A stretch of 64,000 bases of DNA from an uncultured Veillonellaceae bacterium (lineage in GTDB: Bacteria > Bacillota > Negativicutes > JARBTT01). The notes beneath the pieces were generated by a model. That model did no database searches, had not been told where the DNA came from, and saw only the letters and a program-made list of their open reading frames with translations. Position numbers and translations under genes: made by a program. Location of the stretch: assembly GCA_963805085.1 (NCBI GenBank), contig CAWDTA010000002.1:320001-384000 (forward strand), read 5' to 3'. This document shows, piece after piece, positions 1 to 64,000 of this stretch. Positions within the stretch are counted from its first letter, which is position 1; the number at the start of each line of letters is the position of its first letter.

Positions 1-28
1 AATAAAGTACTCCTGTTACGTTTTTCAT
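1..28 (-). CDS. cas4: Cas4 N-terminus (runs off the left edge)
   Basis: ATG at 28 after GAGGTG RBS reads MKNVTGVLY, like Cas4 starts; lies directly after cas3 as in type I-B operons. Confidence 0.7.
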
Positions 29-37
29 GCTCTCACC

Positions 38-2311
38 TCAACCAAAATTCTCTGATTCATCTTCTTTTTCCAAACATAAACCACTTCCAGATAAATCATC
101 AAAGTCATATACCCTTGTGCAGCGATGAATTCCCAGCCATTTAATTGCTTCGATTGGGTATTGATCAATTGCGCCTCTTCCTTTTTTAGATTTTAATAAA
201 TTTGCATTTAGAGATATTGTATATTGCAAAAGATCATTTTCTGCTTTAATCCGAGTTTTAATATCATATTGTTTTTTATCCTTTATAATTTTTATATAAT
301 CCTGTACGCTGTCAGTTTGATAAAATTTTTCTGGCAACACAGTAATGCTTTGAATATTTCTAAATTGCTGATGCGCCGTTTCAGCATCTATCGTTGATGG
401 TGGCAAATCTTGCAAGGTTTTTAAGCACTCTTCAATTTTCTTATAATAGCTTGTCTCTTTCAATCTTGCTGTATCATATACTGCATTTATATATTCAAAT
501 TTTTCTGTTTCTAAAAAATAGTTATTATTATATTTTTGCAAGTCATCTACTGAGTATTGATAAATATCAACATACTGGTAAACATTATTCGCACCACAGC
601 CATTTTTTGTATTATAAATATACACATTCGGAGTTAGCCCATCATAATTGCGTTTACGATAGCAACGCCCCATTCTTTGCAATAAGCTATCTGCTGGACA
701 CATTTCCGTAAATAACACATCAAAATCAATATCCAAACTTGCTTCTACAATTTGCGTACTAATCCAAATTCCCGTTTCATCGCTATTAGAAAACTTCATA
801 ATTTCCTCTTCTAATAACTTTCTATCTTGACGAATAAATCTACTATGTAAGAGTTTTACATACTCATTTTGATCTTTTAATTTATCATATACACTTTGCG
901 CTTTCCCCACCGTATTACATAAAACTAACACCTTTTTATTTTGTGCTTCATTAATGATTTTTTCATAATCAAAGTCTTCGGCCTCAATGAATTGAATCTT
1001 ATGACGTTTATCATACTCTCCTCTAAAAGGGCTTTCTGGTATCCGAAAATCAATATTCTGCTGGACTAAAAAATGTCTTAGTACAGGTGGGAAAGTTGCC
1101 GTAATAATGGCGAATCTTCCTCCCAGCTGCGTAATAATTTTAAGTCCATAAATAATGCACGCCAAAATTTCTGCTGAATACATTTGGATTTCATCAATAA
1201 TTACTTTTGAGTATTTTAATGTCGCTGGTACGATTTCACTTCCCATTGCTTTAAACACAAACCAAAATAATTGATCGACTGTACAAATCGTTAAAGGGTA
1301 TGCCAATAGCTTTGCTTTTTCTTTTCTAATCAATGGATCTTCTATTGTAAAATCCTCTTGATCCGCTTCCTGCTTTGCAAAATAATATGCCAATAAATCG
1401 GAATGAAGTAAAGTAATTTTATCTTCATCATAATGATATTGATGATCTTCCCGCCCACTGATCCGTTCATAAATTGCATTAATCGACACTTTTAACGGCA
1501 GCGTGTAGAAGGCCTTGCTGCCATCGAGCCAAAATAAAGCAGCTTCCGTTTTTCCACTGCCAGTTGCAGCTAATACAACTAAATTTTCATCTTTGCGATG
1601 CATCATGTAGTCTTGCACTGGACGAATCACTTTCCATTGCTCTTGAATAACCTTTGTTAAAACGCCCGCCGTCAAAGGCTCCATTTCGACTTGGTCAAGA
1701 TTCCTTCCACTTGCTGCATAATCAAGCTTATTCAGCATGCCTTTGACTACAATGTATTTCAGCCATTTATCATGCGCTCCTTCAGTCGTCATATTCGCCT
1801 TATTTCTTTGATTATTGGTGAATGCAGTAATTAGATATCCTAAATCTAAATAATCGGTGTTTTTACAAAACGTCTGCTTTGTGTCATACGCATAAGAATC
1901 AGGTAAATACCTGTCGATATACCTTCCAAAAGCCCCTTCTGTATAACTGTCAGTTCTTGTATGATGATTATAAATCGTAGTCACTACGATCTCTATATCC
2001 TCGCCATAAATCTTCTCTAACTCTTCCATGTTCATATATGCCGCGCTTAGAAACCCATGTGGTATTTCTTCTTCATCAGCTTTTGGAACAGCACCTTCGT
2101 ACTTGCGCCCTATCGCTTTATGTATTTTATACTGAAACAATGCATTGAGTTTGCCTAAATCATGATAAAAAGCCGCTAAATAAATGAATTCTTTCTCCTG
2201 CTTACTAAATTTATCACCATATGACTTCAAAAACTTTTCCCATAAAAGCAGCAACTCCTCGGTATGTTCTTTTACGGTTTGAATCGGATTAGATTTTGCT
2301 ATATATGCCAT
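38..2311 (-). CDS. cas3: CRISPR-associated helicase/endonuclease Cas3
   Basis: HD motif (YHDLGK), Walker A ATGSGKT, DEIQ, STQIVEASLDID, QRMGR; ATG 2311 has a GGAGG RBS. Confidence 0.97.
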   Translation of the reverse strand: MAYIAKSNPIQTVKEHTEELLLLWEKFLKSYGDKFSKQEKEFIYLAAFYHDLGKLNALFQYKIHKAIGRKYEGAVPKADEEEIPHGFLSAAYMNMEELEKIYGEDIEIVVTTIYNHHTRTDSYTEGAFGRYIDRYLPDSYAYDTKQTFCKNTDYLDLGYLITAFTNNQRNKANMTTEGAHDKWLKYIVVKGMLNKLDYAASGRNLDQVEMEPLTAGVLTKVIQEQWKVIRPVQDYMMHRKDENLVVLAATGSGKTEAALFWLDGSKAFYTLPLKVSINAIYERISGREDHQYHYDEDKITLLHSDLLAYYFAKQEADQEDFTIEDPLIRKEKAKLLAYPLTICTVDQLFWFVFKAMGSEIVPATLKYSKVIIDEIQMYSAEILACIIYGLKIITQLGGRFAIITATFPPVLRHFLVQQNIDFRIPESPFRGEYDKRHKIQFIEAEDFDYEKIINEAQNKKVLVLCNTVGKAQSVYDKLKDQNEYVKLLHSRFIRQDRKLLEEEIMKFSNSDETGIWISTQIVEASLDIDFDVLFTEMCPADSLLQRMGRCYRKRNYDGLTPNVYIYNTKNGCGANNVYQYVDIYQYSVDDLQKYNNNYFLETEKFEYINAVYDTARLKETSYYKKIEECLKTLQDLPPSTIDAETAHQQFRNIQSITVLPEKFYQTDSVQDYIKIIKDKKQYDIKTRIKAENDLLQYTISLNANLLKSKKGRGAIDQYPIEAIKWLGIHRCTRVYDFDDLSGSGLCLEKEDESENFG

Positions 2312-2334
2312 CCTGTACGCCTCCATGATAAAAG

Positions 2335-2370
2335 AAGGACAAGTTCCTATGAAATTAAGAACTTGTCCTT
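2335..2370 (-). terminator. Hairpin/intrinsic terminator between cas5 and cas3
   Basis: Perfect 12-bp inverted repeat AAGGACAAGTTC/GAACTTGTCCTT followed by CTTTT on the minus strand. Confidence 0.7.
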
Positions 2371-2373
2371 ACT

Positions 2374-3949
<1,576 letters not shown>

Positions 3950-3951
3950 TT

Positions 3952-5628
3952 TTATGCCTCCTCAACTTTATCTTCGCTATTGTATTTTTCATTTTTCAAA
4001 CCAAGAACAAAAGCATAGCCTAAATATTGCAATTCATCTTTTGATGAAAACGTTTCTAAAAAAACTTTAGGGACTGATACACTTATACTTGAATACATTC
4101 TAAATACCAGATTCCAAAATTGTTCACGGTCATTCACTTGCAAGGCATTCAATAATTGATAGACAAAACCTCTTAATTTATTATCTGCATCTTGGGCTTT
4201 TGTTTTTTCACCACAGATCATTCTTCTTAAATCTCGTCCACGATAAAAAGCATTATCCGCATTTGCTTTTTCCATTTTTGTCCCCCCTGACATTTCTATT
4301 TGAATATCTACAACATTTTTCAAATAAATCGTTGATGTATTTTCTTTCAAAGAATTTTTCAATATTATATTTAACAAGCCATATTGATTGGAACGATCAA
4401 AAACATTTTTTAGTGCTTCTTGATAAACACTAATCCACACTTTCGGACTTCTCTCTATAGAAATCTCTTTAAGATTTCCCAAATTTTTTTGACAACTATT
4501 CAGCACTTCCAGAATATCCTTTGCAATCACAGTGAACTTATAACGCTCCGTTGCTTTATCCCTAACGATCACTTGGATATTACTTAGCTCTACTGTCTTT
4601 TCTTCAATGATTCCTTGAACCATATTATTTAAAATAAGTTGGTATTTTTCATTTTCTTTATTGGAATTTTTTATTTTATATTTACTTTCAATCCCTTTAT
4701 TTGTACTAATCAAAACCTCTACGCTTGTATTAGAATTTACAAAAATAAGATTCCTGCCCAATGTTTGAAATCCCAGCGGGGCTAATGAATAGACAAATGC
4801 ACATAATGGGCAAATATAAGCATCCGGTTTACAATCCCAAAATGGTGATTTTTTTCGACTCATATCATCGACACTATCATTAAGAAACGAAATGTCTATT
4901 GTTTTAGGCAATAAAACGCCACACTCAATGCAAGATTTGGCTTTTTTATTTTTTATGGGCTTACGATCTTTGAGATAATCTTTTAGAGGAATAATAAAAT
5001 CTTTTTCATACACATCATGCATATTCTTTTTTGAATTACTTGTATTCAAAAAAGCTTTATTTGACCAAATCGAATTAACCCTTGCATAAATAATATCTTT
5101 CATAAGCAAAGTTTCTTTTATTTTTTCATCTAATAATATTTCTTTCAGCTTACATAGTTGCTCATACTTTTCTTGATACTCTTTAATTTCCTTAATATTT
5201 TTGCATAACGAATTTAAATCAATTTTATAACCTTGTTCCTCTAAAATAGTACATGCACTAAAATAACTATTTCGCGCTAAGCCTGTGTTATTTAATAGAT
5301 ACTTGTATTTATCATCTAATATTTTTTTAAGTTCCTTACTTTCCTCAGCAACATATTTCTTCGTTAATGACTCCATAGACTCAATTTCTTTACAAATACG
5401 CGTAAATGTTGCATCTTCACTAAACTTTTGAATATGTGCATCCATATAAATTTGAGCAAGATCAGTCTTTTCTAAGAACTCTCTCGAAACAAGCAAAGCG
5501 TTTTCTTCTACTTTGTAATCTTCCCCTTTGATAGCTGCCATATTTTCTAATAAATAATGAAAACCGACAATTCCAGCATTAAATAAAAAAGCATTGATCT
5601 CTATTTTTACAAAATCTTCGTCCACCAT
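3952..5628 (-). CDS. cas8b1: Type I-B Cas8b1/Cst1
   Basis: FNAGIVG N-terminus, CIEC and CPLC Zn motifs, YAFVLGL C-terminus. Confidence 0.92.
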   Translation of the reverse strand: MVDEDFVKIEINAFLFNAGIVGFHYLLENMAAIKGEDYKVEENALLVSREFLEKTDLAQIYMDAHIQKFSEDATFTRICKEIESMESLTKKYVAEESKELKKILDDKYKYLLNNTGLARNSYFSACTILEEQGYKIDLNSLCKNIKEIKEYQEKYEQLCKLKEILLDEKIKETLLMKDIIYARVNSIWSNKAFLNTSNSKKNMHDVYEKDFIIPLKDYLKDRKPIKNKKAKSCIECGVLLPKTIDISFLNDSVDDMSRKKSPFWDCKPDAYICPLCAFVYSLAPLGFQTLGRNLIFVNSNTSVEVLISTNKGIESKYKIKNSNKENEKYQLILNNMVQGIIEEKTVELSNIQVIVRDKATERYKFTVIAKDILEVLNSCQKNLGNLKEISIERSPKVWISVYQEALKNVFDRSNQYGLLNIILKNSLKENTSTIYLKNVVDIQIEMSGGTKMEKANADNAFYRGRDLRRMICGEKTKAQDADNKLRGFVYQLLNALQVNDREQFWNLVFRMYSSISVSVPKVFLETFSSKDELQYLGYAFVLGLKNEKYNSEDKVEEA

Positions 5629-5638
5629 CCCACCTCCT

Positions 5639-6370
5639 TTAGGCTAACACTTCAAACATACCAAATCCTTGACTTCGTCTTGAGCCAATCCCTGCATGAT
5701 AAAGAAAATTGAGCAGTTCTGGCTGACCCGTCAATTTATATACACCTAAACTTACGTCGATATGATACTTAAACGCAGTAACTACTGTTTTTTTCGGCAT
5801 AACCGGAACTATGGTAAAACCATGCAGTAAATTTCCATCCATTGCAAAAATACTAAGCTGTGCTTGTACAATTTTTTTAGCCATATCTGCAAAGTCCTCA
5901 CAAGTACAATCCACATATCGGTCTATATTCGTCTCACGACTATGCTCACGAAGCACCATTGGGCTGAGCATTTTTATCAAAATTTCATTTGAATTGATTT
6001 TATTATGTGGCAGTATTTTTACAGCCATGATTTTCATGCTATTTTGATGTTCTAAAGGGAATCCTTTCAATTTATTCTTCAAAATTGCATTATAAAGAAT
6101 CATAGCTTCCTTCATATCCGCTGTACTCAACGTAAAACTAATTACATTACCGCCAAGTTGAATAACGTTACCAACAAATTTAGGGCGGTTCATCCTTACG
6201 CCAAAAGTAAATTTTTTCATTATGTTGTCACGGTTTTTATAAAACTCGTCAAAAAATTCTTCTCCATAATCACTTAAATTGCTTTTGATAAACGATACAA
6301 AAAACGGACGAAAATCTTTTGGCAACTCGGGTTTATTCAATTCCAATTTTATCAATATCTGCACACACAT
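5639..6370 (-). CDS. cas6: CRISPR endoribonuclease Cas6
   Basis: C-terminal GIGSRRSQGFG loop; start set after the GGAGGTG RBS. Confidence 0.95.
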   Translation of the reverse strand: MCVQILIKLELNKPELPKDFRPFFVSFIKSNLSDYGEEFFDEFYKNRDNIMKKFTFGVRMNRPKFVGNVIQLGGNVISFTLSTADMKEAMILYNAILKNKLKGFPLEHQNSMKIMAVKILPHNKINSNEILIKMLSPMVLREHSRETNIDRYVDCTCEDFADMAKKIVQAQLSIFAMDGNLLHGFTIVPVMPKKTVVTAFKYHIDVSLGVYKLTGQPELLNFLYHAGIGSRRSQGFGMFEVLA

Positions 6371-6430
6371 CACCTCCCAATAATTTGATATTCCATACAT
6401 ATACAAATAATAACATATTTGTACATAAAT

Positions 6431-6466
6431 AAACACAGATATAAAGGAAATTTTATATCTGTGTTT
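6431..6466. terminator. Hairpin terminator downstream of rhuM, upstream of cas6
   Basis: 15-bp inverted repeat AAACACAGATATAAA/TTTATATCTGTGTTT. Confidence 0.7.
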
Positions 6467-6472
6467 TCTTTT

Positions 6473-7486
6473 TCATTCTCTTTTTATCTCTTTAACTGTT
6501 CGACTTCTTCCGCAAGCAACGTAATATCTGCATACTTTGCAACTTTCTATTCGCATCAAACAACTCATATTCCTTAATCGCCAATTCTTTAGCGACAACC
6601 GTTGATACTTTCCCTCCATTTTCTAGTACTTGCCTATTGGTAAATTGTAAAAACGCATTCAGTTTTGTTTCCTAATCGCCATGTGCATGGGAATATATTG
6701 CTTTGCCTGATCATCAGCATAATCTAAATACATCACCACAATCCGATTTAATGACTCAATTTCCTCTTTCGTCAAATAGTTTTTCGCTATGTCTATGTCA
6801 CTTTTGCGAACCTTTGTGCCCTTAAACGAGGTAAGCCCCATATTGGGTTTTGTGGCATCGGCACGTTCGGCGATGAGTTCTGCTGCGGTGTGTCCATGTA
6901 CACTATAATGCATTTTATTTTGCACTGTTTGAAAAAATTGTTTTGTACTTTCTAACTTCGCATCATAATCAATCGAAGTTTTATAGATTTCTGCGATTTT
7001 TTGATAAAACCGCTTTTCTGATGCACGAATATCTTTAATGCGGTCAAGCAATTCATCAAAATAATCTGCACCAAAGGCTTGCGGATTTTTTAGCCGTTCA
7101 TCATTCATCGCAAAGCCTTTTTTGCTGTAATCGGTCAAAACGCTCGATGCCCATTTACGAAAATGCATACCAACATTAGATCGCACCCGATAACCAATGG
7201 CTAAAATCATTTGAAAATTATAATGCTTTATATTGCGTTTAATCTGTCGATTTCCTTCATTTTGAACTATCCGGAAATTCCGGATAGTTGCCTCTTCCTC
7301 TAATTCACCATCTGCAATAATATTTATAATGTGTTCATTAATTGTCCGAACATCAACTTGATATAGTTCAGCCAAACTTCTCTGCGATAACCATATCGTA
7401 TCACCTCCAAAATAAACATCTAGCTTCGTATCGCCTTTTTCATTTTGATAGATAAGCATCTTGCCCAATAAATCCTGCATAAACAT
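6473..7486 (-). pseudogene. rhuM: RhuM (virulence RhuM family) gene, C-terminally disrupted
   Basis: IWLSQRSLAELY, AIGYRVRS, DYFDELLDRIKDIRASEKRFY; frameshift plus an in-frame TAG near 6675, after which ETKLNAFLQFTNRQVLENGGKVS continues in another frame. Confidence 0.85.
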
Positions 7487-7650
7487 ACCTCCTATTTACT
7501 AAAAAAGTAATAGTTCTTTTCTGAATGTATCCATAGTAGATCTTAAAGCTTCCGTACGAATTTCTATTAACTTCACATTTCCCTATAAAAAATATAGTTC
7601 CTGCCAAAGTAATACATAATTTAGCAGAAACTATATCTATCGGCATATTA

Positions 7651-8043
7651 TCAATCTATGAGCTTCGCTTCAAGCCCTGCATAAAAACCGTATCTAAAGG
7701 CGGAATCATTTCTTAAGTAATCATACTCTTCAATCTTTTCAATCAGTTTTTCCTTATCCTTCAATGCCTCCTGAATCTCGTGGAAGATTTCACTAGCCGT
7801 ATTATTCATAACATAGCCATTACAATCTTTTGCAAATGATAACATTTGAATGACTTTTCCAAGGTTGTACATACAAAAATTGAAGCAAAAATCTCCTGAT
7901 TTACTACCTGTTTCATTTAAAAATTGTTCAAAACTTTCAATCATCTTCATTTCTGGGCTATCTTCCTTTAATATTGGAATTCTAAATAATAATTCCTGAA
8001 TTCTTTTCATTTCCCGCTTGTCCATATTGTTCATATCTAGCAT
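7651..8043 (-). CDS. Hypothetical protein (cassette copy 1, C-terminal FRYGFYAG)
   Basis: 130-aa ORF; paralogs at 16856-17237 and 20060-20144. Confidence 0.8.
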   Translation of the reverse strand: MLDMNNMDKREMKRIQELLFRIPILKEDSPEMKMIESFEQFLNETGSKSGDFCFNFCMYNLGKVIQMLSFAKDCNGYVMNNTASEIFHEIQEALKDKEKLIEKIEEYDYLRNDSAFRYGFYAGLEAKLID

Positions 8044-8136
8044 GAATATGCCCCCTATCTTTCTTGTCCTAATCTTAGTAATCTACCTACTGCCTTATAC
8101 ATTTTAATTAGCGTAAACAACCTTTGATTTTCGTAA

Positions 8137-8253
8137 TAACTCCAAAAGTTTATTTTTAACTTCTAAAGCTATTATATATCTTTTATAGTTATAATTCAAT
8201 ATCTTTTATCGTTATTTTTATCTTTAATTTGTTTTTTAATATCGCTAATGATA
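8137..8253. promoter_or_regulatory. Phased operator-like array between the divergent hyp and xre genes
   Basis: TA(A/T)C-n7-G(T/C)TA-like units at about 8137, 8157, 8177, 8200, 8219 and 8240; the last two are degenerate. Confidence 0.5.
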
Positions 8254-8289
8254 GTATATTATCTATAGAAGTTAGTAAGGAGGTTATTT

Positions 8290-8511
8290 ATGATTAATAT
8301 AAAGATCGCAGAATTAATGGGAAAACATAAATTAACAAGAAAAGCCTTATCTGATATGACAGGTATACGACCTAATACAATTTCAGCACTTTGGAATGGA
8401 GATATAAAACGTTTAGAAATTCAGCAAATAGATAAATTGTGTGCTGCGCTCGACTGTCAACCAGCAGACTTGATGGAATACATTCCAGATAAAACTGACA
8501 ATCAACAATAA
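8290..8511 (+). CDS. Xre/Cro-C1 HTH regulator
   Basis: 73 aa HTH_26-like (LSDMTGIRPNTIS, LCAALDCQPADLMEY); AAGGAGG RBS. Confidence 0.9.
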   Translation: MINIKIAELMGKHKLTRKALSDMTGIRPNTISALWNGDIKRLEIQQIDKLCAALDCQPADLMEYIPDKTDNQQ

Positions 8512-8562
8512 TACCCCATACACATTCTAATAACGCATAAAGAACCGCATCAGCTTTAAATA

Positions 8563-8610
8563 CAAAAACTCCTGTAAAAAGTCCTTGCAGACATTTTACA
8601 GGAGTTTTTG
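8563..8610. terminator. Bidirectional terminator
   Basis: CAAAAACTCCTGTAAAA/TTTTACAGGAGTTTTTG inverted repeat between convergent xre and tctC. Confidence 0.8.
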
Positions 8611-8649
8611 CATCATATATCAATCGGAAAACTCATGTTTTCATCTATA

Positions 8650-9669
8650 TTAATTTTTCTGCGCTTTGATTTGCTCTAGAATGCCAGTTTCTTGTATGGT
8701 CTTAGCCAATTCATCACCATCGGAGATCCATTTTTCTTTGGATTCGTCGGAATTTAAATATTCCACTTGGAATCCTAAATTTTCGATATTAGCTTTAAAT
8801 TCAGGGTCGGTAATCATTGCTTTAAATCCTTCTTCGAGCTTAGCTTTGATTTCAGGTGGTAATTCTTTGGGAGCTGCTATTCCAATCCAATTTGTTAAGA
8901 CAATATCAAAGCCTTGTTCTTTAAAGGTTGGTATTTGCGCTAAGTCTGGATCTGTAGTTCTCAGTTCACCTGTTACCGCTAGTGCTCTTAGTGTGCCATT
9001 TTTAATTTGTTCTTTGACTGTTGCTGGATTAACAAAACCAATTTGAATATGGTTTCCTAATAAAGCAACAGTCACATCATTAGCGCCACGAAAGGGAACT
9101 TGCTCAAGCGTAATGTCAGTAGCTTTGGCAAATGTTCCGCCAAGAATATGCGATACGGAACCTATCCCTGTAGTACCGAATTTCAATTGTCCGGGATGCT
9201 GCTTGGCATATTCAATCAAGGAAGTGATATCTTGCCAAGGTTGCTCAGCTGGAACTACCATGATCCATGGTGAAGTTGCAACCTGCGCAATTGGTTCTAA
9301 GGCAGTTGGATAGTGATATTTCGTTGATTCATATAAGGGTTGTATCAGGACATCAATGGCACTCATACCGAGGGTATAACCATCTGGGCTGGCACTCACC
9401 AATTCATTCCAGCCGATGGTGGCTGCTCCGCCTGGTTTATTGACAACAACTAAAGGCTGTCCTAGATATTTAGGTGCCATTTTTTCCAATGATCGCGCCA
9501 CAAGATCCAATCCTCCTCCAGCACTAAAGGGTACAATGATAGTAATTGGTTTATCTGGATAATTTTTTATGGCAGATGTTGTTTTGCTTTGCATATCGGT
9601 GCAACCTCCCATTATGATTGAAATAAATAATAAACATACTATTGACAATAGGAACGATCTTTTTTGCAC
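8650..9669 (-). CDS. tctC: Tripartite tricarboxylate transporter substrate-binding lipoprotein (copy 1)
   Basis: YPDKPITIIVPFSAGGG, NKPGG, PDGYTL; lipobox-like MGGC. Confidence 0.93.
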   Translation of the reverse strand: MQKRSFLLSIVCLLFISIIMGGCTDMQSKTTSAIKNYPDKPITIIVPFSAGGGLDLVARSLEKMAPKYLGQPLVVVNKPGGAATIGWNELVSASPDGYTLGMSAIDVLIQPLYESTKYHYPTALEPIAQVATSPWIMVVPAEQPWQDITSLIEYAKQHPGQLKFGTTGIGSVSHILGGTFAKATDITLEQVPFRGANDVTVALLGNHIQIGFVNPATVKEQIKNGTLRALAVTGELRTTDPDLAQIPTFKEQGFDIVLTNWIGIAAPKELPPEIKAKLEEGFKAMITDPEFKANIENLGFQVEYLNSDESKEKWISDGDELAKTIQETGILEQIKAQKN

Positions 9670-9846
9670 TACGACATCTCCTTGTCTATCATTAAGGCAA
9701 TCAATCGTAACTGCTTATATACTTTGAACAATGATTGCCGTTTTTAAATCACTAATCGCATTAAAAAGCCACGGTAATAGCACCATATTTTTTCATCAGT
9801 GTTAATTTTTCTGTGCTTTGATTTGCTCTAGAATGCCAGTTTCTTG
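9611..9846. repeat. 236-bp near-identical junction repeat (copy at 10763-10998)
   Basis: Only 2 mismatches seen by eye between the two tctC junctions; period 1152 bp. Confidence 0.9.
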
Positions 9847-10821
9847 GATAGACTTAGCTAATTTATCACCATCCAAGTACCATTTTTCTTTGGAATCTTC
9901 GGAATTTAAATATTCCACTTGCAAACCTAAATTTTCGATATTAGCCTTGAATTCTGGATCAGCAATCATTGCTTTAAAACCTTCTTCAAGCTTAGTTTTA
10001 ATTTCTGGCGGTAGCTCTTTTGGTGCTGCTACTCCATACCAATTGCTTAATACAATATCAAAGCCTTGTTCCTTAAAGGTCGGTATTTGTGCTAAGTCTG
10101 GGTCAGTTAGCCGATGTTCACCTGTTGTTGCCAGTGCTCTTAATGTGCCATTTTTAATTTGTTCTTTAACTGTTGCCGGTGGAATAAAAGCACTTTGAAT
10201 ATGGTTACCTAACAAGGCAATAGCCGCTTCACTACCGCCACGAAATGGAACCTGTTCAAGAGTAATTTTAGTAAATTTGGCAAACGTTTCACCAAGAATA
10301 TGTGCTGGTGAGCCTATCCCTACATGACCAAATTTCAATTGTCCGGGGTGCTCCTTTGCATATCTAATCAAATCATCCACATCTTTCCAAGGCTGCTTTG
10401 CTGGCACTACCATTATAAATGGTAAAGTTGAAACTTGTACAATTGGTTCTAAGGCAGTTGGATAATGATATTTGGTTGACCCATATAATGGCTGGATTAG
10501 TACGTCAACTGCACTAATGCCAAGCGTATAACCATCTGGACTAGCATTCACTAGTTCATTCCACCCTATGGTGCCTGCTCCGCCTGTTTTGTTGACAACA
10601 ACTAAAGGTTGTCCTAGATACTTAGGTGCCAGCTTCTCCAATGTCCGAGCTAGCAAATCCAATCCTCCACCAGCACTAAAAGGTACAATGACAGTAATAG
10701 GCTTATCTGGATAACTTCTTATTGCTGTTGTTGTTTTGCTTTGCATATCTGTGCATCCTCCAATTATGATTGAAATAAATAATAAACATACTATTGACAA
10801 TAGGAACGATCTTTTTCGCAC
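9802..10821 (-). CDS. tctC: TctC (copy 2)
   Basis: Same motifs, 339 aa. Confidence 0.93.
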   Translation of the reverse strand: MRKRSFLLSIVCLLFISIIIGGCTDMQSKTTTAIRSYPDKPITVIVPFSAGGGLDLLARTLEKLAPKYLGQPLVVVNKTGGAGTIGWNELVNASPDGYTLGISAVDVLIQPLYGSTKYHYPTALEPIVQVSTLPFIMVVPAKQPWKDVDDLIRYAKEHPGQLKFGHVGIGSPAHILGETFAKFTKITLEQVPFRGGSEAAIALLGNHIQSAFIPPATVKEQIKNGTLRALATTGEHRLTDPDLAQIPTFKEQGFDIVLSNWYGVAAPKELPPEIKTKLEEGFKAMIADPEFKANIENLGLQVEYLNSEDSKEKWYLDGDKLAKSIQETGILEQIKAQKN

Positions 10822-10953
10822 TACGACATCTCCTTGTCTATCATTAAGGCAATCAATCGTAACTGCTTATATACTTTGAACAATGATTGCCGCTTTTAAA
10901 TCACTAATCGCATTAAAAAGCCACGGTAATAGCACCATATTTTTTCATCAGTG

Positions 10954-11973
10954 TTAATTTTTCTGTGCTTTGATTTGCTCTAGAATGCCAGTTTCTTGTA
11001 TGGTCTTAGTTAATTTATCAGCATCCAAACGCCATTTTTCCTTGGACTCGTCGGAATTTAAATATTCAGGTTGTAAACCTAAATTTTCGATATTAGCTTT
11101 GAATTCAGCATCGATGATGATTGCTTTGAACATTTCTTCTAGCTTAGTTTTAAGCTCTGGCGGTAGTTCTTTTGGTGCTGCCACTCCAATCCAAGTGTTT
11201 GAGGTGATATCAAAGCCTTGTTCCTTAAAAGTTGGTATCTGCGCTAATTCTGGGTCGGTTAGCCGCTGCTCGCTTGTTGTCGCTAATGCTCTTAGTGTGC
11301 CATTTGCAATTTGTTCTTTTACTGTTGATGGATTACTAAAAGCAATTTGAATATGGTTGCCTAATAAAGCTGCTGTCGATTCACTAGCACCATGAAAGGG
11401 AACTTGCTCAATATTAATGTCAGCAATCTCGGCGAAGGTTTCACCAATAATATGTGACATTGATCCTATCCCTGAGTGACCAAATTTCAATTGTCCTGGA
11501 TGTTGTTTGGCATAATTAATGATTTCATCCACATTCTGACAAGGATGATCAGCTTTGACTACCATGATAGTTGATAAAGTTGCAACTTGTGAAATTGGCT
11601 CTAAGGAAGTTGGATAGTGATATTTAGTTGTTCCATATAATGGTTGTACGAGTAGCTCAATTGAGCTAATACCCAGCGTATAACCATCTGGATTTGCACT
11701 AGTCAGTTCGTTCCATCCTATGGTGCCTGTTCCACCTGGTTTGTTGACAACAACTATGGGTTGTCCTAGATATTTAGGTGCCTCCTTTTCTAAAGCTCGG
11801 GCTACAAAATCCATTGCTCCTCCAGCACTAAAAGGTACAATGATGGTAATAGGCCTATCGGGGTAACTTTTTGTGGCAATTGTTGTTTTGCTTTGCATAT
11901 CGTTGCAACCTCCCATTATTATTGAAATAAGTAATAAACATACTGTTAATAATACTAAATTTTTTTTTTGCAC
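10954..11973 (-). CDS. tctC: TctC (copy 3)
   Basis: Same motifs, 339 aa. Confidence 0.93.
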   Translation of the reverse strand: MQKKNLVLLTVCLLLISIIMGGCNDMQSKTTIATKSYPDRPITIIVPFSAGGAMDFVARALEKEAPKYLGQPIVVVNKPGGTGTIGWNELTSANPDGYTLGISSIELLVQPLYGTTKYHYPTSLEPISQVATLSTIMVVKADHPCQNVDEIINYAKQHPGQLKFGHSGIGSMSHIIGETFAEIADINIEQVPFHGASESTAALLGNHIQIAFSNPSTVKEQIANGTLRALATTSEQRLTDPELAQIPTFKEQGFDITSNTWIGVAAPKELPPELKTKLEEMFKAIIIDAEFKANIENLGLQPEYLNSDESKEKWRLDADKLTKTIQETGILEQIKAQKN

Positions 11974-12050
11974 TGCATCATCTCCTCATTTTTCTACAAT
12001 TAACTACATATTATTCCATTAGTGTTAAACCTTACTATTTATGTATATTG

Positions 12051-12078
12051 CTTCGTCAATAAATATCAAATTCCTTCC
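12051..12078 (-). promoter_or_regulatory. SigH-like promoter for the tctC array
   Basis: Minus strand GGAAGGAATTTGATATTTATTGACGAAG, conserved upstream of tctC copy 4 (21313-21338). Confidence 0.5.
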
Positions 12079-12125
12079 AAATATTCAGGTATTTTTATAC
12101 TTGTTCAGATAGGAAAAAGACAAAT

Positions 12126-12169
12126 AAAAACTTCCTAACAGGTAAAATTCAAACCTATTAGGAAGCTTT
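12126..12169. repeat. Dispersed palindromic element, copy A
   Basis: AAAAACTTCCTAACAGGT...ACCTATTAGGAAG; related copies at 17698 and 35481. Confidence 0.75.
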
Positions 12170-12177
12170 ATCTTTAA

Positions 12178-12354
12178 TACGTTCTAGCAATTCATCAAAA
12201 TAGTCTACACAAAATGTTTATGAATTCTTGAGCCATTCGTCATTCATCACAAAGCCTTTTAGGGCTCTACTCAGTCAATACGCTCGATGCTCAATTACGA
12301 AAATGCATTCCCACATTAGATCGCACCCGATAACCAATGGCTAAAATCATTTGA
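12178..12354 (-). pseudogene. Internal rhuM fragment
   Basis: Closely matches 7040-7213 (ACATTAGATCGCACCCGATAACCAATGGCTAAAATCATTTGA is identical). Confidence 0.85.
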
Positions 12355-12617
12355 TTTCTGTGTTGCTTGATATGGTATTAGTATTCTTTGTTAAAGCATA
12401 ATTATAAAAATGAAACTAAACTACAAGCTGCCTGAGCTGGTAATATTATGTTGAAATATAAGAAGGACATAGCATCAACTACGTCCTAAGAACTGAATAA
12501 TCTCACTTACTCAATCGAAACGTCCTGTTAGCGCAGGGCGTTTTGGTTTATTTAGTATATGTTGTTATAACGTTTTAAAACTATAAAGACAATAATTAGT
12601 TCATCTAATGCTTTCAT

Positions 12618-12641
12618 GTTTCAATCCACTCACCTGTGAAC
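12618..12641 (-). CRISPR. Solitary partial CRISPR-like repeat (type I-C style)
   Basis: Minus strand ...TTCACAGGTGAGTGGATTGAAAC; single copy, no array. Confidence 0.4.
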
Positions 12642-12921
12642 AATTCCCCTATCAGGCCCTGAACCTATTGATTAAGAGTCTTTAAAGTGACATTTATGTA
12701 CAATATGATATGTTGCAAACTATTGGTTTTGTTGGGTTTGTTGGGTTTATAGACTTTAATGTTTACATTAATTAGTATTAGCTGATGTCACTTCTAACAC
12801 GGGTGACATCAATTGTCATCGTTACCATAAAGCTTCACGGGGTCTAAAATCATCAAAATAGGGTATTGGTATGTTTGTATCAAAACGCTGATTCTGGGAA
12901 TTTTTTTACTCGAATAACATC

Positions 12922-13020
12922 TGTTGTACAATCCTAATCAAGAATGGAATCAATGTTAAAATAATTAGCAAAAGATAGGGACATTGTGATATTAAAATAA
13001 CATTGGAACTCTATATTCAT
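12922..13020 (+). pseudogene. Tyrosine integrase C-terminal relic
   Basis: Translates CCTILIKNGINVKIISKR*GHCDIKITLELYIH, the box II (L)GH...T...Y motif, with a stop in place of Leu. Confidence 0.8.
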
Positions 13021-13035
13021 TACCCCAAAATTTTT

Positions 13036-13689
13036 CTATCCAACAAGCGCTAATTCCATAAAATTATTCATCATAATACATGGACATAAAGAACCAGATT
13101 TTCGAAACAACCAGCCCTGTAAGAGTGAAAAAGCAAAAATAAACGTTATAAACTGCGACCAAGCAAGCGCATTATGCGCAATTTTATCGGCATTCACATA
13201 CCAAATAGGAAAATGGATACTCACGAACAACAAGCTCACTAACAAATTTGCTTTCCAAAAGGAAAAATGCTCCTTTATTTTTTGCAAGAAATATCCCAGA
13301 AATAATATCTCCTCAACGACTCCGGCGATAAACACAGTATTCATCCACTGCGTAAACGTAAGCCATGGAGAAAACACCATATTGGCATAAAACAGCGCAA
13401 TGCATAAGGATATAAAGCTAACACCCAGGACGCCCCACAGTATGGTCGCTCGCTTGCCGGAATCCAGCTTCAAATAAACAAATACCGTGTATTGTCCAAC
13501 CTTCAATATAGCAATGATCGGCAATAGCCAAACCGTTATTTCCCAAATTAGGCCAAACGCATCACTAAAAATAACTCCCTCCATTCTCAAAAAGGGAAAA
13601 AGAACAACTTCTGAAAGCGCCCAAATCATGTAATAGAAAACAATATGCTTTAAGAGACTGTACCGGTTACTTGTTTCTACAAAATTCAA
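13036..13689 (-). CDS. CPBP/CAAX (Abi) intramembrane protease, probably degenerate
   Basis: EEILFLG and FVSIH motifs; conserved Arg and the final HxxxN His are missing. Confidence 0.7.
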   Translation of the reverse strand: MNFVETSNRYSLLKHIVFYYMIWALSEVVLFPFLRMEGVIFSDAFGLIWEITVWLLPIIAILKVGQYTVFVYLKLDSGKRATILWGVLGVSFISLCIALFYANMVFSPWLTFTQWMNTVFIAGVVEEILFLGYFLQKIKEHFSFWKANLLVSLLFVSIHFPIWYVNADKIAHNALAWSQFITFIFAFSLLQGWLFRKSGSLCPCIMMNNFMELALVG

Positions 13690-13960
13690 TTCCTCCCCAG
13701 CCTTATATTGTCATACCTAGTTATTATATCACAGAATCCTTTATATTCTCTTTTTTCATTCCTCATAAGATATTGGCTCGACTGATTCCAAAGGAATTTT
13801 CATGTTTGCTGAAATGATTTTTCGCTGTTTGACTATTCCATTTCCTGCCAACAACTATTATTCCACAAAATTTCATACAAAATCTAGCTATATACTACCT
13901 AGTACTTATTTTAGATAAAAACCAACCCCAATCTCAATAAAAGAACTGGGGTTAATAGTA

Positions 13961-14879
13961 TTATTCAACTGTCGGAATAACCATAAAGCTAATAATTTTA
14001 TCAAAAGATAAATATTCTTTACTACGATCTACAGAATCATTAATTGCATAGCTCATAGTATCAGTACTTATATGCTGATTATACCAATTAACAAAACCAT
14101 CAGCTTCAGTATCCGTTAAACGATATTCACGCTCACTTGAATCAATCATAGTAACTCGCAATAATACTTCAGTACTATCTACTGGCGTAGCTGAAGCTTC
14201 ATTTGAATTAGCACTTTCACCATAAGTATTTAAAGCGGTTACTACATAATAATAGGTAGTCCCATTCGTTACGCTAGTATCTGCATAACTAACCAGTCAC
14301 ATTGCTAGCAATCGTTGTATATGTGCCACCTGCAGTTGTAGAACGTTTTACATTGTAGCTAGTTGCTCCGACAACTGCTGTCCATGATAATGTTACTTTG
14401 GAATCTCCTTCGGTAGCGGTTAAATTGGTTGGTGCAGCAATTGGTGAATAGGGTTTAAGTTCTCCTTTTTCATCGATATCAATAGCATCCAATCCAAAAT
14501 ATCCAGATGAAATGTTTTTAATTTCGCACCAATGTTCGCCATCGCTTAAATTATTTATTTCATATAATAAGACTTGATACTTTTGATTACCATACTCACT
14601 GTATGTGCCACAAACAATTCCATCAATTGTTACTTGTATTGACTGAGATCGATTAGTATATATCTGTTGAATAATTCGTAATTTCCCACCAGTAAAATTA
14701 AAAACTATCGATCCAGAGGCAGAAACTGTTGATCCAATCTGAGTTCCGTTGTACAAAGACTTCCCATCTGCACCAGTATTTCTTGTCCAACTTCCAATAT
14801 AGCTTATATTGCTGTCGGTATCATCATACCTTTTCCACCCCGTCTCAGGTGCTGTTAATTGTTCTCCTAGTGTTGCCAT
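13961..14879 (-). pseudogene. Fibronectin type III domain protein, frameshifted
   Basis: APTNLTATEGDSKVTLSW...; after 14291 another frame continues SYADTSVTNGTTYYYVVTA...EASATP...LLRVTMIDSSEREY, joining the two ORFs. Confidence 0.85.
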
Positions 14880-15105
14880 TTTACATTCCTCCAAATTAAT
14901 TTATTATTTTTGTGAACCCAATATAGCCAAGGAACTCTTATTTGCAATTGTATTTTTCCTGTTTATCGGCTTTCATCTATATACATTCTTATGAGCACAA
15001 TTTTTAAACACAAAAAATAAAAAAAGATGCAACCATAGTTACACCTATCAGAATAATCAACAACATTCCTACTAATCTTCATTATATTTTACTAAATTTG
15101 ACACG

Positions 15106-15192
15106 TGGAATAGCGTAGGGTAATACCGCCACCTCGGCTCACAAAGTACCCGCCTTTGGAATAGCAAAAGACACCCCGCCCTATGGAGTGCC
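15106..15192 (-). promoter_or_regulatory. GC-rich putative cis-regulatory RNA (terminator plus ops-like element)
   Basis: GGCACTCC/GGGGTGTC hairpin plus TTTT, then GCTATTCCA twice flanking AAAGGCGGGTAC...GAGCCGAGGTGGCGGTATTACCCTAC. Confidence 0.45.
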
Positions 15193-15228
15193 TATAAATA
15201 TACGATATAAATTTTATTGTGTACTTTC

Positions 15229-15580
15229 TCAATCTCTTTTTATCTCTTTAATTGTTTTTACTTCTTCCGCAAGCGCCGTAATATCTTCATCACTTTGCAA
15301 TTTTCTATTCGTATCAAACAACTCATATTGCTTAATCGCCAATTCTTTGGCGACAACGGCTGATACTTTTCCTGCATTTTCTAGCACTTGCCTATTGCTC
15401 CATTTGTGGAAATCCATCCCCACATTAAAACGCCCCCGATAGCCAATGGCTAATTGATTGTGAAATTGTACTGCTTGATATTACGTTTTATCTGTCTGTT
15501 TTTTTATTTTGAACTTGTAAGCATTCCTTACAAGTTGTATCTTCAAACAATTCACTCCCCACATATATAACATTTGCCAT
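15229..15580 (-). pseudogene. rhuM relic with a large internal deletion
   Basis: An AIGYR..VGMDFHKW segment is joined directly to SNRQVLENAGKVSAVVAKELA; matches both ends of copy 1. Confidence 0.85.
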
Positions 15581-15585
15581 TTTTC

Positions 15586-16594
15586 TCATAACTCTTCATC
15601 TAGCAGCTGTTGAAAATCTTCTAATCGCAATTCACGTTTTAATTCTTCTTCTGTTGGCAAATATGCCATATATTTTGAAGCGAAAATTTGTTGGTTATCT
15701 TCTGGTAGAGTATATCTGATAACGGCATCATTTTTTTCGGCACACAATACAATTCCAATAGGCTTAGTATCGCCTTCATTCATGAGTTCACGCATACATC
15801 TGCATTTGTCCGAGGTCTTGATGTGTTAACTTCCCCAATTTCAAATCAATCAGTACAAAACATTTTAGAATATAGTTATAGAAAACAAGATCGATATAAA
15901 AATGCTGTCCATCAAATGCGATATGTTTTTGCCGTGCAACAAAAGAAAATCCTCTGCCCATTTCCAATAAAAATTTCTGCAAATGGTCTATAATTGCTTG
16001 CTCCAAATCTTTTTCATAAAAATGCGGATTAGCTGACAAATCCAAGAACTCCAATACATAAGGATCTTTGATGATTTTCTCATATTCTGGCTTCGGCTCC
16101 AATTTTCCGATTTCAGCTGCAACTGCATCTTTGTCACGACTGGCAAGAATACGTTCATAATAAAGTGTTGTAATTTGCCGTTCTAGTTGACGTACACTCC
16201 ATCCTGATTGCACACATTCCTCTGTATAAAATCCCCGTATTTTATCATCAGAAACACGCATCAACAAACGATAATGCGACCAACTTAATTCGGGGCACAG
16301 TGTGCCCCGAATTGGATATGCAATATAAAATTGTCGCATTCGACGTAATTCACGTTCAGTAAAGCCTTTCCCAAATTCTTTTGTTAACTGCTGCGCTAAA
16401 AATTTCAATAAACCTTTACCGTAATCTGCCCTATCATTTTCACCACAAGAAATATAAATCTGTTCACCGATTTCCCAATATGCCTGCACCATTGCAAAAT
16501 TGACCGCTGTATATACTTTTTTCTGCGCAGTGATAACACTGCTACGAATTGTCTGATAAAGCTCTTTTGGTACAACTACATTTTTTTCTTTCAT
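15586..16594 (-). pseudogene. YhcG/DUF1016 PD-(D/E)XK nuclease, frameshifted
   Basis: YWEIG, LSWSHY, KDPYVLEFL, IDLVFYN, IDLK; break at QMQMY|RELMNEGD where the usual VNYxx is missing. Confidence 0.88.
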
Positions 16595-16855
16595 GATAAC
16601 TCTCCTCCAGACTTCCAGCAAGATCAGTTTCGAAATTCTATAGCCTTGCTTTTTAAATCAAAAACATTCTCCCGTACTGATTTCCATTAAATTCACATTT
16701 CCCTATAAGAAATAAAGTTCCTGCCAAAGTAACACATAGTTTGGCAAAAACTTTTATTGTCGATAATAAAATTAAAATTCCAACTATAAAAACTGACTAA
16801 CTTTTTATGCTGGTCAGTTTTTTATATGCTTATTGCTTCCCTTATCGACACATCA

Positions 16856-17237
16856 TCAATCCGACAACCTCGCTTCAATTCCTGCATAAAAACCATATCT
16901 AAATGCGAAATCACTTGCTAAACAATCATAGTCGTCAAGCTTTTTAATCAGGTCAGCTCTATCTTTTAAGTTCGGTTAAAATTTTACTGGCTGTATCATT
17001 ACTAGCATAACCATTGCACTCATCGGCAATTGATAACATTTGAATCAATCTTCCAAGATTGTACATACAAAGATTGAAGCAAAGATTTCCTGATTTATTA
17101 CCTTTCTCACTTAAAAATTGTCCAAAAAATTCAACCAACTTCACCTCTGAACCATTTTCCATCGGTATTGGAATTCTACATAATAATTCCTGAATTCTTT
17201 TCATTTCTCGCTTGTCCATATTATTCATATCTAGCAT
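16856..17237 (-). pseudogene. Hypothetical protein cassette copy 2, frameshifted
   Basis: MLDMNNMDKREMKRIQELL identical to copy 1; FRYGFYAG tail in another frame. Confidence 0.8.
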
Positions 17238-17314
17238 GCATATGCCCCCTATCATTATTTTTTCATAGTCTAAATAATTCGTTTACTATTCCTGTACCTT
17301 ACAAATGGACTAAT

Positions 17315-17414
17315 TAACCTCATAAGGTTATTATATTATCACTAGTCAATATTTTTTAACTCTATAAGGGTATTTTGTATTATTTAATTTGAAATTACTA
17401 ACCTCACATAGTAA
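17315..17414. promoter_or_regulatory. Three operator-like palindromes at 42-bp spacing
   Basis: TAACCTCATAAGGTTA (17315), TAACTCTATAAGGGTA (17357), TAACCTCACATAGTAA (17399). Confidence 0.65.
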
Positions 17415-17439
17415 TATAATAATAAAAGGAGGTTTTATT

Positions 17440-17670
17440 ATTATACAGTGTAATTTACGTAGGTTAATGGCGGATAATCGCATTGATGATATTACTGAAT
17501 TAATGCGATTATCAGATATTAGTCGAAATTCCATCAACAAACTTTACCGAGAAACCGACATAGAAACTATCAAACTTGAAACATTATTCAGGTTGTGTAA
17601 TACCTTCAACTGTAAATTATCTGATTTAATGGAATACATACCAGAGAACACGGATAATAAACAAATATAA
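17440..17670 (+). CDS. Xre/Cro-C1 HTH regulator (copy 2; probable ATT start)
   Basis: QCNLRRLMA...LCNTFNCKLSDLMEY; AAGGAGG RBS 7 nt before the in-frame ATT. Confidence 0.8.
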   Translation: MIQCNLRRLMADNRIDDITELMRLSDISRNSINKLYRETDIETIKLETLFRLCNTFNCKLSDLMEYIPENTDNKQI

Positions 17671-17697
17671 AAAGGTTCTTGATAATAGCAGAAAAAT

Positions 17698-17755
17698 AAA
17701 AACTTCCTTTCAGGTAAGAATTAAAATAAATTCAAACCGGAAAGGAAGTTTTTTT
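17698..17755. repeat. Dispersed palindromic element, copy B (terminator-like)
   Basis: AAAAACTTCCTTTCAGGT...ACCGGAAAGGAAGTTTTT. Confidence 0.75.
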
Positions 17756-17806
17756 ATCATTTAATATTTCAATCTACGCACTTGCGAAAGGTGCGATTTC
17801 ACTTGT

Positions 17807-18196
17807 TTATAAAATGAGTGGCAATATATATATAAGTATGATGATGATAAAAGCGATAATCAATTTTGGGGTTGGTTTTAAGGTTTTATCTTTTAATGTA
17901 AATTCACCAACGAGACGCGCTATCCAAAAAAATACTGTACCCAATAGTAAAACTTTTCCCAGCTCGGTAGTTGGTAACTCATAAGAAAATCTAATACTAA
18001 TATATCCAATTAAAAGCATAAACACAATGACAGCTACATTCAACATTTGAAAAACAGCTTGATTAATTGGAGACATTCGAGGTAGTTCTTCCTGCCAATT
18101 TAAAAATTTAAACCTCCAAAAGGCAGCATGGAAAAAGGCAAAAAACAAGTGGAAAGCACCTCCAACAATTAATAAAAGCGAGAAATAATTACTCAT
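17807..18196 (-). CDS. Hypothetical 4-TM membrane protein
   Basis: Hydrophobic segments, AAGGAG RBS. Confidence 0.75.
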   Translation of the reverse strand: MSNYFSLLLIVGGAFHLFFAFFHAAFWRFKFLNWQEELPRMSPINQAVFQMLNVAVIVFMLLIGYISIRFSYELPTTELGKVLLLGTVFFWIARLVGEFTLKDKTLKPTPKLIIAFIIIILIYILPLIL

Positions 18197-18323
18197 TTAA
18201 AAAGACTCCTTATAGTTTTTACGTAACATAAACTTTACTTTCTTAATTATGCCAATAGTAGAAAAACTTAATTTACCTTGGTAAATCGTATATATTTTAC
18301 TTTCTTGCCAACACCAACTATTT

Positions 18324-19091
18324 TCAACATATTCTTCTCAACCAATTTTTTAATAAACGTCCAGACATGGTTTGCGAAATGGATAATAATACTTCTACAT
18401 CTTTTCTCACTATAGAGCCATTTTCTTCTACAAGTTCCAAGATGATTTTTTCGTTGTCGTTTAATGCATTTTGTCGTAAAGGCATGTTTTTGTTAGGTAG
18501 GATAATTTTAAAAGCATTATCAGATGCTTCAATTTGCGGCTTTTCTCTACTATCCTTATAGCTATCTATAATTTTTTGTATACCAGTTCCATATGCTTCA
18601 ATGAGTTTCAAACGATAAAATACTGCTGCCAATTTTTCATTACGACACTGCGATACACCAAAGAGAATATCATTCATTGTAATCCCCTTAACTAGCCCGC
18701 CCAGAGACACAAACTCGATTCTATCCTCAAATATACTAATGAGAGTACTGCCACTGTACGAGTATTCTCGATGAACTAACGAATTCAAGAGTGCTTCCCG
18801 TAAAGCTTCTTCAGGGTAATCTTTATGATCAATGCGATATAATTTTGAAAATTCAGCTCTTGTTTTGTTATATAGATCAATAAAATTATAAACCTCATTC
18901 ATTTGATTGAGCAACGAACCACTAAATTCACGTCGATCTTTAAATACTGATTTTGTAACACCTTCAAAATAAGCCGCTTTAATGCTGTGTACACATTGAT
19001 CTGACAACAATAGTCCAAGGTTCGTGTAGATATGATCTGGTTTGATAGAATCTCTAATCATATTAGAAGCCTGCAAAGAGGTTTCATCCAC
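18324..19091 (-). pseudogene. AlbA/RecG-C (HATPase_c_4) transcriptional regulator remnant
   Basis: TNLGLLLSDQC, ALREALLNSLVHREY, RNEKLA, IEAYGTG; N-terminal domain missing and a poly-A frameshift in the C-terminal HTH. Confidence 0.75.
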
Positions 19092-19178
19092 ATTATCTTA
19101 AAACAAACTAAGGTAACCCATAAATGCAGTTACCCTAGCTTCAATTGGTTATATTCATTACTGTTCTTGCAACAACCA

Positions 19179-19886
19179 TCATTTCACATTCATCAATCTT
19201 AAATAATCTTTTTGTGCTTCAATCACTTGTTCAGCAATAAACTGAATAAATACTTCTTCTTTAACGTGTCCTTTTTCCAACGATGCGATATATTCACTTC
19301 TCAAAATCGGCGGGATGATTGTAATAGGGTAACCACTTTGTAATAAAACTAGGTTCATCAATAGCCGTGCTACTCTGCCATTTCCATCAATGAACGGATG
19401 AATATAAACAAATTCTTTATGAAATTTAGCTGCAAGCTCTACTGGATGTAGGTTTTCTTTGATCTGCTTCATTTGCACAATAAATTTCGCCATCAGTTCA
19501 GGTACAATTTCCGGCTCTGGCATTGGGTAATTTGAGCCACTAATGAAAACTCTTTGTTTACGGTAGTTACCAGCGCTTACTTCATTGATATTTTGGTAAA
19601 AAAGCCAATGTAATTTTTTGATATCTGCTTCGGTAATACTATTCGACGATACCAATTGATACATAAAATCATAGGCTCTGCTATGCCCCACCGCTTCTAA
19701 ATGATCACGTAACGGTTTTCCGCCTACCGTTGAGCCATCTTCTAAAACAACTTTTGTTTCCGATTCTGTCAAAGAATTTCCTTCCAAGGCATTACTGCTG
19801 TAAGTTAAGCCAATCCGAAAATATTGATTTAACTCTTTGATTTCAACACTATCTAAAGGACGTATACTCTTTATCCTTTCGTTCAT
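19179..19886 (-). CDS. fic: Fic family AMPylase (class II)
   Basis: HPFIDGNGRVAR catalytic motif and N-terminal SNALEGN inhibitory motif. Confidence 0.93.
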   Translation of the reverse strand: MNERIKSIRPLDSVEIKELNQYFRIGLTYSSNALEGNSLTESETKVVLEDGSTVGGKPLRDHLEAVGHSRAYDFMYQLVSSNSITEADIKKLHWLFYQNINEVSAGNYRKQRVFISGSNYPMPEPEIVPELMAKFIVQMKQIKENLHPVELAAKFHKEFVYIHPFIDGNGRVARLLMNLVLLQSGYPITIIPPILRSEYIASLEKGHVKEEVFIQFIAEQVIEAQKDYLRLMNVK

Positions 19887-20059
19887 TTGGTCAATTTTTT
19901 GAAATAAAGTAATGATAATTCACCTTCTTATCGTCTTTTTATTATCATATCATATTTCATTGATAAAATATAAATCTCGTGGGAATTTATGTATTTAAAA
20001 GTTGTATACATACGGAGAGATTTTCATCCGCCTATCCCTAGGCCCTTATTACCATATCA

Positions 20060-20144
20060 TCAATCCAATAACCTCACTTCAACTCCTGCATAAAAAGCCA
20101 TATCCAAAGGTGGGTCACTTACTAAACAACCATAATCGTCAAGC
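20060..20144 (-). pseudogene. 3' remnant of the cassette hypothetical gene (copy 3)
   Basis: Nucleotide match to 16856-16940. Confidence 0.75.
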
Positions 20145-20210
20145 TCTCGAAAGCATTTTCCTATCTCATATTAAGAGGAAATGAAAAATATAATTCATTT
20201 TTCATCACTA

Positions 20211-21230
20211 TTAATTTTTCTGTTCTTTTATTTGCTCCAAAATGCCCGTTTCTTGTATCATCTTAGCCAATTTATCACCATCGGAGTGCCATTTATCTTT
20301 GGAATCTTCGGAATTTAAATATTCCACTTGCAAGCCTAAATTTTCAATATTAGTTTTAAATTCTGGATCAGCAATCATTGCTTTAAAACCTTCTTCGAGC
20401 TTAGCTTTAATCTCTGGTGGTAACTCTTTTGGCGCTACCGCGCCAAACCAATTGGTTAATACAATATCAAAGCCTTGTTCCTTAAATGTTGGTATCTGTG
20501 CTAAGACCGGATCAGTTAATCTCTGGTCACATGTCACTGCTAGTGCTCTTAGCGTGCCAGTTTTAATTTGTTCTTTGACTACAGATGGATTAACAAAAGC
20601 AACTTGGATATGATTACCTAACAAAGCGGTAATCGCTTCAGTACCGCCGCGAAAGGGAACTTGTTCGAGATTTATATCGGTAATTTTGGCAAATAATTCG
20701 CCACTAATATGTGGTAGTGAACCTATACCTGGATGACCAAATTTCAATTGTCCTGGATACTGCTTAGCATATTTAATTATGGCATCAATATCTTGCCAAG
20801 GCTGGTTGGCTTGGACTACCATGATCAAGGGTGAAGTTGTAACTTGGGCAATTGGTTCTAAGGATGTTGGATAATGATATTTAGTTGCCCCGTATAATGG
20901 TTGTAGGAGTACATTAATATCGCTAATACCAAGTGTATATCCATCTGGACTGGCATTCGTCAGTTCATTCCAACCTAGAGTGCCAGTTCCACCTGGTTTA
21001 TTGACAACAACTAATGGCTGCCCTAAATATTTAGGTGCCAGCTTCTCCATTGTCCGAGCTACCAAATCCAAGCCTCCACCAGCACTAAAAGGTACAATGA
21101 TGGTAATAGGCCTATCTGGATACCTTTTTATAGCAGTTGTTGTATTGCTTTGCATTTCGCCGCAACCTCCAATTATGATTGAAATAAGTAATAAACATAT
21201 TGTTAACAACACTAAAATCTTTTTTTGCAC
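20211..21230 (-). CDS. tctC: TctC (copy 4)
   Basis: Same motifs, 339 aa. Confidence 0.93.
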   Translation of the reverse strand: MQKKILVLLTICLLLISIIIGGCGEMQSNTTTAIKRYPDRPITIIVPFSAGGGLDLVARTMEKLAPKYLGQPLVVVNKPGGTGTLGWNELTNASPDGYTLGISDINVLLQPLYGATKYHYPTSLEPIAQVTTSPLIMVVQANQPWQDIDAIIKYAKQYPGQLKFGHPGIGSLPHISGELFAKITDINLEQVPFRGGTEAITALLGNHIQVAFVNPSVVKEQIKTGTLRALAVTCDQRLTDPVLAQIPTFKEQGFDIVLTNWFGAVAPKELPPEIKAKLEEGFKAMIADPEFKTNIENLGLQVEYLNSEDSKDKWHSDGDKLAKMIQETGILEQIKEQKN

Positions 21231-21558
21231 TACAACATCTCCTTGTCTATCGTTTTACAATTAACGACATATTAATACAACAATGTTAAATATTGCTAAT
21301 TTATGTATATAACTTCGTCAATAAATATCAAATTCCTCCTAAATATTCAATTATTTAAATAGGTAACGGGTAAATAAAAATTCATATAACAATATTCAAA
21401 ACAAAAATGATATGACGACCAGACCTCATGTATTAATATAAATTTAATAAAAAGATTTAATATGAAATAAATAGTTGTTTTTTTTCTCCCTAATGAATGT
21501 ATATAAATAGAGCCGGTATACCGGGCTATTCAAAATTATTTTAAGGGGGGAATTGTTT

Positions 21559-22746
21559 ATGAGTACGAGTACAACGTCTAATTCCATGGCAGCGACAAGT
21601 GCTGCCAATATAAATTTAACGTCTACTCAACAAATTATCAGAGGATTCGGGGCGGCTAGTGTGTGGTGTGGAGCTCTTAGCGATGCACAAATGAATACAC
21701 TTTTCACGGATATGGGGCTTAGTCTTTTACGGATACGGATTGCACCCAATGAGAACTGGAGTAGTGGTAACTATAGCGCTTGGGCTGATGAACTTTCCAA
21801 TGCAAAAAAGGCTAAAGCTAGAGGAGCTAACGTGTTTGCCACTCCATGGACGCCTCCAGCTTCCATGAAAAGCAATAGCTCTACTATCGGCGGCTACCTG
21901 AAATCTTCATCCTATTCCAATTATGCAAATTACTTAAAAAGTTTTGCAAATTACTTCTCTAATAATGGCGCTTCACTTTATGCCATTTCACTTCAGAATG
22001 AACCAGATTGGGATCCTGATTATGAAGGATGCTCTTTGACAGCTGCTCAATTTTGTGATTTCATCAAAAATCACGGTTCTATTGTTGCCAATATTACCAA
22101 AATGATTATGCCCGAGTCGTTGAACTTTAACCATTCCATGTCAGATACAACGCTTAATGATTCTACTGCTGCTTCTTACGTATCGATTATTGGCGGACAC
22201 CTTTACGGAGCCACGATTCAAGATTATACCTTGGCCCGCACAAAAGGAAAGGAATTATGGATGACCGAACACCTACTCAATGATCAATCATTAACCGCAT
22301 GCATAACTACAGCCAAAGAAATTCATGACTGCATGACCGTTGCTAACATGAACGCCTATACCTGGTGGTGGGTCATCAGTGACAACAATGGCTTCTTCAA
22401 TAAAGCTGGTGTAGTGCAAAAACGAGGCTATGTAGTGGGGCAATTCGCGAAATTTGTCCGTCCCGGTTATTATCGTGTAACTGCGACTTCCAATCCCCAA
22501 ACCAACATCTATGTATCCTCCTATAAGGGGAGCGGAAAAGTAGTCATCGTTGCCATTAACCAGAGCACTTCAGGAATTAGTCAAAATTTTGTATTCTCAA
22601 ATGGGTCCGTATCCACAATGTCCAGATATGTTACCGACTCCAGTCAAAACATCGCCACTGGCACATCATTATCTGTATCAAACGGAGCATTCACGGCATG
22701 GCTGCCAGCTCAAAGTGTGACTACTTTTGTCGGCACTCTTAGTTGA
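21559..22746 (+). CDS. GH30 (subfamily 8-like) endo-xylanase
   Basis: IRGFG, ATPWTPP, SLQNEPD acid/base, LWMTE nucleophile, FVRPGY. Confidence 0.9.
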   Translation: MSTSTTSNSMAATSAANINLTSTQQIIRGFGAASVWCGALSDAQMNTLFTDMGLSLLRIRIAPNENWSSGNYSAWADELSNAKKAKARGANVFATPWTPPASMKSNSSTIGGYLKSSSYSNYANYLKSFANYFSNNGASLYAISLQNEPDWDPDYEGCSLTAAQFCDFIKNHGSIVANITKMIMPESLNFNHSMSDTTLNDSTAASYVSIIGGHLYGATIQDYTLARTKGKELWMTEHLLNDQSLTACITTAKEIHDCMTVANMNAYTWWWVISDNNGFFNKAGVVQKRGYVVGQFAKFVRPGYYRVTATSNPQTNIYVSSYKGSGKVVIVAINQSTSGISQNFVFSNGSVSTMSRYVTDSSQNIATGTSLSVSNGAFTAWLPAQSVTTFVGTLS

Positions 22747-22844
22747 AACTATAACAGTAAGTCCACAAAGTCTGAGCAAGAATAGTTTCCTGTAAAATCA
22801 TAAACAGTTTGAATACTGTTACCAATACGAAAGAGGTGAAAATA

Positions 22845-24320
22845 ATGAGCATCACATGTTCAAATCCACTTATATGGTCCGATGTTCCAGACGTAGACGT
22901 AATTAGAGTAGGTAATTATTATTATATGTCGAGTACCAGTATGCATATGATGCCAGGTGTGCCGATTATGCGTTCTACCGATTTGGTGAATTGGGAGATT
23001 GTGTCTTATGTCTATAACACTTTGGAAAATAACTCCGCCCATAATTTGACTGATGGCAAAGGAATCTACGGTAAAGGTTCCTGGGCTACCAGTTTACGTT
23101 ATAAAAACGGCACTTACTATGTGTGTTTTGCCTCGAATGATATGGGTAAAACCTATATTTACAAAACAACGGATATTATAAACGGCCCTTGGACGCGTTC
23201 AGTCTTATCCGCAGTTTATCATGACCCTTCGCTACTATTTGATGATGATGGTAAAGTGTACATCGTTTATGGCTCCGGCGCCGTCTACATCAAAGAATTA
23301 ACGTCGGATGCAACTGCCATCAAGACAGGCGGACTTAGCCAGAAATTATATACATCGCCCGATAGTAACTTATTCGAAGGCTCCCATATTTATAAGATTA
23401 ACGGGATGTATTATATCTTCAATATTCGTTGGACAAGCCGGAGGATTGAATCATGTTACCGATCTTCAAGCCTTACTGGTACCTGGGAAGGCAAGATTGT
23501 TTTAAACAGTACTTTGAGCGGCGCATCTGGAGGCGTTGCCCAAGGCGGGATTTTTAACACTCCCGATGGGACTTGGTATGCCATGTTGTTTCAGGATCAC
23601 GGTGCAGTTGGACGGGTTCCTGTTTTAGTTCCGGTTACTTGGACCGACAATTGGCCGATTATGGGTGTTAACGGAGCGGCGCCGTCTACGCTAACCATTC
23701 CCCTAGCGGATTCATCAATAAAAACCGCTTTATTGACCAGTGATGATTTTAATAAAACGAAGCTTGGCTTGAATTGGCAATGGAATCATAACCCAGACAA
23801 TAACAATTGGTCCTTGAGTGCACGCTCGGGGTATCTGCGCTTAACAACTGGAAGCATTGCTTCGAATATCTTTTTGGCACGTAATACTTTATCACAGAGA
23901 ACTGTTGGCTCCACTTGCACTGGGGAAGCAGCGATTGAGACCAATAATATGAAGTCCGGTGATTATGCGGGTCTGGCAGCATTTCAAGATGATTATGGCA
24001 TAATGGGAGTCAAGAAGACCGACTCGGGAAAATATCTCATCATGGGTACAAACGGCGGGAGTGGAACTCTAAACGAAGTGGCGTCAAAATCTTTTACTCA
24101 AAATAAAATATATCTAAAAATCTACTTCAATTTCCTTAACTGTACCGATAAGGCCACCTTTTATTATTCCTTGGACGGCAGTACGTGGGCGCAACTTGGC
24201 AGTCAATTATCAATGACCTATAAATTGACTCACTTCATGGGCTATCGCATCGCTTTATTTAATTACGCAACAACAACAACGGGTGGGTACGTGGATTTTG
24301 ATTATTTACATACTGTGTGA
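22845..24320 (+). CDS. GH43 beta-xylosidase/alpha-L-arabinofuranosidase
   Basis: DVPDVDVIRV, SWA, YHDPS, FEGSH, WQWNHNP C-terminal domain. Confidence 0.92.
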   Translation: MSITCSNPLIWSDVPDVDVIRVGNYYYMSSTSMHMMPGVPIMRSTDLVNWEIVSYVYNTLENNSAHNLTDGKGIYGKGSWATSLRYKNGTYYVCFASNDMGKTYIYKTTDIINGPWTRSVLSAVYHDPSLLFDDDGKVYIVYGSGAVYIKELTSDATAIKTGGLSQKLYTSPDSNLFEGSHIYKINGMYYIFNIRWTSRRIESCYRSSSLTGTWEGKIVLNSTLSGASGGVAQGGIFNTPDGTWYAMLFQDHGAVGRVPVLVPVTWTDNWPIMGVNGAAPSTLTIPLADSSIKTALLTSDDFNKTKLGLNWQWNHNPDNNNWSLSARSGYLRLTTGSIASNIFLARNTLSQRTVGSTCTGEAAIETNNMKSGDYAGLAAFQDDYGIMGVKKTDSGKYLIMGTNGGSGTLNEVASKSFTQNKIYLKIYFNFLNCTDKATFYYSLDGSTWAQLGSQLSMTYKLTHFMGYRIALFNYATTTTGGYVDFDYLHTV

Positions 24321-24540
24321 TCTCTCAACAAGTATTAGCAGCGTAATTATCCATTCGTATTCTTCAGACAAACTATCCACCTTGCTCTAATCCGCAAAAA
24401 TCAGATATTTATCAACTAATTTGCATCGAGTAACATAAACACAAAGTCACTACTAATGGAGTAACCTTTAGTAGTGACTTTTTTGTGCTAAATATTTATG
24501 GAGATTACATAATTCATCTATTTTTTATATAAATTCGTTA

Positions 24541-24610
24541 CAAAATTTATATAGACAAACAGACTAACTACTTGAACAAGGCTGGCTGTGAACACATATT
24601 CCAAGAGAAG
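24541..24610 (+). pseudogene. Serine recombinase (resolvase/invertase) N-terminal relic
   Basis: QNLYRQTD (frameshift) LNKAGCEHIFQEK resembles QNLDRQ..AL..AGCEKIFQEK. Confidence 0.6.
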
Positions 24611-24771
24611 GACTTTCAAGTACTAGGTCGAGAGGTAGGAAATAGATCCAGCGAAAATGACAAATAAAAAATAGGTGTATATGTATCTGACTTTGCCATC
24701 ATAAACCCCATTCACCAGATATTCTTATTTTAGAATGCTTTTTTAGCTACGATAGGCTATATATCTTCAAA

Positions 24772-24789
24772 ATGTCAGAATCATGTCAG
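24772..24789 (+). promoter_or_regulatory. ATGTCAG direct repeat at 11-bp spacing
   Basis: ATGTCAGaatcATGTCAG upstream of the phage-activator-like gene. Confidence 0.45.
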
Positions 24790-24930
24790 TTACAAATGTT
24801 ATTAAAAGGTTTAAATTGGTATTAAAGTCAATAAAAAGCATAATTGTTTGGTTTTACAATTTAAATGATTTTCTGAACTTGCAGTCTGTTTTAAGAAAAT
24901 TAACAGAGATTAAATTTGGGGGTGGCGTAA

Positions 24931-25362
24931 ATGAATAATGTGCAAGCAAAACCAGGATCGTCAAGCAGCTGGTGTATTCAGAAAAAGATTGGCTCAATTG
25001 ATGGTAATAAGCATTATAGTGGATGCAGTTATTTAGCGGACAAGCAAATAGAACACCGTGTAGAGGTTGCATTATATAATTATCCAATGTGGAAAGTTAA
25101 TTTACTTAATGTCAACCCAACCGAAGGTAATAAAGAAAACATCCTAGGCGTTTTTCGTGAGGATTACCAAACGGGAGTTAAAATAATAGAAGCTACTCTG
25201 TCTAACTTTAGTACTTTGGAACAGAATTTTGTGAAATATAGATATTCTGAGAAAAAACCTTTTAAAATAATTGCTGACAAATTATCAATGACTGAGCGGC
25301 ATCTATATCGTATAAGAAAGAAAATCATCAATCAGCTTGCAGTTGCATTTGGTGAGATATAG
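24931..25362 (+). CDS. ArpU/RinA-like phage transcriptional activator
   Basis: VEVALYNYP N-terminal part; C-terminal sigma-r4-like HTH (IADKLSMTERHLYRIRKKII). Confidence 0.7.
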   Translation: MNNVQAKPGSSSSWCIQKKIGSIDGNKHYSGCSYLADKQIEHRVEVALYNYPMWKVNLLNVNPTEGNKENILGVFREDYQTGVKIIEATLSNFSTLEQNFVKYRYSEKKPFKIIADKLSMTERHLYRIRKKIINQLAVAFGEI

Positions 25363-25417
25363 CAAATGTAGTTTTATGACAAAGATATGAACTATCTTAG
25401 ATGGGAGGTAAAACGTC

Positions 25418-25735
25418 ATGTATACATCTAGACAAATAAGGTATGCTATCGAGCGCTATCAAGAACTTCACAGTGTAGTAGAGTTTTCAACATCTCATTT
25501 TCAACCCCCAAACTACGTTGACAACATAAGTGGGATGGCAGAAGCTATCTGCATAATTTCGGATATAGACCTAGCATTTAAAGTACTAACTGCTCGACAG
25601 AGACTAGTAGTTAGATTAATTAAACAGGGATATGCGCCTAGTGATGTAAGTCATAAACTTAATCTTAGTTTAGCTACAATAAAATTTCATATGAGCTCGG
25701 CGGTTTACCGAATTGTCGATTATCTGAATAATTAA
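25418..25735 (+). CDS. Sigma70 region-4/LuxR-like HTH protein, phage-type
   Basis: DIDLAFKVLTARQRLVV..GY..SDVSHKLNLSLATIKFH. Confidence 0.75.
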   Translation: MYTSRQIRYAIERYQELHSVVEFSTSHFQPPNYVDNISGMAEAICIISDIDLAFKVLTARQRLVVRLIKQGYAPSDVSHKLNLSLATIKFHMSSAVYRIVDYLNN

Positions 25736-25777
25736 AATATTGTCGAAATACTTATGAAACAACGAGGTGGGTATGAA

Positions 25778-25960
25778 ATGAAATATTACACACTAGAAAT
25801 TTTAGAAGATATGTATCGGCAAGAGTCGCCTGAATTGACTGAAGAAAAGATTAAGAAAAAAGCTAAAGAACTGCATAGATTGCTAAACACATTAGACGTA
25901 GCATGGAAACGTAGCAATCGCAAATTTTACAGTAAAGTACGACTATTCGGAGAAGAATAA
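25778..25960 (+). CDS. Small hypothetical protein
   Basis: ORF with GAGGTGG RBS, co-oriented with the regulators. Confidence 0.6.
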   Translation: MKYYTLEILEDMYRQESPELTEEKIKKKAKELHRLLNTLDVAWKRSNRKFYSKVRLFGEE

Positions 25961-26199
25961 TTATTATAAACGAATCAGAAAGAGCGTGGCATAAAAGTCA
26001 TAAGAGATAAAAATAATGAGCCTTATGGGATTCTCATATTGATTTAATGAAGGAAAGTTTTTCTGTTCGTTGAAAAACTCTCCTTCATTTTTTTAGTTTT
26101 TGTATCGAGAATTACCTAAAAAAAAGAATTGGACTACTAGCACATAGCCAATAGTCCAATTTCTTCAAAGATACTCACTAACATTCTGCAAAAACTAAA

Positions 26200-29055
26200 T
26201 CAATTTTGCCAGTTAATCGTCACATTTCCTGTATCTGATGTCGGCACAGTGTACGTGTGGTTATTTCCGCCTTCCCATACAATATTGCCCGAACCATCTT
26301 TTTTAATTGCTTTAAATTCAATTGCTTGTCCAGCAGGCAGTCCTAACGTTATCGTCCAAGTTGGATAATTAGGGCAGGATGCTGGTCCTTTTGCATTTGC
26401 AGGTGACCAGTTGCTCAATTCACTAATATTGCCTGTAATATAAACATTTTGTCCCCAGTAGGTAGTAGCATTATTAATAGTAAATGTAACGATAGTCGTT
26501 TTACTTGTCTCAGGTTTAGTCGTAACATTAATTTTATTGCTATTAGGGGATACTGTACCAACAGAATCTTTAGCAATTACATAATAACTGTAGGTAGTTT
26601 CTGCAGATAAGCCAGTATCAGTATAAGTAGTTGCTTGAACAAGATTCGGCGTAACATTTACACCATTACGAAATACTTGATAACCGACAACTGCCACATC
26701 ATCAGTGGACGCAGTCCAGGACAAGCTTATTGTATTGCCGGTTTGTTTGGTGGATTGCAGATTAGTGGGTGCTGTTGGCGGATCAATATCCTCTTTTTTA
26801 GATGCTACAATAGTTTTTACACTTCCTGCCGCCACCTTGACATAGAAGACGGTTCCATAAATATCCGTTTCTGTAGCCCACCCTTCCCCGGTTGCACTCT
26901 GTAAAACGCTATAACTACTATATTTAGTAACTGTATTGCCATTAACTGTTACCGTAGTGGCTCCCTGAAAATGAAGTTTGACGAGGTAATACTGGACATC
27001 CGGAGTATAGGTTCCACTACTTGGACTGCCGATATTAAAAGTTGCAGTATTAGCATCACTATGGGCTGTCATGGCTTGAGTGAAATATGTTCCGTCCTCA
27101 TAGTTATAGGTTTGTCCGTCATCATCATAGTAATTAAAGCTTGTTTGCTGTGTATCAGGGAAAACATCAACATAAACAGTTTTTATCACTTTCTCACCGA
27201 CATAATTTACGAAATCCTGTGAAGGAATGATGGCACCTTTCTTTATGAACAATGGCACGTCATCCCATGTAGAGGAATTTACTTGATAGCTGATAGTGTT
27301 ACCGCCTGTGTAGGTGGTTCCGTTAAAGTAATCAATCCATGTCCCAGCAGGCAGGTAAATATTTTTTACAGTCTGACCCTGAGTGATCACCGGAGCTACA
27401 AGCAGGTGGTCACCGAACATCCAGGCATCATAATAGCCGGCTACATTACTATCTGTCGGATAATCAAACACCAGTGGTTTTACAAGACCAACTCCAGTTT
27501 CATAAGCTTGTCTCTCATAGGAATAAATGTAGGGTATCAGTGTATATCTTAATTGCATTACTTTTTTAGCAGCAGCTTCCGCAATTGCTCCGTATACCCA
27601 AGGTTGACGCTGTTTGTTTTCCTGTCCGTGGACCCTAAATATAGGGGTAAATGCGCTAAATTGTATCCACCTTGCGTAGTTTTCTGATGATGGATCACCG
27701 ACAAAGCCACCAGTGTCCATGCCCCACTTGGCTAGACCAAGGTTAATTGATCCCAGCATTCTTCTACGTTGATCGGCCATCGAATCAAATCCTGTACCGA
27801 TGTCACCTGTCCACATGCCGTATGCGTAGCGCTGCGCCCCTAAGTAGAAATTTCTGCTAATTGACCATACCCTTTGGTTTTTATACGCTCTTTGCCCTTC
27901 GTACATGCCCTTTTCCATGTTGAAGTGTCCCCAATTGTCAAAGTTTACATCTGCTTCATCATTCCACCAGCCTACAATACCGTTATCAAAAGCAGCTTTG
28001 AGATGATTAAAGAACCATGTCCGTAAGCCTGACTTAGAGAAGTCTAGGTTTCTAACTAGCTTGCCCGAGCAATAATCGGTGTAGGGCGAAGATCCCGGCA
28101 GCCACCAGCCGCCATTGGTAACATCTGTTGCCTGTACTGTTCCTGTATGCACCCTAGGTTTTAATATACCTGTCAGCTTAATTCCTTTTGCAGCCATCGC
28201 AGATTTTAATGCGCCGGAAGTGCTATCAGGGAATTTTGTAGTATTCCATATGAAATCTCCGTAGTTATCTTCTCCCCATTTCTTCCAGTCAAAGTCTAAG
28301 CAATAATTATCTATCGGTATTTGCTTAGAACGGTAGGTATCTACGATACTAGTTAGTTCACTTTCGGTTATACCCCACTCAGTATTGGTAAAGCCCATAG
28401 CCCACTTAGGAAACATAGGCGGTTTACCGGATATTTCCGCGAGCGCCGACATAATTTCTACAGGCTTGCCTACCATGATGTAGAACTCAGTATCTGTTTT
28501 CGAAACACTGCTAAATTCAAGTGTTGTACTAGCAATCGAAAATTTACCGCCGTCTGAGTCAACTAGTACACCATAACCATTATTGCTCCAAACAAAAGGT
28601 GCGCCGGAGTGCCCTTGGTTACCAGCATAGACTGATCCCCCGCTATTTTTAAGGATAGCACCGTCTTCTCCAATTCCATAGAAATTATCAGCTGCACCGT
28701 GCGTGAATTTTACGCCACCACTATAAACCCCGCCCGCACTCTGTTCCTGTATCAGCAGTTGGTTTGAGGTATCATAGACTGAAATTCTACAAGGGTTTTT
28801 GCTAATTTTTACAATCATTTTGTTGGTTGTGATAACCATGGTGCTTGATGCGATGTCAAATGATGCTACATTTCCTGTGCCCCATATTTTATTAGGATCA
28901 ATAACTTGCGTATCCGCACTTGATTGTCCACTAGGTTGATAATCAACTCTGATAATTTCTGGTTTGCATGCTTGTATGATAAGTTGATCAGAACCTACGA
29001 AAATAGTAAGCGTATCATCTTTGGCTGTTACAGCTGTAACATTACCTAATGCCAT
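26200..29055 (-). CDS. GH31 alpha-glucosidase/6-alpha-glucosyltransferase with FN3 and CBM20
   Basis: LDFDW, WWNDEAD nucleophile, WTGD, FRVHG; PTAPTNL FN3; TTYWGQNVYITGNISELSNW CBM20. Confidence 0.92.
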   Translation of the reverse strand: MALGNVTAVTAKDDTLTIFVGSDQLIIQACKPEIIRVDYQPSGQSSADTQVIDPNKIWGTGNVASFDIASSTMVITTNKMIVKISKNPCRISVYDTSNQLLIQEQSAGGVYSGGVKFTHGAADNFYGIGEDGAILKNSGGSVYAGNQGHSGAPFVWSNNGYGVLVDSDGGKFSIASTTLEFSSVSKTDTEFYIMVGKPVEIMSALAEISGKPPMFPKWAMGFTNTEWGITESELTSIVDTYRSKQIPIDNYCLDFDWKKWGEDNYGDFIWNTTKFPDSTSGALKSAMAAKGIKLTGILKPRVHTGTVQATDVTNGGWWLPGSSPYTDYCSGKLVRNLDFSKSGLRTWFFNHLKAAFDNGIVGWWNDEADVNFDNWGHFNMEKGMYEGQRAYKNQRVWSISRNFYLGAQRYAYGMWTGDIGTGFDSMADQRRRMLGSINLGLAKWGMDTGGFVGDPSSENYARWIQFSAFTPIFRVHGQENKQRQPWVYGAIAEAAAKKVMQLRYTLIPYIYSYERQAYETGVGLVKPLVFDYPTDSNVAGYYDAWMFGDHLLVAPVITQGQTVKNIYLPAGTWIDYFNGTTYTGGNTISYQVNSSTWDDVPLFIKKGAIIPSQDFVNYVGEKVIKTVYVDVFPDTQQTSFNYYDDDGQTYNYEDGTYFTQAMTAHSDANTATFNIGSPSSGTYTPDVQYYLVKLHFQGATTVTVNGNTVTKYSSYSVLQSATGEGWATETDIYGTVFYVKVAAGSVKTIVASKKEDIDPPTAPTNLQSTKQTGNTISLSWTASTDDVAVVGYQVFRNGVNVTPNLVQATTYTDTGLSAETTYSYYVIAKDSVGTVSPNSNKINVTTKPETSKTTIVTFTINNATTYWGQNVYITGNISELSNWSPANAKGPASCPNYPTWTITLGLPAGQAIEFKAIKKDGSGNIVWEGGNNHTYTVPTSDTGNVTINWQN

Positions 29056-29323
29056 GTTAATGGCCTCCTCTAGTTATATAAATTTGAGCAGCTTTACTGG
29101 GAGGCGCTATTAAATAGTTGCTATTAGCTCACCCAAAAGCACTTGGATAGCCGACTTTATCCATGTATGATTATTTTATTGAGCTTAGCAACGCTTTGTA
29201 ATATTTTGTTAGCACTCTAGTTGCTAGTAGCGCACACGACAAAGCTGCTTCTATTTTTTAGCCGTACACTTACTCCTCAATTTAAATAGGTGACAGTTCA
29301 TAAAAAATAAATAAAATGTAAAT

Positions 29324-29364
29324 AAAAACACCGGATAACATTGTGATCGTTATCCGGTGTTTTT
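29324..29364. terminator. Perfect hairpin between divergent GH31 and holin-like genes
   Basis: AAAAACACCGGATAAC/GTTATCCGGTGTTTTT. Confidence 0.65.
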
Positions 29365-29611
29365 TAAATTATGAACTATCTAACTTCTCAGTAAGGTGTA
29401 CGTATAAAAAACGAGAGGGTATTTAGCTTTTGGAAGGAGGTTTCTATTTAGGTCATAGAGTTAAATGTAAGTATTTTATAAATTAGGGAGGTGAAAAAGA
29501 GTGGTTGCTTATAACTAATGGCGGCTTATATCTATTAAATTATTAATGCAATCCAGATATTACCGCGCAGAATTAGGTGAATGAAATAAGTATGAGCGTA
29601 GGTGATGAAGT

Positions 29612-29926
29612 GTGAGCGAAGAATTAGCAAGAACTCTTCTAAGCCAGATGGAGATAATTATTCAGTCTCTAAATAAAGTTGCTACAGAGGTAGCCGAAAT
29701 TCGTGGCAAAAATGCCGAAAAAGAGAAACGCTGCGACGATCACAAAGCAGATATAGAAGATATTAAAAACATACAGGTAGATCAAGGCAGACGATTGGGC
29801 GCGATTGAAAGTGCTGTATCCGGTATGACCGAAGTCAAGCAGTCAAATCACTATTGGGTTACAACGTTAATAGCGATATTAGGAGTAATTATTGCCGCAA
29901 TTTCTTTATTGCATAGATTTGGGTAA
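29612..29926 (+). CDS. XhlA/holin-like protein (coiled coil plus C-terminal TM)
   Basis: GTG start with AGGTGA RBS; single C-terminal TM WVTTLIAILGVIIAAISLL. Confidence 0.6.
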   Translation: MSEELARTLLSQMEIIIQSLNKVATEVAEIRGKNAEKEKRCDDHKADIEDIKNIQVDQGRRLGAIESAVSGMTEVKQSNHYWVTTLIAILGVIIAAISLLHRFG

Positions 29927-29941
29927 TAAAAAACTTTATAA

Positions 29942-30115
29942 TCTGCCATCCAGCGTACTAATCGCCCAAGAGTCGCTGTAACGCGAATACTACGTGCTGG
30001 TGGGCTTGATGTTTTACCTGGTGTTGATACAGATTGCATTACACCGGAAGATTTATTAAAAGCTTTGACTGGTAAAAATGTGTCAAAACCAAATAATTTT
30101 AAGGAGTCTGATATT
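29942..30115 (+). pseudogene. C-terminal relic of a possible papain-like (YiiX/NlpC) amidase
   Basis: Startless open frame ILRAGGLDVLPGVDTDCITPEDLLKAL. Confidence 0.35.
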
Positions 30116-30385
30116 ATGTCCGAAACTACTGTTTCCACTGAATCATCAACAGCAGCATCTGAAATTACTACTACAAAATCTAGTATAACTGATGTTATAA
30201 ATGCTGCTGTTGAAACTGTATCCGCTGACGCATATGAGGATATTGCGCAGAAAATTGCAGAATTAGCAAAAGAAATTAGAACTACAAATAGCTTATGGGT
30301 AAAGGTCAGAAATACTGTGGAGATTAGCACCCTTAGCAACCTGCTCTCTAAAGCTGCCGCTGCGTTATCAGAAAAAAAAATCTAA
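30116..30385 (+). CDS. Small phage lysis-region-like hypothetical protein
   Basis: AAGGAG RBS; EIRTTNSLWVKVRN motif; followed by a terminator at about 30414-30462. Confidence 0.55.
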   Translation: MSETTVSTESSTAASEITTTKSSITDVINAAVETVSADAYEDIAQKIAELAKEIRTTNSLWVKVRNTVEISTLSNLLSKAAAALSEKKI

Positions 30386-30527
30386 CATGGGTAGTATGTT
30401 GTAAGATTAAAAGAAAGTTTGAACAGATTGTGTTATAACGAGCACATCTGTTCAAACTTTTTTTAAATTATTATTTATACATTTTTCTTCTATAATAATG
30501 AATTATATAAGCAACATCCTAGTCATT

Positions 30528-31262
30528 TTATTGCCAGCATAATATATGAGATGCTTCATCCTTTGGCATTCTGGCCAATTCCTCATACTCATTAATCTTT
30601 CCTATATCCCACCAATCATAGTCACGCACATAACCGTAAATAGGGATATTTTCCTTTAATAGCACCGGAAAAACGTCCCCTGGTAAATCTACAATTTGGC
30701 AGTCCGGATCAAATCGCTCAATATAAGGCATTATGCTATGATCTAGTACATACGCTCCAGTACTGATTGGTCGACCAAGATTTGCTTTTTCAAAAAAACC
30801 TGTAACAATGTTCCGTTCATCTACTTCTGCTAGTCCGACCTCCAAGCGGTACCGAGTGGAAAATGCGACAGTAACCAGTCCTTGATGCCCTTGGTGAAAA
30901 GCAATCAATTCACTGAAATTAAGGTGACTAATCGTATCTCCCGGTACAACGAGAAACGTCGTTTCCTCTTTACCTAAGAGTTCTTTAGCCCGCCATATCT
31001 CACCAGCCTTTCCCGCCGGTGAGGAACCATAACTATACTGAATGGTCACACCCCATCGGCTACCATCGGCGAAGTAGTTCTCTATTTGCTCAGCGAAATA
31101 ACTGACCGCCATAACATACTCCCTAAGTCCATGAGATATCAGATGGAGAAGAACCCACTCTAAAAGAGGTTTCCCCTGAATCGGCACCATCGGCTTTGGG
31201 ATAAAGTCAGTAATTGGTCGCAAGCGGGTTCCTTTTCCTGCCGCCAAGATTAAAGTTTTCAT
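30528..31262 (-). CDS. Sugar-1-phosphate nucleotidyltransferase
   Basis: LILAAGKGTRLRPITDFIPKPM, WWDIG. Confidence 0.92.
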   Translation of the reverse strand: MKTLILAAGKGTRLRPITDFIPKPMVPIQGKPLLEWVLLHLISHGLREYVMAVSYFAEQIENYFADGSRWGVTIQYSYGSSPAGKAGEIWRAKELLGKEETTFLVVPGDTISHLNFSELIAFHQGHQGLVTVAFSTRYRLEVGLAEVDERNIVTGFFEKANLGRPISTGAYVLDHSIMPYIERFDPDCQIVDLPGDVFPVLLKENIPIYGYVRDYDWWDIGKINEYEELARMPKDEASHILCWQ

Positions 31263-32455
31263 TGTAGAACTGTCTCCTTGATGGCAAGCTTTTCTGCTAG
31301 TGAAGCAGCCCGCTCAGCTCCACCGTACTTTTCCCCTAAGGTCTTTAGTTTTGCGGCTTGCAGGCGATAATTAGAGTCATTTACTACGGCTTGTACCGCT
31401 TCAGCCAACATCTGTGGGGTCAACGCTTTCTTATCAAGAACAATTCCCGCACCACTTTGCGCCAGCACGGCTCCATTGTCCTCCTGTTCAGCCATCGAAG
31501 GGATCACCACTGCCGGTGTACCACAAGCTAAGCAGGTCATAAGTGTAGATGAACCTCCGTGAAAGATGGTTACATCACTGGCCTTGATTAACTCCGTACC
31601 GGGCACGAATCCTCGAATGATGGTATTGCTGGGTGGATTAAATGATTTTATTTTGTCTGGAGAAATGGCAATGCCTGTGGCAATAACCCCTATCATCTGC
31701 GACAAAAGCCTTAGCGACTCAAGAACAAGTTGAAGGAACTGTTCACCAATCAGTGACGAGCCGCCCCCGATGGTCACATACACCAGTGTCTTATCACTAG
31801 CGCCGATATGCTTTTCCTTAAGTTTCTCCCGGGATGGCATCGCATCCGGATATTCAATTAATAATGGTCCGGTAAAATGAATCTTTTCCTGAAAATTCGC
31901 AGCATTTGCTCCTAGGTTTTCAAAGGTAACGCCGCCACTAATCTCAGGCATACCTTCAATCATAATAAAGTCCGCCGCAGTAAGAGAACTGGAGATTTTC
32001 TCCTTTATTTTACTACCCCTCAACCGCTGATTGAACATATCAAGCGTTTTAGTTCCGTGTGGCTGAAGGATTGTCAGTATTGAAGGAATTCCAAGTTGCT
32101 GGCTTACCTTCGGTCCACTTAAGGTGCCACAAAGTAGCAAATTTGGCTTCTCCCGCGTAATAATTTTTGTTTCGATCGCCATAATGTCGGCCATAATCTG
32201 CTGACTCTTCCCCAACATTTCTTCCTGCTCTTCTGGGGTAGTTTCCTGATTGCTAAGCGGGTAATCAAATTGGGGCATATCAGTGATTTCAATGACATCA
32301 ATACCAAAATCTTTAATAATAGGGATTAATTTGTCACTGGCTAGAAATTTCACCTCGTGTTCACGGCGTTGGAGAGCCTTGGCTATTGCCACCACCCTCA
32401 TGGTCTGTCCCATGATCGTACCTGTGCCCATCTGTGCCGTACAGAGAACTTTCAT
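31259..32455 (-). CDS. GT-B glycosyltransferase (GT1/GT28-like)
   Basis: VYVTIGG, FHGGSST, GTPAVVIP..AEQEDNG. Confidence 0.88.
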   Translation of the reverse strand: MKVLCTAQMGTGTIMGQTMRVVAIAKALQRREHEVKFLASDKLIPIIKDFGIDVIEITDMPQFDYPLSNQETTPEEQEEMLGKSQQIMADIMAIETKIITREKPNLLLCGTLSGPKVSQQLGIPSILTILQPHGTKTLDMFNQRLRGSKIKEKISSSLTAADFIMIEGMPEISGGVTFENLGANAANFQEKIHFTGPLLIEYPDAMPSREKLKEKHIGASDKTLVYVTIGGGSSLIGEQFLQLVLESLRLLSQMIGVIATGIAISPDKIKSFNPPSNTIIRGFVPGTELIKASDVTIFHGGSSTLMTCLACGTPAVVIPSMAEQEDNGAVLAQSGAGIVLDKKALTPQMLAEAVQAVVNDSNYRLQAAKLKTLGEKYGGAERAASLAEKLAIKETVLQ

Positions 32456-33473
32456 CTATAGGATCCTCCTTCATTTCGTGGATAATTAAATTTTCTTGGG
32501 TAAGTAACTCGTCAAGCATCGTATGAAGATACTCACGATAGTGCTGGTTAACCACACCACGTACTTCAGGTTTTGATGGAAACTGGCTGATGGCAGAAAT
32601 TGATGCCTTTATTGAGCCGAAAGTATTACCTAGAACTACAGCTAATAACGGATTGCGCAGCTTAGCATAGCAATATATGAAGCCTGCTGAAGCCGTGTCA
32701 CCACACCCTACAGTATCTGCCACCTTTTCAACATCTACCACAGGGACATCTGCCCAAAATATCCGATCATTTCGTCGCCAAGCAACTAAGGAAGATTGAT
32801 CACCGAAAGTGATCCAACAAGCGGTTAACCTTCTACTTACCATATCCGTTGCGTAATTTGCGTAATCTTCATGTTTTTCCAATGAACGTCCGGCGGCCCA
32901 CTGCGCTTCCTTATCATTCATCTTTAGAAAATCAATATTTTTCAGCCATTCGTCAGCGTATTCCCATTCTTTCTTATAGCGGTTACCGTTTTCATCAAGG
33001 CCAGTTATCAACCCATGAATATCCAGAAAAATTGCTGGTCGAGAAGTTTTGCGAAAATTTCTTACATCATCAAGCGTTACATCAGTTTCGTTCAGCGGCA
33101 TCAATATGAGATAATCACAATCTGCCAGCAAATTCAGCTCTGCTAGAGAAACTGGTGTCATCGTGCGCATTTGATGGCTAATTCGTTCATGATCATTAAT
33201 AAGGCTTAGTTCAATCTTTGTCCCATTTTTACATGAGGTATCAAGAATAGGCATTCTGATATTGGGATGATCGAGCAATTCGCGAGCTTCGTTTATGTCC
33301 TCTGGGGATAAATGCGATAGACATACGACGCTGTCGGTCGTTCCTTCCAATAACTTTGCAAGTACTAATGCACTATATGCAACAGCCCCTAATCTACTAA
33401 TAACCTTACCATCTGGCAATACCATCCTGTCTTTCGATATCGGTCCTACAATACCGATCTTCACACTAATCAC
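32361..33473 (-). CDS. PfkB family carbohydrate kinase
   Basis: KMNDKEA and DTVGCGD motifs. Confidence 0.85.
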   Translation of the reverse strand: MISVKIGIVGPISKDRMVLPDGKVISRLGAVAYSALVLAKLLEGTTDSVVCLSHLSPEDINEARELLDHPNIRMPILDTSCKNGTKIELSLINDHERISHQMRTMTPVSLAELNLLADCDYLILMPLNETDVTLDDVRNFRKTSRPAIFLDIHGLITGLDENGNRYKKEWEYADEWLKNIDFLKMNDKEAQWAAGRSLEKHEDYANYATDMVSRRLTACWITFGDQSSLVAWRRNDRIFWADVPVVDVEKVADTVGCGDTASAGFIYCYAKLRNPLLAVVLGNTFGSIKASISAISQFPSKPEVRGVVNQHYREYLHTMLDELLTQENLIIHEMKEDPIDESSLYGTDGHRYDHGTDHEGGGNSQGSPTP

Positions 33474-33703
33474 CTGCCTAAATAGCTATAATTGTATTAT
33501 TTCCCAAGAATCAAAAAATTGATCTCTTGCACATAAATTGCCGAGTATATATTCGTTATCAATGGTACTGGATATGCTATCTAAGTTTTTTAGCATTTTA
33601 TACGCATCGAGTAGCTTTGTGTATTTATCGAAAAAATTTTACCGTGTAGTACCTTTGTCATTGCCATTGAGCAATCGTAGAACTTAATTGGTTCTTATTG
33701 CAA

Positions 33704-35467
<1,764 letters not shown>

Positions 35468-35480
35468 TCAAAAAAAAAGC

Positions 35481-35537
35481 AAAAACTTCCTAACCGGTAA
35501 GAATGAAAATAAATTCAAACCTGTTAGGAAGTTTTTT
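35481..35537. repeat. Dispersed palindromic element, copy C
   Basis: AAAAACTTCCTAACCGGT...ACCTGTTAGGAAGTTTTT. Confidence 0.75.
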
Positions 35538-35759
35538 TACCTCTTTGCCCTGAACACCATATACTATAAATTTAAAGAAAACCATCAAATCGTAACAAAA
35601 GCTACTTATATTGTTTGGTATTACTTTAAATGGAAGCAGTTATATTTTAAGTATATGGATAGGCAAAATATAAAATCAGTAACTTCTAGTTCGTTGTATT
35701 AAACGACCTAAAAGCTACGATTTAACCGATATTACTTATTTTGTATAGATATTTTATTT

Positions 35760-36443
35760 TTAAAAATCACTTGTAGCTGACGAAATTTTATTAAAAAAGT
35801 TTTTTATATTTCTTTTAATTGCAGCTTCTTTAAATAAAGATGACCCAATAACAATATTTTCAGCCCCTGCTTTAATCGTGTCGTTAATATTTTCCATTGT
35901 AACGCCACCATCAATCTGGATCGTGAATTTACCACCTTGTTCTTCACGCCATTTATACAAATTTGCAATTTTGTCTAAACTCGTTGGTATAAATTTTTGA
36001 CCACCAAAACCTGGTTCAACCGTCATAATTAACACCTTATCTATTACACTGGCTTTTACTACATATTCTAAAACGCTAAAATCTGTAGATGGATTTAAAG
36101 CTACCCCTGTTTGCATCCCTAGTTTTTTTATTTTTTCTAATGTCCGATACAGATGATTGCAGGCTTCGCTATGCACAGTTACTGAGTTTACCCCTGCAAC
36201 AGCTAATTGGTCAATCATCATATCCGGATCCTCAACCATTAAATGTGCATCAAACTCTATATTGGGATCAACTGTGCGCAGCATTTTAATCGGATCTACG
36301 CCAAAGCTAATATTCGGAACAAAGTGTCCATCCATAATATCTAAATGCAATGTTGTTATTCCACTCTCAACCAAAGTTTTGATAGTTTCACCTAATTTAC
36401 TAAAGTCTGCACCCAAAAGTGAAGGGGCAATAATTGTCTTCAT
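35760..36443 (-). CDS. rpe: Ribulose-phosphate 3-epimerase
   Basis: HLDIMDGHFVPN, MTVEPGFGGQ, IDGG. Confidence 0.95.
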   Translation of the reverse strand: MKTIIAPSLLGADFSKLGETIKTLVESGITTLHLDIMDGHFVPNISFGVDPIKMLRTVDPNIEFDAHLMVEDPDMMIDQLAVAGVNSVTVHSEACNHLYRTLEKIKKLGMQTGVALNPSTDFSVLEYVVKASVIDKVLIMTVEPGFGGQKFIPTSLDKIANLYKWREEQGGKFTIQIDGGVTMENINDTIKAGAENIVIGSSLFKEAAIKRNIKNFFNKISSATSDF

Positions 36444-36452
36444 AACTTTTCC

Positions 36453-37373
36453 TCACTTTATCGATTTTACTGCAGCAATAATATCCTCTGTCGTTAATCC
36501 ATATTGTTTTAATAGGTCGTCAGGTTTACCAGAAGCGCCAAATTTATCTTTTACCCCAACCATTGCAACTTTAGTCGGATATTCCTGTGACAACACCTCA
36601 CAGACTGCTGACCCCAATCCGCCTATCACACTATGCTCTTCTGCGGTTACGATTTTACCCGTTAACCTTGCAGTTTCCAAAATCAATTCTTTGTCTATTG
36701 GCTTGATGGTATGCATATTAATGACCGTTGCTGCTATTCCTTCTTCTTGTAACTTACTTGCCGCGTCTAAGGCTTTTGCTACCATAATTCCCGTTGCAAT
36801 TATGCCTACGTCTTTACCTTCTCTCAAGACTTCGCCTTTACCCCAGATAAACTGATAATATTCGTTATGCAAATCTGGCGTTGCCGCTCTGCCTAAGCGT
36901 ATATAAACTGGTCCATAATATAGCACTGCAGCTTTAATCGCTTCTTCCGCTTCTTTACCATCAGATGGATTGATAACCGTCATGTTGGGAATGCTGCGCA
37001 TAAGTGAAATATCTTCAATTGCTTGGTGACTCCCACCATCTTCACCTACTGTAAGACCTGCATGAGTTGCAGCAATTTTTACATTTAAATTTGGATAGGC
37101 AATCGAATTGCGGACTTGTTCAAACGCTCTCCCCGCGGCAAAAATTGCAAAGGTACTAGCAAATGGTATTTTTCCACAAGTTGCTAGTCCAGCTGCTGTT
37201 CCCATCATATCTTGCTCTGAAATTCCCATATCAAAAAATCTTTCAGGACATACTTTTTTAAATTCAATTGTTTTTGTCGCTTTCGCTAAGTCAGCATCAA
37301 GCACTACGACTTGAGGATTTTCACTAAGCTCGACTAATGTTTTACCAAAGGCTTCTCTTGTTGCAATACTCAT
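36453..37373 (-). CDS. Transketolase C-terminal subunit
   Basis: GISEQ, GEDGGSHQ, TAEEH. Confidence 0.95.
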   Translation of the reverse strand: MSIATREAFGKTLVELSENPQVVVLDADLAKATKTIEFKKVCPERFFDMGISEQDMMGTAAGLATCGKIPFASTFAIFAAGRAFEQVRNSIAYPNLNVKIAATHAGLTVGEDGGSHQAIEDISLMRSIPNMTVINPSDGKEAEEAIKAAVLYYGPVYIRLGRAATPDLHNEYYQFIWGKGEVLREGKDVGIIATGIMVAKALDAASKLQEEGIAATVINMHTIKPIDKELILETARLTGKIVTAEEHSVIGGLGSAVCEVLSQEYPTKVAMVGVKDKFGASGKPDDLLKQYGLTTEDIIAAVKSIK

Positions 37374-38194
37374 TTTGTAACACTTCCTTCTAACTCAGCA
37401 ATCGCTTCTTCTTTTTGTTTTTGGTTAGGCGCAGAGCCATGCCATCCCACTTGGTTTTCCATAAAAGAAACGCCTTTTCCCTTCACTGTCTTTGCAATAA
37501 TTGCTGTTGGTTTACAAGTTAAATTTTGTGCTAAATCAATTGCAGCTCTAATCTGCACAAAATCATGACCGTCAATTTCAATTACATGCCAACCAAAGGC
37601 TTTAAATTTATCGCCAATTGGATCTACATTCATTACCTCTGCATTAGCACCATCAATTTGCAATCCATTGTTATCAACAATTAAAGTTAAATTATCTAAA
37701 TGATAATGCGCACTGCTCATTGCCGCTTCCCATATTTGTCCTTCTTGTAATTCACCATCACCAGCAATTGCATAAACTTGATAAGGCTTCTTATCTAATC
37801 TAGCCGCTAAAGCCATACCATTTGCCACAGATAAGCCTTGTCCTAAAGAACCTGTTGACATATCAATGCCTGGTATCCGTTTCATATCTGGATGGCCTTG
37901 TAACATTGCGTCTATTTTTCGCAAATTTACAAGTTCTTCTTTTGGAAAATAACCTCTTTCCGCTAATACACTATAAAGGCCTGGTGCCGCATGTCCTTTT
38001 GATAATACAAAGCGATCACGCTCTTTCCACTTAGGCATATCAGGACGTACATTCATTTTTTCAAAGTATAATACAGTTAAAATATCAACCATTGATAACG
38101 AACCACCTGGATGTCCAGAACCAGCAGCGGCTAACATTTCAATGATATTTATTCGAATTGATTGGACTAATTTTTTTAATTCATCGATTTCCAT
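37370..38194 (-). CDS. Transketolase N-terminal subunit
   Basis: SGHPGG, SKGHA, GDGELQEG TPP motif. Confidence 0.95.
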   Translation of the reverse strand: MEIDELKKLVQSIRINIIEMLAAAGSGHPGGSLSMVDILTVLYFEKMNVRPDMPKWKERDRFVLSKGHAAPGLYSVLAERGYFPKEELVNLRKIDAMLQGHPDMKRIPGIDMSTGSLGQGLSVANGMALAARLDKKPYQVYAIAGDGELQEGQIWEAAMSSAHYHLDNLTLIVDNNGLQIDGANAEVMNVDPIGDKFKAFGWHVIEIDGHDFVQIRAAIDLAQNLTCKPTAIIAKTVKGKGVSFMENQVGWHGSAPNQKQKEEAIAELEGSVTK

Positions 38195-38261
38195 AAGTTT
38201 TCCTCATTCATCTAAATATTTTTTCATTCAAGTTTATATCTTGTATCTCAGATATAATTTT

Positions 38262-38732
38262 CTAAGCTTTTTCAGACAATAAGCAGTGTTTTTGCTCATA
38301 GTCTTGAATCAAACGAATTCGTTCTCCATATTTCCCCCCTAAGAATTCAGTATCTAACCAGACTTTCATTATTTCAATCGCCATTGCTGGTGCGATAATT
38401 CTTGCTCCCATACAAAGTACATTAGCATCATTATGTTCCCTTGTTGCTTTGGCTGAAAACAAATCATGAACAAGTGCAGCGCGTATACCAGCAATTTTAT
38501 TTGCCATCATCGACATTCCAATCCCTGTCCCGCAAACTAAGATGCCTTTTTTATCTTTATTGAAAGCCACATTTTTTGCAACATCTTGCGCAATGACTGC
38601 AAAATTTACAGAGTCTTCGTTGTATGTTCCCATATCCTCAACTCCTATATCATGACAATGCAAAAATTCAATTAAATCATTTTTCAAAGAGAATCCTGCA
38701 TGGTCGCTTCCGATAACAACAACTTTTTTCAT
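38262..38732 (-). CDS. rpiB: Ribose-5-phosphate isomerase B
   Basis: GSDHAG, CGTGIG, HNDAN. Confidence 0.93.
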   Translation of the reverse strand: MKKVVVIGSDHAGFSLKNDLIEFLHCHDIGVEDMGTYNEDSVNFAVIAQDVAKNVAFNKDKKGILVCGTGIGMSMMANKIAGIRAALVHDLFSAKATREHNDANVLCMGARIIAPAMAIEIMKVWLDTEFLGGKYGERIRLIQDYEQKHCLLSEKA

Positions 38733-38756
38733 GATAGAACTCCTTATTTTAATTTT

Positions 38757-39443
38757 TCACTTTTGTCCATAATAAGCATTTTTTCCATGTTTTCTTGAGA
38801 AATGTTTATTCATCAAAATTTTATCCATAATATTATTTGGTGTCATCAATTCTGTATAATAGGCCATACGAGCAACCTCTTCTAAAACTACTGCATTATG
38901 AACTGCTTCTTTGGCACTTTTTCCCCAAGTGAACGGACCATGATCATTGACAACTACGCCTGGGCAGTGAATTGGATTTCTTCCCATAAAAGTTTCAATA
39001 ATTACATTGCCTGTTTCTTGTTCATAATTCCGATCGATTTCCTCTTTACTTAGCTTTCTCGTACAAGGAATTTCTCCATAGAAATAATCTGCGTGAGTTG
39101 TACCACAAGCTGGAATTGACTTACCAATTTGCGCCCAAGTGGTTGCCCAGCTAGAATGTGTATGAACAATTCCACCAACCTCATCAAATTCTTTATACAA
39201 AGCAAGGTGTGTAGCGGTGTCAGAGGATGGATTTAATTTTCCTTCAATACGATTTCCTTCTAAGTCGACAACAACTAAATCATCTATTGTCATAACATCG
39301 TACTCGACCCCGCTCGGTTTAATGACAACCAGGCCTTTTTCCCTGTCAATACCACTCACATTTCCCCATGTATAGGTAATCAAACCTCTAGCAGGTAACT
39401 CTAAATTTGCTGCTAAAACCTCTTTTTTTAATTTTTCTAACAT
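38757..39443 (-). CDS. araD: L-ribulose-5-phosphate 4-epimerase
   Basis: [24 protein letters not shown]. Confidence 0.96.
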
Positions 39444-39608
39444 GACAACTACTCCTTTTCAACATAATTTTACATTTTAGAACTCTATGAACTGCTGCCG
39501 CTATCAATATATAGCGACTCCTTATTTTTGATCACTTATATCTTTCAGGCTGTCGACAAAATAAAATATTTGTGTCGATGATTTAGAAGATATCTAAATC
39601 CGTTCCAC

Positions 39609-40667
39609 TTATATTTTTACCAACACTTTATTAAATTCAATTTCACGTTTCGCCATTTTTTGTAAATATTCACCCAATTCTTCTAGTGAAATAATATGCG
39701 AAAGCATCGGTTTAAAAACAATCTCACCTTTTTGCATAAACTCCAATGTAGCCGTCCAAGCTCTACCTGGATAAGGTTGTGTATAAGAATTCCACGAACC
39801 TTTAATCGTCAATTCACCACGTAAAATATTTTCTGCTGCAGTTGCACTTAAAGGTAATTCAGCATGAGAAATTCCAACAAAAACAATGGTACCTTTTTTC
39901 TTTGCAATCATCAATGACTGTTCCTGCGTAAATCTACTACCAGCAGTTTCAATGACAACATCAGCACCACCATTTGTCATTTCTTTAATGACAGCTACAG
40001 CGTCTACTTCTTTTGCATTTACACTATCCGTTGCCCCCAATTTTTTGGCAAGTTCTAGTTTATCATTGAAAATATCCACAGCAATCACTTTTGCTGCGCC
40101 AAAAACTTTTGCCCATTGAACCGCAAACTGTCCAATAGGCCCGCATCCCAAAATGACAACTTGATCGCCAACCTTAATTTCAGCTTTGGCAACACCATGA
40201 TAGGCTATCGTTGATGGTTCGATACCTGCGGCAGTTTCATAGTCTAATCCTTCCGGCAATTTAAGAAGATGACCGGATTTCACCTTAACAAACTCGGCAA
40301 AAGCTCCATTTACTCTCGTTCCAATAATTTGATAATCACCACACAAGCCATAATTACCTGATTTACAATATTCACAATGTCCACATGGAACAAGTGGTGC
40401 AACCGCTACTTTATCCCCAATTTTAAAAGCAGTAACCTTCTCGCCAACTTTGGTAATTTGTCCAGAAAACTCATGTCCTAAAATTAATGGATACTTAGTT
40501 GTTCCACTCAAACCACTAATCATAGCTCTAGGTAAGTCAGATCCACAAATCCCCGCATATTTAACATTGACCAGTACCTCGTCTACATCAATTTCTGGGA
40601 TATCTACCATTTCACACTTAACCTCAGCTATGCCATGTAATACTGAAGCCTTCATTTTGTTTAACAT
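39609..40667 (-). CDS. gatD: Zn-dependent polyol-phosphate dehydrogenase (GatD-like)
   Basis: GICGSD, GHEFSG, CxxCxxC Zn site, GCGPIG. Confidence 0.85.
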   Translation of the reverse strand: MLNKMKASVLHGIAEVKCEMVDIPEIDVDEVLVNVKYAGICGSDLPRAMISGLSGTTKYPLILGHEFSGQITKVGEKVTAFKIGDKVAVAPLVPCGHCEYCKSGNYGLCGDYQIIGTRVNGAFAEFVKVKSGHLLKLPEGLDYETAAGIEPSTIAYHGVAKAEIKVGDQVVILGCGPIGQFAVQWAKVFGAAKVIAVDIFNDKLELAKKLGATDSVNAKEVDAVAVIKEMTNGGADVVIETAGSRFTQEQSLMIAKKKGTIVFVGISHAELPLSATAAENILRGELTIKGSWNSYTQPYPGRAWTATLEFMQKGEIVFKPMLSHIISLEELGEYLQKMAKREIEFNKVLVKI

Positions 40668-40723
40668 TATAATTTCCCCTCTCTATAAATAAGCGTGATA
40701 AACTTGCTATATTAACTTAATGT

Positions 40724-40740
40724 AGCAAATATCATGCCAA
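40724..40740 (-). promoter_or_regulatory. Sigma54 -24/-12 promoter
   Basis: TTGGCATGATATTTGCT. Confidence 0.85.
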
Positions 40741-40990
40741 CCAAAATTCAAATTTAAAAACCTGATTTTCCTTGGATATTAATCTATTCCATCAGCAGTC
40801 ATTACATTTAATGCAACTGCATTACATTATGAAATTATTGTTTATCATTATGTTTTACCAAGTGCATTTAACCGGTCGGTTCGTTTTCATGAGCAAATTT
40901 TAGTTTTTTAAACCTTTTTGAAATAAAACAACTGCAATAAAATCAATTGATTTCATTACAGTTGTTTTTATCTATTCATTAAAAATTTTC

Positions 40991-42394
40991 TTAAACGTTT
41001 GTCTCATCAGAAGCATTTTTTAACGCCTGTCTATCTAAATAATCGGAAATTGCTGCTTTGTTCTTTTTGTATAAAGCCCAAAGAGCAAAGTAAACGACTA
41101 CCGCAAGTCCAATTAAGATTGGGCTCGCTGTTAAAAATGCAAAGAATACTAATCCCATTAAAGGTTTTCCTAAGATATTAAAGCTCGTAATTAACATTGC
41201 ACCTGCCGGAATCGCTACCCCTATTGCCAACGACATATCCGTAAATAAAGGTGCAGTTAGCGTACAAATGTATAATCCAAGGGCAAACCAGATAACTCCT
41301 GAAAACAGTATTTTCGCAATATTCCCATTATGGACCGCAACAAGACCCTGTACCATATAAGGAATAGCCAATAAGTCAACTACAGGTAAAACTTGGTTGC
41401 CTGGCAATATTACTGCTACTACCAGCATGATTGGGATAAGAATTAATCCTGACATCAACGTAGCTGGCTCACCATATCCTACAGCATCATTTACTGCAAT
41501 ATACCATTCTCTATTTCCTGATTTCTCCATCATTTTTCTTGCAGCTGCGGTTATTGGTGCAAAGGCTTGTGCAAACATACTTGCAACTTTCGGAAAAATA
41601 GCCATAACTGCACTAGTAGAAATACCAACCTTCATGATTTCTCCCCAAGCAGCCAGCGTTTCAATTCTATCTACATTACCTAAAATACCAATAAACATCC
41701 CAAGAAAAAGACCCAATGTCATCGGTTCACCAAGAAAGCCAAATTTCTTCTCTAGTTCAACCGGATTTAATTTAATTTTGTTTAATCCTAATGCATTATA
41801 AATTGGATCCGCAACAATTGCAAAAATGGATGGTTCAACATTATGCATTGCAATGATTGTACAATTTGGATATTTATAGTACGTGGACCATCTTTTTGCT
41901 ACCAATTCTGAAATTAATAAACTATATAAATTAAGCAGAACCATACAAGCAATACCTAATGGAAAGCTGCCAGTCACGCCGATAACCATAGCGCCCCAAA
42001 CCATATAGGAATAATTATTCCATAAATCTGATGGTTGGAAAACATCTGTCCACTTTACTAAAAATAAAATCGTCTGTAAAGCTATCCCTAAACCAAGATA
42101 AATCATACCAGCGCTAGTGGAAAAAGCTACCAGTGATGTTGCTTGCCAGCCAACATCGAATACTGGCAATTGTACGCCTGTAATATGAACCATTTGATTT
42201 ATTACCGGTGTAATAATTGGAGTAAATGAATTTAAAATTAGTACAAATCCCTGTAAAGCAACCCCAGCATAAATTGCAGAAAGAAAAGATTTTTTGGTTG
42301 TTACTTTAAATACTTTAGCAATGATAAAGATAATGACTGGTACAATAATCGCTGCACCAAATGAATCAATAATAGCTTTCATAAATTCCAACAT
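40991..42394 (-). CDS. gatC: PTS galactitol-family IIC
   Basis: FDVGW, DLWN, LPVVDL; multi-TM. Confidence 0.9.
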   Translation of the reverse strand: MLEFMKAIIDSFGAAIIVPVIIFIIAKVFKVTTKKSFLSAIYAGVALQGFVLILNSFTPIITPVINQMVHITGVQLPVFDVGWQATSLVAFSTSAGMIYLGLGIALQTILFLVKWTDVFQPSDLWNNYSYMVWGAMVIGVTGSFPLGIACMVLLNLYSLLISELVAKRWSTYYKYPNCTIIAMHNVEPSIFAIVADPIYNALGLNKIKLNPVELEKKFGFLGEPMTLGLFLGMFIGILGNVDRIETLAAWGEIMKVGISTSAVMAIFPKVASMFAQAFAPITAAARKMMEKSGNREWYIAVNDAVGYGEPATLMSGLILIPIMLVVAVILPGNQVLPVVDLLAIPYMVQGLVAVHNGNIAKILFSGVIWFALGLYICTLTAPLFTDMSLAIGVAIPAGAMLITSFNILGKPLMGLVFFAFLTASPILIGLAVVVYFALWALYKKNKAAISDYLDRQALKNASDETNV

Positions 42395-42443
42395 GAATAC
42401 GACCTCCTTAAATTATATAAGCATTAAAATATCTGTATATCTT

Positions 42444-42746
42444 TTACCTTTTTATTTCACTAATAACCTTAAATGTTTCTTCAAAGAATTCGTCTTCTCC
42501 CATACCCGTTAAACAAGCAAAAGCATTAATCGTTGGGATGCCATAATCACCCGCTTGTAATGGGCTGGTATATGTTATAAAGTCAAAACGTCCTGATTGT
42601 GCTAAATTTAATGCTTCAGTTGGTCTTGCTTCTGTCGTTGAAACTTTTATTCCCTTTTCGCCTAGAACCTCTTTTAATTTTGCTGCAACCATAGAAGATG
42701 TCACCGTTCCCGAACCGCATACCGATAAAATATTTACTTGCTTCAT
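42444..42746 (-). CDS. gatB: PTS galactitol-family IIB
   Basis: CGSGTVTS. Confidence 0.9.
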   Translation of the reverse strand: MKQVNILSVCGSGTVTSSMVAAKLKEVLGEKGIKVSTTEARPTEALNLAQSGRFDFITYTSPLQAGDYGIPTINAFACLTGMGEDEFFEETFKVISEIKR

Positions 42747-42765
42747 GACAATCCCTCCCTTTTCT

Positions 42766-43212
42766 CTAATATTTAATAAAATTTAATAACTCTTTAATAT
42801 CTTCCTTGCTTTTCGCATTTCTAATCTGTTTCATCAACCCCACATTCTGGAATATTCTCATTAAACTTCCCAATAAACCAACTTGTGATGCCGGATCCTT
42901 TACTGCCAATAGAAAGACCAATCCTATATTAAGTTTTTTCATCGGTTCACTCATTGAACAAAACTCTACTGGATTTTTTAAAATGCCTATAGCGAAATTA
43001 GATACATTCACGTGCTCAGAATTTGTATGCGGAATCGCTACACAAAATTCTCCTAAATCTAGACCAGTTGGCAATTTACTTTCTCGTTCGAGTACCGCCG
43101 CGATATAAGAATCTTTAACGTAATTTTTCGCTAACATTCTTTGACCCAGTTCATTAATGATACCTTCACTGTCTTCAGCTTCAACGTCTAATGCGATTAA
43201 ATCTAAATCCAT
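42766..43212 (-). CDS. gatA: PTS galactitol-family IIA
   Basis: RESKLPTG, VAIPHT. Confidence 0.9.
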   Translation of the reverse strand: MDLDLIALDVEAEDSEGIINELGQRMLAKNYVKDSYIAAVLERESKLPTGLDLGEFCVAIPHTNSEHVNVSNFAIGILKNPVEFCSMSEPMKKLNIGLVFLLAVKDPASQVGLLGSLMRIFQNVGLMKQIRNAKSKEDIKELLNFIKY

Positions 43213-43266
43213 TTTATATCCTCCTCCCTTATCAATTCATTGAATAAACCTTTCACTTTATTATTA

Positions 43267-43283
43267 AGCAAGATTCGTGCCAA
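43267..43283 (-). promoter_or_regulatory. Sigma54 -24/-12 promoter
   Basis: TTGGCACGAATCTTGCT. Confidence 0.9.
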
Positions 43284-43435
43284 CCAAAAAAAACTTTTAT
43301 TTTTGTTATAAGCCCTTGAATTTTCAAGCAACTTACTCATCCCTATACATTTAAGTCATAAAAAATACATTTTAGAAATTCAGCTAAACATTATGTGAAA
43401 CTGACCTTGGCAACCAAATTTTTTAATTTAATTGT

Positions 43436-46318
43436 TTATTGCATCTGATCAATCTTATCTAGAATAATAGTTTGAAAGATCTCTTTATCAATACAACTTT
43501 TTATCTTGGTCATAAATTCATGATCACGCAAGATTTTCAACATATCTTTGACATTTTCTTTATCCGTTGATTTAAATACTGGCATAAACACAAAATTAAC
43601 ATTACCAACGCCCCAATTAATTGGATTTTTTAGTTTAACAAATACAAAGCTAGTTCGATTCACGCCGATAGAATTGCCATGTGGAACTGCAGTATTTCCT
43701 TCAGTAAATGTTGGTAAAAGAGCTTCTCTATCCAGAACTGATTGTAAATACTCTTTTTCCACATACCCTTTGTTAATGAGTAATGAACAAATATATTCTA
43801 GTAGATCTGATTTAAAATAAATTTCTGGTTCAAAAATCATTAAATCACGATCAATCCTCCGATGATGCTGTGTCTGTTGAAATTCATTTTTTGCTGCTAA
43901 ATGAATTTCAATATTTTTCAAAAAATTTTCATCATAATCAATAAAGCACGTACCCGGTATTTTAGGGTTGATAGTTCCAACCACAAGAACACTATTTTCC
44001 TTTTGCAACTCCATTATTTTACTGATTAGAAATTCATCCATTGCGCTCATCGCATAACATGGTAAATCTTCGTATTTATTTTGAATAAGACGGCTAATAT
44101 GTTTCGCATTTCCTTCACCGGTCAAACATACCGTGACAATAAGATTTGATTTATGATTATTTTCTTTTCCATCAACATATAAATAATCAAATTTATCTTT
44201 TTTCAAATAAAAATAAATTTCTTCCAAGGTATCTTCACCTAGAGAAACCCGTCTCGTGGCTTCAAGTCCTAGCACGATGTCTACTCTTTCTAACGTCTTC
44301 GCTTTTATATTGGTTTGGTTATATACAATATCTCCAATATTACTTAACGACCCCATATCTACTAAAAACAATACACCTCTCCCCTGATCAATTACTTTAG
44401 CTAATTCAATTGCTTTATTGTAGATATTAATTGGCTTTTCATTTAATGGCATATCAATCGCGATTGGGAAATTCGTTCCTAAAAGTTCTTTAATCACCTT
44501 CACCGTTTCAGTAGCGATATACCCATGTGAAATCATAATTAGACCGACTCTTTGCTTTAGAGCATCGTGATTAAATGCAGATTTAAGATACAAGGTGATA
44601 AAACCAACCTCATCATCAGGGATTTTTACTCCTTCACTGACTTCAATTTTTTTTGCGAAGGCTAGACCTATTGCATATTCTTTAGAAAATTCCTTTTTAA
44701 TTTTTTCAATGTTAATATTAATAATTTTTTGATTTAATTTTATTCTTTTAACTGCTTCATCAAGATGAATGGCTAAATATTTGAAAGCATTCTTATTTAT
44801 TTCGCCAATTGATTCATTCTCCATAATTTCATTCATGAGCTGTTTAACTGCATTGGTGATATTTTCACTGACAAAGCTATATAAATCATTCATGGAAAAC
44901 GCATCTCGTTGCTTATTTTCATTAAATTTCAAATCGGTAAAGCTATTCAAGACAAAAGCCCAAAGAATATTTTCCGTTTCCCCATCTGTTAAATTTAATA
45001 ATTTCAAATCATAATATTTTTCTTCAATGCTTCGATAAATATCATGTACAACTAAATTCTCTCTTTCCATATCTGAATCTTGTGTTGAGTTATTTAACTT
45101 AAATGGTATTAGCATTAAATTATTTAAATATTTCCTTATTTCTGAATAGTTTCCATCTACTAAAGCCGTTTCATTGAAAGAATCCATTAATTTTAGTATT
45201 TCATTAACATCGATTGAGACTAATCTATCTTCTTTTTTGTTAATTACCTGCATAAACGATCTTGCGCACAATACTTGAATCATATTTTGCAGCTGTCCAA
45301 TATTGCCACTAAACTTATTTAACGCCAAAATTTCCACTACGTTTTTATCAACAAATATTTTTGAATTTATTCGATTACATTCTTGCTGAAAAATACGGCA
45401 AATTAAATCAACCTTCTCTTTTAAAAAACGATCACGTAACGAAGGTAAATAAATTACCATAGGAATTCTTCTTCTAAATGTAAGTAATAAATTGGTTTCA
45501 ATATTTTCTGTCGTTGCCCCAACCAACATAACACTTACTTTCCGTTCTATACTCGTCTCACCTAATCTTCTAAAACAGCCTCGATCCAAAATAGAAAATA
45601 AAATTTCTTGACCTTTTGGTGGTAAACGATGTATTTCATCTAAAAATAGCATTCCCCCATCGGCTTCTTCGACTAAACCAGGACTGTCATTGACTGCTCC
45701 AGTAAAAGCTCCTTTTTTATAACCAAATAAAAGCGACAGTAATAATTGCGGATTATCAGCATAATCTGCGCAATTAAATACAACAAAGCTAGAATTGTCA
45801 TATAAAACACCCTCTTGTTGTGCAAATTCATACATTTTTTTTGAAAATAAGCTTTTCCCAACGCCACTTTCGCCAACAATCAATGTCGGCAGCCCTTTAG
45901 GTGGATACATGATGGCTGATTTTGCTTGTTCAATTGCATTTTTCAAGCTGCCATTATGCCCAATTAGTGTTGCAAAAGGATCTCTTTCCTCTGTTATTTC
46001 TTCAATATTTACAATGCAATCGTCTTCTTTTGATAATACTTCTTCAACAACCCGCCTTGAAATATTAAAGCCCTGTTCTAATAATTCTCTTGTTATATCT
46101 GAGATATTGAGCGTTTTCCCATTCTTCTTAATGGCTAATATCGCTGACCTTAGATATGGATATCTTCTTTGCCTAGAATTACTAATATTAAGTTCTTTTC
46201 TGATATTTGTAATATTTTCACGTGCAGTATTTAAAAACTTAGCTATTTGGACATCGGTCAATGGATCTTTTTTATTTTCCGTATTAATAATATTGATAAG
46301 CTTAGTTTGTATCTCCAT
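43436..46318 (-). CDS. LevR/DgaR-type sigma54 activator (AAA+, PRD, EIIA/EIIB-like domains)
   Basis: GESGVGKS, GAFTGA, FLDEIH, PRD LAIH, ISHG, AVPHG; ATG 46318 with AGGAG RBS. Confidence 0.92.
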   Translation of the reverse strand: MEIQTKLINIINTENKKDPLTDVQIAKFLNTARENITNIRKELNISNSRQRRYPYLRSAILAIKKNGKTLNISDITRELLEQGFNISRRVVEEVLSKEDDCIVNIEEITEERDPFATLIGHNGSLKNAIEQAKSAIMYPPKGLPTLIVGESGVGKSLFSKKMYEFAQQEGVLYDNSSFVVFNCADYADNPQLLLSLLFGYKKGAFTGAVNDSPGLVEEADGGMLFLDEIHRLPPKGQEILFSILDRGCFRRLGETSIERKVSVMLVGATTENIETNLLLTFRRRIPMVIYLPSLRDRFLKEKVDLICRIFQQECNRINSKIFVDKNVVEILALNKFSGNIGQLQNMIQVLCARSFMQVINKKEDRLVSIDVNEILKLMDSFNETALVDGNYSEIRKYLNNLMLIPFKLNNSTQDSDMERENLVVHDIYRSIEEKYYDLKLLNLTDGETENILWAFVLNSFTDLKFNENKQRDAFSMNDLYSFVSENITNAVKQLMNEIMENESIGEINKNAFKYLAIHLDEAVKRIKLNQKIININIEKIKKEFSKEYAIGLAFAKKIEVSEGVKIPDDEVGFITLYLKSAFNHDALKQRVGLIMISHGYIATETVKVIKELLGTNFPIAIDMPLNEKPINIYNKAIELAKVIDQGRGVLFLVDMGSLSNIGDIVYNQTNIKAKTLERVDIVLGLEATRRVSLGEDTLEEIYFYLKKDKFDYLYVDGKENNHKSNLIVTVCLTGEGNAKHISRLIQNKYEDLPCYAMSAMDEFLISKIMELQKENSVLVVGTINPKIPGTCFIDYDENFLKNIEIHLAAKNEFQQTQHHRRIDRDLMIFEPEIYFKSDLLEYICSLLINKGYVEKEYLQSVLDREALLPTFTEGNTAVPHGNSIGVNRTSFVFVKLKNPINWGVGNVNFVFMPVFKSTDKENVKDMLKILRDHEFMTKIKSCIDKEIFQTIILDKIDQMQ

Positions 46319-46347
46319 AATTAAATCTCCTTTTTGTAAATTATATA

Positions 46348-46364
46348 CGCAAAATCTGTGCCAT
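46348..46364 (-). promoter_or_regulatory. Sigma54 -24/-12 promoter for the activator gene
   Basis: TGGCACAGATTTTGC about 30 nt upstream of the ATG. Confidence 0.75.
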
Positions 46365-46707
46365 ACTTTTATAACATAGCATTCCTCATGAAGTGAAGAA
46401 TCCACCTTCCCTATCAAACTATCAATACAAATTGTTAATATTTTTATTTTGTTCATTTTGTGATGAATAAAATGTATATTTCTTAAACGTTTTAGCGAAG
46501 ACCGTTTCTACGCAATTACTCCTTTTATATCATTATTTTAAAATTTAATAAAGATATATTTCTTTACTTTTTATTTAAATACCCCAAGTCATTTAAATAA
46601 AAAGTAAAACCTCCTAGGGATATACCCTAAAAGGCTTTATTTTATAAAATATCTAATTGATAAAAATTCATGAAATTCCCTACAAAGTTTATTTTTTTAT
46701 CCGTACC

Positions 46708-47457
46708 TTACGACTGCCGAAGCTGTTCTAATTCGGTGAAGAAACTTCTATAGGCCCAATAGCTGGCCATGAACGTAGTGACTGCTACCGCGCCGACGAG
46801 CATGAAGGCTACCATGATTTGATATTTAATGGCCGCAGCTGGCGGTAGACCGGCTAGAATCAACCCTGTCATCATACCGGGAAGTTGGACAATGCCTAAG
46901 GTTTTCATTGAGTCGATACTCGGTTGCATCGCGTTTTTAATGGTTTGACGAATGATACTCGCGGATGATTCTTTGGCACTGGCGCCTAAGCATAGCTTGA
47001 TTTCAACCTCTTCTCGGCGACGCTCAAAGTTTTCCTTGAGATGATTAAAGACGAGCCCAGCGGCAATCATAGAGTTGCCTACTACCATCCCACTGACCGG
47101 AATGACCTGACTAGGTTGATAGGTAACCGCCCCGCATAATAATAATATGCCTAAGGTAGCAATCAAGCCCGCGAGCAAAGCATTAAAAGAAATCTTTTGA
47201 ATGTGCTCGATTCCCTTGCCTCTTTTCGCAGAAACGGTAGCTGCATTATAAACCATTGCCAATAAGATGACGGTTGTAACAATACTGTTGTCCCAATCGA
47301 AAACATAGGTTAAAACAAAGCCGATCGCTGTCAGCTGTACTACCGCACGAATACTGCCAATGATAATTTCCTTTTCCAAACCAATTTTATCTTTATAGGA
47401 AAGATACATCGCCAAAAGAACCAAAATAAAGGTCATCGCTAATGAGATATCGTTCAT
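46708..47457 (-). CDS. fetB: Iron export ABC permease (UPF0014)
   Basis: RAVVQL, IPVSGMVVGNSM, LPGMMTG, YQIM. Confidence 0.92.
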   Translation of the reverse strand: MNDISLAMTFILVLLAMYLSYKDKIGLEKEIIIGSIRAVVQLTAIGFVLTYVFDWDNSIVTTVILLAMVYNAATVSAKRGKGIEHIQKISFNALLAGLIATLGILLLCGAVTYQPSQVIPVSGMVVGNSMIAAGLVFNHLKENFERRREEVEIKLCLGASAKESSASIIRQTIKNAMQPSIDSMKTLGIVQLPGMMTGLILAGLPPAAAIKYQIMVAFMLVGAVAVTTFMASYWAYRSFFTELEQLRQS

Positions 47458-48155
47458 TTTTGTAGCTCCTTTTGTGCAAAATATTCATCGTTACTACCAT
47501 AAAAAGTTATTTTACCTTTATCCAAATACATAATCTGTTTCGCCAATCGTTTGGCTTGTGCAAGGTTATGAGAAATAAAGAGAACGGTTAAGTTTTGCTT
47601 TTTGTGCTCATCTAGAATCAATTGTTCAATGATCAGCGTATTCTCTTCGTCGAGGGAAGCTGTAAATTCATCTAACAATAAAATATTGGGTTTGATTAAT
47701 AAGGAACGAATCAAAGCAATTCGCTGTTGCTCTCCCCCAGAAAACTCTGTTATCTTTTTTGTCAGAATATCTTCTGACAAATTCGCTTTCGTTAGATAGT
47801 TTGCTATTTCTGTGAAGTCAGGTTTTCGTTTTAATAGATGATACGGATACGTTAAATTATCCTCAACCATGCTACCAAATAGATGTGGCTTTTGAAATAC
47901 ATAGCCGATTCTTTTTCGTAGCTGGGTTGGTGGATAAGATAACGTATCTTTTCCTAGATAGGAAACACTCCCGCTCGTTGCACTTTGCAAAAGGTTCAGA
48001 ATTCGAAAAAGCGATGTCTTTCCCGAGCCCGAGCTACCCAGGACCCCAACAAAATCGCCTGCATAAATAGAAAATGAAAGTCCATCTAGAATTGTTTTGC
48101 TCTGGAATTCTAGCCTGATATCTGATGCTTCCAGTAAAACCATAAAATGCCTCAC
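47454..48155 (-). CDS. fetA: ABC ATPase (FetA/YbbL)
   Basis: GSSGSGKT, FSGGEQQR, LLDE. Confidence 0.85.
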   Translation of the reverse strand: MRHFMVLLEASDIRLEFQSKTILDGLSFSIYAGDFVGVLGSSGSGKTSLFRILNLLQSATSGSVSYLGKDTLSYPPTQLRKRIGYVFQKPHLFGSMVEDNLTYPYHLLKRKPDFTEIANYLTKANLSEDILTKKITEFSGGEQQRIALIRSLLIKPNILLLDEFTASLDEENTLIIEQLILDEHKKQNLTVLFISHNLAQAKRLAKQIMYLDKGKITFYGSNDEYFAQKELQK

Positions 48156-48493
48156 CTCTGCTCCTAATTTAGCCTACTTTGTCGCTATTAACATTCACGT
48201 TCTATTATCTATAAAGGCTTCTATCGGTAAATACTAAAATGATTTTATGTTTATTATCTATTTAATCTCGGTAAATTACAAGTATTACTGCAACGAATAA
48301 CACCATATTTATCTTGTAAATCATAAAATCTCTTATGATCAAAATAAAAGATCATTACGCTCATTTATGAATAATCGCCTCGAAAAACAACAAGCTGATT
48401 AACCTATTTGCTAATCAGCTTGTTCACCTGCCTATTTACGGCAAATACAAATGTAATATATTCTACCAAATTAAAGTTCAATCAGTCAGCACA

Positions 48494-49630
48494 TTAAACC
48501 TGAAATACTCCGACCACTACCCGAAGATCTTGGGACATTTTTGCAAGTTCTTGGCTTGACGCGGCAATTTCCTCAATGGACGCGGACTGTTCTTGCGTAG
48601 CTGCCGACATGGTTTGTGTTTCCTCTGATGCCTGCTTACTCAAATGGTCAATGGCTTTTACAGAAGCAATAATTTGCTCACTACCATCTGCCATTTCATG
48701 GATCGCTGTTGATATTTCCTTGATTTGGCTGGATACTTCAAGTACCAATGATTCTAAGTCCTGAAGTGACTTACCTGTGGTAGTTACTACTTCTGCCCCA
48801 AGTTTCACTTCCTCCGTTCCTAGTTTCATCGCTTTGACTGCTTTGTCTGTATCCCCTTGGATCTCGCCGATTAATACGGCTATTTTCTTCGCCGCTTCTT
48901 GCGATTGCTCTGCTAGTTTTTTCACTTCCGAGGCTACAACGGCAAAACCCCGTCCATGCTCACCAGCTCTAGCCGCTTCGATCGCGGCATTCAATGCTAA
49001 AAGGTTGGTCTGTGCGGCAATTTCGGACATTGTTTCAACTATTTGCCCAATTTTTGTAGATTGTTCCCCTAGTTTGACGACTACCTTGGCTGATGTATTG
49101 ACCGTGTTTTCAATCTGTAACATCTGACCAATCGCTTTTTCTACTGTTTTAGACCCAATCGCCGCGGTATCCGCCGCTTGGACTGATTTTCCCGCAACCT
49201 GGTTAGCACTATCAGCAATCCTTTGCACACTATCTAGCATCTGCTCTACAGCCGCTGATGTCTCACAAACAGCCGCCAACTGACGTTCAGAACCATCAGC
49301 TACATTGGCCGTTGCCCCTGCTACCTGATTGGCAGCTCGCGCCGATTGATTGGCGCTTGCAGTGAGTTGATGCGATGATTCACTAACTTGCTCAGCCGAC
49401 TGATCGACTTTTTGGATGATCGTGCGTAGACTTGCTTTCATTCGATTGAACGAATGCGCCAATTGACCGATTTCATCAGCAGAGGTAACCGAAATATCTG
49501 CTAGTGTCAGATTGCCACTGGCGATTTCCGTTGCGGCTTGACCGATGACCTTCGTTTTACGTGCTATCCCACGACTGATATAAATACTAATAAAAATTGA
49601 AATACCTGCCATGAGCAGACTCACAATCAC
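48494..49630 (-). pseudogene. N-terminally truncated methyl-accepting chemotaxis protein
   Basis: TM2-HAMP-MA ([27 protein letters not shown]); no TM1 or sensor domain; the frame abuts the upstream gene's stop. Confidence 0.75.
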
Positions 49631-49660
49631 TAAAAGATAGCCGAAAATTCTCCTAAATTC

Positions 49661-50236
49661 TTATTTTATGACTGCTTGAAATACTTTTACATGATTGCTA
49701 TATCCAGTCAAAAATTTTCCGTTAGATTCGATATATATTGGATTACCAGCATATATTGGCTTCGTAAATTTTATTTCTATTGTATTAAACGATTCAATAG
49801 ACTCCTGAATATTTTTTAAAATCAATAACCCTTGTACAACTGGTTTTTCTGTCAAATGGATTGTATTTGCATCCCCAACTGCTTTAGAAAAATCATAAAT
49901 TTCTTGTTTACTAAAGGTTTTCCAATGAACTACCTCTTTTGGGATGACGCTAGTCTCGTCTAAATTGCTAACAACGACATTCAAAAAAAGCGTCATGCTT
50001 AATTTTGCGACCATCTGATCATTATCATCATACATAATGGATGAAATGATCAAAAATCGACTGGTCTCTTTTTCGATAAAAACATGGCAAGGGTTCTTTC
50101 TGCTTTTCCCATATTGCTCTAGTTTTATTTTTGTAATATAGCTGTTATTATATTTTTCATCCTTTAACTCAGAAAAAGCTTTTGCAAGTTGTATCATATC
50201 CTTTTCTTCTCCTATAACAATATTTATTATAACCAC
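49661..50236 (-). CDS. Hot-dog/MaoC-like protein
   Basis: FSKAVGDANTIH...VQGLL motif. Confidence 0.6.
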   Translation of the reverse strand: MVIINIVIGEEKDMIQLAKAFSELKDEKYNNSYITKIKLEQYGKSRKNPCHVFIEKETSRFLIISSIMYDDNDQMVAKLSMTLFLNVVVSNLDETSVIPKEVVHWKTFSKQEIYDFSKAVGDANTIHLTEKPVVQGLLILKNIQESIESFNTIEIKFTKPIYAGNPIYIESNGKFLTGYSNHVKVFQAVIK

Positions 50237-50558
50237 TTAAAATATAATCATCATCTAAGCAGCATGCATTTAGTTGACGATTATTAGTTCTCATTTCTTG
50301 TGCAAGTGCCTACTGCTCCGCAACATCGCTAATCAAAATCACTGTAATTAGGCTATAGATTTTTGGGGAAGTTTTTAAATCAGAAAACCACTTTATTATA
50401 AACTGTCCCTAGTTATTCTTAATTTTCTATTAAACTTAAAATATTCGTCTTTTTTCTATATACTTCCTTCTTAATTATGTAAAAACATATAAATGTCAGT
50501 GGATATTTTTTAATGCTAGTCTCTGAAGAAATAGCATTTTATTTATTACACTATAACA

Positions 50559-50592
50559 AAAAACCGCAACCATTTACCGGTTGCGGTTTTTT
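50559..50592 (-). terminator. Intrinsic terminator
   Basis: AAAAAACCGCAACC/GGTTGCGGTTTTTT. Confidence 0.85.
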
Positions 50593-50594
50593 AC

Positions 50595-50693
50595 TTATTC
50601 AGATTTAGTTGACAAAACTGCTGGAGTTGGTTCAACTTTCTTTATTTGTTTTTTCTTCTTTTTTTCCTTGTTCTTTGGGCTTTTATCTCCCAT
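50595..50693 (-). CDS. 32-aa lysine-rich small protein (not in the ORF track)
   Basis: MGDKSPKNKEKKKKKQIKKVEPTPAVLSTKSE with AAGGAG RBS, own promoter and terminator. Confidence 0.75.
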   Translation of the reverse strand: MGDKSPKNKEKKKKKQIKKVEPTPAVLSTKSE

Positions 50694-50739
50694 ATTGAAC
50701 ATCTCCTTCTTGTAACAATAAACTATGTCAATTATAACA

Positions 50740-50769
50740 TAGTTTACCCAAAGATGGGGTTACTTATAC
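50740..50769 (-). promoter_or_regulatory. SigF/SigG-like promoter
   Basis: GTATA-N15-GGGTAAACTA. Confidence 0.6.
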
Positions 50770-51033
50770 TCTTACATTGAACGATACTCCATGAGCTAGA
50801 CAGTTGACCCATGCTGTCGGCAAGATTTCCCTATAATAGCTTCCTATTTCATGAGATTAATCCACTATAAGGTGCTACACAGAAAAAATATGCAGTTCTT
50901 ACAATATATGAATTTTTATACCAAAAGTATTCCTACTCAAATGCTTTCATTCAGCAATGAAAGTTATTTATTTATGTTCTTCTTTAAAAATACCAGTTAA
51001 CATGATAAAAGAAACTTATCCCAACACAGCTCT

Positions 51034-51147
51034 TTATTTAAAAATTTTACACTTACCTTCTAAATATCGGGCAACGAATACGCCCATTACTGCGATTATA
51101 ATAAGCACGACGGGAGCAAAATCTAAAATAACATCTGCTGCTGGCAT
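51034..51147 (-). CDS. 37-aa single-TM small protein
   Basis: MPAADVILDFAPVVLIIIAVMGVFVARYLEGKCKIFK; GAGGTG RBS. Confidence 0.6.
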   Translation of the reverse strand: MPAADVILDFAPVVLIIIAVMGVFVARYLEGKCKIFK

Positions 51148-51165
51148 ATCGTGTCACCTCGTAAT

Positions 51166-52404
51166 TTATTTTTCAATATAATGACTAAAGCTACCAATCA
51201 CGATTTGTGGGAAAACTTCATGAATCTCCTTTAAGAAGGTTTTCACTCCACATAGTTTTCCTTTAGCTTTCGGCATAATTTCTAAGAAGGAATCTGGATC
51301 AATATTGAGATTGCGAATCTGGATCATGTCAATTTTCGTTTCAGCTAAAAATTCTTTCCAGGCAAATATTTCTTCTTCACGGTCGTTTAAACCTGGGAAA
51401 AACAGCATATTTAAGGACACATAAACCCCTGCTGCTTTAGCATACGCAATCGATTCTTTTACCTGAGCAAGGTCATAGCTGCCCCGATAATACGCTTGAT
51501 AACTATCCGTTCTTGCGCTGATGATACTAACACGCATGGTATCGAGTCCTGCATCCACAATCTTTTTGATACCTTCCGTATAACCAGCATTGGTGTTGAT
51601 GTTAATTTGTCCGAGTTTCGTCTTTGCCCGAATGATTTTCATTCCTTCGGCAATGTTGACTGCGGCAAGTGATGGTTCCCCTTCACACCCTTGACCAAAA
51701 CTAATGATTGCTTCTGGCGCATTTTCTAAATGATAGATACCAACTTCGGCGATTTCGGCCGGGGTTGGCGTAAAATCAATACGATTCTGCGGCGATGGGC
51801 AACATTCTGACGGTTGCAAGGAAATACAGCCAAAGCAATTTGCATTGCAGGTTGGCGAAGTTGGAATGCCAGCTTCCCAACGACGATAAAATAAATTTTG
51901 CGCCGTACAACAATGCCATTTTAGTGAACAATTACCGACCTGCTCCACAATCCGATTGCTTGGTAAATCTTTTTTCGTGCGACTTACCAGCTTTTTTAAG
52001 CTATGGGTATTATAATGCAGTGGCTGCCATTTGTCATTTTCATCGCTATAAATAGCGGTTACATAAAGTTCATCTTTGTATAGCACTACAGCTGTATAGC
52101 CATAGAGCGGTAACATTGCCTCCCCTTCCACTTTCATGAACGCTGGCATATGGGTTCGTGTATAACCTGCTGGTAAAATTGCCGCAACGGCTCTCCCAGT
52201 GATCGGTCCGATTTGTTTACCTTGGCGCCCCATTGCGAGCCGTCCTGGTAAACACATCAAATCTGCACCTTCTGGTAATGGAATCAAGTCTTCTGGTTTT
52301 AACAAGACAGTTTGATCGCCAATTCGTGCTACTGCTTCACAACCTGGCTGATCAAATATTTCACCATTTTCATCCGCGTATACTGCTGTAATCATAAGAA
52401 TCAC
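51166..52404 (-). CDS. Radical SAM protein
   Basis: CNANCFGC (CxxxCxxC), FGQGCEGEP. Confidence 0.9.
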   Translation of the reverse strand: MILMITAVYADENGEIFDQPGCEAVARIGDQTVLLKPEDLIPLPEGADLMCLPGRLAMGRQGKQIGPITGRAVAAILPAGYTRTHMPAFMKVEGEAMLPLYGYTAVVLYKDELYVTAIYSDENDKWQPLHYNTHSLKKLVSRTKKDLPSNRIVEQVGNCSLKWHCCTAQNLFYRRWEAGIPTSPTCNANCFGCISLQPSECCPSPQNRIDFTPTPAEIAEVGIYHLENAPEAIISFGQGCEGEPSLAAVNIAEGMKIIRAKTKLGQININTNAGYTEGIKKIVDAGLDTMRVSIISARTDSYQAYYRGSYDLAQVKESIAYAKAAGVYVSLNMLFFPGLNDREEEIFAWKEFLAETKIDMIQIRNLNIDPDSFLEIMPKAKGKLCGVKTFLKEIHEVFPQIVIGSFSHYIEK

Positions 52405-52411
52405 CTCTTTC

Positions 52412-52981
52412 CTATTTCTTTTTGATGTTATAACCGTTCATCGCTTTATCAATGCCTTGTTTAACGATATATTCTATCGCTGGAATCAATTCAACGATAA
52501 GTTGGTCGATGGCTGTTTGATCTTCGGCAGGAAATTTTGCGAGCACATGATCGACAACCACCCAACCAGGTAGAGGTCTACCAATCCCGATGCGAACACG
52601 TGGAAATTCCTCTTTGCCTAGATTAACGAGCAAAGATTCTACGCCACGATGACCGCCAGAACTCCCACGCTTTTTTAATTTCACATTGCCGACAGCAATA
52701 TCCATATCATCATAGATAGCGATTACATCTTCTACCTTTAATTTATACCACCGTAAAATTGCACCAACTGCATTGCCACTTAAGTTCATAAAGGTTTGCG
52801 GTTTGACTAAGAGAACTGGCTCTCCGCCAATTTTCCCTTCCGCAATCTGGGCATCGAATTTATTTTTCCAATTGTGGATTCCTAAATGCTCCGCCAAAGC
52901 ATCCACCGTCATAAAGCCCACATTATGACGCGTCTTACTATATTCTTGCCCAGGGTTACCAAGGCCAACGATTACTTTCAC
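52412..52981 (-). CDS. pth: Peptidyl-tRNA hydrolase
   Basis: GLGNPG, TRHNVG, KPQTFMNLSG, GGHRG. Confidence 0.97.
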   Translation of the reverse strand: MKVIVGLGNPGQEYSKTRHNVGFMTVDALAEHLGIHNWKNKFDAQIAEGKIGGEPVLLVKPQTFMNLSGNAVGAILRWYKLKVEDVIAIYDDMDIAVGNVKLKKRGSSGGHRGVESLLVNLGKEEFPRVRIGIGRPLPGWVVVDHVLAKFPAEDQTAIDQLIVELIPAIEYIVKQGIDKAMNGYNIKKK

Positions 52982-53074
52982 CGATTCTTTCCCTCCCCAT
53001 TAAAACAAAGGACGCGATAAATCGCGCCCTTTATATTTTTAGATAGTTTTACTTAAAATATCTATATGATCAAT

Positions 53075-54034
53075 TTAAAATTTTCTATCAAATAACTTAC
53101 TAATAGAATTGTTTGTATAAACTCGTATAATTCCTTCACCAAAGATTCTTGCAACGGATAAAGATTTTATTTTTTCACATTCTTTATCTGGTGTCAACGG
53201 AATGCTATTGGTGATAATTAATTCCTTGATGTTGGAGTTTTTGATACGATCCACAGCTGGATCACTAAGGATAGCATGTGTACAGCAAGCATAAACTTCT
53301 TTTGCGCCCATTTTACCTAATGCTTTTGCCCCTTCTACTAAAGAACCGGCAGTATCAACAATATCGTCAATGATTACCGCTGTTTTGCCTTCAATCGAAC
53401 CGATTAAGTTCATTACTTCAGCAACACCTGGCATCGGACGACGTTTTTCAATGATAGCGATTGGTGCTTGTAATCGATCTGCTAATTGTCTAGCGCGCGT
53501 TACCCCACCTAAATCTGGCGAAACAACAACAATATCTTGTAATTGTTTTTCTGTAATATATTCAGCTAGGATAGGTACGCCAACCAAATGATCCAAAGGA
53601 ATGTCGAAGAAACCTTGAATTTGTGCAGCATGTAAGTCCATAGTCATAACGCGAGTTACCCCTGCAGTTGTCAATAAATCGGCAACTAATTTTGCTGAAA
53701 TAGGTTCACGACCACGAGTTTTACGATCTTGACGTGCGTATGCATAGTAAGGAATTACTGCTGTAATATTCTTAGCAGATGCACGTTTACAGGCATCGAC
53801 CATAATTAAAAGTTCCATCATACTATCGTTTACTGGTTGACAAGTAGGTTGGATAAGAAATACATCTTTACCACGTACGCTCTCATCAATCATGACTTGT
53901 GTTTCACCATTATTAAAGTGTCCAACATAAGCACTGCTTAGATCAATTCCAATATACGCTGCAATCTCTTTCGCTAATTCTGGATTCGCATTACCTGTGA
54001 AAATACATAAATTTTTTGTGTCAATCGCTGTCAT
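53075..54034 (-). CDS. prs: Ribose-phosphate pyrophosphokinase
   Basis: [21 protein letters not shown]. Confidence 0.97.
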
Positions 54035-54093
54035 TTTTTTTAATAGCCTCCAACATCATACTATTTATTTTAAAATTTTATAAAAAGAAAATT

Positions 54094-55458
54094 TTATTTG
54101 CGTTTGTCATGCCAACCTTCAATATTGGTTTGGCGCGCTCTACCGATCCCCAGCGCTGCTGGTGGAACATCCTTGGTAATGGTTGAACCAGCACCCACAT
54201 AAGCACCTTTACCAATCGTAACTGGTGAGACCAAGTTAGAATTGCAGCCAACAAAAGCATCATCTTCAATGGTACTACGAAATTTACGTTTACCGTCATA
54301 ATTTACTGTAATCGTACCACACCCCATGTTAACACCAGAACCGATATCGGTATCCCCGATATAACTTAAATGTGGTAATTTTGAACCTTCACCTATAGTG
54401 GAATTTTTCACTTCGACGAAGTTGCCAATTTTTACGCCTTTCGCAATTTTTGTAGCTGGACGTAAGTGTACATATGGCCCAATGATCACATCATCCGCAA
54501 TTTCACACTCATGTGCATAGGAGAAATGAGCCGTAACATTATCACCGATTGTTGTATCAGTAAATTTACTATTGGGCCCGATTTCACAACTTTCACCAAT
54601 CGTAGTACTACCTTCAAGCCAAGTAAACGGGTAGATAATCGTATCTTTACCAATAGTGACTTGCATGTCAATAAAAGTGCTAGCTGGATCCATAATCGTT
54701 ACACCATTATCCATGAGTTCTATCGTTTTGCGACGACGTAAAATATGTTCCGCACTCGCAAGCTGTACCCGTGAATTAATTCCCAAAGTTTGTTCATAAT
54801 CATCAGCAGCCACTGCCCAAACTTTTTCATTTTCTTTGCCTAGAATTTCTAAAACATCCGTTAAATAGTATTCCCCTTGCGCGTTATTACAATTTAATTT
54901 TGCTAAAGATTCAAATAGTGCCGCACGTTCAAAGCAATAAATACCAGAATTTACTTCATCGACGAGAAGTTCTTCAGCGCTAGCATCTTTTTGTTCGACG
55001 ATTTTACGAACCGTTCCACTTGCCGTTCTAATGATCCGACCATAGCCTGTCGCATTAGGCATTTTCGCCGTTAAAACAGTTGCTTTTGCCCCTGCTTTTT
55101 TATGTTCATTATATAATTTTGTTAGTAACTCACCTTGTAGCAGCGGAGTGTCACCGCAAAGCACCATAACTGTACCATCAAACTCTTTCAATAGCTGCTC
55201 AGCTTGCATTACTGCATGTCCAGTGCCTAATTGTTCCTCTTGCACCACAAATTCTGCTTGTGAGCCAATTGCCTCTTTTACAGTTTGCCCACCAAACCCA
55301 ACAACAACAACATTTTTTTCTGAACCAGCTTCATTTGCTGCATCCAGAACATGTTGCAACATCGGTTTACCACCAACACGATGCAAAACTTTCGGCAATA
55401 CCGATTTCATGCGAGTGCCTTTACCTGCGGCCAAAACGACAGTTAACAGCCCTGCCAT
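54094..55458 (-). CDS. glmU: Bifunctional GlmU
   Basis: LAAGKGTRMKS, hexapeptide repeats, HLSYIGD, NYDG. Confidence 0.97.
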   Translation of the reverse strand: MAGLLTVVLAAGKGTRMKSVLPKVLHRVGGKPMLQHVLDAANEAGSEKNVVVVGFGGQTVKEAIGSQAEFVVQEEQLGTGHAVMQAEQLLKEFDGTVMVLCGDTPLLQGELLTKLYNEHKKAGAKATVLTAKMPNATGYGRIIRTASGTVRKIVEQKDASAEELLVDEVNSGIYCFERAALFESLAKLNCNNAQGEYYLTDVLEILGKENEKVWAVAADDYEQTLGINSRVQLASAEHILRRRKTIELMDNGVTIMDPASTFIDMQVTIGKDTIIYPFTWLEGSTTIGESCEIGPNSKFTDTTIGDNVTAHFSYAHECEIADDVIIGPYVHLRPATKIAKGVKIGNFVEVKNSTIGEGSKLPHLSYIGDTDIGSGVNMGCGTITVNYDGKRKFRSTIEDDAFVGCNSNLVSPVTIGKGAYVGAGSTITKDVPPAALGIGRARQTNIEGWHDKRK

Positions 55459-55777
55459 AGTTATCCCTCCAATTCTAAAGTACCCTATCAATTTTTTGCT
55501 ATAAAATAAGAATGACTCCATGCTAGGTAATATCCCAAACAGCTAGAGTCATTTTTTGAAAAATATAAACAACACTATTTCTTCGACATACTATAAGGAA
55601 ATCCTGCTTAGAAGCCAGTAAAATTATAACGTATTGAAATATCATAAATAGTATCAATAAGGCAATACATCTTTCTATTGTAAAAATTATTCTTATGATT
55701 TGCAACCCTTTATTCGATAAAATTTTCACAAAAATAAGAAAAGCACTACTTTTCGCAGTACTTTTGACTAATAATAG

Positions 55778-56527
55778 TTATTTAACCAAATATTGTTCTA
55801 CTAAAATGACATCACTTAGTTTATCTACATCCATACCAATTTCTGGATATTCAGAGATAATGACAACCCCTTGCATTGCTAAAATTTTTGAAGCTCGCTC
55901 TTTTGCTGCCTTTACTGATAAATAACCAAAAACAAATTTCAGCAGTGTTATCCAGCCTAATAAAGAGGCCAATCGCCATGGTTTTTTTCGATTCGCAATA
56001 ATTTGTTTCGCAATACGCATACAATGAGGAATAATCTCAGGCTTCACCAAAAAGATATTGCCCCCAGTAAATGTTCCATCAGATAATTTCACGTAGGTTC
56101 GCTTGCCCTGCGGGAACTTTACTTCGCATACACTCTTTTCAATAATCGGATAATAAAAATCACCCTCCTCTGCTTGACATTGCATTAAAAAATCATCAAT
56201 TGCCGCAGCTGTGATAAAGGGAACATCTACTGTAACAATCAATGTTTTTCCCAGGGCGCCCAAGGCTGCTATTCCGTTTACCACTGTATCGAGAATCGTT
56301 TCACCACTTTGCACAAGTTTTACATTCTCTGGTAAATCAATCTTCGCTAGCATTTTCATTGGGCCCGCTATAATGATTTTGTCTATCTTTTCACTTTTAA
56401 GCAGCGCTTTTAAGACAAAATAAAGCATAGGTTTGCCCCCAATGTCGATGAAAGCTTCATACGTTCGTACATGATCTGCACTCAAATTTTTGCTTACACC
56501 ACCTGCTAATATAATAGCATTATACAT
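55778..56527 (-). CDS. MobA-like NTP transferase
   Basis: AIILAGG, TGGN, MDVDK. Confidence 0.85.
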   Translation of the reverse strand: MYNAIILAGGVSKNLSADHVRTYEAFIDIGGKPMLYFVLKALLKSEKIDKIIIAGPMKMLAKIDLPENVKLVQSGETILDTVVNGIAALGALGKTLIVTVDVPFITAAAIDDFLMQCQAEEGDFYYPIIEKSVCEVKFPQGKRTYVKLSDGTFTGGNIFLVKPEIIPHCMRIAKQIIANRKKPWRLASLLGWITLLKFVFGYLSVKAAKERASKILAMQGVVIISEYPEIGMDVDKLSDVILVEQYLVK

Positions 56528-56556
56528 TGTAGGCCTCCTATGCCAGTGACAAAAGA

Positions 56557-57246
56557 TTATTTTGGGTTTTTATCAAGATTCTCCATGCTAATCAATAAGG
56601 TTTGTTCTGATTTTTCCATATGATCTTCCGCTGCTTTTTGTGCAAGTTCTACATTGCCTTGGGCAATCGCCTCAACGATACGAATATGTTCTTCTAATGT
56701 CTCTTTTAAACGCCCTGGATAAGACATCGACGTAGAACGGAATCGCGTCAATTGTTCACGTAAATTATAAATAATACCAACCAAACGTGCATTACGGCTA
56801 GCCTGGTATAAAATATCATGGAACTCCATATCAGTTTCAACGATTTTGTCCATATCATTTTGCTCTATGTATTCACCAATCAAAACGAGCAACCGTTCTA
56901 ATCGTTCCAATTCTTCGTCAGTAATACGCTCTGCTGCCAGACCGCTTGCTAAAGAATCTAACGTTGTCCGAATTTCAAAAACTTCATTGACATCACGAAT
57001 TGAAAGGTTTGCTACATAAGTACCACGACGTGGCATCATAATGACATACCCCTCTAATTCTAGTTTACGAATTGCTTCACGGACAGGAGTGCGGCTTACG
57101 CCTAGTTCCTCTGCCAGTTGTATCTCCATTAGGCGCTCACCAGGTTTTAGCACCCCACCTCTAATGGCTTCACGTAATGTTTCGCAAACAACTTCACGTA
57201 AGGGTTGATAACTATCTAATTTTATTGGTGCTAATCTTCGTTGCAT
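56557..57246 (-). CDS. GntR/FCD transcriptional regulator
   Basis: LAEELGVSRTPVREA, FH. Confidence 0.93.
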   Translation of the reverse strand: MQRRLAPIKLDSYQPLREVVCETLREAIRGGVLKPGERLMEIQLAEELGVSRTPVREAIRKLELEGYVIMMPRRGTYVANLSIRDVNEVFEIRTTLDSLASGLAAERITDEELERLERLLVLIGEYIEQNDMDKIVETDMEFHDILYQASRNARLVGIIYNLREQLTRFRSTSMSYPGRLKETLEEHIRIVEAIAQGNVELAQKAAEDHMEKSEQTLLISMENLDKNPK

Positions 57247-57256
57247 AATTCTCCCC

Positions 57257-58120
57257 TCAATCTCCACAAACTGTTTTCGTCAGAATCACTTGAGTGTTAC
57301 TCAAGTCTTCTAATTTTTTTACGATATACTTCGCTTTGTCTTCATCCGGTGTAAGGCCAAATACCGTAGGCCCACTTCCCGACATTAAGCTTGCCATCGC
57401 ACCATGCTGTAACATCAATTTCTTAATCATAGCAATTTCAGCATGCTCTTTTATAGTAACACTTTCTAAAACATTACACAATAACTTACTGATACTTTGT
57501 AAATCGCCTTGTTCTAAGCATTTGATAATTTCTGTATTCTCTGGGTGCACATTTACACTTGCTGCATCGTAATTTTGATAAGCCCAAGCCGTCGATATCG
57601 ATACCTGTGGTTTTGCAAGAACAACATAACACGCTGGCATCGCTGGTAATGGCTTTAAAATTTCGCCGCGACCAGTTGCCAGCATCGTGCCACCTTGAAT
57701 GCAAAATGGAACATCTGAGCCGATTTGCGCCCCCAATTCACAAAGTTCATCATCGTATAAACCAAGATTAAACAGTTCATTTAAAGCCACGATCACTGCT
57801 GCCGCATCTGTGCTTCCACCAGCGAGCCCAGCAGCAATTGGAATTCGCTTGGTAAGTTCCATATAAATTCCTTGCTGAATAGCAAATTTATCTACGACAA
57901 GCTTTGCTGCTTTATATGCCAAATTACGTTCTATATTAGGTAGTCCAGGAATATCACTGATAAGATTAATCCCATCGCCTTTGGCGCCTAAGCGAACATC
58001 CAATAAATCTGATAGTTCTATTTGTTGCATGACCATCGCAACTTCATGATAATTGTCTGATCGCTTCCCTAAAATATCTAACGTCAAATTTATTTTCGCT
58101 CGTGCATCTACTGTTAACAT
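57257..58120 (-). CDS. ispE: 4-diphosphocytidyl-2-C-methyl-D-erythritol kinase
   Basis: AKINLTL, PIAAGLAGGS, GSDVPF, MSGSG. Confidence 0.97.
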   Translation of the reverse strand: MLTVDARAKINLTLDILGKRSDNYHEVAMVMQQIELSDLLDVRLGAKGDGINLISDIPGLPNIERNLAYKAAKLVVDKFAIQQGIYMELTKRIPIAAGLAGGSTDAAAVIVALNELFNLGLYDDELCELGAQIGSDVPFCIQGGTMLATGRGEILKPLPAMPACYVVLAKPQVSISTAWAYQNYDAASVNVHPENTEIIKCLEQGDLQSISKLLCNVLESVTIKEHAEIAMIKKLMLQHGAMASLMSGSGPTVFGLTPDEDKAKYIVKKLEDLSNTQVILTKTVCGD

Positions 58121-58129
58121 CACAATCAC

Positions 58130-58606
58130 CTATTCATCTCTTTTTATATCTTTTAAACTTTTTACTTCTTCTTCTGAAAACACTTCGTCAATATCTAATA
58201 AAATCAATAAGCGATTATTAACCTTACCAACACCTGGAACCTGTTTTATGTTTAGTTTGGCTGCAGCTGGTGGTATATCAATCTCAGTGGTCGGTATACT
58301 AAGCACTTCCGTAACACAATCGACGATGATGCCAAGCAACCGGTTATTAAAATCCACAACCATAATCCTGCTGCCATCGGTAGCCTCACTGACGGGTAAA
58401 CCAAAACGTTCTCTTAAATCAACAACAGGGATAATTTCGCCGCGTAAATTGATAACACCCTTCATAAACGCTGGTGATTTAGGTATTTTGGTAAGTGGCA
58501 TAAAACGATTGATATCTTTTACCTTGGTAATGGGCAGTGCATACTCTTCTGCGGATAAACGAAATGCTACGATTTGTAAATCTTCACCATTGTCCATTGC
58601 AGACAC
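58130..58606 (-). CDS. cheW: Chemotaxis coupling protein CheW
   Basis: GVINLRGEIIPVVDL. Confidence 0.93.
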   Translation of the reverse strand: MSAMDNGEDLQIVAFRLSAEEYALPITKVKDINRFMPLTKIPKSPAFMKGVINLRGEIIPVVDLRERFGLPVSEATDGSRIMVVDFNNRLLGIIVDCVTEVLSIPTTEIDIPPAAAKLNIKQVPGVGKVNNRLLILLDIDEVFSEEEVKSLKDIKRDE

Positions 58607-58685
58607 TCCACTCTCATTTAATGTATTAATAAAGCATTATTTCTACGTTATAGTGGTTTTTGCCTGCTAACAACATGTAAAAATT

Positions 58686-61364
58686 TTAAATAAAAGAATT
58701 TTTTAACAATGGTCTTATCGTTTCGTTGGTCATCATAAAATCAAGCAACGGCTGATCGCCTTCTTCTGCGCCAGCTCGATTCCTAATAAATTCTTGAATT
58801 GTTTCTATAGTTTCCTTATAATCTTCATAAAAAACGACAATAAAATCGCCTGCTATCGCGTTTTCCAATGCAACTTTAACCGCTTCTTTTTCCGCTAAAA
58901 TCGTCTTGATTTTTTCTGACGGAAAACCGATGGAACTTACACCTTCTTCTAATATACTTGCAGTTTCACCAACTTTACGTCCGCGTAGATCATTATCTTC
59001 TTTGATATATAATTGATCAAATCCCGCCCCCGCAGTTTTGCCAATATTAAAAATGACATCGTCGCGACGATCTCCGGGTACGCCAATGACGCCAACTAAA
59101 CGTTTTGTGCCAAGTTGCCTTACTGTATTGATAATTGCTTGATACCCAGCAAAATTATGACCGTAATCAACACAAACGTTAAAGTCATCAATGTGAAATA
59201 AATTTAACCTGCCAACATTATCAACAAAATTAGTTAACCCTTGTTTCACATGTTCTACATCAATCCCATATCCATAGCTTGCAGCAATCGCCGCCAATGC
59301 ATTTTGCACGTTATGTTTCGCCACACCGCCCAAGGTAACAGGGATGTCTTTTACATTTAAAATCACTTTTGCTTGATTGCCGCGCGCCAAATAAATCTTA
59401 TCATTTTTCATAAACACAGCTTTTCCACCAGCACCTAAATGCCGCCGAATGACGATGTTATTTTCCGTCATGCTAAAATAAATCACTTGCGCTTGTACCC
59501 TTGTTGCAAGTTTAGGAGCAAAGACATCATCGGCATTGATAACCGCCGTACCACTAACGTCTACCAATTCTAGCACCAAAGACTTGATATAGGCCAAATC
59601 CTCTAAGGTTTCAATGCCATCTTGCCCTAGATGATCTTCACTAATATTCGTTACAATGCCGACATCACAACGTTCAAAGCCAAGTCCAGCTTTCACAATA
59701 CCGCCACGTGCCGTTTCTAGTACAGCCACCTCGACGTTTTTATCATGCAAGACCATTTTAGCACTCATCGGACCACTACAATCTCCAACCATTTGACACT
59801 CTTGATTAAAAAAAACACCTTCTGTTGTCGTCATTCCTACATTAAAGCCAGCTTGCTGATAAATTGCACTGAGCATTCTAGTTACCGTCGTCTTGCCATT
59901 TGTTCCTGTAATCGCAAGAATCGGAATTCTGCCATTACCGCCATACGGAAATAAATAATCAACAATTTTACCACCGACATCACGAGCTTGTCCTGCACTA
60001 GGATAATGATGCATTCGAATTCCCGGAGCAGCATTGATCTCAATGACTGCGCCATTTTTACCATTGATAGGTTTACTGATGTCATCAGCAATGATATCCA
60101 TACCCATGATATCCAGACCAATCATTTTAGCAATTCTTTGTGCAAGCAAGACATTATCGGGATGGACAATTGCCGTGACATCGACTGCAGTACCACCCGT
60201 ACTAAGATTTGCCGTTTCCTTAATCTTTACAATTCGCTTTACTTCTGGCACAAGGTTTGGCGTAAGTTGCTGCGCTTCTAGTACCAATAAAGAAATTGCG
60301 TCTAAGGTAATCTTCGTCAAGGGTTTCCCATGCCCTTCACCGCGCAAGGGATGTTGATTGGCGATTTCTACAAGCTGCGCTACTGTATGCTCGCCATCAC
60401 CAATCACATAGGCGGGAATCCGTTCCGCCGCAGCGACCAATTGATCATTCACCATACAAAAACGATACTGTCTACCAGAGATATAGCTTTCCACCAGAAC
60501 TTCGTGGTCGTAAGCACGTGCTACTTGAAAGGCTTGTTTGATTTCATTTTCTTGGCAGACATTGACTGTAACCCCGCGACCATGACTGCCCGCAAGCGGT
60601 TTTAAGACAGCATTAGTACCTAGTTCACGCCAAGCTTCAACGGCTTCTGCTTCACTTGTTACGATAAAATTACGCGGCACACTGACCCCATGCTCTGCTA
60701 AAAATTTAGTTGTTAAATATTTATTCGCGACTAAATCTGTAGCGAGCAAGCTGGTTTTTTCACTTACCGTTGACCATATTTTTTTCACATGTTTACCGTG
60801 ACCTAAGATCAATAAGTCTTCATCCGCAAAACGAGTCGTCGGAATGTTACGTATTTTTGCCGCTTGATAAATCGCTGCGGCACTAGGTCCTAATTGGAGG
60901 TCATAATGCAATTCTTTTATTTTTTTGATTTGCGTAGCCAAATCAAAAGTTTCGCCTAATATCATGGCATTTAAAAAGCGTTCAACTAAATATGCACATT
61001 TTTTAGCGATTGTTTCCGTTCTATACGTGACCACGACATCATAGATTCCTGTTTGATCACTAACTCTAGTCTTGCCATAGCTTACTTGATCACCGCAGAT
61101 ATTTTGTAATTCCAATAATACATGCTCAAATATATGCGCTAAGTAAGTCCCTTCTTTCAACCGCTCAACAAACCCACCACGATGACCAACGGAGCAATGA
61201 TGTTCGTGCAAACTAGGTAATTGCTCTACTAACCGCTCGACAAATCCATCTATCTCTGAGCTAGGGATATCTACGTATTTTCCTAATGACAATTTGATCC
61301 ACAGCACAGGGCGATAACTAAAAACATTCGCACCCCTCAGCACATTGATCTTCAATATTTTCAT
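58686..61364 (-). CDS. cphA: Cyanophycin synthetase
   Basis: ATP-grasp plus Mur ligase domains (ANLSTGG, EINAAPG, TGTNGKTT, ETARGG, DYGHN). Confidence 0.95.
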   Translation of the reverse strand: MKILKINVLRGANVFSYRPVLWIKLSLGKYVDIPSSEIDGFVERLVEQLPSLHEHHCSVGHRGGFVERLKEGTYLAHIFEHVLLELQNICGDQVSYGKTRVSDQTGIYDVVVTYRTETIAKKCAYLVERFLNAMILGETFDLATQIKKIKELHYDLQLGPSAAAIYQAAKIRNIPTTRFADEDLLILGHGKHVKKIWSTVSEKTSLLATDLVANKYLTTKFLAEHGVSVPRNFIVTSEAEAVEAWRELGTNAVLKPLAGSHGRGVTVNVCQENEIKQAFQVARAYDHEVLVESYISGRQYRFCMVNDQLVAAAERIPAYVIGDGEHTVAQLVEIANQHPLRGEGHGKPLTKITLDAISLLVLEAQQLTPNLVPEVKRIVKIKETANLSTGGTAVDVTAIVHPDNVLLAQRIAKMIGLDIMGMDIIADDISKPINGKNGAVIEINAAPGIRMHHYPSAGQARDVGGKIVDYLFPYGGNGRIPILAITGTNGKTTVTRMLSAIYQQAGFNVGMTTTEGVFFNQECQMVGDCSGPMSAKMVLHDKNVEVAVLETARGGIVKAGLGFERCDVGIVTNISEDHLGQDGIETLEDLAYIKSLVLELVDVSGTAVINADDVFAPKLATRVQAQVIYFSMTENNIVIRRHLGAGGKAVFMKNDKIYLARGNQAKVILNVKDIPVTLGGVAKHNVQNALAAIAASYGYGIDVEHVKQGLTNFVDNVGRLNLFHIDDFNVCVDYGHNFAGYQAIINTVRQLGTKRLVGVIGVPGDRRDDVIFNIGKTAGAGFDQLYIKEDNDLRGRKVGETASILEEGVSSIGFPSEKIKTILAEKEAVKVALENAIAGDFIVVFYEDYKETIETIQEFIRNRAGAEEGDQPLLDFMMTNETIRPLLKNSFI

Positions 61365-61375
61365 TACATAGCCTC

Positions 61376-62188
61376 CTATTTGTGTGAAACATATGGTCTA
61401 CGAGTATGCAAATCATAACCGAAGCCATCTGGTAAAATATGCAACGTAACATTCGTAATTGCCAATGGATCAAAAAGACTAGAATCTGAAATATTGGAAT
61501 GTACAATCTGTCTGCCATCTAGAATTGTCACCGTTTGCGATCCAACAACGTGGCATTTACCACTAGCTTCCACGAGTAGTGCCGTATCTTCATCGACCCC
61601 GACTCCAATCACATTCGGATTTTGCGCAACAACGGCGAGCAGTCGGTTAATTCTGCCCCTTTGGGCAAAATGCTGGTCAATTACTACCTTATCAATGAGT
61701 CCCATGCCTTCTGCCATGCTAATTGTCGATTTTTTTGGTGTTTCACTTGAGTCACCACTAACAATCATCGTATGACTCATAACTGAAGCACCAGCACTGG
61801 TGCCCGCAATCACCCCCCCCTGTGCAAAGGTCTGCTTAATCGCTTGATCAATAGTCGAACCGCCTAAAATACTCGTCAATCTGAGTTGATCACCACCGGT
61901 AAAAAAAACACCTGTATACATTGAAAAATGATCCGCTAAATGTTGATCAAAGGCCCGGGTCCGATCGGCAACATGAATGATATCTACTACTTCCGCTCCG
62001 AGCCACTCAAATACCATTTTATATTCAATGCCGACTTCTTCCGGTAACTGTGTTGCTGTGGTAAGTACCGCGATCTTCGCTTCCCTTCCACCCGCCTTTT
62101 CAATAAAAGTACGAAGGATATAACATTCTCCCGTTTTATCCTCATTGCCCCCGATAATCAATAATACCCCTTCAGCCTTGCTTTGCAT
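61376..62188 (-). CDS. cphB: Cyanophycinase
   Basis: TGGDQ, GTSAGA, DQHF..RGR. Confidence 0.95.
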   Translation of the reverse strand: MQSKAEGVLLIIGGNEDKTGECYILRTFIEKAGGREAKIAVLTTATQLPEEVGIEYKMVFEWLGAEVVDIIHVADRTRAFDQHLADHFSMYTGVFFTGGDQLRLTSILGGSTIDQAIKQTFAQGGVIAGTSAGASVMSHTMIVSGDSSETPKKSTISMAEGMGLIDKVVIDQHFAQRGRINRLLAVVAQNPNVIGVGVDEDTALLVEASGKCHVVGSQTVTILDGRQIVHSNISDSSLFDPLAITNVTLHILPDGFGYDLHTRRPYVSHK

Positions 62189-62239
62189 GTTATCCCCCAA
62201 ATCATTATCAATACTTTTATACGAAATAAAACTCTATAT

Positions 62240-62270
62240 ATTATTTGCCAATAAATCGAAATTTATATAC
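62240..62270 (-). promoter_or_regulatory. SigF/SigG-like promoter for cphBA
   Basis: GTATA-N16-GGCAAATAAT. Confidence 0.5.
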
Positions 62271-62347
62271 ATGATATTTTTAAAATCACCAATCTGATAA
62301 AAAAAACATATAATGATACACAACAAAATAAATTCAGGAGGTCTCTC

Positions 62348-62725
62348 ATGAATATTTACACACAAAAAAAGCGCACAATTACAACACTGAGTAATGCTAA
62401 AATCTCCATTGTAAAAAGTGCGCGTTTATTAACAATTTCAGATGCAGATACACCAATTTATCAATATCCTATTGCCATTGGCAAGCCGAGCACACCTACG
62501 CCTGTCGGAAATTATGTAATCGCCACCAAAATCAACAATCCCGGCGGACTCCTCGGTTCACGTTGGCTTGGCCTAAATTATGATGCTTATGGCATTCATG
62601 GAACCAATAAGCCTTGGCTTATCGGCGAAATGGTTTCTAATGGCTGCATCCGAATGCACAATGATAACGTCGAAATTCTTTACTCATTGGTTATCTTAGG
62701 CACCCCCGTTTATATCCGGGATTAA
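62348..62725 (+). CDS. L,D-transpeptidase (YkuD) domain protein
   Basis: YGIHGT...SNGCIRM. Confidence 0.92.
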   Translation: MNIYTQKKRTITTLSNAKISIVKSARLLTISDADTPIYQYPIAIGKPSTPTPVGNYVIATKINNPGGLLGSRWLGLNYDAYGIHGTNKPWLIGEMVSNGCIRMHNDNVEILYSLVILGTPVYIRD

Positions 62726-63478
62726 GGAGATTAACATCGCTGCAACCTCTCCAGCCATCGCACAGCGCGCAAGCAAAAACAACTTTAACTCTGCTCTTGT
62801 TTCAGCATCGTTTAACCATTCTTCGGGAATATTGTCAACAATTTGATCTAACTGTTCCTTAGTAATCGCTTGAAATTTCTCTACGTAAGGCGTAAAATCA
62901 CTTTCTTGCAAATAATGGCGGAGCAAAGTTCCATACGCACGTCGTTTGTTTAATTTAACCCCATTAATCATAATCGCTAGATTTTCCTTATTCCACCTAC
63001 CACTACCAAATAAATGTGAGTTATCAATCGCATACATGCGATAACCATCAATTTCACGACGAATTAGCATATTTTTCCCATTTAAGGTTCGGTCTACATT
63101 ATGAAATAAATGATCAAATAACATGACGCCAGCAAATTCTTTTTTATTGGTTACCGCATGTAAATGATAACGATGCACATACTTGCTACCACGTAAATAA
63201 TACGTCGCAAAATGCAAACCTTCCATAACTTTCAAACGCATCAATCTTTTAGAACTGCTAATGAACTCGTCTGTGAACATAATCGTATCACTTGCCGGAA
63301 AGCAAAGATCTATCAGGACACCCAAACGGCTGGCAATAAATTCATTGACTAAAACCTTCATTCCTAAACGATTATTTTTTAATTTCACCACATAGACATT
63401 ATCATCATCGGCTCTGATTAATTGTGGTACTGTTACGCCAATACCGATCGAACCAATATACTCTTTTGCATAAAGCAT
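62696..63478 (-). CDS. HipA-like kinase
   Basis: YVVK, NEFIA, FD...NVDR, N, AIDNS. Confidence 0.8.
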   Translation of the reverse strand: MLYAKEYIGSIGIGVTVPQLIRADDDNVYVVKLKNNRLGMKVLVNEFIASRLGVLIDLCFPASDTIMFTDEFISSSKRLMRLKVMEGLHFATYYLRGSKYVHRYHLHAVTNKKEFAGVMLFDHLFHNVDRTLNGKNMLIRREIDGYRMYAIDNSHLFGSGRWNKENLAIMINGVKLNKRRAYGTLLRHYLQESDFTPYVEKFQAITKEQLDQIVDNIPEEWLNDAETRAELKLFLLARCAMAGEVAAMLISLIPDINGGA

Positions 63479-63585
63479 CGTTCATCCTCCTCATAAATAA
63501 CACCTCGAAATGATACATCATATGAGAACATTTCCTTCTTATGCAGAAAATGCACGCTAAAAATATAGCGTGCATTTCTTCTTTT

Positions 63586-63999
63586 TCATTTATTAAGACT
63601 TACAAACCAGCTTGCGATCCAACCGGTTGTATTACCATCTGGCAATACAACTTTATACCAACCAAAAGCCTGTTCTTTAATGGTTACAACACTACCTTTG
63701 CTGATTTTACTAACGGATGGGTAATCTGTTCCTGGCCCCGTACGGACATTGACACCATTACCAGTCAATGTGCCGGTTTTCCCACTGATTGACATGTCAG
63801 TGCCAGCAGTAGGTGGCACGGTTTCCATAACGGTAACACTCTCTGGCACGACTGGTTGTGGTGTCATCGGTGGTACTGCTGGTTGTGGTCCATACATCAT
63901 CTGATTATAAGAAACCTGCTCTTCACTAAATTCTGAAGCAGCAACATTTTCATTAGCAATACCCACAGCCGGATATGGAAAAGGCTGCTCAGGAGGTCC
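63586..63999 (-). CDS. SH3b domain protein (5' end outside the window)
   Basis: GVNVRTGPGT...GWYKV...GWIAS; frame open to the window edge. Confidence 0.8.
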   Translation of the reverse strand, partial: GPPEQPFPYPAVGIANENVAASEFSEEQVSYNQMMYGPQPAVPPMTPQPVVPESVTVMETVPPTAGTDMSISGKTGTLTGNGVNVRTGPGTDYPSVSKISKGSVVTIKEQAFGWYKVVLPDGNTTGWIASWFVSLNK

Positions 64000-64000
64000 C

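Follow-up and report, generated by a model that had tools for sequence, protein, structure and literature searches.

The locus described here invites comparison with several known systems. The controller (C) proteins of restriction–modification (R-M) systems are small helix–turn–helix (HTH) proteins, co-transcribed with the nuclease, with repeated operator motifs over the promoter; temperate phages and integrative elements have CI/Cro-type heteroimmune switch regions with divergent promoters; and REP/BIME and Correia-type elements are dispersed, short, hairpin-containing intergenic repeats with transcription signals. CapH–CapP and CapK–CapS have been described as regulator modules of two proteins that sit upstream of diverse immune operons (bioRxiv 10.1101/2022.04.27.489752; PMC13373217).

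We analyzed a 64,000-nt stretch of the genome of an uncultured Veillonellaceae bacterium (the window), in which a gene for a 130-aa protein (hyp) faces a small Xre-type gene. A first-pass annotation had read the repeated hyp|xre pair, together with a downstream block and varied defense cargo, as a reusable regulatory or integration module, possibly the remnant of a small integrative element. That interpretation is partly supported; the locus resembles, for the most part, the outcome of old duplication and decay and not a switch on the move. The features on which it was built were recovered: hyp occurs three times (intact, broken and relic) by self-BLAST and a repeat finder, two of its copies (A and B) each face an Xre-type gene (Pfam HTH_26 in both), a ~85-nt block follows hyp in two copies, and tctC paralogues flank the region. 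The cargo labels RhuM, YhcG/DUF1016 and Fic agree with Pfam and correspond to the PADLOC candidates PDC-S05, PDC-S02 and PDC-S04/SoFic, and the adjoining genes are candidate defense genes. The gene labelled an AlbA-like regulator proved by Pfam to be only a C-terminal piece of HATPase_c_4.

Compared with R-M C proteins, Xre is likewise a small HTH protein at the edge of a defense locus with operator-like motifs over a promoter, but its gene is divergent from a 130-aa orphan rather than co-transcribed with a nuclease, and the match of xre-A to the PADLOC "Control_protein" model (E 0.0027) lies far below any threshold. Like heteroimmune switches, the locus has divergent promoters separating the gene of a small HTH protein from another gene, and it exists in two types, the HTH proteins and the operator repeats having diverged in step; unlike them, it has no phage, integrative-element or recombinase genes nearby, and no DNA-binding domain was detected in hyp. 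CapH–CapP and CapK–CapS are the closest analogue of the first-pass idea, being two-gene modules with an HTH repressor upstream of varied defense genes. In contrast, hyp matches no peptidase or kinase family, its window copy lacks an HExxH motif, it is present in just 2 of 401 genomes of the class, and the variety of cargo is accounted for by the block.

The probable ancestral unit

Unit A and its immediate surroundings comprise the following features.

6534..7486, minus strand: rhuM-A, RhuM family (PF13310, E 1.7e-96; PADLOC PDC-S05)
7547..7633, minus strand: block A, a long A/U-rich hairpin, T-run and conserved box (nhmmer E 2e-23)
7651..8043, minus strand: hyp-A, intact gene for a 130-aa acidic (pI 4.8), all-helical orphan protein
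8044..8289: divergent control region A, between hyp-A and xre-A
8290..8511, plus strand: xre-A, 73-aa Cro/C1-type HTH protein (HTH_26, PF13443, E 1.8e-21)
8560..8613: inverted repeat after xre-A, bidirectional terminator-like, with 24-nt arms that are 92% complementary
8650..11973, minus strand: tandem of three tctC paralogues with 1152-nt spacing

We consider it reasonably probable that unit A is ancestral and vertically inherited beside a type I-B cas operon, that unit B is decaying, and that the mechanism outlined below applies. A related genome, G004, holds a single copy in the order cas1..cas6-rhuM (336 aa)-block-hyp|xre, identical to unit A, and the window is syntenic with it (GlmU 87%, cyanophycin synthetase 78%, Cas8b 76%). 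xre-A is 84.5% identical to its G004 orthologue, dS values are alike (0.8-1.7) across hyp, xre, rhuM, cas6, cas7 and cas8b, and dN/dS is 0.16 for hyp, indicating purifying selection, and 0.07-0.13 for the others. A single homologue with the same neighbors in a syntenic, vertically inherited region comes close to the situation (homologues occurring singly with fixed neighbors) that the first-pass annotation had itself named as speaking against its idea. The C-terminal ~66 codons of rhuM-A are out of frame: in a tblastn search, residues 1-270 of the intact G004 RhuM align at 7486-6677 and residues 270-318 at 6680-6534, and rhuM-A has two 1-nt deletions relative to the G004 gene. Assembly error may account for the single-base frameshifts of rhuM-A and of yhcG in unit B, in this genome of 83% completeness.

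Region A contains three or four CTTTTNNNGTTAT-type motifs (8135-8148, inverted; 8180-8192; 8203-8216), which are candidate operators, and a hyp promoter-like site (TTGAAT-17-TATAAT, 8199-8171, minus strand) overlaps them. The ~165 nt closest to xre are ~90% conserved in G004, where the repeated motif is kept. The promoter scan returned 2 sites versus 13.3 in shuffled sequence, that is, fewer than shuffled, and the putative roles of these sites are based on consensus.

The ancestral unit would have read hyp, the ~85-nt block and rhuM on the minus strand, with xre divergent from hyp; a second unit, in decay and of a different specificity type, would lie inside a 5.6-kb accessory segment, and a third copy would be left as a 100-nt relic. 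The 73-aa Xre would bind the repeated motifs over the hyp promoter and repress hyp, and probably itself too. The hyp transcript would end at the long hairpin and T-run of the block, and the gene behind it (rhuM; yhcG in unit B) would depend for its transcription on read-through or on the conserved box. Hyp itself would most likely work by contacting proteins, modulating RhuM or Xre for instance, rather than by acting on DNA.

The block as part of a class-wide repeat

Blocks A and B (7549-7632 and 16669-16752) are 87% identical over 84 nt (self-BLAST, E 1e-22). In four of four copies the hairpin has a folding energy of -19 to -24 kcal/mol, block A reaching -24.3 kcal/mol (z -4.6) and block B -19.9 kcal/mol, and G-U/G-C changes between the two keep pairing only on the hyp-sense strand. 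The loop exceeds the limit of the terminator scan, which left the hairpin uncalled; a terminator role is suggested by the fold. In unit B, 90 nt with an extra hairpin lie between hyp and the block. The first-pass annotation had counted the block as a component of the switch. It is instead a diverged member of a class-wide intergenic repeat and not part of the switch: block A matches the profile of the repeat array described below (E 4.9e-4), and the family, which has no Rfam match, also occurs without hyp, on contig C5 of G000, in G001, and across 40 of the 401 class genomes (19 of 110 genera).

A block-related repeat of ~130 nt gives 71 matches genome-wide, and 48 co-oriented copies form an array of ~135 kb elsewhere in the same genome (C2:1.38-1.52 Mb) with mostly single genes between them; 30 of its 47 intervals contain at most one ORF of at least 90 aa, and its genes are of accessory types (GNATs, DJ-1, AraC, split IS110). 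Homology stops at the block 3′ edge in two comparisons, A versus B and G000:C5 versus G001:C274, the latter between genomes ~95% identical, with G001 carrying an additional gene-block-gene insert. As in REP/BIME and Correia-type elements, hairpin repeats lie between genes, oriented with transcription and in many copies per genome; unlike those, the block family is strongly clustered in one array and placed at gene-content breakpoints.

The spread, the array, its accessory genes and the homology breaks all speak for a tentative alternative, which we think rather unlikely. In it, an integron-like system of gene cassettes, with a recombinase that is missing or of an unrecognized kind, would use the block as its junction or recombination site; rhuM (unit A and G004), yhcG (unit B) and a methyltransferase gene (C5) would be the cassettes, inserted behind the block, and hyp|xre bystanders. 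Measured against Cury et al. 2016 (PMC4889954), which reports no complete integrons in Firmicutes, the co-oriented repeats, mostly single accessory genes, ~135-kb extent and absence of an integrase gene near the array resemble integron arrays and integrase-less CALIN clusters. The locus departs from integrons, however, in having no IntI gene, ORFs on both strands (63 plus and 41 minus in the array), a repeat built of a hairpin followed by a non-palindromic box rather than a full-length imperfect palindrome, and only two block copies in the window, 9 kb apart. Moreover, unit B has one block only and has lost the first 55 codons of rhuM, so there was no clean cassette insertion; no tyrosine or serine recombinase gene was found near the window or the array, and inspection by eye showed no attC-like R/L box symmetry. 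A terminator-plus-promoter repeat could also reach breakpoints merely by offering homology for ordinary recombination.

Unit B, relics and the accessory segment

The remaining features lie further along the window.

12122..17693: accessory segment with a rhuM relic, a CPBP protease gene, phage-tail-like relics and unit B, bounded by paralogous hairpins
12170-12374, minus strand: rhuM relic (residues 85-152), fused to a paralogue (12118-12165) of the xre-B terminator hairpin
15238..15568, minus strand: rhuM-B relic, residues 56-127 and 279-336 only
15586..16621, minus strand: yhcG (PADLOC PDC-S02), a split gene of two ORFs with a DUF1016 N-terminal domain and a PDDEXK nuclease
16667..16753, minus strand: block B (nhmmer E 2.6e-23); homology to unit A stops at its downstream edge
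16856..17255, minus strand: hyp-B pseudogene, frameshifted by an 11-nt deletion, of a subclade other than that of hyp-A
17256..17439: control region B, unrelated to region A
17440..17670, plus strand: xre-B, HTH_26 protein (E 6.6e-18)
17698..17753: terminator-like hairpin after xre-B, common to xre-B and the convergent membrane-protein gene
17807..19886, minus strand: genes for a 129-aa membrane protein, an HATPase_c_4 fragment (N-terminal part missing) and Fic
20043..20145, minus strand: hyp relic C, the last ~30 codons (~100 nt), B type
20211..21230, minus strand: tctC4, which with its upstream region is a paralogue of tctC3 and its upstream region

Since copy 2 has rhuM remnants, the repeated unit was rhuM-block-hyp|xre. 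yhcG occupies the position of the rhuM leader and of the first 55 rhuM codons and starts exactly at the block edge; judged by this alignment, it is a later replacement of the rhuM 5′ end. The cargo, which the first-pass annotation found to differ, does now include yhcG in unit B, but the difference is mostly secondary, rhuM having originally stood behind both full units. It arises because the block copies a class-wide intergenic repeat where flanking genes get exchanged, and it is no evidence of gene capture by hyp|xre. What survives of a reusable module is that the pair is repeated with its own control region in two types; however, the hyp family is tiny, and the block explains the varied cargo.

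The hyp genes of the two units (7638-8065 and 16843-17259) are 78% identical over 428 nt (self-BLAST, E 1e-98). Metagenomic proteins are the closest kin of hyp-B (84-85%, versus 66% to hyp-A; tree support 98/98), a grouping that fits an old in-lineage duplication and horizontal acquisition alike, and the 11 nt deleted in hyp-B are kept by metagenome relatives in three of four runs. Relic C, with no block behind it, is 83% identical to copy 2 (16839-16941; E 4e-22) versus 74% to copy 1. The Xre-B and Xre-A proteins are 38% identical over 52 aa, the 3′ ends of their genes (8437-8508 and 17593-17664) 74% (self-BLAST), and an ATT in xre-B, 7 nt past a strong ribosome-binding site, aligns with the xre-A ATG. 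Region B has two palindrome-containing 19-nt repeats (17314-17332 and 17356-17374). The divergent Xre proteins and different operator-like repeats support, at the level of sequence, two specificity types of hyp|xre. Beyond the segment, the 129-aa membrane protein has no family match, the window Fic shares 39% identity with the Fic whose gene adjoins xre in G004, and the tctC3 and tctC4 regions (10941-12094 and 20198-21356) are 80% identical (self-BLAST).

Four rhuM and three hyp copies within 14 kb, and two specificity types each with closer relatives elsewhere, could suggest that a small integrative element entered the region repeatedly and in tandem, captured defense genes and left the rhuM-hyp|xre units as its remnants, a scenario that we judge quite improbable. 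In its favor, the 5.6-kb segment is absent in close metagenomic relatives, where one contig each in runs X1 and X3 (~2 kb, ~98% identical to the window; sides of 64-70 nt, 15 nt shared) joins 12121 to 17694 between the paralogous hairpins, and the nearest kin of copy B are in other organisms; a terminator relic also abuts a rhuM relic (12118-12374), as expected at a junction of tandem units. But the bounding hairpins differ by compensatory changes and are therefore old paralogues, not fresh target duplications, and G004 has one copy with fixed neighbors and dS like that of flanking genes. Pfam on 40 ORFs and whole-genome scans uncovered no gene for an integrase, resolvase or transposase in the window, and hyp is absent from 72,556 plasmid records, 50,697 phage records and a viral contig collection.

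The hyp protein and its neighbors

Hyp has no family match and an AlphaFold pLDDT of 43.7. RhuM has been proposed to be a protein-modifying toxin domain of defense loci (PMC3710099), and hyp might then be an antitoxin-like partner that neutralizes it, with Xre controlling transcription of the pair. This is quite improbable: the hyp-then-rhuM order is kept in unit A and G004 and formerly in unit B, hyp is small and acidic, and hyp-B is broken where rhuM-B is destroyed, but hyp and rhuM stand 165 nt apart with a strong hairpin in between, so restricted a distribution of hyp speaks against the pairing, and RhuM genes occur alone, the second rhuM of the genome lying in a type I R-M operon that lacks both hyp and xre and PADLOC PDC-S05 being a single gene. 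That hyp|xre is an acr-aca-like or cas-regulating pair acting on the adjacent type I-B CRISPR-Cas system is highly improbable, for although in the window genome and in G004 alike the pair is found two genes away from cas6, and hyp is small, acidic, fast-evolving, lineage-restricted and partnered by a small HTH protein, hyp and xre are transcribed divergently rather than together, their locus is a vertically inherited part of the chromosome, rhuM separates them from the cas genes, and unit B and relic C are not beside cas genes.

On the preferred reading, with unit A ancestral and unit B in decay, the block beside hyp|xre is part of a widespread repeat that marks spots of neighboring-gene exchange.

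Repeated units beside a type I-B cas operon

The 6.4-21.3 kb region of the window, flanked on one side by a type I-B cas operon and on the other by glycoside-hydrolase genes, carries three copies of hyp, a gene for a 130-aa orphan protein, of which hyp-A is intact, hyp-B is a pseudogene and copy C is a relic. The first-pass annotation had reported these copies, each full one paired with a divergent xre and followed by a conserved hairpin-bearing block, and both self-BLAST and a repeat finder recovered the hyp copies, the block (about 85 nt) and the relic, which bears out that observation.

Features of the hyp region (window coordinates; rhuM entries from a tblastn search whose query was the intact RhuM, 336 aa, encoded by G004, a related genome with a single hyp)
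38-6436: type I-B cas operon (cas3, cas5, cas7, cas8b, cas6)
6534-7486: rhuM-A, C-terminal part out of frame via two 1-nt deletions
7547-7633: block A
7651-8043: hyp-A
12170-12374: rhuM relic, residues 85-152
15238-15568: rhuM remnants downstream of hyp-B, residues 56-127 and 279-336
16667-16753: block B
16856-17255: hyp-B
20043-20145: relic C, 100 nt of the hyp 3' end

By self-BLAST, hyp-A and hyp-B are 78% identical over 428 nt (E 1e-98) and the 84-nt block directly downstream of each is 87% identical between the copies (E 1e-22); relic C, which lacks a block and abuts a Fic gene, is 83% identical to copy B as against 74% to copy A. Opposite each full hyp copy lies a small HTH_26 gene, and the two, xre-A and xre-B, score 76.6 and 65.2 bits against PF13443 (HTH_26, Cro/C1-type; curated cut-off 22). 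Decay is evident in the second unit: hyp-B is frameshifted by 11 missing nucleotides, which are present in the contigs of relatives in three of the four metagenome runs that contain relatives, and yhcG is broken into two ORFs. Where the ATG of xre-A aligns, xre-B has ATT, 7 nt past a strong ribosome-binding site (17425-17442), and this codon may be either a rare start or the loss of one.

Other genes fill the remainder of the region. Four tctC paralogues (8650-11973 and 20211-21230) share 80-83% nucleotide identity, three of them standing in tandem at a spacing of exactly 1152 nt; an upstream region is common to tctC3 and tctC4 (12037-12099 and 21299-21361), and G004 has two tctC copies. At 13961-14894, two ORFs matching phrog_10059, an uncharacterised phage family, together with tail-protein-like FN3 segments, appear to be what remains of a gene of the tail-fibre type, and the equivalent gap in G004 holds three tail-fibre-like genes. 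The ORF earlier called AlbA-like (18324-19091) carries the C-terminal HATPase_c_4 domain alone and begins right after Fic, and is thus probably a truncated gene; in PADLOC it also scores weakly against N-terminal domains of the Argonaute-associated kind.

An inherited unit and a second, diverged type

Among the 401 sampled genomes of the class, hyp occurs in two, the window's own (G000) and G004, and a search of the sole other genome of the window's family and order found none. The single-copy locus of G004 reads cas1, cas4, cas3, cas5, cas7, cas8b, cas6, intact rhuM, block, hyp and divergent xre, beyond which lie Fic, here too a neighbour of xre, a Doc fragment, tail-fibre-like genes and tctC. 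Gene order is shared by G004 and the window's genome from cas3 as far as xre, and again between a radical-SAM gene and GlmU and further on; protein identities are 78-87% for housekeeping proteins and 76% for Cas8b, and hyp, xre, rhuM and the cas operon have similar dS. Taken together, these comparisons indicate that unit A is the vertically inherited copy. The dN/dS of hyp between the two genomes, 0.16 as compared to 0.07-0.13 for its neighbours, further indicates a real coding gene under constraint slightly below theirs. In G001, a genome of the window's genus, two housekeeping proteins are 94-97% identical to those of G000; no match to Cas8b or hyp was found in this assembly, which is 84% complete in 280 contigs, and the cas-hyp island may be absent from it or unassembled.

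Does each unit have a cargo of its own, as the first-pass annotation described? The contrast it drew does stand insofar as yhcG lies behind unit B and rhuM behind unit A, where rhuM-A covers positions 1-204 of the 252 in the PF13310 (RhuM family) profile (E 1.7e-96). However, the rhuM remnants behind hyp-B indicate that unit B was also once ordered rhuM, block, hyp and divergent xre. As compared to unit A, yhcG takes the place of the stretch from the downstream edge of the block through rhuM codon 55, homology ending at 7549/16669, so the difference in cargo arose secondarily, by replacement within a copy that is decaying.

The protein of hyp-B is 66% identical to that of hyp-A as against 84-85% to the metagenomic homologues P0002 and P0005, and in the hyp tree hyp-B falls with metagenomic proteins and hyp-A with the G004 copy and two further metagenomic homologues, P0010 and P0007 (supports of the two clades 98/98 and 96/96). 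Between the two Xre proteins, identity is 38% across 52 residues. Upstream of hyp-A, three or four CTTTTNNNGTTAT-type motifs surround a TTGAAT-17-TATAAT site for hyp and are kept in G004, whereas the control region of unit B has two 19-nt repeats containing palindromes and is unrelated to that of unit A. Judged from these sequences, unit B is not a recent duplicate of unit A, and the units represent two co-diverged types of repressor with putative operators. The two types may reflect either an old paralogy common to relatives or an acquisition; a search for hyp-related loci in genome, metagenome and viral contig collections found none.

The hyp product and its partners

Searches of hyp against Pfam, NCBIfam, PHROGs and PADLOC gave nothing over the cut-offs, the best PADLOC match being RT_UG14 at 17 bits, and the best E against PDB sequences was 0.16. 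The protein has eight non-self clusters out of 5.8 billion and two true representatives out of 1.84 billion. It is acidic (pI 4.5-5.1 in 10 of 11 sequences) and predicted to be all-helical by an AlphaFold2 model built on a 10-row alignment, the pLDDT of which, 43.7, is too poor for a fold search. ESM Atlas clusters yielded no usable match to hyp-A, the best Atlas score being 0.80, for the metagenomic homologue P0006; a DUF6809 candidate from the P0006 search (0.77) was dropped, as hmmscan of 10 family members with E up to 10 failed to reproduce it. Two weak phmmer matches in the protein library were likewise rejected as homologues, P0011 being a CHAT-TPR protein and P0012 an Ig-repeat protein. 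Residues 237-487 of P0011 (1767 aa, from the representative library) comprise four repeats of about 70 aa that are 42-47% identical to residues 4-47 of hyp, a likeness that we treat as a short helical motif and not as functional evidence. What we propose for the function of hyp, we infer.

The unit was compared with two known arrangements. The CapH/CapP module pairs its HTH repressor with a metallopeptidase and recurs in various taxa upstream of many different defence systems, whereas hyp has no peptidase family match (10 family members scanned), the window's hyp has no HExxH motif as read from the sequence, and its occurrence in 2 of 401 class genomes comes with one conserved neighbourhood, that of G004. 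Type II toxin-antitoxin pairs are adjacent or overlapping co-transcribed genes, whereas hyp and rhuM are separated by a 165-nt spacer with a hairpin of -24 kcal/mol and then a T-run. RhuM itself has been proposed to act in defence loci as a toxin domain that modifies proteins (PMC3710099). At G000:C2:428998-433706, a second rhuM of the genome, encoding 330 aa with 48% identity to the G004 query, immediately precedes type I R-M genes resembling hsdM, hsdS and an hsdR fragment, labelled by eye from translations. This type I R-M operon contains neither hyp nor xre, which means that hyp is no obligate partner of RhuM.

A 5.6-kb segment absent from close relatives and the question of mobility

In two soil-metagenome runs, one contig each of about 2 kb and about 98% identical to the window fuses 12121 directly with 17694, indicating close relatives without the 5.6-kb segment (12122-17693) that carries unit B. 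The joint falls within two terminator-like hairpins, paralogues of each other (12118-12153 and 17690-17726; 37 nt, 86% identical, 15 nt shared), whose stem differences are compensatory. The first-pass annotation had offered, as a possible origin of the repeated unit, a small integrative element accumulated in tandem. This part of its interpretation is not supported, as the window contains no recombinase gene and the ends of the segment are diverged hairpin paralogues, not att-like repeats. The genome has three tyrosine recombinase matches (PF00589), none of them in C2:320001-384000 or in C2:1.38-1.52 Mb, where a large repeat array lies, and two resolvase matches, both outside window and array; hyp has no match in plasmid, phage and viral contig collections. 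Overall, the interpretation given in that annotation is partly supported.

A class-wide repeat at sites of gene exchange

On the hyp-sense strand, the block comprises an A/U-rich hairpin of 15-19 bp, a T-run and then a conserved box. All four copies folded (4/4) give -19.4 to -24.3 kcal/mol with z of -2.3 to -4.6 and have a T-rich run after the stem; with a stable stem-loop and a sense-strand T-run, the hairpin is a predicted intrinsic terminator. A simple terminator scan did not call this hairpin, the loop of which exceeds 8 nt. G-U/G-C changes distinguish blocks A and B, and pairing is kept on the hyp-sense strand alone. Readings of the block as a sigma-54 or SigH-like promoter, compared by eye with its copies, were dropped because neither the spacing nor the key bases are conserved.

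Another contig of the genome (G000:C5) has a third close copy, which precedes a methyltransferase gene; a profile from four block copies finds 32 genome sites (E<0.01), and one from the commonest block type finds 71 (E<0.001). Being present on C5 and genome-wide, the block is not specific to hyp. The repeat also occurs in G004 and G001, and overall in 40 of 401 class genomes and 19 of 110 genera. Rfam gave no family match in the window, a sample of the array or the C5 locus, and an exact-pattern scan of metagenome contigs gave 0 matches.

The locus G000:C5:487000-506900 is about 95% identical to contig C274 of G001, and homology stops at the 3' edge of a block, beyond which the methyltransferase gene stands in one genome and a gene for a nucleoside hydrolase in the other; C274 additionally carries an insert of a Fer4 gene, a block and a PIG-L gene. 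As homology ends at its downstream edge in both comparisons, the block marks exchange points, where it may act either as a recombination site or through passive homology.

The repeat is also found in an array of about 135 kb outside the window (G000:C2:1,382,000-1,517,500), in which 48 of the 71 sites, co-oriented copies of a hairpin repeat of about 130 nt, delimit 47 intervals, 17 with one plus-strand ORF, 7 with one minus-strand ORF and 6 with none. Its genes are of accessory types (several GNATs, DJ-1, AraC, a split IS110). A fumarase-like gene on the left flank maps elsewhere in G004, so the arrays of the two genomes may lie at different loci.

Could the block be where genes are joined in a cassette system of spore-forming Negativicutes, integron-like but not yet described and operating without a nearby integrase, so that the rhuM/yhcG and G000/G001 swaps would be cassette exchanges and the defence island by CRISPR would be fed by the same machinery? 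We think this rather unlikely. Integrons and CALINs have co-oriented repeats bounding single genes, a pattern that the array approaches (48 copies; 30 of 47 intervals with at most one ORF), whereas the window has two copies, one of them following a deletion. An IntI-type tyrosine recombinase gene adjoins an integron, whereas none lies by the window or the array. The attC site has paired R and L boxes and extrahelical bases; the block, by eye, is palindromic over its first ~45 nt alone. Complete integrons are reported missing from Firmicutes (PMC4889954), and a literature search on integrons in Negativicutes returned nothing related among the papers listed, judging by titles.

Implications

The best reading of the locus combines three elements. 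An ancestral orphan gene, hyp, would be Xre-controlled and lie upstream of rhuM; a second unit, of the other specificity type, would have decayed; and the cargo differences would arise at the class-wide repeat.

Taken alone, the hyp and xre pair adds little, being an orphan gene confined to one lineage, with an Xre-type repressor, in a small defence island that underwent textbook duplication and decay. Two other points weigh more. The unit offers a way into the function of RhuM, a poorly understood defence candidate, and its two putative repressor/operator types, having co-diverged, would make a compact natural system in which to study specificity switching. Through the block, moreover, this defence island is connected with a repeat family found across the class, which sits where gene content breaks and forms long arrays of single accessory genes with no integrase gene close by; if that family were a recombination site, it would constitute a cassette system in the Firmicutes, a group reported to be without complete integrons.
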